A stretch of DNA of 64,000 nt from Mytilus edulis (lineage: Eukaryota), in NCBI RefSeq assembly GCF_963676685.1, contig NC_092352.1:78058001-78122000 (forward strand), written 5' to 3'. The notes beneath the pieces are model-generated. The model had not been told where the DNA came from and searched no databases. It saw only the letters and a list, made by a program, of their open reading frames with translations. Made by a program: the position numbers and the translations under genes. Below are positions 1 through 64,000 of the stretch, in pieces (the first letter of the stretch is position 1; each line of letters begins with the position of its first letter).

Positions 1-1844
1 GCTTGGATATTGAAAGAATGAGGATGTATCACATGTACTTCCGCCAAAGATATCAACCAATGAGGTTATGCCAATGACAGAGGTTGATTAAACAATGAAA
101 AATTACACGTTGGACATGAAATATTTTGTCGATGAAGAAAATTAAATTATGTCACTTCTGAAATAAGTTTGTCGACAACGTAACTTATTCTGACGGTAAA
201 GAAACGCGAATTCGATCACTACTCTGTTACAAAGCTTGTTTTGACATTTAAATTCAGATGGAAGAAACTTGATCACAATTAAACATATTACGTGAGCCTA
301 CAAGTTGTATAAAATATGAATACAGTTTGGTCATAAAATTGATTCTTCACATACACCACCTGAGTTCCTACTAATTGTCTATAGTTAGATTCTTTATCTC
401 AACCTTAAATAGCCGTAAGACAGCATCTGCTCCAAATACAGTTTAATAATATATCGAATTATATCCTTTTTTCATTTAATATAATTCAATTAGAAATGTT
501 CAATACCGCATCAAAGTTCTAGTGTAATATTTAAGTGTAGATCTCTTTTTACGATTTTTTTTTTATTAAATTGTAACAGTACCTTAAAAGGTTATCAGTG
601 GGCATTAATCGAGAGTCTATCTTTACGACAGCCATGTGGATTGAGAAATGCCAACAATTGTTCATTTCCAAGGAAGTTCTTAGAGAAAATCCTTTGTTTT
701 ACTTAAAGATAACAATACGTTATTACGAAAGGATTTGTTTAGTATAGTGTCTATAACTCTAATAAACTGCTCGTATTTGGGGTGTGAGAAATTGCTAGTA
801 CATACGTCAAAATGTAGGGGAACAAAATACCATAAAATGCATGTGGAATCGAGAACGATAAATTTGTGTTTCACATGTATCTAATGTCCACTTATAATCA
901 CATTGCATGTAGAAATCATAATTTGAATTGGTTGACAACAATCGAGATGTACTACAATAGTTTATTTGTATTACTGTATAAATTAAAACGACTATGACAA
1001 TGTGAAAACAATGCAAATAAAATAAAACGAAACGCTATATATATCTCTTAATTTCAAAATGTTTAATTAAAGAAATAAATGTTAGCGTGTGCACAGCTTT
1101 TACTATAGGATTCCACTGACGCTTATTACACTCAAAAATATAAAAAAAAGATTATTTTCTTTGGTGTACATTTGTATATATTGGTTAATCAAGGTTGCTT
1201 TCGATATTTGAATTTACATGGGCTAGTCCTCTCCCTTGCAACATACGGGTATTTCAGGTACCATTGATAAACAGATACAGGATATGAAATCAGTATATGC
1301 TGTATCGTGAAGCCAATGTGTTTGCGTTTACCGGCTTATCATGCTTTGATACTGATTTTGATATAATCTTTTTATATGTTATCGTTGGATTATTTTCGAA
1401 AACATAACAGACAATTGACATTTACATTTTCGAAATCCTTGACATATGTTTTATTTGGTTGATAGGCTTTTAATGTAGCATCAAAGATCACAACATTTAT
1501 GTTCTGTTTGCTAAATCATATAAAAAAGTAAGTAAACATAAGTATAACGTTTGTACCAGTTTGCAACTGAAATCACATTTCAAAAGGGACGACAAACTCC
1601 TAAATAAAAAAGACAACACACAAACCACTATGAGCTCTTTGAAAATGCCTCCAGTGAGTACACATGTGTCCGGCCCATATATGTCCGTTCTAATTCAAAC
1701 TTCTACGTAACGCTACACCAAATATATGACATATCTTAATTTGAAAGTGGAGTATTGCGGCTCACGTACGTAACAGATATGGCATATGTGCCAAAGATAG
1801 GCGCCAGCGGTGGTGCTACAGAAGTGGTGAGTGGTTATTCTATT

Positions 1845-2425
1845 TTATTTATTTGTTTACATAAAACAAATACCTGCTATGGTGGTTTTGATTGGATCTA
1901 AAAATATAATTGGTTAAAAAATACAGAATAGATAAAAATGGCGAAAAAACCGTTTCAAGTCTTGATTATTTTTCTAACCAATTCATCTTAAATATTTTCT
2001 TTTGGAGACAGGTTTGTATCTATATTTCATTGACACACGTGTTTCACAAGAACATGCACCAAAGCATGCATTTGTTTTTATAATGTATCCTCATACTCGT
2101 ACATTTGTACAACAGATTTTGTATTTCTTAATTATTAGACTTTTATTATCTAGCAGAACATCGGGAAGATTGGACTTCATTCTTTAGTTTTTTCGCCATT
2201 TTTATCTATTCAGTATTTTCAAACCAATATTTTTTCTGTACTCAACATATTTGAACACCAATGTATATTCCTTTATGTGATTTAGCTCATTTTCCACTCT
2301 TTTTCTTCTTTATATTTTATTTGGGTCAATTACTAGTATATGTATTATCTATTCATGCTATTCTTTAAATCCAATTGAAATCACCATCCTAGCGGGTATT
2401 TGTTTTTTGTGTAAACATAAATCAA
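1845..2425. repeat. Foldback / MITE-like imperfect inverted repeat
   Basis: 1848-1902 (tgtttacataaaacaaatacctgctatggtggttttgattggatctaaa) is reverse-complementary to ~2365-2420, and ~1910-1950 (ttggttaaaaaatacagaatagataaaaatggcgaaaaaac) to ~2187-2228. Confidence 0.6.
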
Positions 2426-2640
2426 ATCAAATACTTTCATTAAATTCATTCGGTAGTTTAATATTTAGTTGTCACCAAGTTATTCTCTTTCATAAAAGAT
2501 ATAATGAAAACTGGAGTAGATGACAAGTATTCATTTTTGTCTGTAGAAATATCAATAATTATATTAAAATCCTGTTGATTAATAAGTCTGCTTTAACTTG
2601 TCAAGGGCGCATCGCCAAGTTCAATTAAAAGTAACATATG

Positions 2641-2961
2641 AATAAACTCATCATAGATACCAGGACTAAATTTTATATATACGCCAGACGCGCGTTTCGT
2701 CTACAAAAGACTCATCAATGACGTTCGAATCCAAAAAAGTTAAAAACAAAACCAAACAGCCAAATAAAGTACCAAGTCGAAGAGCATTGAGATCCAAACG
2801 TCCTAAAAGTGTTGCCAAATACAGATAAGGTAATCTATGCCTGAGGAAGAAAAGCCTTTGTTTTTAAAAAAATTCTAAATTTTATAAACAGTTAATTTAT
2901 AAATATAACAATATCAATGATATTTCATGTCAGCACAAAAAGTGATGACTACTGGGCTTGT
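2641..2961 (-). mobile_element. Short non-autonomous retroelement (retrozyme/PLE-derived) carrying a hammerhead ribozyme, copy 1
   Basis: Reverse complement aligns over ~300 bp with 59372-59670 and with the copies at 30427, 32942, 35022 and 44261. It contains the hammerhead motif at 2681-2724. Confidence 0.75.
2681..2724 (-). ncRNA. Minimal type I hammerhead ribozyme with mutated core (UUGAUGA)
   Basis: Minus strand reads acgtca-TTGATGA-gtct tttgt agac-GAAAC-gcgc-GTC-tggcgt; the first C of the CUGAUGA box is replaced by U. Confidence 0.7.
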
Positions 2962-3315
2962 AAGTAGAGTTTCCGTACACAAATCAAAGTTTTATGCAAC
3001 AAGTTACATATTACATTAGATATGTTCGAGCAAGCTATATATAATGTTATATTTATAAAAAGCCAAAGAAAAAATAAGGCGTTTATAATGTATTTATGAA
3101 TTAACTCCTTTTTGAGACAATATTGTTGATTGATTTTTTTTTTTTTTTTGGTTTTTTCTATGTAAACTTTACGATTTTTAGATCTTTTCTTGATCAATAT
3201 TCGTCAGAAACGCTGAAATATTTGAAAACCAAGGATTTAAAAGATCAATAGTTTTTGCTGAACAATAACGTTGAACATCTCAATCTAGCTTACTAAAACA
3301 TAGGTGCCTAGTCAT

Positions 3316-3479
3316 ATACACCTTATCGCTAATCCCGGCTGACCCGGCCGCTTTAACTTTTGACGTCAACAACAATCACTTTTCCATTGTGGCGTCAGAT
3401 ATTTTGTTTTATGACGTCAAAATTTTACGGGAACCTGTGTGATTTCCAGCAATGGCGGACAAATAGCGATAAGGTGTAT
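3316..3479. mobile_element. Small non-autonomous TIR element (MITE)
   Basis: Perfect 16-bp inverted termini atacaccttatcgcta (3316-3331) and tagcgataaggtgtat (3464-3479) around a GC-richer interior. Confidence 0.75.
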
Positions 3480-3539
3480 TTTGACACTGGATATAAAGTC
3501 CTAGAATACTCCAATTGATCATGTGAACGGATTACGTTG

Positions 3540-3735
3540 CAACTGCCATGCATGTGAGAGGTTTAGCTAGCAATAAAACCAAGATAAATGCAACATTTTC
3601 TACATTTGAAAAAGCCTGTACCAAGTCAGGATTATGATGTCTGATGTGTTTGAGATTTTGGTTTTGCCATTTGATTAGGGACTTTCCCTTTTCAATTTTC
3701 CTCAGAGTTCAGTATTTTTGTGATTTTTCGTTTTA
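3540..3735 (+). repeat. Dispersed repeat family R1 (gcctgtaccaagtcagga...gattttgccatttgattagggactttcc...ctcggagttcagtatttttgtg)
   Basis: Same sequence recurs at ~7505-7800, 26288-26525, 34828-34968 (+) and ~19740-19950 (and tandem copies), 35318-35670, 38347-38640, 58170-58465 (-). Probably a retroelement 3' end (inference). Confidence 0.7.
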
Positions 3736-6700
3736 CATATTCAGTGAATGACGCCATTTTGGGTCGATTGGTCAACACAAACAGTTCTTCCTCTTTACCC
3801 GAAAACTAATGTATACGTTGGGTCTGACATCCTTGCTTGTTAATTAACACGATCTGTGATGAATTAGACTCCCACTGCTTTCTTTAAATGTCCCAAGTAT
3901 GCAATTCGTCTTAGAAATGCTTACAAAGAAAATAGCTTGTAACATCCATCATCTCTTTAATTTTTCGTCAGATAGCAAAGTGTTGAACTTATAAAAACAC
4001 GAAAGGCAGCACATATGTCTGTAAATAATTATTTAGTATATTATGTAAACTTCATTCTTTTTTTTTTATTGTTTTTGTCATACCATATAAATGAAGCTGG
4101 ATTATCTATAATTGATTCGTTTTTTATGTGCAATTGTTTTTGTCATACCAGGTCATATTTTCAATAATTATTCAATAATGATACAATAAACAAATTGCGC
4201 AAGCTATCTTCAAATAAAATTATATATATTTTCATCTTTTGTATTTGTTTGTTCAATGTTCCTATTTCTTCGTAATGACAGATAATGTACCTGTTTAATC
4301 TTCAAACGGGAAATCAAAGCCAACAGATGAACTGATATTGCAAAAAGACAAAAAAAACGCCACAATAACTACGTGCAAATCTCGAGTCATAGCTTTGTTC
4401 AAAGAATGGTAAAAATTACTATCATGCTTGTTCGGCAATTGAGAGATAGATAAAAAAAAGTGTCAACTCAGAGTTAGTAGAATGACTTGCATGATACACA
4501 AATGCTGGATGAAGTGTTTCACCTTTTCACCATGCACGACATCGCTTATGCTATCAAGATGAACTCTTCCAACGTCTAAATCTTGAATATCTTAAATATG
4601 CATTCAAAAAGCTTGATGACGGTTAGAAACAAGTAATCAATAAAAAAAAAACCAAAGACATGCGCTTTTGATAATACAGCTAGGTTGTAAAGAATCTGTC
4701 TTGACTTACTTTATGTACTTAACTTTCAACTTCCATTAGTGTCCTACGTCAGAAAGGCGGCGAACGGAATCCTACTTTCTGAGTGTGTCTGCTTTTTGTT
4801 TTACTTATACCAATGTCCTCCATCTAACATTGTTCTATCTTTGTCGACCGACTACCATATTTCTTTGGTATGCCTCATTTGTTTCTCCTGTTGAAGTCCA
4901 CGTCAAGGTGAGTAGTCTATAGTTTCATGGGTTCATTTCCAGACTGTGACCTATCCAACTTCATCACCAAGTCTTAATAGTGTTGGTGATGATAACCTGA
5001 AAATGCTTTGCAAGTGTCTTGATTAGATAGAAACAACAACTGCAACTACCATTTCATTCATATTCTTTTTCAAGCCAAAAAGTGTTTTTTTACTTAGTAC
5101 ATGATTTTTATTCATTTTAACATATTCAATTATTAAAAGTTTAATGCTTCAAGACAATGAAATTAAATCTTCACTGAGTAATACCAGTAAACGAATTTTG
5201 ATATGTACAAAATAGATTTACCTTCATCAGGAACGCTCAAAGCCAAACATTTCAAATCGGAAGATGTATAAGTACCGAAAATCGTTGAATAGCTATTTGT
5301 TAACTTCATCTAAGAATTAAATCTTATTAAGTTGTCAATAATATGTTATTTGTTTTGAAGAATGTTGCTTTCGAAGCTTCTTTCTATATACCAAAGAAGA
5401 AAAAAAATGTCATCTTTCCCTTTATCTAAGTTACATTGAATCGGTGACTTTATCTTTAATATTTATACGTCAGTTTTAATTGACTTCTGGCTGACGGTTT
5501 CTACCGTATTCTATTTTGTAAATTGAAATTATATTTCAAATTTAATGGTGTCATCAACATTTATTGACTTTAATTTGAAAATCGTAAAGAAAATTAATCT
5601 AAGTCAATATGTCTGTCCTTTTTTGTAAAACCTAAAAAAACCATTTCACATTCTATTAATTTGATACTATTCCTGTATTGTAAAGACGTTTTAATGTTTT
5701 ATTATATACTCTTCAACTGCTAAATTGTAAAATACAAACAAATAATCGTATGCATCAAATACTAGAACAAATCTAAAAGTATTGAACCTTGGAGAACGAG
5801 AGCAAAAACATTAAATGTATAGGCAAAACGAATCGAACATATAATTTTGATTGACTCTGTTGCATTGATATCAGAATGATGTACTTACAAATTTTCAAAT
5901 TTACAACTCCAACACTTTCCAAAATTGATGTCTTGCCAGTACGAGTATGATCCCATTGGCAGTGTAACGTTCAGTTGTATATACAATTTGCATATAAGGA
6001 TGGAAACAAGTTGATTAGATAATAATGCTCATTTATAGACTATAAATGATACAATACAATATGAGGAAGACTATTTTTTGGCGGTCAATAGGTAATGGTT
6101 TTTAAAACTGATTTTTTTTTTTAAATCTGACCCTTTCTGGGTGAAATATATCATGCATGTAAGTAAAAAATAAAAATTACACCGATAGAAAATATGCATA
6201 AGTGGTACATTTGTACAAGCCTGTTAATTTAGTGACCATTTTGTCAAAGACCAAGGTCACTGCAAAAAAAAATGTTTTTCTAGAAATGATTTCCGAATGA
6301 CAACTTAATTTCTTTTTATGGTTTACTAATTCCACTTTATACATCTGAAATTGAAGAGAGCCATTCTATTTGGTAGTGTTATTTGGCAAGTGCCCCTAGA
6401 TCTGTCAGGTAAGCGGGGATTCAGTTGTATTGCCTGTCTCAATTATTAGCGTGTTTTATTGTTTCAATTTGTTAAGTAATGTGATAATGGTCAAATGTAA
6501 CACTCTTCCTTTTTTCGACAGTCTCACATATATATTCAAAAATGAAAGGAAGTGCAGCGTCTAGGCCATTACAAGATGTTTAGTCATACAACTTGAGATG
6601 TTTTCTCTCTAGATTTAGGGGAATATTATTATCAAAATATTTGACAATTGTTTTTGTTTGTGTAGTTTTTGTAACATTTGATCACAGTACTTGTAATTTA

Positions 6701-7504
6701 AGATTATGTCTTTCATATATTTCGTCTCGCTTTCGCTTTAAACAACGGTAATCTTATTCACAAGTATTGCGAACCTTATGTGGTTGAATATTAGAACGAA
6801 TGTACTATACTAATAGTGCCTGGAAAAATAAGATAAAACAAAATAAATAATAAATCAGTTTCATAATCGGCACTAGTAACGAATAATTACATTCAGCAGT
6901 CGTTGTTTATAATAAGTATGAGTTTTCCTGTAATAAACACCTGTTCGATAACCTTCACAACCAAATCGGGGCACATATGATGTCAGACGAGCTTAACTAA
7001 TTAACAGGAAGTTATGTTATGTAATACAGACTTCATAATGTACTTTAATAATGTCAATTATTCCAAATAATACTACAAATGTACATAATTATATACTTTA
7101 ACAATGACCACTATTAAAATCTAAACAATAGAAAGTCTTGACAGACTAGACCCAGAAATGTAGCCCTCCATTATTAATCAAACACACGAATTACTAATAA
7201 AGATATTAAAAAGACAATGTACGAGATAAGATAAATTCAAAACATCATGTACATCTGGAAATGTTCATACAAAATGTTGATAAGGTTGCAAAGTTTATGT
7301 TTTGCTTGTGTATATTGAAATAGAAAATAGTATGGGAATCTCAAACTTATAAGTCTGTTCGGTAGTTTGGTAACATAACTTTTTATTTTTAAACCTGTAT
7401 AACAACATTCCCCATGTAAATTTTAATCTATTTTTAACATTTTCTGACGTCAAAAACGCGAAGCCATGAATGTGGTTTGCGAATTTCATAAGAAGGTTTT
7501 TTTG

Positions 7505-7800
7505 TTAAATATGTGTTTGTTTTGAGATTGAAGACAGTGGTGACTGCTGTACCCATATTTTGACATTTTCACCTATTATGTCTGTTTTGGTCACGCATTG
7601 TTGTAAATATAACTGAATTTGATGAGACTATCATACAAGTGAGAGGTTTAGCGCTATAAAAATAGGTCCAATCCACCACTTTCTACATTTGAAAATGCCT
7701 GTACCAAGTCAGGAATATGACAGTTGATGTGTTTGATTTTGCCATTTGATAAGGAACTTTCCGTTTTGAATTTTCCTCGGTATTTTTGTGATTTTATGAA
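7505..7800 (+). repeat. R1 dispersed repeat shared by both arms of the inverted duplication
   Basis: The orthologous copy sits at ~58170-58465 in the right arm, so the insertion predates the duplication. Confidence 0.7.
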
Positions 7801-9799
7801 TATATTTTTGTGCGATAGTCTTATGTTTTCAAAAGCATTTTTCTGTTTTAGTTTCTTTAGACTTCAATTTTTATTGAATTTTCGGTATAACAAAGGATAC
7901 AAAAGAAAATACTTGACAACGTCATCCCCTTCCGCCCACTTTCTCGAATCCTGGTAATTCATGACAGTCCTAAAATTGTATGTATGGCTATGAAACTAAG
8001 CAGATGCAATATTAAACGTAGTGTATTAGCATTTGGGCACTAACACTTTGACAGATTTCTCAAAATGAAACAATGGTATTACAAAAAACATTAATTAAAT
8101 GCAGGACTTTGATTTAATAACTTGATTTCTCCCTTCTATTTCAGACACAAAAACAGAATGCTGAACTATTAATAACAAATGGAAATTGCACTTTTCTGTC
8201 GTATAACGGGTTTGTTGCATGTATAACTTCTATCGAAACAAACCAGTGCATATGATTGCCTAGCACCAACTATGGTATTGAAAGTGAAAGGAATAATTAA
8301 CGTAATTATGACAAAAAGAATTATGTTAACAACAAGGTTGACAATTATCCATGGTAACAGAATAACAGAAAATCGCGAGGCGCATGTGGTTTGGTGATCA
8401 TGCACATGACAAATGTTCTAACCTTGATTCCCTTAAAGGATGTGCATTTCTAGATTTCAAAATAAACGATATTTTCATTAATGAAATTTTCTTCAAAAAA
8501 CAATTTATATTGGTAGGTGAATAATTCTTTCTCTTTTATATAAATTGAAACAATACGCTTTTAATTAGATAAACAGATTAGAGAAAGGGGGTGCTAGAGT
8601 TTGAAAAGATGTTTAATTGTATGTATGTGAATAGATAAATACAAACTCTATAAAAAATATGAAAGAAAGAAAGAAAGAAAATAATCTCCAATAAAATTAC
8701 ATGACAGTGTGTATTATAAATGCAATTATTCATACAATTACACAGAGTGAAGACATTTCAGATTATAACAACACCGTTACATGGATCATAAGGCTTGTAG
8801 TTAATATGATATTTCAAGTGTTAGTGAGTTTTCAGGTTGTTTTTACATGCATGACATATATGATAGAGGATCTTCTAAAAATAAAGCTTCCAAACAAAGG
8901 TTAGTTAAAATCATCTATTCGAAAGTTAAGTTTACGGAGGACATCATGATTTGGACCCCCGAGTGAGAAATCCAAGTTCATGTTGAGCATCTAGTATAAA
9001 TAACCACTTTAAAACACATGAAGTCAACCCAAGATTTGGAAGGATACGTCAAGCTCGATCTTCAGTAAACTGGATCCCTGTTGTGTTTACTTATCGCTAC
9101 ACTGACCTTCGATGCGAATGAACGGCGGACCAGTTTAGATCAATAGTTATCTGAGTAGTATTTCGTGGATTGTTGTTTCTCTGCTCGTTTTTACAGCGGA
9201 TGACCTGGAGTCATTACGATGTTATGTTGCCGCAGACATTTCGTCTCACATGACTTGTGTTTTTGACTGATAACCGAATATAATTCGTATAATAACGCAG
9301 ATTTTATCGGGTGCAAAATGGCAATTATAATCGCCTGTGTATATGAACTCCATCAATAAATATTCATGAAGATGATTTAAAGAACACAGATAAACGATAT
9401 GAAAATGTTTTGTCGTGAGAAATAAATATTTATATATCAATAACAAATCATAAATATCGAATTTGTGTTAACGCATGCGGAAGAATATGTCGGGAACGTT
9501 TAGCTTCAAAACCGGGGAAAATATGAACTGAAATTCAATCTATTCGAAAAACGATTTATTACAGAAGAGTGTCAACCATGCACTTGTACTGCACTAACAT
9601 TTAATAGAAGAATAGAATGATATACAAATGAATGAAAATTTGCCTGTAGAGTTTATTAAAATAATCTGCTATTCGTATAACCGCTATGATATAGTCTACG
9701 ATATGATGTTGTTTCTGAGGCTAGTACTTGTGATCCACCAAAACTTGCGGTCATTCGATCTTCAGTTCTTCATCACTTTTTTGGTTTGTTTACTAAATG

Positions 9800-10580
9800 G
9801 TATTGTTTTTTGTTCTGGTTTTTAGTTATCTACATTGAGTGTTTGTCTTGTCCTTTGTTATTTGGTAGTGTTGTTTTTTTTTTTTTCGTCTTCTATATAT
9901 ACGTGTTTGTATGTGTTTGTTTATCTCTTTCGTATTCTATGAGTTGGAATTTGTCTGTTTTTCTCTCTCATGTTTTAAGTGTTGGTATTTATCTACTCGT
10001 GTTTTTCATTTTCTACGTGGTGGTATTTGTCGGTTCAACTTTCTCGTGTTTTTAAGTGTTGGTATTTGTCTGTTTTTGTTCTTCATTTTTTACGTGGTGG
10101 GAATTTTCTGTTTGTCTTTCTTTGTGTTGGCATTTGTCTGTTTTGTTTTTTGTTTTTTACGAGTTGATGATTGCCTGTTTGTTTTTTTCGTTTTCTACGT
10201 TGTGGTATTTGTCTGTTCGTCTTTATCAACGTTCTCGTGTTGATATTTTTCTGTTCGTGTTTTTCGTTTTTTACGTGTTGGTATTTGCCGATTCGTCTTT
10301 CTTGTTTTTTACGTGGTGGTGTTCGTCTTTTTCGTCTCTCTTTGACCTCTACATGGAACTGTTTGTCAGTTTGTCTTTTATTCTTTCTACATGATCGTTC
10401 TTGTCTGTTTGTCTTATCTATTCATGTTTTGTCTTTTGCATTTTATTGATGGTGTTGTGTTCTTTTTTTTTATTGTTGTTCTCTCACGTCTAGAAGTAGT
10501 TTGTTTGTTCCTGTTTTTCGGTGTCTTAGACTTTTGGTTTTGACTTTCAAACTATTTCAGTTTTACACGGTAAGGACAAC
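9800..10580. repeat. Decayed T/G-rich low-complexity minisatellite
   Basis: Recurrent ttttctacgtggtggtatttgtc-like motif at roughly 35-40 bp spacing and strong A depletion. The counterpart in the right arm (~53480-53690) is much shorter. Confidence 0.7.
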
Positions 10581-12269
10581 TTTTTTTTTTAATGGTATTG
10601 TTCATTCCGGTTTTTTTATCGGATCATTTGTGCTAAAATTTGAATTTAGATTGTATCATGATATAACTCAACAGTTTATTTTTTTACTTTTTCATGTGTT
10701 TTTGGATATTTAAAATGCCTAACATGTCTGATACCAAATCGAATTCTTGTATAACTGATACATATAATTGTGGTTATATTAGATTTAAAAGTTCAAAAGT
10801 TTCTTCATCAATGTGTCAAATAAAGACAGCTTAGTATTTTAAGAAGATAATTTGATTTTAGTCCCACGTGAACAATTATCAATTCCAGAGCAATAACGCG
10901 TAATTTCCATCCTGGTATTATAACATCCTGACAAGTGACTGACAGTCAATTCGGTTAAAATATCTTCCAACTCATGCGTGCTTGGAGTTTAATAAATTAA
11001 TTGCATATTCATTGTTAAAAATATCAGAGCAACGTCGTCTTTCTATTTGATTTCCGGTATCAAATACATTTTAAAACAAGTTATTTTTACCTGTTTGTTT
11101 GGTTTTATTAACACGCACGGATATAAGATTAAATGGTAATATTATTTTTTTAAAAAAGGTATTTTTTTTAAAATTAGTACAGCAATCATTTGAGAGTTCT
11201 TGGTGAGTCCTTAACATCGTCCCAGTGAAACATTTATTATTGAATTGGAAACTAAATAAAATCTTTTTCCATCTACTAGTATTAGCTGTCTTAATCTTTA
11301 ATTTATTCATCTTCGAATTATATATGGACCAACACTACTATTCATTTTGAACAAAATTCAATCACTCCAAGGCCAAATGAAATCATAATGTAGTAGAGTA
11401 GTATCATTGTCTTTAAACCGACAATTCAAAATACAAAATCTCACATGTAAATTTGACATACTGACTTCTGAGCGGACGTTGCCCCCTAAGATTGACAGTC
11501 AATAAGAGCATCATCGCCAACACTGTTGTAGTATAAACAAATAAGCATGTTTATTTGAAACTACCCTTCCGGAACACACGAGATCACCCCGGTGATTTGT
11601 AATAATAACCAATGATCATACATGCATTTCGACAACTAACGTCTCCGCAGTGTTTTTTGAGGCCAAACTAATAGAGTATTTGAATATCCAAAATCTAAAA
11701 CAAATGTTGAAGAGCGGATGATACCAAAAAGCTTTGTACGAAGGAGATACATTTCTTAATTAAAAAAAATGTATAACTGAAAGAATTGATCAAATGATAT
11801 CTTAATCTTTTAAGCTTGTGCTTCTCATTCTCAATCTTCAGTTTTCTTTGTTGTGTATTGCAAACTGTTGTTTGCTTCTTTGCCAAAGGACATTGTCAGT
11901 TCGTTTTCGATTAACGAGTTTTAATATCTTTTTACCGTCTCTTTGACTCGTCTCGAGTGTACTAAGTTTTGCGAATTTACAATATCAACCCAATTGAAAT
12001 ATCTTTTTGACTAACTTAAAACACTAGCAAACTCTCCAGAAGTTGAAAGATCACATTTTCAAATATTTGCTGACAACAAACGACACTTTCAAAGCAATTT
12101 AGCATTACTCCATGAACATGTAACTTTTATACGGTATGCATTGTATTTTACAATGAATATTTTACCGAAAAAAGAAAATGAAGAACGATTGCTAATGAGA
12201 CAATTCTAATTCAAGTCAAAATGTGTAAAAAGCAAACAATCATAAGTCAAAGTACGGCTTTTAACTAAA

Positions 12270-12520
12270 ACAAAAACGAGGAACGAGAAACACTTATGAA
12301 CCACATATTGGACCGTTTGTTGGAACCACAAATTAGACCGTTGGTTTTCCAGTTTGAATGGGTTTACACTTGTAATTTTGGGGCCCTTTATGGCTTGTTG
12401 TTCGGTGTTAGCCAAGGCCCCGTGTTGAGACCGTACCTTGATCAATACTGGTTTACTTTTATAAATTGTTATTTGGATGAAGAGTTGTATCATTTACACT
12501 CATACCACATCTTCCTATAC
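12270..12520 (+). repeat. Dispersed repeat family R2 (...gggccctttatagcttgttgttcggtgtgagccaagg...gagagttgtctcattggcactcataccacatcttcct)
   Basis: Homologous to 56682-56864 (+) and 62208-62385 (-), with shorter pieces at ~14215, 27290, 32880, 49660 and 51470. Confidence 0.7.
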
Positions 12521-15500
12521 CCACACACCAATCCACGACAAACGTTGAGCAACAGGTTTTAGCGTATATTAAACCAAATAGTCTCCTTGTACTCTTCCGT
12601 CCTTTCGAGAAGAATGTAAAAATAAAATCTGAACGAAAATGGAATTGGGTAAGATTAATAAATGTTTAATCAAGTAACTTTTTTTAGTCATTGAGTTCAT
12701 TTGCAGTTTTAAACTATATTCTGCCTATGAGTTCAGAATATTAAATATAGCGTAATCTTATATGTTGCTTCAATTATAAGATACAATAATGGAATATCTA
12801 ATAAATAAAAGAGCAAGTGCTGTTCTTAGCATATATTCTTTAATATCCTTCGGTAAAAGTTTGATTTAAGACGGTAAAAGATAAGCCGCAGGATCAAAAG
12901 AAAGAAGAAAACAAATTACACTATACAACTCTGTAATTCTCTGAAGCCAAATGTAAATAACATGACAGTTACATATGGCAAAGTTTGTGAAGAAACAAAG
13001 CAGGTGGCTCATTATCTGTGATGACGGAAACAGAAAGAAAAAACAAATCGGGCAAAACATACCTATATGATATAATTAAGAGTCCAGGAGTGTCAAATAA
13101 ATTCGATTAAACTTTCTTCAAAGACGTCTGATTTAAGTAAATTGGTAGAATGAATTGGTTATATTTAAACTGTATGACGATACACGTTATTCCATATGAT
13201 TAAAACCCAGAATGCTAGTCGAATGACATCATATTGCCTGTATTCCTCTCTTGTTAATAACTATATATTCAAATTGTCATAAGGCGAATGAAATTATATG
13301 GTACCGTTATCACCGTATTACTTGACGACGTTGATCTTGATTTATAACAATTATGTGTTAACAGTGTTTAATATGCTAACAAGGCCAGCGGACAACCGGA
13401 AGCAAACATTTCCGTTTCAATACAAAATATTTTAAGCTATTATCAGTCTCTATTACAAATTGGTTGCATATGACCCATTGGTTGTGGCACCCCCGTTTCA
13501 GGTAAATAGCTCAAAGAGCAAGGTCATACATGTATTAAAATAATGGCAAACATTGGATTTCAAGATTTTACCAAAAATGATTCGGTGGTGCCCAGACTAT
13601 TTGCAAAGACCATGACACCTTGCCGATTTCTTAGTCATGTATACTAGTATTTGATAAAAATAAAAGAAAAGGGCAACAGAAGAAATGAATAACCTAACAG
13701 TTAATAAGATAAAAATCGTATTCATCCATTCAATGTCAAATGAATCTTTACGGATGTCCATTTACCAGTATCTTAAAAGACATTCTGACGAAAAATAATG
13801 AAATGAATGATTGAAATAGTATCATCCGTTGATTATTCTGGATTTATTTAATGTTAGTATTTAATTTCCTTCTAGCTATTAACACATAAAACAATGAAAA
13901 ATTGAAGAAAAAACAATCATACAAATAACGATCAAGCTCCTGAATGTCGCTAAGAAATGTTCCTTTATTTAGATAGGTGTGCATGGACTTCGACAAACAT
14001 ATTTAAAATCTGTGTTGCTATAACATTCTTAAAACATTCATTTACCTTCTATACTTTCACTGATTGTCAAAGCACTAACAGTCCACAAAACACTATAAAG
14101 AAAACTAACGCGAATCCCACCTTCTTAAAATAAAGAGACATGGTATGTTTGTCAATGAGTCAACTATCCACCAAATTTGAAATAAAGTGAATGTAAATAG
14201 CTTTAAAAAAAAGATGTGGTATGAGTGCCAATTAAATGAGACAACTCACCATCCAAGTCACAGCAGTGATAGACATCCCTACGGCTTTCACCAATTATAA
14301 AAACCCATACTGTATAATTGGCTATAAGAGGCCCCGACGTACAAAATATGAAACTATTTTATAGAGAAGCATAACGACATAATTTATAACAAAATAACCA
14401 GTGCAAAAACACGTTCACATGTAATTCAAAGAATATCGGGGATATCTACTGCCAGACGTCTCATTTTACAGTTTCATGTATTGTTATACAATGAAGATGA
14501 AAGTTAAATAAAATAAACATCTTCTTGCAACACAAAAAAAAAACTTAGTCTAAAGGGCAAAATACGTGTTACATGCATGTTTACATTGATGCATAATTAC
14601 CTTAACATGAAATAATAGTTTGCTGTTTAATCAAGATAATCTAATTCTTTATTCGATAGACTGCGGATTTAGCAGTACTTTTTCTCTTTAGAAGTGCATT
14701 CGGTTATCGAAACAGATTATGTTTTTAAGCGATTTTTTCTGTTATTTGTCACGATTTGCATTACGTATATCACTGATTCGCATGTCATATCCAAGTTCAA
14801 GAAGATATCGAAGGAATTATACTGCACGTGAACTTGTAATGTAAGAATTGCATGTATAAGCTCTTTCAGAAGTATATTAGTACTCTTATTGATGTAGGTA
14901 CTTTGGTTCTTTCAACATTTTGTTAAATGCCAAATTTCAAATTGAATGTAGTAAGCATATCCACTGTCCGTGGACATTAACAGTTTTATTGAATGGCGAG
15001 GGACCTTTTATTATAACTTACAATATGTTTTGTGTCTTACTCAGTGTTGAAGGCCTTGTGATCACTCGTAGATGTTGTTATCTTATTTTGGAATATGGTA
15101 TCAATCATATCGCCATGCAGTCATTATTAGTTTTATTGCTATGACTGGCATGCAGAAGTTTACGCAACATGGCCTAACAAATAATGATCAGTTTAAGGTA
15201 ACCCAATCCTTCTCAGAGCGACTACCCTAACTGTTTAATTGGCTTGCCTTGACAAGCAACTTCTCTCTAATATAGCATTTAAACAAAATCGTACCTACCC
15301 TACCTATTTTCTGTCAATACGTTAACCTAACACGTGATTTCTTCTGTACCCAATCTGTCTCATAGCAGACAATATTGTTTAAAAGAAGTATATTCTATCA
15401 CTTATCATAGTTAACAAAGATATATTGTTCTGAACTGATGGATAATTCTTATTATTAGTAGGATGTGGACGTGTAATTTAAAGTCATTGATCTAAGAAGG

Positions 15501-16365
15501 TAAAAGTCAAATTTTAATAAAACACGCGAGAAAGTATGTCGGCTGCAAAACCGGAAAACAATATGTTTAGATAACATCCATTAATGTCAATTTGTTTCAA
15601 AACGGACATAACTCAGACTAGTTTGGGTGGGTTTGACTGTAATTACATTTTGGTATAATTGAACATGTTCCATAGACATCCATCACTTGTATAGAAAATG
15701 TACTTTTAACTATTTGATAGTAATCAATTTAAAATGCCATGTTAATGAAATCAAAGTACTGACACACGCCATGTTAAATATATTATTCACTATAAAATGG
15801 AAAATTTTGAGCCGCATGTTTTTTTTTAAACTGTGATGAAACAGTAATTTGGCGTTCTTATACATTTTTATGTTTTAGAAATAAACTAAAATTGACACGC
15901 TATTGAAGTTTGATACTTTTAAATGATTGACTTTGGGAAAAGATGCTAACTAAAATGCATGTGAATAGCTTACTGGTAGTTCCAATCCAATTTCATTCTG
16001 TGCGTCTCAATGCATATATCTCCCGATTTCTTTTCAGAGAAAGTAAGGTACATATAATAAACATTTGAATTACCTCTGATTCACTCAAGGCATCTAGAAA
16101 CATGTATCTTGCCTACGACGTTTTTTTCAAAATTTTCTTTATTTTTAAATTAAAAATCTTGACAAGAATTGATATTCCACACTAGCCTAAAAAGCACGAA
16201 TTTGCATTACCAAGACGAGCGGAAATGTAAATTTGAAGGTTATTAAAAGGGAGAAGATGGTTTGATTGATAATTGGTTGCCTTTAAGTCCAGTATTAAAT
16301 AGTCCAGGCATGAATTTTGTATATAGAGAAATCTTCAAGCAAATGAAGAAAAAAAAACTTCATTC

Positions 16366-19300
16366 TCGTTGGCCCTTTTACTTCACGTATATTTTATCAT
16401 CCCCGGCCCGATCTACAATATTGCTTATTGCGCTTACATATACAAATAACGTAAGACAACTATCAACTAATCAATAAATCATAACCGGCTGAGAACCCGA
16501 CGTCACTCTTTGTATTTTACCATGTTACTTCCTTCTGCATATTTTGGTTGAAACAAGGTTTAGTGCCATGGCATACATGTTGTATGCTTTAGATTTAAAA
16601 CAAAATTACGGAAATCGTAATAAAAGAAGCTAGTAACATTTCCGCTCGTCTTGTTAATGAAAATTCGTGCTTTTATATTTGAAAGAAGGATTGTTTCAGT
16701 TGCTTTAACATGGTTGTACGTAATGTAAAACAATTATTAGTAGGTTGTTCTACCATATATTACCTAATGCCCTTTTTATAGAATGACACTTAAATGTTAC
16801 TATTTCTATATGGGGTAATTGATTTCATTATCAAGACAATCTTAAGAGCCAGTGACAACCCCATCTTCTGAAAAGATAAAATAAAAATTTATTCTAGCAG
16901 TAATTAATCATTTGTTATAAAAATCATGTTAAATAGAAAATTAACTGCCAATGTGTTGTATTTCTCACGGATTAATGTTCACATAAAATCCGATACAAAT
17001 ATGGCTTATTGTCAGAAAGCGAATCTTGTATTCCTTTCGAAGGTAATAAACGTCTATGCAAGATGGATATTCTCGTCTAAGAAAAAAGTTTTTATTCTCT
17101 AATTTTATTTGTCCCCTTTTTTATTTGATTATTTAATCAAGCAATAAATCGAACATGTCCATTTATGTTGTTGACACATTTACGACTGTAAAAAGCATGC
17201 GTCATTCAAATGCATCTAGCATGTAAAAATCAATAGGAATAATAACAGTAACCTTTTAATCTATCACACTGGGAGACAAATCAGGAAATCCTGGTACATT
17301 GGTTTACTTCAAATTAGGTTACATGCCACAGTAAAAATGTCTGATGACTGCATGAACGAAGACACACGCGTTCCTAACCACGACGAAAGCTTCAGGATAA
17401 AGGCACAAACTGAACTCTTATTGTACTTTTATAATACTTTAGTGTGATGCACCAAACTGAACTGATTTGGTTAACATACTAATTGAAAAAAAAAATATTT
17501 TCAATATTAGAGAGTCCGAAGCACTTTTATTGATTTATGTTTATCGGGAATGCTCAATGAGTACTCGAATACTTCAGGAGTTATATGACCAATCGGAAAC
17601 AAGGGATTTGATGAAACCATCTTCAGATCTACCACCGCTTATGAACTGTAAAGCCACCTTCGTGGTCCTTATTTTAATATGTTGCTTCATTCGAAAATCG
17701 CCAACATCCGTTGGAATTCAAAAAAAAAAAATAATCGTTTTTTTGCAGAATGAAAACAATTTCATGTTATCATTTATTTCTTTTTCAAAATCTTAAATAT
17801 GTTTGATTAATTTAGTGGCAATATTAGATTTAATTAATAGTTTTGCCAAAGTCTACATAAAAGCCATTAAATAAGAAAATTTATGATTTGTTGAACATTC
17901 AAAATTGATGGTTCAACTGTACTAACAAAATCAACAAAAATATTTATCCAACAAATAATAATCATGTATCCACAGGACGTAGAAGTGTCAAACAGTTGAA
18001 ACACCAGCTATTTCGCGTTTCTTCCGGACTGCTTCTAAAAGTAAAAATACATTTCATATTTTTTGACGATGTACTTTACTATATTGCTTGCATTTTTAAA
18101 CATCTATTTGTTGAATACAATTTGCAATCGAAAATTGCTTTTAACATGCATTTCATTAAAAAAAGTTTTCGAAGCACATCGAGAAAAAAAATCCAAAAAT
18201 TTTCTTGATTTCGATTATAAAATAAATCAAACTTTTATAGAGAAAACGGAATTTTAATCAAGAATATAAAAGTTCACACATTCATATTGATGTTTCTGTC
18301 CCAGATATTAAATCATTAGAAGATTATTTGATGTTCTGTGTTCTAAACGCTATGATATCAGAAATTAAGCTTCTATTTGGATCAAAAGATAGCTTACTGT
18401 TTAAACATCTGTCAAATCTGTAGAAAGGTGATTGTTTGCTTATAGAGTCAAGCAAACAGTTGCATTCATCACTCAATATAATTATATTTTAAGTTCCGGA
18501 CATCTGTATTAACTATTTAGTTTATAAAGCTTTTGTGACCTATATTGCAGTGAAAAAATCTCATATGTTCGGGAGAAAAAAAATGCAACTGGTTCGTAAA
18601 GTTGAACCTATTATATAAACTGTTAGTCATTTGATTCCTAACAATACATTAAAAAAAGATATAGGAAGATGTAGTTTGAGTGCTAGCTCTTCATCAAAGC
18701 CACAATTTAAATCTTTTTAATTAATTAAAGAACGATAGTCAACATTGTGTTATAATCTTTTAATTACATAAAAACAATATGTTGCAAAGAAACACAAAAA
18801 CATGAAAAAGGCATATTGACAAAGCACATAAGCAAAAATGAAAGACAATAATACAAACGTTTACCATCGAACAAAAACACAATGACAGGATGTATAAGCA
18901 TTGAAGATAAATGCAATTAAAATTAATAAATTGATAATATTTATTTCAATTAATCTATGTCGAAATTCAACATCTATCTAAATCAACAAATACATAACTT
19001 GCCAACGTTTGAAATTTTTACTGAATATATATATATATATTTGCTTAGCAGCGACATCCCGGAGCTTGATCGTATTATTTGTCCTTTTTTTGTGGTTACA
19101 TTACGTTTTTCATAGTTATATTTGTTAATAGCTAAATGAAGTTACTGTAATAAAAGTATATAAATCCAGAATAATCAAGTAAATAAAATGTATACAACGT
19201 GTGGTAAAAGTGTTCCCTTTGCTGGTATTTCATTGGAGGCTGTTCATTCCTTTTGATAGTATGAATGTTGCTTTTTAAACATCTAGTGTAAAATAGTTAA

Positions 19301-22300
19301 ATATCACATTCATATCTTACGATTTAATGAACATATTTTCACGAGATCAAATTGGACAATTTAGAGTTCCTGCAATTGTAATATTTATTAATCGTATACA
19401 ATTAAGATATTTATTTTTTCTTAACTTCGCGTGACGATCAGATTCCGTGGTCACGCTTTAAAAAAACATCTGCTATTTCGCATGCAGAGTGTTGCTGGAC
19501 CGCTTAGTCTTATAAACAGCTAAACATATGAAATTAAATTCTACAAAGGGTCGACTATTTAAATTTCATTTTTACTTGATGCTAGGCTCACTTTTGTTGG
19601 ACATTCTATTTCTAGAGTATACTTTGTTGTTATTTACAAACCAAGACTATTCATTTCAAAAAGCTTCCCCTATTTTCATAACTTTAATTACTCGAGTCTG
19701 TTTAGCTCTCCTATTAAAGGCCTTTTATTTATATTACGCTAGTAAAAGGCAGAACTCCGAGGAAAATTCAAAACGGAAGTCCCTAATCGAATGGCAAAGA
19801 CAAAGCTCAAACACATAAAACGAATGGATAACAACAAGCTGAACCTACCACTGTTATGGCAGTTGCATACAATTCCATTATATTGACAATGGTGTGTGAA
19901 CAAAACAAACAGACATAATAGATTAAAATGTAAAACTAGGGGTACGATAGTCAACATCGTGTCTTATTCACATATGTTGCAAAGAAACACAAAAACATGA
20001 AAAAGGCGTATAGACAAAGCACATAAGCAAAAATGCTAAATTCATTTACCATCGAACAAAAACCATTTACAGGCTGTATAAGCATTGAAAATAAATGCAA
20101 TTAAAATGAATGAATTGATAACAATTATTTCAAATAATCTATGTCGAAATTCAACACCTATCTGAATCAACAAATACATAACTTGCCAACGTTTGAAATT
20201 TTTACTGAATATATATATATATATTTGCTTAGCAGCGACATCCCGGAGCTTGATCGTATTATTTGTCCTTTTTTTGTGGTTACATTACGTTTTTCATAGT
20301 TATATTTGTTAATAGCTAAATGAAGTTACTGTACTAAAAGTATATAAATCCAGAATAATCAAGTAAATAAAATGTATACAACGTGTGGTAAAAGTGTTCC
20401 CTTTGCTGGTATTTCATTGGAGGCTGTTCATTCCTTTTGATAGTATGAATGTTGCTTTTTAAACATCTAGTGTAAAATAGTTAAATATCACATTCATATC
20501 TTACGATTTAATGAACATATTTTCACGAGATCAAATTGGACAATTTAGAGTTCCTGCAATTGTAATATTTATTAATCGTATACAATTAAGATATTTATTT
20601 TTTCTTAACTTCGCGTGACGATCAGATTCCGTGGTCACGCTTTAAAAAAACATCTGCTATTTCGCATGCAGAGTGTTGCTGGACCGCTTAGTCTTATAAA
20701 CAGCTAAACATATGAAATTAAATTCTACAAAGGGTCGACTATTTAAATTTCATTTTTACTTGATGCTAGGCTCACTTTTGTTGGACATTCTATTTCTAGA
20801 GTATACTTTGTTGTTATTTACAAACCAAGACTATTCATTTCAAAAAGCTTCCCCTATTTTCATAACTTTAATTACTCGAGTCTGTTTAGCTCTCCTATTA
20901 AAGGCCTTTTATTTATATTACGCTAGTAAAAGGCAGAACTCCGAGGAAAATTCAAAACGGAAGTCCCTAATCGAATGGCAAAGACAAAGCTCAAACACAT
21001 AAAACGAATGGATAACAACAAGCTGAACCTACCACTGTTATGGCAGTTGCATACAATTCCATTATATTGACAATGGTGTGTGAACAAAACAAACAGACAT
21101 AATAGATTAAAATGTAAAACTAGGGGTACGATAGTCAACATCGTGTCTTATTCACATATGTTGCAAAGAAACACAAAAACATGAAAAAGGCGTATAGACA
21201 AAGCACATAAGCAAAAATGCTAAATTCATTTACCATCGAACAAAAACCATTTACAGGCTGTATAAGCATTGAAAATAAATGCAATTAAAATGAATGAATT
21301 GATAACAATTATTTCAAATAATCTATGTCGAAATTCAACACCTATCTGAATCAACAAATACATAACTTGCCAACGTTTGAAATTTTTACTGAATATATAT
21401 ATATATATTTGCTTAGCAGCGACATCCCGGAGCTTGATCGTATTATTTGTCCTTTTTTTGTGGTTACATTACGTTTTTCATAGTTATATTTGTTAATAGC
21501 TAAATGAAGTTACTGTACTAAAAGTATATAAATCCAGAATAATCAAGTAAATAAAATGTATACAACGTGTGGTAAAAGTGTTCCCTTTGCTGGTATTTCA
21601 TTGGAGGCTGTTCATTCCTTTTGATAGTATGAATGTTGCTTTTTAAACATCTAGTGTAAAATAGTTAAATATCACATTCATATCTTACGATTTAATGAAC
21701 ATATTTTCACGAGATCAAATTGGACAATTTAGAGTTCCTGCAATTGTAATATTTATTAATCGTATACAATTAAGATATTTATTTTTTCTTAACTTCGCGT
21801 GACGATCAGATTCCGTGGTCACGCTTTAAAAAAACATCTGCTATTTCGCATGCAGAGTGTTGCTGGACCGCTTAGTCTTATAAACAGCTAAACATATGAA
21901 ATTAAATTCTACAAAGGGTCGACTATTTAAATTTCATTTTTACTTGATGCTAGGCTCACTTTTGTTGGACATTCTATTTCTAGAGTATACTTTGTTGTTA
22001 TTTACAAACCAAGACTATTCATTTCAAAAAGCTTCCCCTATTTTCATAACTTTAATTACTCGAGTCTGTTTAGCTCTCCTATTAAAGGCCTTTTATTTAT
22101 ATTACGCTAGTAAAAGGCAGAACTCCGAGGAAAATTCAAAACGGAAGTCCCTAATCGAATGGCAAAGACAAAGCTCAAACACATAAAACGAATGGATAAC
22201 AACAAGCTGAACCTACCACTGTTATGGCAGTTGCATACAATTCCATTATATTGACAATGGTGTGTGAACAAAACAAACAGACATAATAGATTAAAATGTA

Positions 22301-24665
22301 AAACTAGGGGTACGATAGTCAACATCGTGTCTTATTCACATATGTTGCAAAGAAACACAAAAACATGAAAAAGGCGTATAGACAAAGCACATAAGCAAAA
22401 ATGCTAAATTCATTTACCATCGAACAAAAACCATTTACAGGCTGTATAAGCATTGAAAATAAATGCAATTAAAATGAATGAATTGATAACAATTATTTCA
22501 AATAATCTATGTCGAAATTCAACACCTATCTGAATCAACAAATACATAACTTGCCAACGTTTGAAATGTTTACTGAATATTTGATTAGCAGCGACATCCC
22601 GGACCTTGGTGGTATTATTTGTCCTTTTTTTTTTTGTGATTACATTACGTTTTTCATAGTTATATTTGTTAATAGCTAAATGAAGTTACTGTAATAACAT
22701 TGTATAAATCCAGAATAATCAACGGATAATACTACTCCAATCATTGAACCCATTATTTTCTTCCGAATGTGTTTTGCAGGTTTTGATACTGGTAAATGGA
22801 CATTCGTGAAGATTCATTTGACATTTATCTTATTAAATGTTAGGTTATTTATTTTTTCCTGTATAGTTTGTTCTATTTTCATTTTTGTCAAGTATATGAA
22901 CTGTCCAATATTTTGACTTTATTGTTGCAATCTGACCATTCAGTATTGTTCTAGGGGTATTAAAAAATGTTTTGCAAATTGCGTTTTTTTTCGATTTACT
23001 TGTAATGAAAAATATTATGTCATGTTCGAGTGTCAACATTGATTAAAGTGATATAAAGTATTTTAATAGCTATCTAGAAGAGTATTTAAGCTCAGAAGGT
23101 CATTCACTGGTAGAGATGAAAACTCTACGATTGTGAATAGTTGTTGAATCTCAAATATTGTTAATATCATGTCTGAAGAATCATGTGCTGAACTATTACC
23201 CTGTTGAAATTATTACCCTCACTTTCTATTACAACCACGAGTAGATTATCAAATACAAAATGTAACTAAATGAGTCATTCTGTAATTATATTGGGGTGTA
23301 CAGGCATATTGAATGTTCAAAGCGTGGAAGATTTTTTATACTGAAAATATTTACATGTTCAGCAGCAAGCAAACCTATAATTAAAATAACAACATTGATA
23401 TGCTTCATCAATAAAGTATCAAGTTCAATCACGACTTTCGCTTGTTTTTCCATGCCTCGTTTTAATGTTGTCACGAAAAGGACACGCAGTCATATATATG
23501 TTGCATTTTAGAATATCTCGGTTAATCCGAATTTCTTAAATGCATTAAACCTGATTGTATGTTATATAATTATTAGTCTGTACTATATTTTATATCTAGT
23601 ACCATAAAGTTTTGCTTACTAATCTATACTTTGTAGGTGTTAAAGTCACGCATATTTGTCCGATATCTTATCTATTTATTTAACAATCGCTTCCGAATTT
23701 CTCTTTCAAAAACGTTACCGACATCTTATACGCTTCTATCATTCAAGCATTAGGTGCACCTACAGATATTCACATGACAAAATAACTCCGCGATAACGAA
23801 GAATGTTGAAATAATTATTGGAAACACGACATGAAACCCTTTAAAGTATATTTCCGTGTAGATTTTTAACAGTTTAGCGGGTGTTTGTATTAATATACAA
23901 AGTTTAACATGCATTATAACAATCATGGTCATGCATGCTGCTTAGTGGTCCAAGTAGGTTATGAGTTATCATTTAAGATCACAAAAAGCACTCTTTTTTA
24001 AAATGATTTGTTTTGCTTTACAAACTTGTGTTTTGAAGCATTGCTATGCAACATCATATAACATAAATATGTACATAGGACTGTTGAAAAAATCAAATGT
24101 CCATGTTTGATGATTGTCAATAACTGTATCAAAACCCTAATTTGGTATATATATTCAAACATTTCACATCCTAAAGCACTAAATATATGACTACAATGTG
24201 TCATGATACACTATGTGTGACAATTGACCTCATACGAGACGGCAGCGGAATACCGTATCCTTCTACTAGATTGCATGATGCATATACATTGAAAGAAATG
24301 TAACAAGCATTGTTTTATAAAATTTTCAGTAGAAAACGATGCGGTTAAATATATAGGCAACAACAAAATTAAACATATTGTGTCTCACTTCATATAGTGT
24401 TGCAAGCAGTAAACCTTATCCGCATTCAAAATATGCATGTTGCATATGCAAATTGCATGACATAACATACCATAGTCGTCCAATTAGTCACACCTAAATG
24501 ACTTTAGAGGTAACAAGTTATGTTGTTTAATATTTTTTTCTGATTATATGTTAGAATGAAGAAATACTCTAACATTTAACATTAAATTTTGGCATCCTGT
24601 TGCGTTAATATTCCTGTATTTTGGTGTTGCGCATTGTATTGACACACTATCATGCTAATTTCGCA
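16366..24665 (+). repeat. First copy of diverged direct segmental duplication
   Basis: 16366-16996 matches 36594-38296 (minus the PLE insertion). ~22105-24665 matches 38345-38843 plus 42747-45120 (minus the TTAA-flanked insertions). Confidence 0.85.
18981..22567 (+). repeat. Near-perfect tandem array, three 1184-bp units
   Basis: Identical ORFs recur at 19528/20712/21896 and 19739/20923/22107 (period 1184). I saw only one substitution (gttactgtaataaaag at ~19150 vs gttactgtactaaaag). Diverged partial units flank both sides. Confidence 0.97.
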
Positions 24666-26287
24666 TAGGTAAATTTTGCTTGAAACTGTCTAGAAATGAC
24701 TCAAATTATTGATGCTTAGCGAAAAATGAATAAAGATAAATAATTAACTATTCCTATTTGAAATCTTTTTTTTTTCTACTGTACATCGCAGGACAAGACA
24801 TATAATTATAATGAATCGAAAGTAACAGTGCCTAGTAAAAAAATAATGCCTTCCAGTCGATGTTTAAGCATTTTAATATATATATATAACCTCATATATC
24901 CTATAAACAGACAGACTGACAGATGGCAAACAAATCTATTTACATTCAAAGATCATTTCACAGAAGCCAATTAAGCAAAAAGGTTGAAATGTGAAAATTC
25001 ATAATATCAATATACTATATTTTGAAATTCCCTTATTCTTTATATAACGATTTATTAATAATATATCTTTGAACATAAGCGTTACTTAATCTTTAAAAAA
25101 AAGCTGAATCACATAATTTCAAATGGGTACTTCGCTTACACAAACACAACGTTAACGTTATGTGTGTGGTAGAACGCAAAGTAAACATTAACGTATACAA
25201 TCATGCAGTTATACAGAAAAATTATATCTATGACAAATAAAAATCCCGATATTTAAAGATTGGTTCTTTGTGGTCTACGTGTATGTTTATTTATTTTTTT
25301 CTAAATCAAGGAGCAAACAGTAAAGCTGTAGATTCTAGGTGCTGACGTTGTGTACCATTGCATTTACTTATGATTAATTTACCACTTTTTCCATTCGTAT
25401 GACACTAGACGTTTCGAGGTATTTGTAAATCCAAGTTTCGGAGATTTGCGATTTGACGTTCCTGAAACAAAAAGGTTTAGGGGTGCGATTTGGATTGGGT
25501 TTTAACAACGTTGTTCAAAGTTAAGAATATGACAGTTGTTTTTATTCGTTTGAAAATGTCGTTGAGCAAGTTGAAATTGTCGAGCTTTTACTTTTGTCAG
25601 CTTTTATGGACTTATTGAAATTAGATTGGAGTCAGAAATTTTTAGATTATTTTTTTAACACTGAAATAATACATTTAAAGCCTATTCGAAATCAGTAAAT
25701 CTTATTTTACAAACATGTTTGAATAATCAAAAGATTGAACGGTTACTACAAGAAAACAATAGTTAATGCGAAAAATATTGACTCCTACAATCGCTGGCTT
25801 ATTTGAAAAAGCAATCTTTAATTTTGCAATGTAGTTTTAATTTGTGTTGTCCTCGATAATATTTTGAAGCAATGAATTACCATGCACACAATCATAAAGC
25901 GCATGTTGATAAGATTACACATAACTATCGGAGCGTGCAATCTATTTACAAAACTTTTACATGTTGTTAAGATCTTATGTTAGTTATATCATGCGGATAT
26001 TTGACAAGTTCAATGCGATCTTGCGTGCTTATCAAATTAATCAATGTCCTAGTTTGTCCTTGATTGACAAAATTAATTACGATAATAAATAAAAAATGGA
26101 CCAGGGTAAAAGAACATGAAAAGAAAGGGACGAGAGAAGAGAGTTGGGGATTGGGAACCGGGGGATGAGGGAAAGTAAATGAAAGGATACCATTGCTTGA
26201 AATAAAAATTTAACCAAATTGAATTATCCTCCAGAAGTAAGTGGGGGTTAGGAAGTACGAATCAGACCAATATTGTAGTTTATATAG

Positions 26288-26525
26288 TTGTCAATATAAT
26301 GGAATTTGATGAGACTGAAATACAAGTGATAGATTTAGCTAGCTTTAAAACCAGGTTTATTCAACCTTTTTTAACATAAGAAAATGCCTGTACCAAGTTT
26401 GATATATGACAGTTGTTATTCATTCGTTTAATGTGTTTTATCTTTTGATTTTGCCATTTGATTAAAGACTTTCCTATTTAAATTTTCCTTGAACTTCAGT
26501 ATTTTTGAGATTTCACTTTTTACTG
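26288..26525 (+). repeat. R1 dispersed repeat copy
   Basis: aaaatgcctgtaccaag...gattttgccatttgattaaagactttcc...ttcagtatttttgaga matches the other R1 copies. Confidence 0.7.
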
Positions 26526-29500
26526 TTCTGTTCAATTCTACTAATTATTGTTTCTACACTAATTAAATAAATAACTTGAGGGCTTTATGTGTACGTTAGT
26601 ATTAAACTTTCTAAAAAATGAATATCGATTTTTGATGGCTGTTATTCTGAGGTCTCCTGACCTGATGGAAATGGAACCGTAGCTTCTTCCAAAAAAAAAT
26701 GTTATAAAATCATGTCACTGACTGCTAAAGAGTGTACGATGCAAGTATATTAAATAGTTTGAACTTAAAAATAAATTATCTGGTTTATTGTGCAGATCAC
26801 AACCTAAGGGTACATTTGTACCAGAATATGTGAGCAATTCACCTGATCATCGGGAATAACAACACAATTATTAAGATTTGAAGAATCTTGCCATAAAGCA
26901 AACGCATATAAATAGTTAATGAATATGGATGGAAGAACTCTAAGAAAGTTCAATTCAGTTGGATATGAAAACAACCTGTGGATTTATGCATATGAGAAAC
27001 TATTGAGAACGCATATACTTTTATTATCTATTTTTATTTTTATATTTATTTTGTTTCAATTCAAAGATTTTATGAGGCACACCAGGGAAACTTGCATTAA
27101 GAAGGTCATGCATATTTCAGGAAAACTACAACTTCTAAGATTGGAGTGGAGATCACCTGTAAGGTGCGTGGTTCGAACTTACAACCTCAGTGATACAGTA
27201 GATGAACTATTTAGACCACTTGTACACCGAGGCGCAGAGAATACTTGCCGAAGACACTGTACGTTATCAATACAAATATGAATATGAACAGATATAAGAA
27301 TATGTGGTATGAATAACAATGAGACAACTAGCAATCAAAGTCACAAACTTCAAACCTAAGGGAATATTTTAACATGATAAGTAGGTATCCAAAACATTTT
27401 GAAAATGAGAAAATAAGGGGTCAAAAACAGGCCTTATCGTACCTTGTCCTCTAACCATGCAAAGATAGCTTCCAGAAAAATTGTGAAAGAATTTTCGAAA
27501 AAGGGACCAAACAGTCTTGAAAACAAATATAAATAGATACATTAACATGTTAACAGTTCTCCTTTTTACCTTTGAACTTGACTAGTAAATTCACCTCGGT
27601 TGTCTTGTCCACGTGACAGTGTCAATTTATTTTCGATTTATGAGCTTTACTGTCCCTCTGGTATCTGTCTTCCTTATTTTGCGCTTGTGTGCTCAGTGTA
27701 TTTATAGAGAGTAATGTAACTGACTGCAGACCGTTATCACGAGGAGTAGTTCATAAACAATATATATCAGATGGTCAGTCTGATATAAATCATGGTTATT
27801 TTCATTTATCATTTGCATGTTCTCGTGGTGGGTATCACGTAATATTTGCCACGTTAAACCACCACCCATTATCGTCATATATAATATAACCGTGATATGC
27901 AATCGCTTGAGGCGGGAGTCGCTACATATGCCACAAAATTGAAAGCAATTCTAGTATATATATCTAGACGTGATTATGATAAATAAGTAGTCATACTAAA
28001 ACTAAAACATCACTAGTTGAAAAAAGCAAACATTTTGAAAATGCCAATTATCGTGCATCAATATAATGGAATCTTCCATTCGTAAGTGGATTGATATGGA
28101 AATATTTTTCTAAGATAAAATCTTAACGGGCTATATTTCCATTAATATTACAAATTGTTTTAGGTATCAATACATTTGTATGAAAGACTACAGTAGCCTT
28201 TGAATATCCAATGTCTTCTTTTTAGTTTAAGTCACTTTAACAAAAAATACTGTAAAATGATCTTATTTTTATGGTAATGATAATATATATTAAGAAAAAG
28301 TTAGAAGATATTGATAACATACAACCAAGGTCTCATTATAATTTGATTTAAGCATATTCTAAAATATTGTAATCTTCTAATTTCTGTCAAACGATCCGGC
28401 ATTTTCTCCAGAGGCAAAATCAGATGTCATTTTAAGACATCATTTTTTTGTTTAAGATGGCATTTAATTTTATTAATTCCTTTCACGATATTAAATGTGT
28501 CCTTTAAATTGTTATTTCCAAAGATTTTTTTTTCTGATTGTTTATGGAAATTATAAGTGCTGTTTTTAGAAAACTACAGATTTAGGAAAATATGACGTCT
28601 TCAAGAAATCTAATTATCTGTCCAATGATATGCTCGTTCAATAGATCTACCTTCAAATATTATATTTATTGTATCTTTATTGGGATTTAAGAAAAATCAG
28701 ATTTCCCAAATCGGGGAAGATTTCGATGACAAAGTACTCGAGTTTTTTTCAAATCGGCGTCATTTAAAACAATCGTAGAATTGAGAATGTATTACTGAAC
28801 TGATTTTTGAAAATCGTAGAATGCATTGCTGAAATTGCTGGATTACTGAAAAAAGAGGCAAAATGGATTCGAAAATAAATAACACCGAAGCCAAAAAGGA
28901 ACAAAATATATAAACAGACAGGCTGCAGTACACAAAACACGACATAAAACAAGAAGATATATTCAAGTAACAGTCGGATATGTTAAACTGTCCGGATTAT
29001 CTTAGAGTGAGGGGGGGGGGGGTTAGTGTTGCCCAGTATTTTGTCTTAAGTAGTTGTTTGTAGAATGTTGATTGTCTTTTCGTCAATATAACTATTTTTT
29101 CGTATATTTTCCAAGTCTCTCACCGACTAATGAGTTTTGATTCTATCGCCCAGTCTTCTTATACATCATTATCAGATTAACTTTAAAAAACACCTATGTA
29201 GCAATGATAAAAAAGTTTGGGTGTCCCATTACAAGTCATTTAAAATGTTTCAATCTGACAGAGTTTCAAACTCGATATGAAAGTTATCATGTGATGCTTC
29301 GTTAATATCTACCAATACATTCAGTAGAAAATACAAGCAAAACATTTTTTATATTTATAGTTTATTACTTTTTAATAAGTTAAATACTTTATCAGTTGTT
29401 TTGTAATCGAACGCAAGGTGTATATCGTATGTAGATAAACTCATCATAGATACCAGTGGATGTAGTGGATCTCGCGCATTCAGGTAATGATTTGTTCAAC

Positions 29501-30426
29501 GATAAAATCCGTAATTATTGTTAAAAGTATGGTTGTCTATTTGGACAAATTTAGACAAGTTTGATTTACCCTTTTATGTCAAAAACTAATAACAAAATCA
29601 GATCTGATTCTGAAATTTCTGTGACATTTGTTTTTTGAATGCTCGCTGTTCGTGTACTAGAAAATCAAACTTGTTGACAAATTGTCGTTAAATACTAAGA
29701 GCTTGAGTCCATGAGTCTTGGTTAATGATTTTAGTTTACTTACTAACATTTCCACAAATTATAATCATAGTATTACATTTACTTTTCATCGGGGTGTAGT
29801 AAACCAATCATTATCTGTATGACACAGCTAATAATTAGTTCGGTCTTGTATTTTAAAAGGTCTTTCTTGATATAAACGATAGTCAAATTGAAGGTAGAAA
29901 GTTTCATTTAATTTCAATTAAATAAGGTATACTCCAATATAGAACAAACACATTTGTGTCCAGAGTAAAATCCGAGACAAGTGGTATTTACAGCATTGTG
30001 ATTATTTTATTTTTCATATGCACTTGTATGGCATCTAATTGGAACTGTAGTGGAGAAGTGTATACAAGAAAACCAGATGTTTGTATTTACTGTACATGTA
30101 CGTACTATCAACTACAAAACGACATTTGCTGACATCTATGTCTTATTAACTATCAGTTGCATACTTTTGTGTTTGTGTCTGCCATTTAAATGTGTGTTTC
30201 AATTTTGTAGTCAGTAGTGTACGTGTTGTATGTCTCTGATATATGATAACACAGTTAAGTCAGTCCAATATATTGGCACATTAACCAATTATGTCTGTTT
30301 GGGTTGCTCACCTAGTTTCGTCAATATAATGGAATGAAAAAACAATCTGGCTGTATAGCTCGTTAAACTACCCATGTTTATGACAGCTATTTTTAGGTTC
30401 GCTTTTATTGACAAAATTGGGTTAAT

Positions 30427-30655
30427 TAGTTATCAAAAGTACCAGGATTATCATTTTATACGCCAGACGCTCGTTTCGTCTACATAAGACTCATCAGTGA
30501 CGCACAGATCAAAAGAGTTAAAAAGCCAAATAAATACAAAGTTGAAGAGCATTGAGGATAAAAAATTCCTAAAAGTTGTGCCAAATATGGCTAAGGTAAT
30601 CTATACCTGGGGTAAGAAAATCGTTAGTTTTTGGAACAATTCAAAGTTTTGTAAA
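30427..30655 (-). mobile_element. Hammerhead-bearing short retroelement, copy 2
   Basis: Aligns with 59440-59670. Hammerhead at 30460-30503: gcgtca-CTGATGA-gtct tatgt agac-GAAAC-gagc-GTC-tggcgt. Confidence 0.75.
30460..30503 (-). ncRNA. Minimal type I hammerhead ribozyme (core intact, stem III loop GAGC)
   Basis: All conserved core nucleotides are present. One change makes loop III non-palindromic. Confidence 0.8.
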
Positions 30656-31621
30656 CACCACTACCAGAAATACTTGGTTTATGTGACAATATAAGGCTCC
30701 AGCAGCCAAATCCAATCATCCTTTACTACTATATTGTACTTCCAATGATAAAAACGAATTGGAATCGATATTATATGCATAATTCAATTATAAACATCAT
30801 ATGAAGTTTTCTATTCAATATTTATAAATTTACAGAAAACAATCCTGACCAATTGTTGGCCATTACGGTATTTAGAACACGATATAAGCAAGAACATGGT
30901 ATTGAAATATGATTATGAACACTGTTTTTGACCTGACACGTTCACAGGAAGACATTACACCATATAGGGATTCCGATCGGTACTCTAACTTGAAGCCTAC
31001 CAGGCTTTAGTCTTACCCATTTAAACACGTATTATGTATCAGATTTTTGAAAAGCCATCTATTTCAATGTAAATCCGTGCTTCAAAGATCGTCAGTTTAC
31101 AGAAAATGTTTTATTATTTTCCGCGCAATCTTTAATTACTATTCTTGTCTGGAATCTGTGACATATTTACGACATCTTCATTACAAAATAAATTAATATG
31201 GTCACATTAATAGGTCAAACGACTTGCTAGAAGACATGATATAAACTTTTTAATTAATCAAAAATCTTAATACTAAGACGTCAGGATTAAGCTACGGAAT
31301 TAGTCTTATCTACATAAATTAATTGACTTTTAAAACTATGCTTTATCATTGATTTACAACACACGACTTAGACTTATTTTCAAGGTTCCTCTTTAGGTGT
31401 TCAAAGCTAGTTACTACAGAAGAAATGCGCTTTGCATCAAGAACTTGGAATAAATTCGAGTCTGTAATGCCTGGAAGGGAACATTGGAATTAATTCTTTT
31501 TTTTAATGAAAAAGAATAACATTTTGTATTGAATAAAACACTTTACAATAAAGGTTCTTTTTCCCTTTTGAAATCCATTATCATGGTAAATGTACCTGCG
31601 TGATAAAAACTTTATGATTTA

Positions 31622-31773
31622 TAGGTTCGTGTAGCTTAGTGGTAAGTAAGCTATGTTGTGTCTTGTGTACTATTATTTGTCTGTTTGTCATTTTCTTTTT
31701 TAGCCATGACGTTGTCAGTTTATTTTCGATCTATCAGTTTAAATGTCCCTCTGGTATCTTTTGCCCTTCTTTT
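31622..31773 (+). repeat. Dispersed repeat family R3 (ggttcgtgttgct...ttagccatggcgttgtcagttt...tgtccctctggtatctttcg), probable PLE 3' end
   Basis: Matches 47547-47693 and 27612-27680, with decayed copies at ~11850-11945 and 51730-51850. Confidence 0.65.
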
Positions 31774-32941
31774 ATGACAGTTAGTTTTCATCATCAAAAC
31801 TATATTTATTTTAAGATCATTCATAAATATGTTGGTTCATTAGAAAGTAAACAGATATTTTTGTAAAGTTCTGTCGACCTTTTTTGTACAGCTGTCAACA
31901 CTTTTCCTTTCACATTACCTGGGGTTATAATGTTTAGGAAATGTTGACTAATATTAATTGCTATGCACACCACGGCGACTGTTTTACTTATCCCTATTTT
32001 CAGCTGGTAACAACGTGACCAAACTAGACTTTTTGAGTATTTGAATTATAATATTCTAAAGAGACATACAAAAATGTAGTTTTCATATATAAAAATGATG
32101 AGCTGTTGTATGATTGCCAATGAGACAACAATCCGACAAAGATCACATGACGATGATGCAAACAACAACAATGCATTATATGGTGTTAGTAAACTAAAAT
32201 ACTTTCATTATGTGAGCTTCACCGGACACCTTTCCCTAATTCAGAGTAATAGATTGATCGTTTGTTGACCAATATGTGGCAAATGTTTCCCTCATACGGA
32301 AAAAAAATGAATTAAAAGTTATACAGTATAAAATAACGAAATACGTCATTATTCCTTTAGCGAAACCGAATCCGTTTTGTTTGCCAGCAATGAAAGTGAG
32401 ACATACTCTCAATTATTTTCAGCGATGGATTCTGATTATGTTTCCTAGACGACAATATCTCTGTGTCTATGTACATTATTATACTCTATTTTAGCCCTCC
32501 ATTAATAATATCATGAAGCAAAGTAACAATCAGTTACAATGTATCGCCAGTGATGGAGTTGGGCGATACTAGCTTTATTTAAAACACCGACATCTAAGGT
32601 ACATTATAATAGGGGGGAGTCCAAACAAACTGAGAAAATCAAATATTCAACTGAATTATCTATAATGAAACGAATTGAAAGTGATTGTCGTGCAAGTCCC
32701 TTTCGATCATATTGTTTTCTTTAAGTATTAAACCATTTCATTTTGTTTGTGTCTGTCCTAAGTTAGAGCCTCTGGTCTTTGTAAGTCTTGTATGTTTTTT
32801 TTAAATATTAGTTCATTTATATGTTTTAGAGTTCAGTGTGACGTCCATTTTCCCTGAACTAGTACAGACTTTTACTTTGATGAATTGTGACTTGGATGGA
32901 GAGTTGTCTCATTGGCATTCATACCGCATCTTCCTATATTT

Positions 32942-33147
32942 ATCATCATAGATACCAGGTTTTAAATTTTGTAATTGCACCAGACGCGCTTTTCGTCTAC
33001 AAAAGACTCATCAGTGACGCGCGAATAAAAAAAGAGTTAAAAATGTCAAATAAAGTACAAAGTTGAAGAGCATTGAGGACCAAAAATTCCAAAAAGGTTT
33101 GCCTAATGCAGCTAAGGTATTCTATTCCTGATGAAAAAAAGCCTCAG
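32942..33147 (-). mobile_element. Hammerhead-bearing short retroelement, copy 3
   Basis: Hammerhead at 32977-33020: gcgtca-CTGATGA-gtct tttgt agac-GAAAA-gcgc-GTC-tggtgc (stem III C>A mismatch). Confidence 0.72.
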
Positions 33148-35021
33148 TCAATGATGCAAAGTTTCTAAAATTTAGGACGCATCCCACTTGGACAGAGTTG
33201 TACTTTTTTTCTTTTTTTTTTTTATCGAATTAGCAAAGCTTCAGACCGATATTGAATCTCTGGTTGGTTCAAAATAAAGATTTCAAATAGCGAAACCGGG
33301 ACAGTAGATATATACATATATATAATCGTGCTGAAAATTTATAAACTAAAACCTTAAAAATTCGGTTTGACATATAACTTAAGTACACTAGGGAGATACA
33401 TATATAGAAAACTGACAACTGAACACTCTATATGATATACAAACATAAACAAAAATAAAGTTTGGATCTAGATCTAGACGCTTGCCGTGTTTATAACAAC
33501 ATGAACAACACATGTTTGAAATTCATTTTACTTGTTATGTAAACACAAAATGTACCTGTTTGACATTTAGCACACATTCGTCCAGTCACTTAGCAAATAC
33601 AGTAAATACCAGTTCAACTTAATCTAAAGCTTGCATTTTTTCATATAGCATACTTTCATGAGACTCTTTTAGAAAATGTCGAATTAAAAAAATTGTTTTT
33701 ATTATAAATGATTACTCTATATCGATAGAAAGCATTTCTGTTCGTGCAAATATGTTTATACATGTACCAATTTAGCTTCAAAGAGATTTTATATTCAATA
33801 GTCCATTCCTCTTCATATTATATGTATTAAAATGTTTTTGTTTGTTTCCTTTTGCATAGAATATTCTATAAACATGATTAAGTGGTACAAATTGAACAAA
33901 TTGCAAAATTTCATCAAAGTGGTTCTTTTATTCCTATAAATTGCAGATCTTTAAAGACTGAATTGCATACAAAAGTATGTTGAATAGTTTTTAAGTGCTA
34001 GATTGACAACAGGGAATTTGTTAAAATCCTAATATGAGATTGTAAAATAGAAATGTTTTGGTCATTCACCTTGTATTCATAAGCCAATAGCAACAGTCAA
34101 GGTTTATTTAAAAGAAAACAAAAGGAATGATATGCATTTTAAGTGGTAGAGCAGAACTTGTAAATTAAAAAGGTCAAACTCTATATGCAACAGTCAACTT
34201 CTGTGAATATAGATAACGCTAAGTAACGCTGTAACTCAATCAAATATATTTCAATAACAAGCTGATATGACATATTCTATTCTAAATATTCCCACGTGTC
34301 TAAGTATTTTTTTAATTAAGTTGTTTTTCTTGTTCTTAAAAATCTTCTTAAACAATATAAGAACATGAGGTAATTGTTGGGATTTTACAACCAACCTTTG
34401 AAGACAAAGATTCTTTTTTCAGGAATGACATCTTTTATTAGATTTCTCGACAATATTAAAACATTAGTAGAGTTGAAGGACCAAGTTCTAATAATGGCAT
34501 ACTTTTCCATCATGTTTAATACTGTTTTTGCTTAACAATGTAATGAAGACAATAATCAATAATGAGAGATATCTATATGTTTAAACGAAATATACAAGGT
34601 CATATAAACTTCAAACATTAAACAGGGGGAAGTATCTTGCCTAAAACGGTTTCCATTGTTTACAGATCATAACACAAGTATTTATTTTATTTGACATGGT
34701 ATTTAGAGGTTGCTTGTTAATCATTCATGACATAAAAAAAGTAAAGTTATATGGACAGAATCGTTTGCATTCAGAAAAATATTCTCCTCCATGTACAAAA
34801 ACTGATGAAATATATATTTTTTTTATCAGGAAATCTATGTTTTTGAGTCAGGAATATGACAGTTGTTGTCCATTCGTTTTGTGTCATTTAATTTAGCTAT
34901 TTGATTAGGGACTTTTCGTTTTAAAATTTCCTCGGAGTTTAGTATTATTTGGTAATGATACTTTTGTTTTTAAAATCAAACTGTCATCAGGTATGCTAAA
35001 AGTTTGTTTCTTTAGATGTCA

Positions 35022-35170
35022 ATAAACTCATCATAGATGCCAGTACTAAATTTTGTTTATACGCCAGACGCGCGTTTCGTCTACAAAAGACTCATCAGTG
35101 ACGCTCGAATTCAAAAAAGTTAAAAAGGCCAAATAAAGTACGAAGTTGAAGAGTATTGAGGACCAAAATT
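35022..35170 (-). mobile_element. Hammerhead-bearing short retroelement, copy 4 (5'-truncated)
   Basis: Close match to 2641-2800 and contains an intact hammerhead. Confidence 0.75.
35061..35104 (-). ncRNA. Intact minimal type I hammerhead ribozyme
   Basis: Minus strand: gcgtca-CTGATGA-gtct tttgt agac-GAAAC-gcgc-GTC/tggcgt. Stem I is 6 bp with two G-U pairs, stem II is 4 bp, and stem III/loop is the palindrome ACGCGCGU. Confidence 0.88.
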
Positions 35171-36853
35171 ACTATTACTATTATGCATATGTAGCTACGA
35201 AAACAAGTACAGTTTTTTTTTAATATTTAACAGTTTTATCAACAATCAGTCTTCCACTGCATTTCTCAAATTTGTCGTAAAGTTGTTGGTTGTGTATAGA
35301 CCATGGTTCATTAGTAGGAGGAAAATTCAAAACAGAAAGTCCGTCAACAAATGGCAAAACTAAAAAACATCAAACACATCAAACGAATGGACAACAACTG
35401 TCACATTTCTGATTTGGTACATGTAACAACAATCACATTCCTGACTTGGTATCAAAACTTGTGTTATGGACAGTGAACAGCTATATACTATTATTGTCTT
35501 TGTTTATCTACTATTTTTCATATGTAGAAAATGGTAGATTAAACCTGTTTTTGTAGCTAGCTTACCCTCTGACTTGTATGGCAGTCGCATTAAATTCTAA
35601 TATATTGACAACGATCTGTGGACAAAACAAACAGACATAATACATGTAATACGTAAAAAAATCAAAAATATTTGAATAAAATAAACATGTTTATGGAGCA
35701 ATTATAATAGCAAGAAAATTACGTTAGTTAATAATTGTTAAAAGTGCATCAGTCTTATCTGACAAAATAATTCAAAGTATCAGAAACTAATTTACATTTC
35801 AACGTAATTAATTGAAAGCATATTACAATCTAAATTAATCTCATTCAAAGTAATACCTGTAAATCAAATGGCAAAATATGCATATTGGATCATAATAATA
35901 CGTTATTCTTTACAAGTTTTGTCTGATGACGGAACCATGATATTTTTCTTGATTTACTACCGTGAAAGTATCGCGATATAAAGTTACTGGCATGTAGATG
36001 TTTTATAATATTGAAGAGAATAATAAAATGGTTTTATTGTTGCATATATTAGAATTAAGAGATCCAAAATTTCTTTGAAAACAAAGAAAGTATGCTAATT
36101 GTTATCACCCTTGTTTCCAGAACTGATAATTCAATAATGCAAATCTTTGCAGATCAGTAGATAACATATCGAAAAAAAAATCTCTATAAAAACAGATTGT
36201 ATCAGCGAATGTTGTACAACACGATATTTCCCTACTATTGACTATAAACTTGAAATATTTTAAAAGCTTGGCAAGCCTTACGTTTTAAATTTAGAATATA
36301 ATCTGCATCGAGTAAAGACATATGGTATCACGTGTGATGCAGCAGATTTATAAACATAATGGTTGCATTTTGTAAATACAGCTGTTACTCAAACCACGCC
36401 TCTTTTTGGGAGAAATATAATATTCATAGATAATTAATGTTGTTTACGCACTGGTTCCCAGATATTATCTATTTGTTTTATCTCTTAGAGCCATAACTTT
36501 AATATGTTATCATCAAATATACATATGCATATCGATATCGGTTAAATAGAAATCTGCGGAACACCTAAAGTCAAGGTAAGGATAGTTCAGAATTCGTTGG
36601 CCTTTTCACTTCACGTATATTTTATCATCCCCAGCCCGATCTGCAATATTGCTTATTGCGCTTACATATACAAATAACGTAAGACAACTATCAACAAATC
36701 AATAAATCATATCCGGCTGAGAACCCGACGTCACTCTTTGTATTTTACTTCCTTCTGGGTGAAACAAGGTTTAGTGTCATGGCATATGCCTTAGATTAAA
36801 AACAAAATTACGGAAATCGTAATAAAAGAAGCTAGTAACATTTCCGCTTGTCT

Positions 36854-37321
36854 TTTTCATTTCCTATTGTTAATTATCCATTTCTAGATGGTGACGTTCC
36901 CTTGTCACCATCTTATGGTGTTTATATATCTCAACTTGTACGATTCGCTCGTGTATGTAACAATGTATTAGATTTTAGCGAGAGAAATTTATGTATTACT
37001 GAAAAATTATTACACCAGGGTTTTCGATATCACAAACTGGTCAAAACATTTACTAAATTTTATCACCGGTATAAGGAAATAATTCGTAAATATAACTCAA
37101 CATGCAGACATCTTATACGTTCAGGTATTTCACATCCAAAATTTTATGGAAATATTCTTTATAAAGCACAAAAATGTCAGTATTCTCCTCAGAAACTAAC
37201 AAAACCTTTAAATAGACTTATTAAAAGGGGATATAGTTACGATACTGTTGTCAGGTCATTAAAGATTGCATATTTTGGCTTTAACATTGATTCACTGATA
37301 GGATCTTTGCATCGGAACTAA
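36854..37321 (+). pseudogene. C-terminal fragment of Penelope-like reverse transcriptase (thumb/C-terminal helical region), open but 5'-truncated
   Basis: FSFPIVNYPFLDGDVPLSPSYGVYISQLVRFARVC...KLLHQGFRYHKLVKTFTKFY matches the FPIVNFPFL..NIP.SPAYGVYISQLIRYARAC...KLL.QG....L...F.KFY motif of invertebrate PLE RTs. The track's TTG start lies in host flank. No GIY-YIG follows before the stop. Confidence 0.85.
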
Positions 37322-37375
37322 ACACATTTATTTCTTAAAAAAACAGTTGTTGGCATGACACGGGTTATGTTCTTC

Positions 37376-37442
37376 TCATATATTTTATGATAGTATGATA
37401 CTAAACCCCTAACGGGAGGGATTGTACCTGATATTCATATGA
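37376..37442 (+). promoter_or_regulatory. Putative SECIS element (type II-like) in the PLE 3' UTR
   Basis: ATGAT (37387-91), helix II AGTATGATACT (37392-402), AAA (37403-05), ministem CCC/GGG (37406-16), helix II GGGATTGTACC (37418-28), TGAT (37429-32). Helix I is tcatat/atatga. Helix II has 9 of 11 pairs including G-U. It lies ~65 nt after the ORF stop. Confidence 0.65.
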
Positions 37443-38843
37443 TGAAGACATAATCTTTCAATCAGTTTAATTGAGGTCTGGAGCTGGCATGTCAGTTAAC
37501 TGCTAGTAGTCTGTTGTTATTTATGTATTATTGTCATTTTATTTATTTTCTTTTGTTACATCTTTTGACATCAGACTCGGACTTCTCTTGAACTGAATTT
37601 TAATGTGCGTATTGTTATTCTTTTACTTTTCTACATTGGCTAGAGGTATAGGGGGAGGGTTGAGATCTCATAAACATGTTTAACCCCGCCGCATTTTTGC
37701 GCCTGTCCCAAGTCAGGAGCCTCTGGCCTTTGTTAGTCTTGTATGATTTTAATTTTTAGTTTCTTGTGTATAATTCGGAGTTTAGTATGACGTCCATTAT
37801 CACTGTACTATTATGCATATTTTAGGGGCCAGCTGAAGGACACCTACGGGTGCGGGAATTCTCGCTACATTGAAGACCCATTGGTTGCCTTCGGCTGTTG
37901 TTTGCTCTATGGTCGGGTGGTTGTCGCTTTGACATATTCACCATTTCCTTTCTCAATTTTATTGTTAATGAAAATTCGTGCTTTTATATTTGAAAGAAGG
38001 ATTGTTTCAGTTGCTTTAACATGGTTGTACGTGATGTAAAACAATTATTACTAGGTTATTCTCCCATATATTACCTAATGCCCTTTTTAAAGACTGTTAC
38101 TATTTCTATATAGGGTATTTGGTTCCATTATCCAGAAAATCGTAAGAGCCAGTGACAGCCCCATCTTCTAAAAAGATAAAATAAAAATGTGTTTTAGCAG
38201 TAATTAATCATTTGTTATAAAAATCATGTTTAATGGAAAATTGACTGCCAATGTGTTAGATTTCTCACGGACTAAGGTTTACATAAAATCCGAGACATTT
38301 AAGTTTTCTATAAAGTGGTTAGTTGACTGTTTGCAAATTGAGATTTAGTAAAACAAAAATACAGAACTCTGAGGAAAATTCAAAACGAAAGGTCCCTAAT
38401 CGAATGGCAAAGACAAAGCTCAAACACATTTAACACATGGATAACAACTGTCACAATCCTGATTTGGTACAGGCATTTCCTTATGTAGACAATAGTGGAT
38501 TAAACCTTGCTTTAAAGCTATCTCAACCTCTCGCTGTATGATAGTGGTATACTATTCCATTATATTGACAATGATGTGTGAACAAAACAAACAGACATAA
38601 AAGATTAAGATGTAAAAATAGGGATACGATAGTAAATATTGTGCTATAATCTTAATTACATAAAAAAGAAACTCAGAAACAAGAAAAGGGCATATAGAAA
38701 AAGCACATAAACAAACAAGGAAGACAATAATGCAAACGGATACCATAGAACAAACACACAATGACGGAATGTATAAGTACCGAAAATAAATGAAATGCAA
38801 ACGAATGAATTGATAACACTTATTTCAATAAATTTATGTCAAA

Positions 38844-39424
38844 AGGAGTAGGTCCGGTAAGGACTCATTTTGGCCTCAAATTTCAGTTTCATCTGACGAA
38901 AGATTTTGACCATGTTTTAAACACTTAAGTGTCTATTTCACTCAATTCAATTAGTTTATGTGAAAGATTTTAACTGATTAAGTCATTAAAAACGATCCGA
39001 TTGAAGCTCAAATATGAAAAATCTCTCAAATATGCCAAAAAAACGTCACTTTTCAGATGATTTTTGTCAAAAATGAAAGTGGCCGCATCCGTGTTCATCC
39101 ACAACCTTTATATATGTTATGTATTATCATAAAATACAACTTTCATTGCAATATTAAGGATGAACACGAATGCGGCCACTTTCGTTTTACACGGAAACCG
39201 TCTAAAATTTAACTAAAATGATAGAATTTTGAAGATTTCAGTAATTTACCATGACTTAATGGTGATACAACCCTATATATGTGCATTGTATTGTCAAAAA
39301 CAGCCCATATTTATGTAGCAGAAGCATTCAACTGTCCAATAAATAACTAAACGTTTACATTTTAACAATTTTGTAAAACTGTTATATTTTTGGGCCAAAA
39401 AGGGGCCTTACCGGACCTACTCCT
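38844..39424. mobile_element. Non-autonomous TIR element A (Kolobok-like)
   Basis: TIR aggagtaggtccggtaagg...ccttaccggacctactcct, extending imperfectly to ~35 bp. TTAA follows at 39425-28. Internal inverted repeat at ~39069-39100 / 39158-39188. Absent from the paralog at ~22515. Confidence 0.8.
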
Positions 39425-40789
39425 TTAAAGACCAAACAGCCTATTCATTTCTATCAGTGATTTTTCCTTAAAATTTTGTGTGAAGGTGTTGCATGATTTG
39501 AGGAACAAAATTTGATGAAAAAAATTGGGGGTCACCGACTTAGTTTTGTCACTATAGCAACCTCAGTTTCGTGTTTTCCTGAATATTAACATAATATTTG
39601 CTTGTTATCTAAACTCTCAAAAAAATGCTTTATATCAAACCTACAAGCATAATTCTTGTTTCACGTTAAACAGTAGATTTGTATCTTTCAAATACAGGTT
39701 CAAGAGTTTAAGGCTCATATTGATTTGATCTTTAAAAATATGATTTATTTCATTCCCGCCAAAAATTAAACGTAAAACTGAAAAACGTTTCCAGTATTAA
39801 AAAATATCTACCAGTGATTTCTTCATAAAAATTTAAAGAAGGAAAGTTAAATATGTACTCTTCAAAATAAAGCAAAAAAAAGTGTATGTCACCGACCTTT
39901 CAAAAAAGTTATGAGTAATTTTCATGTTTTTTTCTCGTTCGTTTTGAAGAAAAGAGTTGTCTTTCTTCAGATCATTGCATCTGACGTCATAGTACAAACT
40001 TTCCTTGCTGGCGCACTATTTGAAAAAACAAATCGCAAATTGGACGTTTGAAACCCACATTTAAATTTCCAAGAATAACAACTATATTCACCTACTTTAT
40101 TATCCGGTAATACTAGAGATTAAGCATGTATCAGTTTCAGATCTTTATGATGTTGTTGCCGCACAATGTAAACCTTCAGAAACACCATCCGCCGGAATGG
40201 AAAATTGTTTGAAATAACCTTTCACGCCGCTTTTGTATTGAAAGTCTGTTTTTGTCCTCTGTCCCACATAAGCAAAATTATTGAAATAAAAATAGAAATG
40301 AAAGATGGCACTTGTTAAATTACAGAGTATTTGAATATACCAGACTAGATGTGCTTGTTTCTTTTTCGCGTCAATTTCAGAAGTTTGCCGTAACGAACTC
40401 ATTCGGTACTGTTGAAAGACGGACATACAAAAGCATGGACGGAGTTCTTTATACCATTATTTTTCCCGACTAAGACGAACGTTTAGAAATTATTGCATCG
40501 AGTGAATATTTAAGATATAAGGAAATTAAAATTATAGGTATAATGAATGAAAGTTTTGATTCTAAAACGTTATACATCTATCTTAAAATACAATCCTTTT
40601 ATTACTACCTCATGTGTTTTCAATAAACAAGACAGTAATTATAAAATACAAAAAGTTTTGATTCAAAAATTAATTTAGAAATAATTTTCCGTTGAAAACT
40701 ACAAAGTAAGATTTCTCCAACAGGATAAAATATAATAAATCTAAATTGCTCATTTTGGAAATTAAAACAAAGAAAAGGTTGTTGCCGGC

Positions 40790-41394
40790 ATTGAAAATCG
40801 AAAGGACAAGGTTCACTAATGGCACAAAATGGCCTAAAATATCAACTTTGTCATAAAACACCATAAAGATCTCAATTTGGTTCGTAAATGGGTCTATTTC
40901 AAAAGTATTAAGGCTAAATGTATCAGTTCTTTTCATAAGACTACAAGATATTCGCCAAAGTAAGCCCATTTTGGACATTTTGTCAAAATATGACGATTTT
41001 GTGCATTTTTCAGACCTAAAAGCTTTTGAAACACCTTGGCCGCCATCTACGATCCAGAATGTGTTGTAACCAAAAGATTCCAATTTTGATATAGATTTCA
41101 TAAATATAAAAACTTTTTGGATCGTAGATGGAGGCCAAGGTTAATTATGCCAAAAACAATTAAAATTATGGACAAAAAGTACCAAAATTTACCTTTTAAT
41201 ACAAATTATGCTCATTTAAGGGATCATTGCTCCATAAATGGTACAGGCAAGTGCAAGAAAAAATAATTTTGTCTTAGAAGTATTATCACAAGTATGTCTA
41301 TGTGAAATTTGTTATTTTTTGGACCAATTTAAAAAACATAAAAAAAATCAGGGCCAATTTTAACCCTTCGTGGACCTTCTCCTTTGTTTTCAAT
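40790..41394. mobile_element. Older TIR element C nested in element B, related in design to element A
   Basis: Imperfect TIR aaaggacaaggttcactaatgg / ccttcgtggaccttctccttt. Internal inverted repeat ccttggcgccatctacgatcca (~41034-41056) / tggatcgtagatggaggccaagg (~41118-41140). Confidence 0.6.
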
Positions 41395-41569
41395 CTTTCC
41401 GGTCACAGTTGTAGCTAAATGAAAGGGAGCGATTTCATGTAAGATATTATTCTTGGAGCAATTGTTTTTGTCATGAGTTAAATTTACAACAATTTAGTTT
41501 TAAAAACCGAAAATTTTGATTTTAATTCACATTCGCTGAGTATTAGTTTTATTAATATTTTTTGCCTTA

Positions 41570-41805
41570 CAGCTAATTTCCTAATGCATGTAGGGTAAAA
41601 CTTTGGTTGGCTTCCTTGCTTTGTTTGTATAAATGTTTACTCAAGCTCTGTTATTAAGATAGACATCTTTATATATAGGTATGTAAACCTGTATAAATGC
41701 TATTTAATTGAATTGGACGTTATCAAAATATAATTATACAAAATATACAAACAAAGCAAGCAGGCAAACCAAAGTGTTGATCTACATACAGTAGGAAATT
41801 AGCTG
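41570..41805. mobile_element. TA-flanked MITE (Tc1/mariner-like) with long imperfect TIRs
   Basis: ta|cagctaatttcctaatgcatgtag...tacatacagtaggaaattagctg|ta, with ~65 bp of terminal complementarity. A second copy lies at 62617-62854. Confidence 0.75.
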
Positions 41806-42094
41806 TAAGCTTCAGTGAGATTAGACAATATGTTTATCATTTCTCCTTAAGACAATTTGAAATGAAACAAACGACAAACAAAAATGACTGTTTGTCATCA
41901 TTTTATTTTTACTATAAGATTTTGTCAAATAAGCAGTATAAATAAATTAACTTCATTGCAAGATCGGACATTATTTTACGAGAATCATCCAGACATCAGT
42001 TACATGCACATGTTGCCAGTATGTCAAAACTTTTAGGAATAATTGATTATCGGCCTAACCTTGTGAATACTCAATTTTTTTATTTTTTTAAAAT

Positions 42095-42290
42095 TGACAC
42101 TAAAATGAGAAGGATCATTGCATAAGGAACATGTTTACTAAGTTTTAAGTTGATAGGACTTCAACTTCGTCAAAAACTACCTTGACCAAAAACCGTAACC
42201 AAAAACTTTAACCTGAAGCGGGACAGACGGATGAACTAACGGACGCACAGACCAGAAAACATAATGCCCATAAATCGGGCATAAAAAAAA
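42095..42290 (+). mobile_element. 3' end of Helentron-associated non-autonomous element (HINE/DINE-1-like)
   Basis: Decayed GACA/GACG microsatellite (gggacagacggatgaactaacggacgcacagac), then a short palindrome atgccc...gggcat (42264-42282) and an A-tract, the typical HINE terminal layout. Confidence 0.55.
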
Positions 42291-42315
42291 CATTCACCTA
42301 AACTGTACACAATCG

Positions 42316-42445
42316 GCGCAAACGAAAGACAAAATCTACGCAAGTGAAGAAGAAAAAAAATGAAATGCAGATAGCGCAAATATAAGACAAAATCTACGCA
42401 TGTGAAAGAATAAAAAAAAATGAAATGCAGAACGGCGCAAATGCA
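42316..42445 (+). repeat. Two ~60-bp tandem units
   Basis: gcgcaaa...aagacaaaatctacgca.gtgaa...aaaaaaaatgaaatgcaga occurs twice, followed by a partial third unit. Confidence 0.7.
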
Positions 42446-44260
42446 AAAAGTCGAGATCAAAATTGATATTTTATTATTTTTATTAGAACGAAGGTTAAAT
42501 ATAGCGTAGTATCTTATGTGTCCATTTGTGTTAAATTTCCACAGGATATTAAAGTAGCGTGACGCATAACAGTTCCTCTTTTCTTTGGAGACGTAGCGTA
42601 CACCATGATGGAATCCGAGAAAAACGCGAAATAGGACGTTATAATTTGACGTTTTTTCATTGCTAGAAACAACGTCATAGAGCTTTTATGTCACTACCAA
42701 GTTGCGTTAGCTGATGCGCATAAACAATAGGCTGTTTGGTCTTTAATATCTATCTAAATCAACAGAATAATACATAACTTGTAAACGTTTGAAACTTTTA
42801 CTGAAGATTTGCTTCGCAGCGACATTCCGATGCTTGATCGTAAGCGAATTATCAGCCTTTTTTCTGTGGTTACATTTCATTTTTCATAGTTATATTTTAT
42901 AACATTGTATAAATCCAGAATAATCAACGGATGATTCTATTTCAATTATTCAACCCATTATTTTTCTTCCAAATGTCTTTTGCAGATTAAGATACTGGTA
43001 AATGGACGTTCGAGAAGATTTATTTGACATTTAATGGATGCATACGATTATCTTATTAACTGTTTGGTTAATTTTTTTCCTGTATATTTTGTTCTATTTT
43101 CATTTTTGTAAAGTATACATGGACTGTCCAATATTTTGACTTTATTGTTGCAATCTGACCATTCGTTGATTTTCTAAAGATATTTAAAAATGTTAAAAAA
43201 AACATGGCTGCGTTTCTCCTTTTTTAAAGTTGCATGTACTTGTAACAAAAAATATTATGTCATGTTCGAGTACCAACAATGATTAAAGTTGCTATTAAAA
43301 TTATCTAGAAGAGTATTTGAGCTCAGAAGGTCAGTCACTGGCGGAGATAAAAACTCTAAGATTGTGAATGGTTGTTGAATCTCAAATATCGTTTTTCCTA
43401 TGTCTGAAGAATCATTTGATTAGCTATTACCGCGTTGAAACTATTACCCATACTCCCTTTTAAAACCACAGGTAGATTATTAAATAACTAAATGAGTCTT
43501 TTTGACATTATATTGGGGTATATAAGCGTTGACTGAAGCACAAACATATTGTTTATTCAAAGCGTGGAAGATTTTTAAACTGAAAATATTCGCATTTTCA
43601 ACAGCTAGTAAACCTTTAAAATAACAACATTTATATGCTACATCCATAAAATATCAAATTCAATCACGACTTTCAATTGTTTTTCCATACCTCGTTTTAA
43701 TGTTGTCACGAAAAGGACACGCAGACAAATATATGTTGCATTTTAGAATATCTCGGTTAATGAGAATTTCTGAAATGCTTTAAACCTAATTGTATCATGT
43801 GTATATATAATTATTAGTCTGTACTATGTAATTATACCAAGTACCATAACATTTTGCCTACTATCCTATACTTTGTAGTGTTAAAGTCATGCATATTTGT
43901 CCGATATCTTATCTATTTACTCAATAATCGCTTCCGAATTTCTCATTTTAAAATTTTACGCTTTTATCATTCAAACATTAGGTGCAACGGCAGATATTCA
44001 CATGACTAAACACTAAGTCCACGATAACGAGTAATGTTGAAATAATTATTGGAAACACGACATGGAACCCTTTAAAGTCTATTTCCGTGTATATTTTAAC
44101 AGCATCGCGGGCTTTGGTTTTAATATACAATGTTTATCATGTGTTTTATCAATCATGGTCATGCATGGTGCTTAGCTGTTTAGTTCCGAGTAGGTTATGA
44201 GTTATGATTTAAGATCATAAAAAGCACTCTTTGAAATGGGTCATTTTTTGCTTTACAAAT

Positions 44261-44475
44261 AAACTGATCATAGATACCCGGATAAAATGTTATATTTACA
44301 CCAGATGCGAGTTTCGTCAACAAAAGACTCATCAGTGACGCTCGAATAAAACAAATGTGAAAAACGCCAAATAAGGTACGAAGTTGAAGAGCATTGCGGA
44401 CCAAAAATTAATAAAGTTTTGCCAAATACAGCTTAGGTTATCTATTCCTGAGGTAGAAAAGCCTTAGTAATTGAC
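44261..44475 (-). mobile_element. Hammerhead-bearing short retroelement, copy 5, with candidate 5-bp TSD
   Basis: Absent from the paralog at ~24015-24030 (gctttacaaacttgtg). Flanked by caaat (44256-60 and 44476-80). Degenerate hammerhead at 44298-44341 (CTGATGA...GAAAC tcgc ATC). Confidence 0.72.
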
Positions 44476-45469
44476 CAAATTTGTGTATTTAAGCATTGAT
44501 ATGCAACATTAAATTTCGAGAATATAGTCAATAAGACTGCGTAAACAATCAAATGTCCATATATACTTGATGATTTTCACCAACTGTCTCAAAAAACAAA
44601 TTCGGTATATATGTTCAAACATTACACACCCTAAAGCACTAAATATATGACTACAATTTCATGATACAAAATGTGTCAAAAGCTTAAATCTCATACAAGA
44701 TGAGAGCGGAACACCTGATCCTTCTATTATATTTCGCGAGGCAAGTGTATTGGAAGAAAATTATTGTAAAAAATATTGTTAATAGTACATGAAGAAGATG
44801 CTGTTAAATATATAGGCAACACTAAAATGTGTGCCTTAACTCCTAACGTGCTACAGGCAGTAAACCGTATCAACATTTATAATATTGATGTTGCATATGA
44901 AGACGGCGTGACGTGACATGCCATGAGTCGTCTAATTAGTCACGCCTCGATGACTTTAGATGTCAAACGTCATGTTGTTTATATTATTTTTATTTGATAA
45001 ATATATGTTATATGAAGAAATACTTAACATTTATCATTTAATTTGGGCATCCTGTTGGGTTAGAATTCATGTATTTTGGTGTTGCGCATTGGTTTGACCC
45101 ACTACCATGCCAGTTTCGCTTAAGGAGTACTTCGGTCATCTTTAATAAATCAAGAAATTGAAATTGATACTTTTAGTCGAAAGGGCATCAGTCATGCAGT
45201 TAAGGAACAAATTTAGCCAAAAATGTCATGGAGCTCCTTTTTGAGATATTTCAGTTTTACAAATTGTCGGGAAAAAGCTGACTCGGACATTTACCTTTAA
45301 TATGTATTTGTATTTTTTGGTCTCAAATCAAATGAACAAAAATTAAGAATCTGCTTAAATTTTGGAAAATGACCTTTTATGAGCTATTGAAGTATTAAAT
45401 GAATAGAAAAATGGATGTTATTTAGTGTTATGTGGATTGTTGCAAATAAATACTTTGGGAAAAATTGTC

Positions 45470-46540
45470 AAAAATGAAATGCAAATAATTCAAATGGCAA
45501 CACATATATAATGTATGTCCAAATTCCACATATATTTGAAAACATAAAAAGATTATTTGATTCGCAGCGACATTCCGGAGCTTGATCGTAAAACAAATTA
45601 TTTGTCCTTTCTTTCTGTGGTTACTGTACATTTTTCTTTGTAATAACATTATATAAATACAGATGAATTAACGGATGATACTATTTCAATCATTCATCCG
45701 ATTATTTTTCTTCCGAATGTCTTTTGCAGATTAAGATACTAGTAAATGGACATTCGTGAGGATTCATTTGACTTTAAATGGATGAATACAATTTTTATCT
45801 TATAAACTGATAGGTTATTTATTTTTTCTGTATATGGTACCTATGATTTGTCCTTATTTCATTTTTGTCGAATATACATGCCGTCTACTACTATTACTCG
45901 TTGTTGCAATCCGACTATTCGGCTATTTGCTTAAGATATTTTAAATTCTTAAAAAATATAATTTTTTTCCATTTTAAAATTGCTTTCTTCTTGCAATTTA
46001 TTTGATCAGTTTTATTTCATGTACCAGTGTTAACATTGACTAAAGTTGCACAAAATATTTTAAAAATATCAAAACGTTGAAAAAAGATTCTGAAGAAGGT
46101 CATTTATTGGCGGCAATGAAAATCTCTACGACCATGTACAATTGTTGAATCTCATAAAGCATTTAAATTAAACTATAGCTGAGGCATGCATATTAAGCTA
46201 TTTTCGCGTAGAACCTGTCAAACAATCGCATACCAGTCGATCACAACATGAAAAGATTACTTAATATAACTAAATGCTTCTTTTGGTATTTATATTTGGG
46301 TGTACAATGGTTGACCACAGCATAAAAAATTGTTATGTTCAAAGCGTGAAGGATTATTATACTGATAATATTCACACGTTTAACACCTAGCAACCCTTTA
46401 AAATAAAATATAAAAAAACTTGTAGGTATATTCATAATTATGCGACATCCATAAAATATAGAGTTCAATCATGACTATACTTGTTTTACCATGTCTCGTT
46501 TTAATTTTATATCATAGCTGTTGCATTTTAGAATATCTCG
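45470..46540 (+). repeat. Third, more diverged copy of the 22460-23520 segment
   Basis: gcagcgacattccggagcttgatcg, gtaaatggacattcgtgaggattcatttgac, tcaaagcgtgaaggatt and gttgcattttagaatatctcg occur in the same order as in 22580-23520 and 42810-43755. Confidence 0.8.
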
Positions 46541-49500
46541 CATTGCAATATTACACGGACAACTTAGGATTGAGCTCGACGCATCCCACCAAATCTGCCG
46601 ATAACTTCCTTTGTAACGAAAGGTTTATTTTGACTATGGACTCAACATGAACCTGAAATACTAAATGTTTCAACAACATAAATGGACATGTTCGATTTAT
46701 GGCTTGATTGAATAATCAAATAAAAAAGGGAAAAAAATAAATTCAGACAATAAAAACGTTTTTCTTAGACGAGAATATCCATCTTGCATAGACGTTTATT
46801 ACCTTATAAAGGAATAAAAAATTCGCTTTCTGACAATAAGCCATATTTGTCTCGGATTTTATGTAAACAGTAATCCGTGAGAAATACAACACATTGGCAG
46901 TTAACTTTCCATTTAACATGATTTTTATAACAAATGATTAATTACTGCTAGACCAAATTTTATTTTATCTATTCAGAAGATGGGGCTGTCACTGGCTCTT
47001 AAGATTGTCTGGATAATGAAATCAATTACCCCATCTAGAAATAGTAACATTTAAGAGCCAGTCTATAAAAAGAACATTAGGTAATATATGGTAGAACAAC
47101 CTACAAGTAATTGATTTACATTACGTATGACCATAGTAAAGCAACTGAAACAATCCTTCTTTCAAACAAGACAAGCGATATATTTATATTTTATAGATAT
47201 ATTTTATGGAGAGCTCCAGTGATGACAAAATATACGCAGAGTAAAACGCTTCATGCGAAGAAGGTTTTCTTTCTTCATTTACTTACAGATTTCTCTATAA
47301 ACTTTCCTGAAATATTTGAGACTGAATGTAAAGCAACCAATCATCAAACAATCAATCTTCTCCCTTATTACATGTACCTACACATTTGTTATGTTAGTGA
47401 ACAATATCAATTCATTTCAAGATTTTTAATTAAAAAAAAAAAAAAAAAAACAGAAATTAAAAAAAAACAGCGTCGTAATCAAAACTTTTGCTTCTAGATT
47501 CTTTGTGTGAATACAAAGGTACATTGTAAATAAACTGTTAATTGTTGGGGTTCGTGTTGTTTATTCTTTATTTTTCTATGTTGTGTCGTGTGTGCTCTTG
47601 TTTGTTTGTCCTTTTCATTTTTAGCCATGGCGTTGTCAGTTTGTTTTAGATTTATGAGTTTGACTGTCCCTTTGGTATCTTTCTTCCCTTTTTAATTGGT
47701 TCACCAAATGTACCTTTCTCTGAAAATCAATCAAGAAAAATATTTAAGGCAATATATGTATTAAGAAGTACAAAATGAAACAGGATTTGTACTACCAGTA
47801 AGCTATGCACATGCATTTTAGTTAGAAAATTTCCCCAAAGGTCAATCATTTAAAAGTATCAAACTCAAATAGCTTGTCAATTTTACTATATTTCTAAAAC
47901 ATAAAAATGTATAAGAACGCCAAATTACTGTTCAATCAAAGTTGCAAAAATAAAACATGCGGGTTAAAATTTTCCATTTTAAAGTGAATAATATATTTAA
48001 CATGGCGTGTGTCAGTACTTTGATTTCATTAACATGGCATTTCAAATTAGTTACTATCAATAGATAAAAGTACATTTTCTATACAAGTGATGGATGTCTG
48101 TAGAACATGTTCAATTATACCAAAATGTAATTACAGTTAAACCCACCCAAACTATCAAGTCTAAGCTTTGTCCGTTTTGAAACACATTGACATTAATGGA
48201 TGCTATCTGAAAATATTTTTTTCCGTTTTGAAGCCGATATATTTTCTCGCGTGTTTGATTTAAGTTTAACTTTTGTCTTCTTCGATCAATGCCTTTAAAT
48301 TACACGTCCCCGTCCTACTAATAATAAGAATTATCCATCAGATCAGAACAATTCATCTTTTTTAACTATGATAAGTGATAGAATATACTTCTTTTAAACA
48401 ATATATGGTCTGCTATGAGACAGATTGGGTCCAGAAATGAGCACGTGTTAGGTTAACGTACTGACAGAAGATAGGTAGGGTAGGAAGGATTTTGTTTAAA
48501 AGCTATATTAGAGAGCAACTGCTTTTCAAGGCAAGTCAATTTTAAAAACAGCAAGGGTAGTAGCCCTGAGGAGGATTGGGTTACCTTAAACTGATCATTA
48601 TTTGTTATGTCTTGTTGCTAGAACTTCTACATGCCAGTCAAACATAACAATAAAACAAATAATGAGTGCATGGTGATATGGTTGAAACCATTTTCCAATG
48701 TAAAGGGACAAAATATACGGGTTGCCACAAGCCCTTCAACAATGATCAAGACACAAAGCATATTGGAAGCTATAATAAAAGGTTACTCGCTAATCAATAG
48801 AACTTATAATATCCACGGAAACCGGATATGCTTACTACATGTACATTCGTACTTGGTATTTAACAAAATGTTAAAAAGAACCAAATAACATACTTTTATA
48901 AGAGTACTATTATACTTCTGAAAGAGTTTATGCATGCAATTCTAACATTACAAGTTCATGTGCAATATAATTCCTTCGATATCTTCTTGAACTTGAATAT
49001 GACATGCAAAGCAGTGATATACCTAATGCAAATCGTGACAAATAACAGAAAAAAATCACTTAAAAACGTAATCTGTTTCGATCATCGAATACACTTCTAA
49101 AGAAAGAAAGTACTACTAAATCCACAGCCAATCGAATAAAGCATTAACTTATCTTGATAAAAACATTATTTCACGTTAATGTACTTTACTTATGCATCAG
49201 TGTACATAATCATGAGACATGTATTTCGCCCTTTAGACTAACTTTTTTTTTATGTTACAAGAAGTAGTTTATTTTAACTTTCATCTTTATTATATCATAC
49301 TTATTCTTTTTCGAAATTAATCAAATTTGTTACTTGTGCCACGGGCTTCTAATTTAAAACATTTGTCTACTTAATGCCCAATGGCAAATATTCCATGCAT
49401 TGTCAAGACGCGAAAATATTTTTTTTAATAAATCAATGCATGAAACTGTAAAATGAGACGACTGGGAGTAGATATCCCCGATATTCTTTGAATTACATGT

Positions 49501-52139
49501 GTACGTGTTTTTGTATTGCCCTAGCTATGTTATTTTGTTATACATTAGGTCGTTATACTTTTCTAGTAAATAGTTTCATATTTTGTAAGTCGGGGCCTCT
49601 TATAGCCAACGATACGGTATAAGTTTTTATCATTAGTGAAAGCCATACGAATGCCTATCACTGCTGTGACTTTGGTGGTGAGTTGTCTCATTTGGCACTC
49701 ATACCACATCTTCTTATATTTATTTACGTTCATTTCATTAAAAATTCGGTGGATAGTTGACTCATTGGCTAACATACCACATCTCTTTATTTTAAGAAGA
49801 TGGGATTCGCGTTAGTTTTCTTTATATATCGTTTTGAGAAGTGCTAGTGATTTGACATTCAGTAAAAATATGGAAGATAAATTAAATTTGTTAGAATGTA
49901 ATAGCAACACAGATTTTAATTATTCATTTCCACACCTATCTCAAAAAAAGAACATTTCATAACGACATTCAGGAGCTTGACCGTTATTTGTCTGTTTTTT
50001 TTTCTTTAATTTTTTATAGTTATATTTTTTATTAGCTGAATGAAGTTACTGTAATTACATTATATAAATCCAGAATAATCAACGGATGATACTCTTTCAA
50101 TCATTCAGTCCATTATTCTGTAGATTAATATACGGGTAAATGGACATTCGTGAAGAATCATTTGTCATTAAATGAATGAATACGATTTTTATCTTATTTA
50201 CTGTTAGGTTATTTATATATTCTGTATATCGAATATTTTGCTGCCCTTTTTTAAATAATCTACATGATTAAAAAATCGGTAAGGTGTCATGGTCTTTGCA
50301 AATAGTCTGAGCATCCCCAAATTATTTTTGGTAGCATCTTTAAATCCAATGTATGCAATTTTTTTAATACGTATATGGCCTTGCTCTTTGATCTCCTCAC
50401 TCCAATCCAAGTCAAACGGGGGTTTCTCGCCCTATGGGCATTACATCCAATTTTCTTATTAGAGACTGCTTATGACTGGAATACTTTGAAACGGAAATAT
50501 TTGCATCCGGGTGTCCGCGGGTCTTATTGGCATTTTCCATAATTATCATAAATCGAGATCGCTGTCTTCAAATAATACCATACAATTATATTGTACATTC
50601 CCATATGACCATTTGAATTTATAATTATTAACAAGAGAGGAATACAGGCGATATGATGTCACTCGACTATCATTCTGGGTTTTAATCATGATGAATAACG
50701 CGTATCGTCATGCAGTTTAAATATAACCAATTCATTATACCAATTTACTTAAATCAGACGTCTTCCAAGAAAGTTAAATTGAACTTATTTGACACTCCTG
50801 GACTATTAATTATATCTTCTAGCTATATATTTGCCTGATTTGTTTTTTCTGTTTCCATCATCACACATAATGAGCCACCTGCTTTGTTTCATCACAAACT
50901 TTAATTTGCCATATGTAACTGTCATGTTATTTACAGAAATACAGAGTTGTATAGAGTAATTTGTTTTCTTCTTTCTTTTCATCCTACGGCTTATCTTAAG
51001 CTTTTACTGTCTTAAATCAAACGTTTACCAAATGATATTATAGAATATCCGTTAGATATGCTAAGATCAGCACTTGCCCTTTTTATTTCTTAGAAATTCC
51101 ATTATTGTGTCTTATAATTGAGGCAACATATAAGATTACGCGATATTAATATTCTGAACTCATGTGTAGAAAATAGTTTAAAACTGCAAATGAACTCAAT
51201 GACCAAAAAATTTACTTAATTAGACATTTATTAATCTTACCCAATTCCATTTTCGTTCAGATTATATTTCTACATTCATGTTGAAAGGACGGAAGAGTAC
51301 AGGGAGACTATCTGGTTTAATATATGCTAAATCGTAGGTTGGTGTGTTTCATAAATGTTTCTTGTTTCTAATTTTTTATACAGTTTAGACTGTTTGGGTT
51401 CCTGTTTAAAAGTAGTTTAACAATATTCCTTTTTGGGGTCCTTTATAGCTTTTTATACTTTTTAGTCAGTTTGACTTGAATGAGAATTGTCCCATCGGCA
51501 CTCATTCCTCATCTTCTTATTTCTATAAAATATTCATTGTATATAAAATACAAACCGTATAAAAAAAGTTACATGATTATGGGGTAGTGCTAAATTGCTT
51601 TAAAAGTGTCGTGCGTTGTCAGCAAATATTTGAAAATGTTATCTTTTGACTTCGCGAGAGTTTGTTAGTGTTTAGTCAAAAAGAGACTATTCGGTTGATA
51701 TTGTAAATTCGCAAAACCTAGTATACTTTTATCTAAGAGGCGGGAGAGAGATATTTAAGCTCGTTAGTCAAAAACTGACAATTTCCAGCCAAAAATAAAT
51801 AGTAAAAAGACAAACAACAATTATAATACACAACAAAGACATCTGAAGACTGAGAATGAGAAGCAGAAGTTTATAAGATTAAGATATTGTTGGCTCAATA
51901 ATTTATGTTTCAAAATATTTGAAATAAAGGAATATATCCCCTTCATACAATAATTTTGAGTTTCATCCCCTCTTCAACATTTGTTTAAGATTTTTTATAT
52001 TCAAATATTCCAATATTTTGACTTCGAGCAACACGAGGTAGACGTTATTTGTCGACATGAATGCATGAACATTGATTATTATTACATATCACCGGGATGA
52101 TTTCAGGTGTTCAAAAAGGGAAGTTTTAAATAAACATGC

Positions 52140-52511
52140 TAAAATTGAGAATGGAAATGGGGAATGTGTCAAAGAGACAACAACCCAACCATATATAGAG
52201 CAGACAACAGCAGGTCACCAACAGGTCTTCAATGCGGCGAAAAAATACCGCACCTGGAGGCGTCCCTCAGCTGCCCCCTAAACAAATATATATACTAGTT
52301 TAGTGATAATGAACGCCATACTAAACTCCATATTGTACACAAGAAACTAAAATTAAAATTAATACAAGACTAACAAAGACCAGAGGCTCCTTACTTGGGA
52401 CAGGCGCAAAAATGCGGCGGGGTTAAACATGTTTATGATATTTCAACCCTACCCCCTATACCAATGCAGAACAGTAAACGCATTACAATACGCATATTAA
52501 AATTCAGTTCA
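52140..52511 (-). mobile_element. 3'-terminal ~370 bp of a PLE related to 36853-37961, with TSD
   Basis: Reverse complement aligns to ~37590-37961. Absent from the left arm at ~11540-11550. Flanked by direct repeat atgctaa (52136-42 and 52512-18). Confidence 0.8.
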
Positions 52512-53946
52512 ATGCTAATTTGTTTATACTACAACAATGTTGGCGATGATGCTCTTATTGACTGTCACTTTAAGGGGTAACATCAACTCAGAAGTCAGTG
52601 TGTAAGTTATGTCAAATGTACATGTGGCATTCTGTATTGTGAATTGTCGATTCAAAGACAATGATATTACTCTACTAAATTATGATTTCATTTGGCCTTG
52701 GAGAGATTTAATTTATCTACTTCCAAATTAATAGTAGTCTTGGTCCATGGATAATTCGAAGATGAATAAATGAAAGATTAAGACAGCCAAAACTAGTAGA
52801 TGGAAAAAGATTTAATTTAGTTTCCCATTCAATAATAAATGTTTCACTGGGACGATGTTAAGAACAACCTCTATACATTGAGTACTGCCAAATGATTGCT
52901 GTACTAATTTAAAAATAAAAAATGATCTATTTTCGCAATATTACCATTCAATCTGATATCCGTGCATGTTCATATAACCAAACAAACAGGAAACAATATC
53001 TTGTTTTGAAATGTATTTGATACCGGAAATCAAATAGAAGGACGAAGTTGCGCTGATATTTTTTAACAATGGATATTCCACTAATCGATTAAACTCTAAG
53101 CACGAATCAATTGGAAGATATTTTAACCGAATTGAATGTCAGGATGGTATAATACCAGGATGGAAATTACGCTTTATTGCTTCGGAATTGATAATTATTC
53201 ACAGGAGGACTAAAATCAAATTATCTTCTTAAAAAACAAAGCTGTCTTCATGTGACACATTGATGAAGAAACTAACTTTTGAACTTTTGAATGTAATATA
53301 ACCACAATTATATAAATCAGTTATACAAGATTCGATTTTGTAACAGACATGTTAGGCATTTTAAATATCTAAAATAAAACAAATGTAAAGTTATATCATT
53401 ATAAAATCCTAATTCAGATTTTAGCACAAAATGATCCGGTAAAAATAATGCATGAATATCGTTATTTTTTTTAGAAACGTTGCCGTTACCGTATAAAAAT
53501 AGAATAAATGCGGACACCAAATAATAGGAACAGACAAACAACTCGTAGAAGTGAGAGACCAACACAAAAAAAAACACCATTAAGAATATACAAAAGAAAA
53601 AACATGAAAAGATAAGACAAACATACACTCACTACATGTATTAGGTAGAAAGAATCAACGACAAACTGACAAACAATGCCATGTAAATGCAGTAATATAA
53701 ATACATGTAGCAGATCATTAATATTAATAACACTACAGGCAAATTTGAATTCATTTGTGTATCATTATATTCTACAATTCTAATGATAGTGTCATGCAAA
53801 TGAATGTTGAACACTCCGTAATAAATCGTTTTTCGAATATTTCCCCCGGTTTTGTTCCTAAACGTTCCCGAGATATTTTTCCGAATGCGTTAACATAAAT
53901 TTTCGGTATTCACAATTGTTTATTGATATATATATATATATATATA

Positions 53947-54991
53947 TGTTCCGGACCATATGAGTATTTAGACCATACGCGTATGGTCATGACCATATGG
54001 GTATATACTCATATGGTCCGACCATACGCGTATGGTCGGACCATACGCGTATGGTCGGGGTAATTAACACTCTGTTACAGTTTACTTTTAATACTTCTAA
54101 ACTCTTCATATGGTATGACCGTTCATTCAAAAGACGCTATCATATAGGTAATTGTATCGTTATATTATAATAAAAAGATAAGCTAAATAAAAATAAGAAG
54201 TTTCACATTGTTAATTTTACTTAATTGTCAAATTTAAAGTAAACACATTTTATACCGATGGTCATTACCGATGGTCATAACCGTTATGTTATTACGAGTA
54301 AATGGCAATTTGTTGACTAAAAAATTAAATTCCAAAAATTTCTTAATGAACTGTTACATAAGAAGTCACTGGAAAGTAGCATACTATTAGTTTATTTAAG
54401 TTGTGTTGTGAAGATGGTGTATTGCAGTCAACCATTTTACGATATTTGAGATCTAGAGCTTCTTAAAAACACTGTAGACATCAGAATTGCCAAAGACCTC
54501 GGTATCACTGTACGCAGCTGCAAAAAAGGCTTGTTTTTCACTCGCAAACAAAATGTGTAAATGAAAAAGATCGTGCACAAAACTTGCAAATGCAAAAAAG
54601 CTATGATACCGTGAGGAAGTGAATGTCATCCAAGCCTACATGCACCAATGTAACTTGCGATGAAAACTAACTATGGCATCAATATTAAATTTTTACGTAG
54701 TTTTTTTTATTATAAAACTAAAAAATTGTCATGTTTTAAACCATCACTGTTTTTTTAGATAAAGTTCTTGTATTATTGAAACGTTTATAATGTAATTTGG
54801 AAAAATAAATATACCTATATGGTCCAAATACTCATATGGTCCGGCCCGTTAATAACTAAACGAGTATTATACTCATATGGTCCGACCATACGCGTACGGT
54901 CGGACCATACGCGTATGGTCGGACCATATGAGTATACGCATATGGTCATGACCATACGCGTATGGTCCAAATACTCATATGGTCCGGAACA
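53947..54991 (+). mobile_element. Non-autonomous Ginger2/TDD-like DNA transposon 1
   Basis: TGT...ACA termini (tgttccggaccatatgagtattt / aaatactcatatggtccggaaca), ~110-bp TIRs and tata on both flanks. Empty site in the left arm (~9425-9440). The interior has a decayed Cys-rich C-terminus of SCAND3/KRABA2-type integrases. Confidence 0.75.
54484..54670 (+). pseudogene. Decayed C-terminal Cys-rich tail of a Ginger2/SCAND3-like integrase
   Basis: Manual translation with two frameshifts: ELPKTSVSLYAAAKKACFSLANKMCK*KRSCT/KTCKCKKAMIP*GSECHPS/TCTN, matching the CxCxxxCxxxxCxCxKxxxxCxSxCH pattern. Confidence 0.55.
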
Positions 54992-55418
54992 TATACATAT
55001 ATACTTTTCATGACAAAGCATTTTCATATCGTTTATCTATGTTTCTAAAAATCATTTTCATTAATATTTATTGATGGAATTAATATATATGTCGTGTACA
55101 TTTTATTATTTTGTACAGGTTATTACTTGTACAAAATTTTCATACAAGTAATTACTTGTATGATGCCATCATACAGGTTATTACTTGTATGAATATAATT
55201 GTACAAGTAATAACCTGTACAAATTTTGTGGAGAAAAAGATAATAACTTGTACAACTCACTATCTTTCGTATTTTTTTTTAAATTTATATTGTGTTTGTT
55301 TTTCTGTTCTTATTTTCAAATGTTTATCAATATTTTTTTTGAAATGATAGAAGTTTGAAGATGAACGAAGGACGCAAAGTAATACTATAAGCTAACGTGA
55401 CAACTTGTGCAAATTTAG

Positions 55419-56060
55419 CTAAACAGCTTTTGTACCTACTTTATATTCATTTTCTGCAATATCAAGCACAACACCTTTGATGTTTTTACAGTCCATCGGC
55501 CCACGGTCTACTCTTTGTACTGGTATTATGACATTGTCTCCAATTTCTAAATCTTTCAATCTTTTTTTGGAAGAAGACAACATCTCATCGGCCTGTATTT
55601 GTTGGCCTGACAGGGCTCGTTTTCTCGCTGGTATTTTTTTGAAATTTGTGTCAACATCAGTTTCAGTGTTTGAGTCCAGATTGGTGTCAGTTTCAGTGTT
55701 TGTGTCCATATCGATTTCCATTTCAGTGTTTATCTCGAGATCTGTTTCCGTTTCAGTGTTTGTGTCAAGATCAGTTTCCGTTTCAGTGTTTGTGTCAAGA
55801 TCAGTTTCTGTTTCAGTGTTTGTGTCATGATCAGTTTCTGTTTCAGTGTTTGTGTCAAGATCAGTTTCTGTCTCAATGTTTGGTCTGACATTGTCGTCAC
55901 TAGTACATGTAGTAGCTGTTGTCAATGCAATTAAATCTTCTTCTGTTTCTAGAGTGTCAAGTAATTCTTTTGGAAGGGCTGACGATTCGTCACCTTTGCG
56001 AATGAGTTTTTCAATGCCTGCTACACTCAAAACATCATATTGAAGATTTATTGTCATCAC
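55419..56060 (-). pseudogene. Fragment of SCAND3/KRABA2-like (Ginger2) integrase, post-catalytic region, with in-frame acidic repeat
   Basis: SSALPKELLDTLETEEDL and RKRALSGQQIQADEMLSSSKK...IGDNVIIPVQRVDRGPMDCKNIKGVV...YKVGTK resemble the conserved segment downstream of the DDE core in this family. The DDE core itself is missing. The ORF lies inside a TIR element. Confidence 0.72.
55650..55880. repeat. 30-bp minisatellite (~7 units) encoding TNTETETDLD
   Basis: tcagtttctgtttcagtgtttgtgtcaaga repeated with a 30-bp period. Confidence 0.9.
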
Positions 56061-56681
56061 ACAATTTAATTATTTCATCATGAAATTTCTTTTCTATACT
56101 GTTTTCCATCTTAACACTTTAGTTTTTACTACTTAAATGAACAGTTTTGTTCATATATTTAATATATTAAATGTACTCACATATTGAGAGTTTATACCTT
56201 TAGGCAAAGTAATGAATTAAATGTTAAAAGGGAAACAATTTGTTGTGAACTTCAGATAGGCCAAGGTAAAATAATGATTTGTACAAGTTATTATCTTTTT
56301 CTCCACAAAATTTGTACAGGTTATTACTTGTACAATTATATTCATACAAGTAATAACCTGTATGATGCCATCATACAAGTAATTACTTGTATGAAAATTT
56401 TGTACAAGTAATAACCTGTACAAAATAATAACATGTACATTGTACACGACATATACAAGCGATAATGATTGTCATTTTGCACCCGATAATATCTGCGTCA
56501 TTATACAAATTAAGTTCGGTTATCAGTCAAATACGCAAGTCACGTGAGTAGAAATGTCTGTGGCAACATAAATCCTGTATGACTCAAGGTCATTCACTGT
56601 AAAAACAAACAGAGAAACAACAATCCACGAAATACTACTCAGACAACTGAAGATTGAGCTCGACGTATGCCACCAAATCTG

Positions 56682-56864
56682 GTTGGTTTTCCCGTTTGAA
56701 TGGTTTTACACTATTAATTGTGGGGCCCTTTATAGCTTGTTGTTCAGTGTGAGCCAAGGCGCCGTGTTGAAGACCGTACATTGACCTATAATGGTTGACT
56801 TTATAAATTGTTATTTGGATGGAGAGTTGTCTCATTGGCACTCACACCATATCTTCCTATATCT
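56682..56864 (+). repeat. R2 dispersed repeat copy, right-arm specific
   Basis: Matches 12340-12520 and the reverse complement of 62208-62370. It interrupts arm homology at the position equivalent to ~9030. Confidence 0.7.
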
Positions 56865-59371
56865 ATTGACATGATGTGCTTCAATAGGGTTATAATGACT
56901 TGATGCTCAAGAGAAACCTAAATTGCTCACTCGGTGGTCTAAATCGTGACGTCGTCTGTAAACTCAACCTTTGAATGGGTGATTTTAACTACACCATAAG
57001 GAAGACATTTTTGGAGCTTTATTTTTAGAAGATCCCCTTTCAAATATATCATATGTATAAAACAACTTGAAACCTCACCAAACCTTGAAATATCAAATTA
57101 ACTACGAGCCATACGATCCATGTTACGGTGTTGCCTTCTCTATGGTCGGGTTGTTGTCTCTTTGACACATTCCCCATTTCCATTCTCAATTTTATTAAAT
57201 GTCTTCCCTCTATTTTATTTTATGAATAACTGCATCTATCATACACACAGTGACCATGTAATTTTATTGGAGATTCTTTCTTTCTTTATTTCTTACATGT
57301 TTTTAAATATCTATTCACATATATAAATGTTCATGCACTATCATCCCCCTTTTCAAATACTTCTTTCCAAAGCGTATTATTTTAATTTATATAAAAGAAG
57401 ATGAAATATCCACAGACCCATATTATGTTTCATTGAATATCATGTTCTAAACATTGTCAGTTGAAGAAAAAAATCATTAATGAAATATCGTTTATTTTGA
57501 AATCTAGAAGTGCACATCCATTAATTGAATCACGGTTAGAACATGTGCATGATTACCAAACCACGTGCGCCACGCGATTTTCTGTTATTACGTTACCATG
57601 GATAATTGTCAACCTTGTTGTTAACATCATTCTTTTTGTCACAGTTACGTTAATTATTCCTTTCTTTTCCAAAAACATAGTTGGTGCTAGGCAATCATAT
57701 GCACTGGTTTGTTTCGATAAAAGTTATACATGCACCAAACCCGTAATACGATAAAAAAAAAGTGCAATTTCATCTTGTTATTAATTGTGCAGCATTATGT
57801 TTTTGTGACTGACATAGAAGGGATAAATCAAGTTATTCAATCAAAGTCGTGCATTTAATTAATGTTTCTGGTCATACCATTGTTTTATTTTAGTAATCTG
57901 TCAAAGTGTTAGTGCCCATATGCTAATATATTACATTTAATATTGCATCTGCTTCGTTTCACAGCCAAACATTTCAATTTAGGACTGTCGTGAATTACCA
58001 CGATTTGAGATAGTGGGCGGAAGGGGAAATAGATGAAGTTGGCAAGTTCTTTGTTTTGTAGCCTTTGTTATACTAAATTTTTTAAAAGAAATTGAAGAGT
58101 CTGAAGAAACAAAAACAGATAAAGTTTTTTGAAAACATTAGATTATCTCTCAAAAATATGTTCATGAAAAAAAGTAAAAACACAGAGTTACTGAACTGAA
58201 TGGCAAAATCAAATAAAAAACACATCAAATGAATGGACAACAACTGTCATATTTCTGACTTGGTACATGCATTTTCAAATGTAGAAAATTGTGAATTGAA
58301 CCTGGTTTAATAGCGCTCAACCTCTCACTTGTATGACAGTCGAATCAAATTCCGTTATATTTACAATGATGCGTGAACAAAACAAACATAATAGGTAAAA
58401 TAGTCAAAATATGGGCACAGAAGTTGTTACTGTGTCACAATCTCAAAACAAACAAATATTTAACATACAAGCTCCTTGTCAAATTTAAAAACCACATTCA
58501 TTGTTTCGCGTGTTTGATGTCAGAAAATGTTAAAAAAAAACATAATTTCACATGGGGAATGGTTAAAAAATCAAAAGTTATGTTACCAAACTACCGAACA
58601 GACTTAGAAGTTTGAGACTTCCATTCCATTTTCTATTCTAATATACAAAACCTAAAATTTCTTCCCTTTCAACATTTTGTTCAGTATGAACATTTCCAGA
58701 TGGAAAATAATGATTTAAATTTTTCTTGTCTCGTACATTGTCTTTTTAATATCTTTATTGTTAATTGATTATTTTATTATTTATTGATTACAAAAGGAGG
58801 GCTACATTTCTGGGTTCAGTCTGTAAAGACTTCTATTGTTTAGATTTGAATAATTGTCATCATGGTTAAATAAAATTGAGAATGGAAATGGGGAATATGT
58901 CAAATAGACAACAGAAAAGTATGTACATGTGTACATGTGTAGTATTATTTGGAATAATTGACATTATCAAAGTACATATGAAATCTGCATTACACAACAT
59001 AACTTCCTGTTAATCAATTTAGCTTGTCTGGCGTCATCAGTGCCCCGATTTGGTTGCAAAGGTTATAGAACAGCTGTTTAATACAGGGACAATCATACTT
59101 ATGATAAACAACGACTGCTGAATGTAATCATTAGTTACCAGTGCCGGTTATGCAAACGATTTTTTTTAATGTTTTATTTGGTTTTTCCAGCAATTATTAG
59201 TATAGTACATTCGTTCTAATATGTAACAACACACGGTTCGCAATACTTGTGAATTAAAGACAACAGTAGTTTACCGGTGTTTAAAGCGGGAGCGAGACGA
59301 ATGACATTAAAACCATCCTCTAAATAAAAAAGGTAAAAAAAAACAGAAAATGCATTAGCAAAGGTATATCA

Positions 59372-59670
59372 CAAGCCCAGTAGTCAACACTTCGGTGTTG
59401 ACATGAATATCAATAATGTGGTCATTTTTACAAATTTCATGTTAACAAAACTTTGAATTTTTCGAAAACGAAGGATTTTCCTATCCCAGGCATAGATTAC
59501 CTTAGCCGTATTTGGCACAACTTTTTGGAATTTTGGATCCTCAATGCTCTTCAACTTTTTACTTGTTTGGCTTAATAAATATTTTAATATGAGCGTCACT
59601 GATGAGTCTTATGTAGACGAAACGCGCGTCTGGCGTACTAAATTATAATCCTGGTACCTTTGATAACTAT
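59372..59670 (+). mobile_element. Hammerhead-bearing short retroelement, copy 6
   Basis: Homologous to the reverse complement of 2641-2961. Lies in a segment missing from the left arm (~6695-6715). Confidence 0.78.
59593..59636 (+). ncRNA. Intact minimal type I hammerhead ribozyme
   Basis: gcgtca (59593-98) CTGATGA (59599-605) gtct-tatgt-agac GAAAC (59619-23) gcgc GTC (59628-30) tggcgt. Predicted cleavage after C59630. Confidence 0.88.
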
Positions 59671-61851
59671 CGATATAGTACGATATAGAAGACTAAGAAT
59701 GAGCAACGAGAACCCCACCAAAAAACAGAGGGTGGTTCTAATGTGCACCAATAGACTTAACAAACCGTAGTCACAGTTACCAGTACTGTAATCAAACGTT
59801 ACTAAAACTGTATTCCACAAACTAAATCAATTGTCAAATATTTTGGTAATGATATGCCCTTTAATCTTGAATGAAAACTTCTAAGTATTTATGACTATAC
59901 ATCTTGTTATGGCCTAGATGATGAACTTCTTTTTATTTTGAATATATTATGTACGACTGTCACAAAAAAGAAGAGTATTAACTTTGACCATTATCATATA
60001 ACTTGAAACAATAAAACACGTTAATAATTGAGACAGGCAATACAATTGAATCACCGCTTACCCGACAGATCATGGGGCACTTGCAAAATAGCACTGTCAG
60101 ATAGAACGGCTCTCTTATATTTCATATGTGAAAAGTGGATTTGTAAACCTAAAAAAGAAATTAAGATTGTCATCCGGAAATCATTTCTCTATAAACATTT
60201 TTTATTCAGTGACCTTTATCTTTGACAAACTGATCACTAAATCAACAGGCTTCTACAAATGTACACCTTATCCATATCTTCTATCGATGTAATTTTTTTT
60301 TCACTTACATGCATGATATATTCCACCCAGAAAAGTATCCCCATGCTCTAAATCCAATAATTGTTTTTTTTTTAACATGCTTATATTGTCTAATGCATAA
60401 TAATGAATTTAATCAAATTGGCATGCGTTTAATATATTTCATTAACTTAAAAGACTTTCAAACTCTTAAATGATGCACATGTTGTTACTAATACATACTC
60501 CGAACTTGACATATATGATCTAGTTTCGATAACCATTTATACTGGCTGTTCAACTACTTCTCCCTCTGAAAAATCCACTTGTTCTAATCCGTATATGCCA
60601 ATAGTACTTGCAACTGAAATTTACACGCAACTTCGTTGATCTATTTGTCACTGCCAATGAGTTTAGGTCCCTACAAGTTGTAAATTTGTCAACTTCTGAG
60701 TACATCCTCCTGATATAAATGCAACGGAGTCAATTGTAATTATTTGTTCGGTTATTTTCAAGTTTGCCTTTTTAATAAACAGTTTTGCTTTCGTTTTTCA
60801 AAATTTAATACTTTGACTTTTTTTTCTGTTTCTTATTATTTTTTTATTATTTATAACTTTTGATGTAATGTCATTGGTTTTGTGAGTCTTCAGTGTATAT
60901 AAAGTGCGAATCCAGCTAGTTCATTTTTACTGTTATATGCGGGTATGTCTATTGTAGAATAAAGGATCATGGGAAAACTGTATTTGTTTACGTTTTGAAA
61001 ATATCAAGTTAAAGGATTTTAAGTTAAGTTTTAACATATTTTCATTGTGATATGTCTTTATAATATACAAACATAGCATTAAACTTCAAATAAGTGTTAT
61101 AAAAGCATCATAATATAGCATATCGATTATTGAAAGCGATCCATTTTAACTATAGATGCGATGAATTATCACTGTTAGTGCAGTCATTATTAATGTTGAA
61201 TTTTCAAAGATGCGAGGAATTTTTATTGTAGAATTATGTGATAAATGCACTTGCAACAAATGAAAAAAAACTTAGTTGATGACTTTAGGATTTATGATAC
61301 ATGTATTTTCCAATTGAAATACAAACTCCTCATGCATTCTTCATCAAATATATAGCTTTTCAAACTTGTAACAAAAGCGATTCTCAAAATGTCATATTGT
61401 ATTCTTCAGATTACGTTTCTCCTTGATTTTAACTTATATAGTGAATCACTGGAGCGTGACAGCAGCGGGCCCTCTTAAGCAGTCAGTGGGCCCCTACTTA
61501 TGAAAAATTCTAGATCCGCGAATGGATACTACCACAGAGGTAAAACCATGCAGATTTGGGTTATTGTACACGAAATGCATGCTACAATTCATTTTTGTTG
61601 ATTTTAGACCCTTTGGAACTCTATGTGGGCTATTTCAGTAACTAGGCAAAAAATCCCCAAACTTGATACATGGTCAGATTCAGCATGTCAACGAATTCCA
61701 AATATCTATATTAAAGGACTTTTGTCTATAAATTTGGACCCCACAAAATTGAAAAAGGGACCAAAAATATGAAAAAATGCATGCATCGGATACTTTTGTG
61801 ATTGAAGGCATGACTGTAACAATAGGATGAATATACAAAAATATCTTTTTC

Positions 61852-62098
61852 TGGGGTCTCATTGGGGGGTTCTGATCCCGGATCCCGCTTACTGTTTTGG
61901 CAGATTCCCGTATTCCGCTTATTGTTTTGTCAGATTCCCGTATCCCGCTTATACTATGCAGTTCTAATTTTTTGTAATTATCCGTGTCCCGCTAGACTTC
62001 ATTTCCCGTTTTTCTCTACACAATCATTTGACTTTCACCTGTCACGCTTGCAAAAAATCGGCAATCCGGCGTGACGCTTATACCCAAATGCGACCCAC
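61852..62098. mobile_element. MITE with imperfect TIRs and internal ~30-bp tandem repeats
   Basis: ggggtctcattgggg ... cccaaatgcgaccca termini. Internal gattcccgtatcccgcttactgttttg unit occurs about three times. Confidence 0.55.
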
Positions 62099-62207
62099 TA
62101 TTTTACTCTATTTTGACTCATATAAAGCCCATTATAAATATATTAAGAAAGTAGCGTAGATTTGTTCATCCCTTTTTATCCCGTCTCGTTTCGTTTTTGA
62201 GCCATAT

Positions 62208-62385
62208 AGATGTCGTATGTGACAATGAGACAACTCTCCATCCGAGTCACAATTTATAAAAGTAGACCATTATACGTCAAAATACGGTCTTCAACATGGA
62301 GTCTTGGCTCACACCGAACAGCAAGTTATAAAGGGCTCCAGTGTAAAACCTTTAAAACGGGAAAACAAAGGTGCAATCTATATCA
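62208..62385 (-). repeat. R2 dispersed repeat copy
   Basis: aatgagacaactctccatcc...cggtcttcaacatggagtcttggctcacaccgaacagcaag matches the reverse complement of 56682-56864. Confidence 0.7.
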
Positions 62386-62616
62386 AGATGTACGTAATTA
62401 GTGGTGAAGTGTCATGCAAATGGATAAAAAAAAATAAGGATAAAGATCTCTATACGCTTTATAAGAAACTAAATGGAATACATTTGAAATAAATGTTATT
62501 TCTATTGAATTTAGTAGAGTGTTTTAAAACCAAACTTTTATCCGTAAGTTAAATTTTATCACATCTTTCTCTTACTTTATCTATTATTTGAGCAAGTCGG
62601 CTAAATTAAGGCTTTA

Positions 62617-62854
62617 CAGCTAATTTCCTAATGTATGTAAAGCAAAACTTTGGTTGGCTTGCTTGCTTTGTTTGTATAATTGTTTATACAAACTTTGTAA
62701 ATAAGATTGACATTTTTAAACAATATGAATAGGCATAGTTTAACCTGTTTTTTTAATATTTGAAATAAATTGGGTGTTATCATAATGATTATCCAATAAA
62801 AAAAGCAAACAAATCAACTAAAGTCTTGCTCTACATGCTTAAAGAAATGAGCTG
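62617..62854. mobile_element. Second copy of the TA-flanked MITE at 41570-41805
   Basis: ta|cagctaatttcctaatgtatgta...aaagaaatgagctg|ta with a colinear interior. Confidence 0.72.
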
Positions 62855-63738
62855 TAATAGATAAAAAAAATAATAATTATACAGTAAAATGCAACGCATA
62901 TACAATAATAATGATTCGCTCCACAGTTAAAATGAAAGAATAGTATCATTATTCGACAGTAAACATGACTAGCATTACGAAATCATCATAGTGGAATTTA
63001 GTTAAATATGAAGAAACTGAATGACAAAACATATTCTACGTTATACAACTTTAATAATTGTATTAAAATGAATATTTTTTACTGCAACAACATCTCACCT
63101 GTTAGTTATAAAGCACCTGCACGATCTGTTCGTGAAATGTCCTAAAAATTCACCTATTTTGGTATATATTTCACAGTTGGATGGCTTTAGGCGCGATAAA
63201 TCCCGCTCGCATCTCTTACTTTGTTTTATTAGTATTATGTATTTCTGAACATATACATTTTAACTATTTTTCGTCATTTTCTTCAAAAATAAAAAACAGT
63301 TCGTCTGTTTATTTATCATTCTACATTAGACATTTATGGCATATACAGTAAAAATGATATTTTAGGATCCGCACTTTACATACACTGGTCTTTGTTACCT
63401 CTTGGTTTTGATTGTTATTGTCTTTTACATATTTCAGTATTTGACGCATAGGATTATTTGTTTTGTATTTTAAAACTTAGCAGCTGATATATCATAAAAC
63501 ATTTAAACATCTTAACAGCACAGGAATAGTATCAAATTAATAAAATGTGAATTTCTTTTTAGGATAAGCAAAAAAGGACAAAATGACTGGGATTAATTTT
63601 CTTTACAATGTTTAAATTAAAGTCAATAAATGTTGATGGCACAATTAAATTTGAAATATAATTTTCATTTAAGGTTCTACCTAACACTACAGAGAGATAA
63701 CTCTGTAAAATTATATAATTTTTAGTGACGTTGTGTTG

Positions 63739-64000
63739 TTTCTTGATAGAGGGTTGTTGCTCACAAGGAAGCTATTAAATCAAGAGTTCCAAATGGTGAA
63801 ATTGAAATCATCTCTTCGTATATTTTACGGACGCCAGCACGAGTTGGTTGACCGTTATGGAATAACCGTTTCACAAATGATATCGAATATGTTCCTTACG
63901 TCGTAACTACAATCCCCTTCCCTTTTATAAATGTGACCTACCGAATTAGACTATTTACCGGATTTGGTGTCTCATAAGCAACACGACGGGTGCTACATGT
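63739..64000 (+). mobile_element. 5'-truncated Penelope-like retroelement of a second family (RT C-terminus 63739-63906 plus start of 3' UTR; runs off the window)
   Basis: Not in the ORF track. Manual translation gives FLDRGLLLTRKLLNQEFQMVKLKSSLRIFYGRQHELVDRYGITVSQMISNMFLTS*, homologous to DFSERNLCITEKLLHQGFRYHKLVKTFTKFYHRYKEIIRKY of the 36854 ORF. Confidence 0.78.

What the first reader, a model, noticed from the sequence alone, without database searches (positions are those of the whole stretch)
59593..59636. Six dispersed minimal type I hammerhead ribozymes in one short repeat family
Seen: the motif gcgtca-CTGATGA-gtct(N5)agac-GAAAC-gcgc-GTC-tggcgt occurs at 59593-59636 (+) and at 2681-2724, 30460-30503, 32977-33020, 35061-35104 and 44298-44341 (-), about one per 10 kb. 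Two copies are perfect. Established: PLE-associated and animal non-LTR retrozyme hammerheads have this very short palindromic stem III, are thought to cleave as dimers, and retrozymes making circular RNAs have been described in mussels. Inference: these are monomeric relics of a ribozyme-processed non-autonomous retroelement mobilised by PLE RTs such as those at 36854 and 63739.
Basis: partly seen in the sequence, partly recalled or inferred. Interest (0 to 1): 0.75.

Follow-up and report, generated by a model that had tools for sequence, protein, structure and literature searches.

The report
Mussel retrozyme hijacks Naiad retrotransposon signal
The six motifs are shortened copies of a known self-cutting, circle-forming mussel repeat, and intact copies elsewhere in this genome share a predicted hairpin, next to the same fixed end, with Naiad jumping genes, which likely identifies the enzyme that copies them.

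Summary
All six motifs are real, but only two are fully intact. They are 5'-truncated copies of the published Mytilus non-LTR retrozyme (354/365-nt tandem units; 11,714 exact hammerhead cores in the genome), so the ribozyme and its circRNA are already known. The part beyond that: most insertions end 36-52 nt 3' of the cut site, just before a ~65-nt predicted hairpin that all six window copies lack. The same hairpin (61/71 nt identical, E=4e-18, compensatory changes) opens intact Naiad Penelope-like elements, including the family of the RT scrap at 63739, and their insertions end in the same register. It was not found in the 36854 family or at C-terminal-endonuclease PLE loci. The Naiad protein therefore likely mobilises this retrozyme, starting next to the shared module on an uncut or circular template. 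A 2020 review said no motif pointed to the helper; my eight paper searches did not find this link. This scan's notes show four agents reached the same link on other mussel DNA; I saw them only after finding it. Protein binding and RT initiation are untested.

The parts
59593..59636 (+). Type I hammerhead, intact core; stem I GCGUCA/UGGCGU, stem II 4 bp, stem III 2 bp with palindromic GCGC loop; predicted cut after C59630
59367..59670 (+). Subfamily-1 retrozyme copy, 98% identical to the 354-nt unit, unit positions 91 to +40; holds only the last ~18 nt of the module
59325..59776 (.). Stretch absent from the paralogous site at 6696-6698; the retrozyme copy sits next to (probably inside) a decayed Naiad-A-like 3' UTR fragment on the minus strand (59684-59748, 79%)
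30423..30657 (-). Subfamily-1 copy (88.5%), unit 164 to +43; hammerhead at 30460-30503, loop III altered
2641..2961 (-). Subfamily-2 copy (82%), unit 103 to +47; hammerhead at 2681-2724 with C3>U
32943..33148 (-). Subfamily-2 copy (84%), unit 201 to +40; hammerhead at 32977-33020 with stem III broken
35017..35168 (-). Subfamily-2 copy (89%), unit 264 to about +51; intact hammerhead at 35061-35104
44257..44482 (-). Subfamily-2 copy (86%), absent from the paralogous site at about 24021; apparent 5-bp target duplication that overlaps the element's own 3' end; hammerhead 44298-44341 damaged
63739..64000 (+). 3' fragment of Naiad family A (RT C-terminus and 3' UTR, 91-95% to intact tandem copies); family A carries the shared module and is the likely helper
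36853..37966 (+). 3' fragment (99%) of a Naiad family with four in-frame TGA codons and a SECIS-like element at 37377-37441; module not detected, so not supported as helper

Best explanation
The six motifs are 5'-truncated copies of the known mussel retrozyme, a ~355-nt protein-less repeat that is likely copied into the genome by the reverse transcriptase/endonuclease of Naiad retrotransposons, which would recognise a ~65-nt hairpin module that the repeat shares with them. Steps: (1) tandem source arrays are transcribed, mainly on the hammerhead strand (shown for one RNA run); (2) the hammerhead cuts multimers into monomers and a host ligase closes them into circles (published for M. galloprovincialis); (3) a Naiad protein binds the module, nicks AT-rich DNA and starts reverse transcription a few bases 5' of the module, about 40-45 nt downstream of the ribozyme cut site (inferred from the fixed 3' ends); (4) because copies run across the cut site, the template was a religated circle or an uncut multimer (inferred); (5) copying usually stops early, giving sub-monomers without the module such as the six here, which would be dead on arrival, and sometimes runs on for several units, giving new source arrays.
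For: Identity: 354-nt arrays up to 8.9 units, 98-99% to the window copy; 11,714 exact cores, control 0; the printed M. galloprovincialis 375-nt retrozyme matches subfamily 2 by eye, 41 of 42 nt over the hammerhead. Fixed 3' end: 54 of 72 young subfamily-1 insertions end at +36 to +52, mode +41 to +44, with scattered 5' ends; loose read ends pile at +41 to +43 in both an RNA run and contig runs; some insertions have an adjacent inverted 5' copy, a PLE trait. Shared module: unit +45 to +115 matches Naiad A at 61 of 71 nt, E=4e-18, the only match between the unit and that element; Naiad A ends cluster 0-5 nt before the module, as do Naiad B ends (B is 56% identical to A in protein); a third Naiad family in a metagenome contig has it at the same place. 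It is the best-conserved block, with the hammerhead, across five retrozyme families; 96% of cells pair, 5 of 21 pairs have double changes, 0 of 500 shuffles reach the covariation score. Specificity: no model hit at 18 loci around C-terminal-type GIY-YIG matches apart from two embedded retrozyme copies; 0 of 54 retrozyme and 0 of 27 Naiad A ends sit on (TA)n against 22 of 30 GIY-YIG loci. Precedent for internal RT initiation on uncleaved RNA 3' of the hammerhead: PAc (PMC11167929).
Against: No binding or reverse-transcription data. The antisense strand of the module folds as well or better (-31.7 vs -29.3 and -33.4 vs -27.6 kcal/mol), so an RNA-level role on the sense strand is not fixed by energy. 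The double changes in helix 1 all come from one family (3 related Naiad B rows of 12), and the shuffle control ignores relatedness. Target duplications are short and seen in a minority (6 nt or more in 12 of 54 vs 3.4 expected, one of the 12 being an internal duplication). The very abundant 36854 Naiad family transposes without a detectable module. Tandem-joint reads cannot tell circles from multimers, and no pile-up of RNA ends was seen at the cut site. The active hammerhead fold is not the predicted minimum for the 44-mer (-5.7 vs -9.2) or for the circle. Only four Naiad families were examined.
Confidence: 0.72

Rival explanations
1. Same helper, different step: the module acts as DNA. The Naiad GIY-YIG endonuclease recognises it in a multimeric cDNA or DNA intermediate and cuts just beside it, which sets the fixed 3' end.
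For: The D. virilis Penelope endonuclease needed the 'tail' sequence to recognise DNA (cited in PMC11167929); Craig et al. attribute tails to endonuclease resolution; both strands fold; many paired positions are invariant in sequence.
Against: An invariant U-G pair and other G-U pairs fit the sense RNA; double compensatory changes suggest structure over sequence; in PAc the ends mapped to RT start sites on RNA.
Confidence: 0.12
2. The module is an RNA-processing element (an unrecognised ribozyme or nuclease signal) that cuts Naiad multimer RNA just 5' of itself, standing in for the hammerhead Naiads lack; fixed insertion ends would be RNA 3' ends.
For: It sits at the very start of the Naiad unit; 24.6 identical 83-nt units made of the module alone precede one full-length Naiad A, and 2.9 precede another, both starting at the insertion-end position, which implies a defined RNA end or jump point there.
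Against: No Rfam ribozyme match over it; no RNA end pile-up there; multi-unit insertions read through it; ends are spread over about 7 nt.
Confidence: 0.08
3. The similarity is only ancestry: the retrozyme arose from a Naiad 5' end plus a captured hammerhead, keeps the hairpin for its own transcription or stability (it includes a B-box-like 11-mer), and is now moved by another RT or by DNA-level satellite processes.
For: Many C-terminal-endonuclease PLEs with their own hammerheads and intact ORFs are present; vertebrate retrozymes resemble pLTRs of hammerhead-bearing PLEs (10.64898/2026.07.22.740005).
Against: Young 98-99% copies still end in the Naiad register; the other PLEs mostly sit on (TA)n and lack the module; T-runs in the unit argue against Pol III read-through (own knowledge).
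Confidence: 0.06
4. The repeat is an ambisense, viroid-like circle: the module's antisense strand is a second hammerhead for RNA-to-RNA replication.
For: In subfamily 1 the antisense strand reads like a minimal hammerhead with one core change; cloned circles did not match the genome exactly (PMC7229834).
Against: The canonical-core variant occurs 66 times against 4,332 for the non-canonical (1.5%); stem II is mismatched; the GAAA block is the most variable part of the module and is missing in the other families.
Confidence: 0.02

Closest known systems
Mytilus galloprovincialis non-LTR retrozyme (Cervera and de la Pena 2020, PMC7229834; PMC4918200 Additional file 11)
   Same: 350-390-nt tandem units, two hammerhead families, low GC, no ORF; unit length 354 vs construct Mg353; printed 375-nt sequence matches subfamily 2 by eye.
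   Different: The papers, in the parts I read, do not report the fixed 3' end or the Naiad-shared module; the 2020 review says no conserved motif points to the helper. Exact-core count here is 11,714 against about 5,000 motifs in the older assembly.
Naiad Penelope-like elements (Craig et al. 2021, PMC8557442)
   Same: N-terminal GIY-YIG, DKA motif, C-terminal RT, partial tandems, 5' truncation, no canonical hammerhead; abundant in bivalves.
   Different: No shared structured 5' module or non-autonomous Naiad partner in the sections and passages I read; families A and B here do not sit on (TA)n.
PAc Poseidon PLE mechanism (Frangieh et al. 2024, PMC11167929)
   Same: RT starts inside the RNA, 3' of the hammerhead cut, on uncleaved template, in an AC-rich stem-loop; AT-rich targets; genomic ends fall on RT start sites.
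   Different: PAc is autonomous, has a C-terminal endonuclease and carries its own hammerhead; here the signal would be used in trans by a hammerhead-less Naiad.
Vertebrate retrozymes as PLE pLTR derivatives (bioRxiv 10.64898/2026.07.22.740005)
   Same: Retrozymes as non-autonomous PLE derivatives; monomer relics dispersed.
   Different: There the homology is to hammerhead-bearing pLTRs in Xenopus; invertebrates were not tested. Here the homology is limited to a hammerhead-free module of Naiads.
SINE/LINE pairs (own knowledge)
   Same: A short non-coding element shares an RT-recognition stem-loop with its autonomous partner.
   Different: In SINEs the shared part is the copied 3' tail; here it lies just beyond the insertion's 3' end, so only circles or multimers can pass it on.

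Membership tests
Type I hammerhead ribozyme (Rfam RF00163) | Core CUGANGA...GAAA...UH with three helices | tested here: met
   Intact in 59593 and 35061, core intact in 30460, damaged in 3 of 6; Rfam hits at 4 of 6, just under the gathering score
Type I hammerhead ribozyme (Rfam RF00163) | Site-specific self-cleavage | not testable with these tools
   Published for a cloned mussel repeat, about 0.1/min; no end pile-up in one RNA-seq run
PLE minimal hammerhead (min-HHR, PMC4209133) | No helix III, unpaired base between A9 and G10.1, long helix II | tested here: not met
   2-bp helix III with tetraloop, no extra base, 4-bp helix II
Metazoan non-LTR retrozyme | Short (150-450 nt) tandem units, each with a type I hammerhead, low GC, no ORF or LTR | tested here: met
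   354-nt arrays of 2-8.9 units elsewhere in the genome; window copies are truncated solos
Metazoan non-LTR retrozyme | Sequence identity with the published Mytilus retrozyme | tested here: met
   By-eye match to the printed 375-nt sequence; the 2020 paper's own supplement could not be read
Metazoan non-LTR retrozyme | Expressed as RNA | tested here: met
   5,815 of 8.7 million records in one RNA run, strand ratio about 4-5 to 1; one study, no silent control laid
Metazoan non-LTR retrozyme | Circular RNA form | tested here: inconclusive
   Unit-to-unit joint reads fit circles or multimers; circles published for M. galloprovincialis
PLE-mobilised element | Fixed 3' end, variable 5' truncation, partial tandems, inverted 5' copies | tested here: met
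PLE-mobilised element | Mobilised in trans by a named PLE protein | not testable with these tools
   Inferred from the shared module and end register
Naiad (for the 63739 and 36854 fragments) | N-terminal GIY-YIG, DKA motif, C-terminal RT | tested here: met
   Full-length relatives show the order and DKA; Pfam finds RVT_1 in A and N-terminal GIY-YIG in B, A and B 56% identical
Naiad (for the 63739 and 36854 fragments) | No canonical hammerhead | tested here: met
   No Rfam hammerhead in L238, L225, L138; no CTGANGA on the sense strand of A or B

The most novel reading that the evidence does not exclude
The ~65-nt module is the cis signal at which Naiad retrotransposons start reverse transcription, and mussel retrozymes are chimeras that fused this signal to a hammerhead, so that a self-made RNA circle is rolled into the genome by a ribozyme-free PLE: a named helper-parasite pair, a defined start site, and a reason why only circles and multimers propagate.
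Probability: 0.65. Interest if true: 0.75.

Novelty: new variant of a known kind. Interest (0 to 1): 0.6.

Why it matters
How animal retrozyme circles get back into the genome is an open question; the 2020 review says the repeats show no motif that reveals the helper. A shared, covarying module in register with both elements' insertion ends names the helper (Naiad, unexpectedly the PLE clade without hammerheads) and the start site, and makes the question testable with the in vitro assay already set up for PAc. It also gives a first candidate RNA signal for Naiad retrotransposition, a dominant element of bivalve genomes. The six window copies themselves are ordinary relics.

Tried and rejected
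Antisense second hammerhead: rejected on variant counts and cross-family loss of GAAA. C-terminal-endonuclease PLEs as helper: their hammerheads differ, BLAST hits to the unit were embedded retrozyme copies, no module. The 36854 family as helper: no module even with filters off, best E 2.5. A 28-29-nt match between the retrozyme 3' end and Naiad B's 3' UTR is a captured fragment, present in 6 of 25 family-B loci, not a shared end. Module as known ribozyme: no Rfam match; threading it by eye onto the HDV fold failed. Permuted hammerhead in Naiad A or B: no CUGANGA block on the sense strand. Pfam on the three short window ORF scraps gave nothing useful. The run search listed no holder on record as RNA; runs X1 and X2 are only guessed to be RNA and are not used as expression evidence. 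There are no read data on the Naiad junction. 40 of 58 metagenome pattern hits were GC-rich and dropped unexamined as likely chance. One row label was wrong: L240:5237-5309 is a subfamily-2 retrozyme copy, not a Naiad. The within-array test was thin: 5 of 7 units of one array are identical and all 7 share one variant not seen in the two other arrays listed, which fits one rolled template but also local homogenisation. A sequence look-up in the scan's notes returned nothing.

Full report
OBSERVATION. The six 44-mers are present as stated. The core pattern matches 4 times against 0.18 expected, and Rfam Hammerhead_1 hits 4 of 6 just under its gathering score. 59593 and 35061 are intact, 30460 keeps the core with an altered loop III, and 2681, 32977 and 44298 are damaged. 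The cut would follow C59630. Stem III is 2 bp with a GCGC loop, inside an 8-nt palindrome that could pair between two copies (-13.3 kcal/mol); the active monomer fold scores -5.7 against a minimum of -9.2.

WHAT THE REPEAT IS. The window lies in a 1.37-Gb genome. The copy at 59367-59670 is 98% identical to 304 nt of a 354-nt unit found in arrays of up to 8.9 copies. The genome has 11,714 exact 32-nt cores, control 0. There are two main subfamilies, 354 and about 365 nt; two window copies belong to the first, four to the second. This is the published mussel retrozyme: PMC7229834 describes 350-390-bp repeats, two hammerhead families, self-cleavage at about 0.1/min and abundant circles (passages and sections 14 and 17; supplement not readable). 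The printed M. galloprovincialis 375-nt sequence matches subfamily 2 by eye (PMC4918200 Additional file 11, one passage). In a position-blind 600-kb sample, 24 copies span the hammerhead after 5 of 29 from an older long family were set aside; 15 of 24 keep the 11 core positions. Non-CpG core positions differ at 13 of 238 sites against 323 of 2,454 in the flanks (Fisher p=3e-4). Much of that gap probably reflects divergence between source lineages and BLAST selection, not selection on each copy. One RNA run gave 5,815 of 8.7 million records, about 4-5 to 1 in the direction expected for hammerhead-strand RNA in the usual stranded libraries, with unit-to-unit joints and no pile-up of ends. This is one study and no silent control was laid.

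INSERTION ANATOMY. Segmental duplications in the window give two empty sites: 44259-44476 against about 24021, with an apparent 5-bp duplication, and 59325-59776 against 6696-6698. Of 72 young subfamily-1 insertions in all G000 loci then held, 54 end at +36 to +52 from the cut (mode +41 to +44), while 5' ends are scattered; many of these loci were chosen by searches, but the position-blind sample shows the same clustering and loose read ends fall at +41 to +43. Some insertions have an adjacent inverted copy. Target duplications of 6 nt or more occur in 12 of 54 against 3.4 expected; none of the 54 ends on (TA)n. Since copies run across the cut site, the template was a religated circle or an uncut multimer (inference). 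These traits match PLE insertions (PMC8557442 section 6) and internal RT initiation on uncleaved RNA shown for PAc (PMC11167929 parts 1-2 of 4).

THE SHARED MODULE. Directly after the fixed end the unit has a ~65-nt predicted rod-like hairpin (z=-3.3). Intact tandem copies of the 63739 family (Naiad A, 1,000-aa ORFs, period 3,370) continue, right after their own 3'-end site, with this module: 61 of 71 nt identical, E=4e-18, the only match between unit and element. Of 110 alignments of the Naiad A junction to held loci, 34 end at positions 303-312 (module starts at 308), 69 are cross-matches to modules ending at 370-377, 4 run through and 3 end elsewhere. The exact Naiad A module occurs 127 times in the genome. 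Naiad B (1,053 aa, 56% identical to A) has the module in the same place, with an inserted hairpin and compensatory changes in the outer stem, and its copies end just before it. A third Naiad family (81% to A) in a metagenome contig has it too, as does a different retrozyme family in other contigs (18 AT-rich loci of 58). Two more ~350-nt hammerhead families in this genome carry it, and across five families the module and the hammerhead are the conserved blocks. On a MAFFT alignment of 12 sequences the consensus has 21 pairs, 96% of cells pair, 5 pairs show double changes, and 0 of 500 shuffles reach the covariation score, with the caveat that relatives inflate this and the helix-1 changes are one event. 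A covariance model finds no hit in the window, none in the 36854 family, and at 18 loci around C-terminal-type GIY-YIG matches only two embedded retrozyme copies; in the blind sample it finds 7 hits. Those other PLEs have their own hammerhead-like motifs, and 22 of the 30 GIY-YIG loci have (TA)n shortly downstream. At one locus, 24.6 identical 83-nt units consisting of the Naiad A module precede a full-length element, and 2.9 do at another; the unit starts at the insertion-end position, which again makes this spot a start or jump point of the copying reaction.

MECHANISM. Shown: family identity, transcription in one run, fixed ends, shared and covarying module, matching end register, absence of the module from the other PLE loci tested. 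Published: self-cleavage and circles. Inferred: Naiad protein binds the module and primes reverse transcription just 5' of it on a circle or multimer. Because the signal lies beyond the first base copied, sub-monomer copies like the six here lose it and would be dead on arrival; only copies longer than about one unit can found new sources. Rivals are a DNA-level endonuclease signal (both strands fold), an RNA-processing role, mere ancestry, and an ambisense ribozyme (66 against 4,332).

WHAT IS KNOWN. The element and its ribozyme are known. PLEs were proposed as helpers in general, and a 2026 preprint ties vertebrate retrozymes to hammerhead-bearing pLTRs but did not test invertebrates (parts 1-3 of 5). 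The 2020 review states that metazoan retrozymes show no motif that reveals the helper (PMC7761336, passages). Craig et al. report Naiads as lacking canonical hammerheads and say retrozymes may exploit PLEs (passages, sections 6 and 8). PMC4209133 (parts 1-2 of 4) defines the minimal hammerhead, which this is not. PMC10085705 (passages) does not mention Naiads. Eight searches turned up no paper with the Naiad link in what I read; the library lacks most subscription papers, and the supplements of PMC8557442, PMC7229834 and the preprint were not seen. The scan's own notes hold four unchecked reports of the same link on other mussel DNA; I opened them, and they are not independent evidence.

VERDICT. 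Observation confirmed; first reading partly supported. The window copies are ordinary relics of a known retrozyme. The Naiad partnership through a shared start module is the new and testable part. Interest 0.6.

Noticed in passing
window 36853-37966 (+); L225: Young, very abundant Naiad family (period 4,031; many identical copies) with four in-frame TGA codons, at positions where related Naiads have cysteine (including eight residues after DKA), and a SECIS-like element about 55 nt after the stop (30.9 bits, under the gathering score). Likely a mussel selenoprotein Naiad; section 8 of PMC8557442 lists only two clam and two spider families.
   Followed up: partly
L300:2189-4230; L301:3106-3344: Perfect 83-nt tandem arrays made of the Naiad A module alone, directly 5' of full-length Naiad A copies on two chromosomes; L302 has a 201-nt version. 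May reflect a mini-circle or repeated RT jumps; assembly error not excluded.
   Followed up: partly
L050, L089, L090, L092, L094: An older, longer repeat (67-74% to the unit) with a decayed hammerhead followed by Naiad-B-like 3' UTR sequence; probably a retrozyme piece captured in a Naiad 3' end.
   Followed up: partly
L138:2090-2118; L170-L175: A 28-29-nt retrozyme 3' fragment with an apparent 5-bp duplication is fixed in the 3' UTR of a Naiad B subfamily (6 of 25 loci).
   Followed up: yes
L222, L228 (and L249, L250, L276): Further ~345-350-nt tandem families with different hammerhead variants (longer palindromic stem III, altered stem II) and the same module.
   Followed up: partly
L002:1388-1398 (unit +51 to +61): The module contains an 11-mer resembling a Pol III B box (consensus recalled), but the unit's T-runs would stop Pol III.
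   Followed up: no
window 6134-17182 vs 46662-60333; 22518-24667 vs 42742-45122: Old segmental duplications, one inverted and one direct, 75-92% identical.
   Followed up: no
window 55095-56439: 172-bp terminal inverted repeats (97%) around a 215-codon minus-strand frame with a 30-bp tandem repeat; looks like a small DNA transposon; no Pfam hit.
   Followed up: no
window 18777-22722: Tandem repeat with 1,184-bp period, up to 98% identical, each unit containing a Naiad-B-like 3' fragment.
   Followed up: no
L108, L109, L118, L147: C-terminal-endonuclease PLEs with a possible extra zinc-finger-like frame between the RT-EN stop and a hammerhead about 800-900 nt downstream.
   Followed up: no
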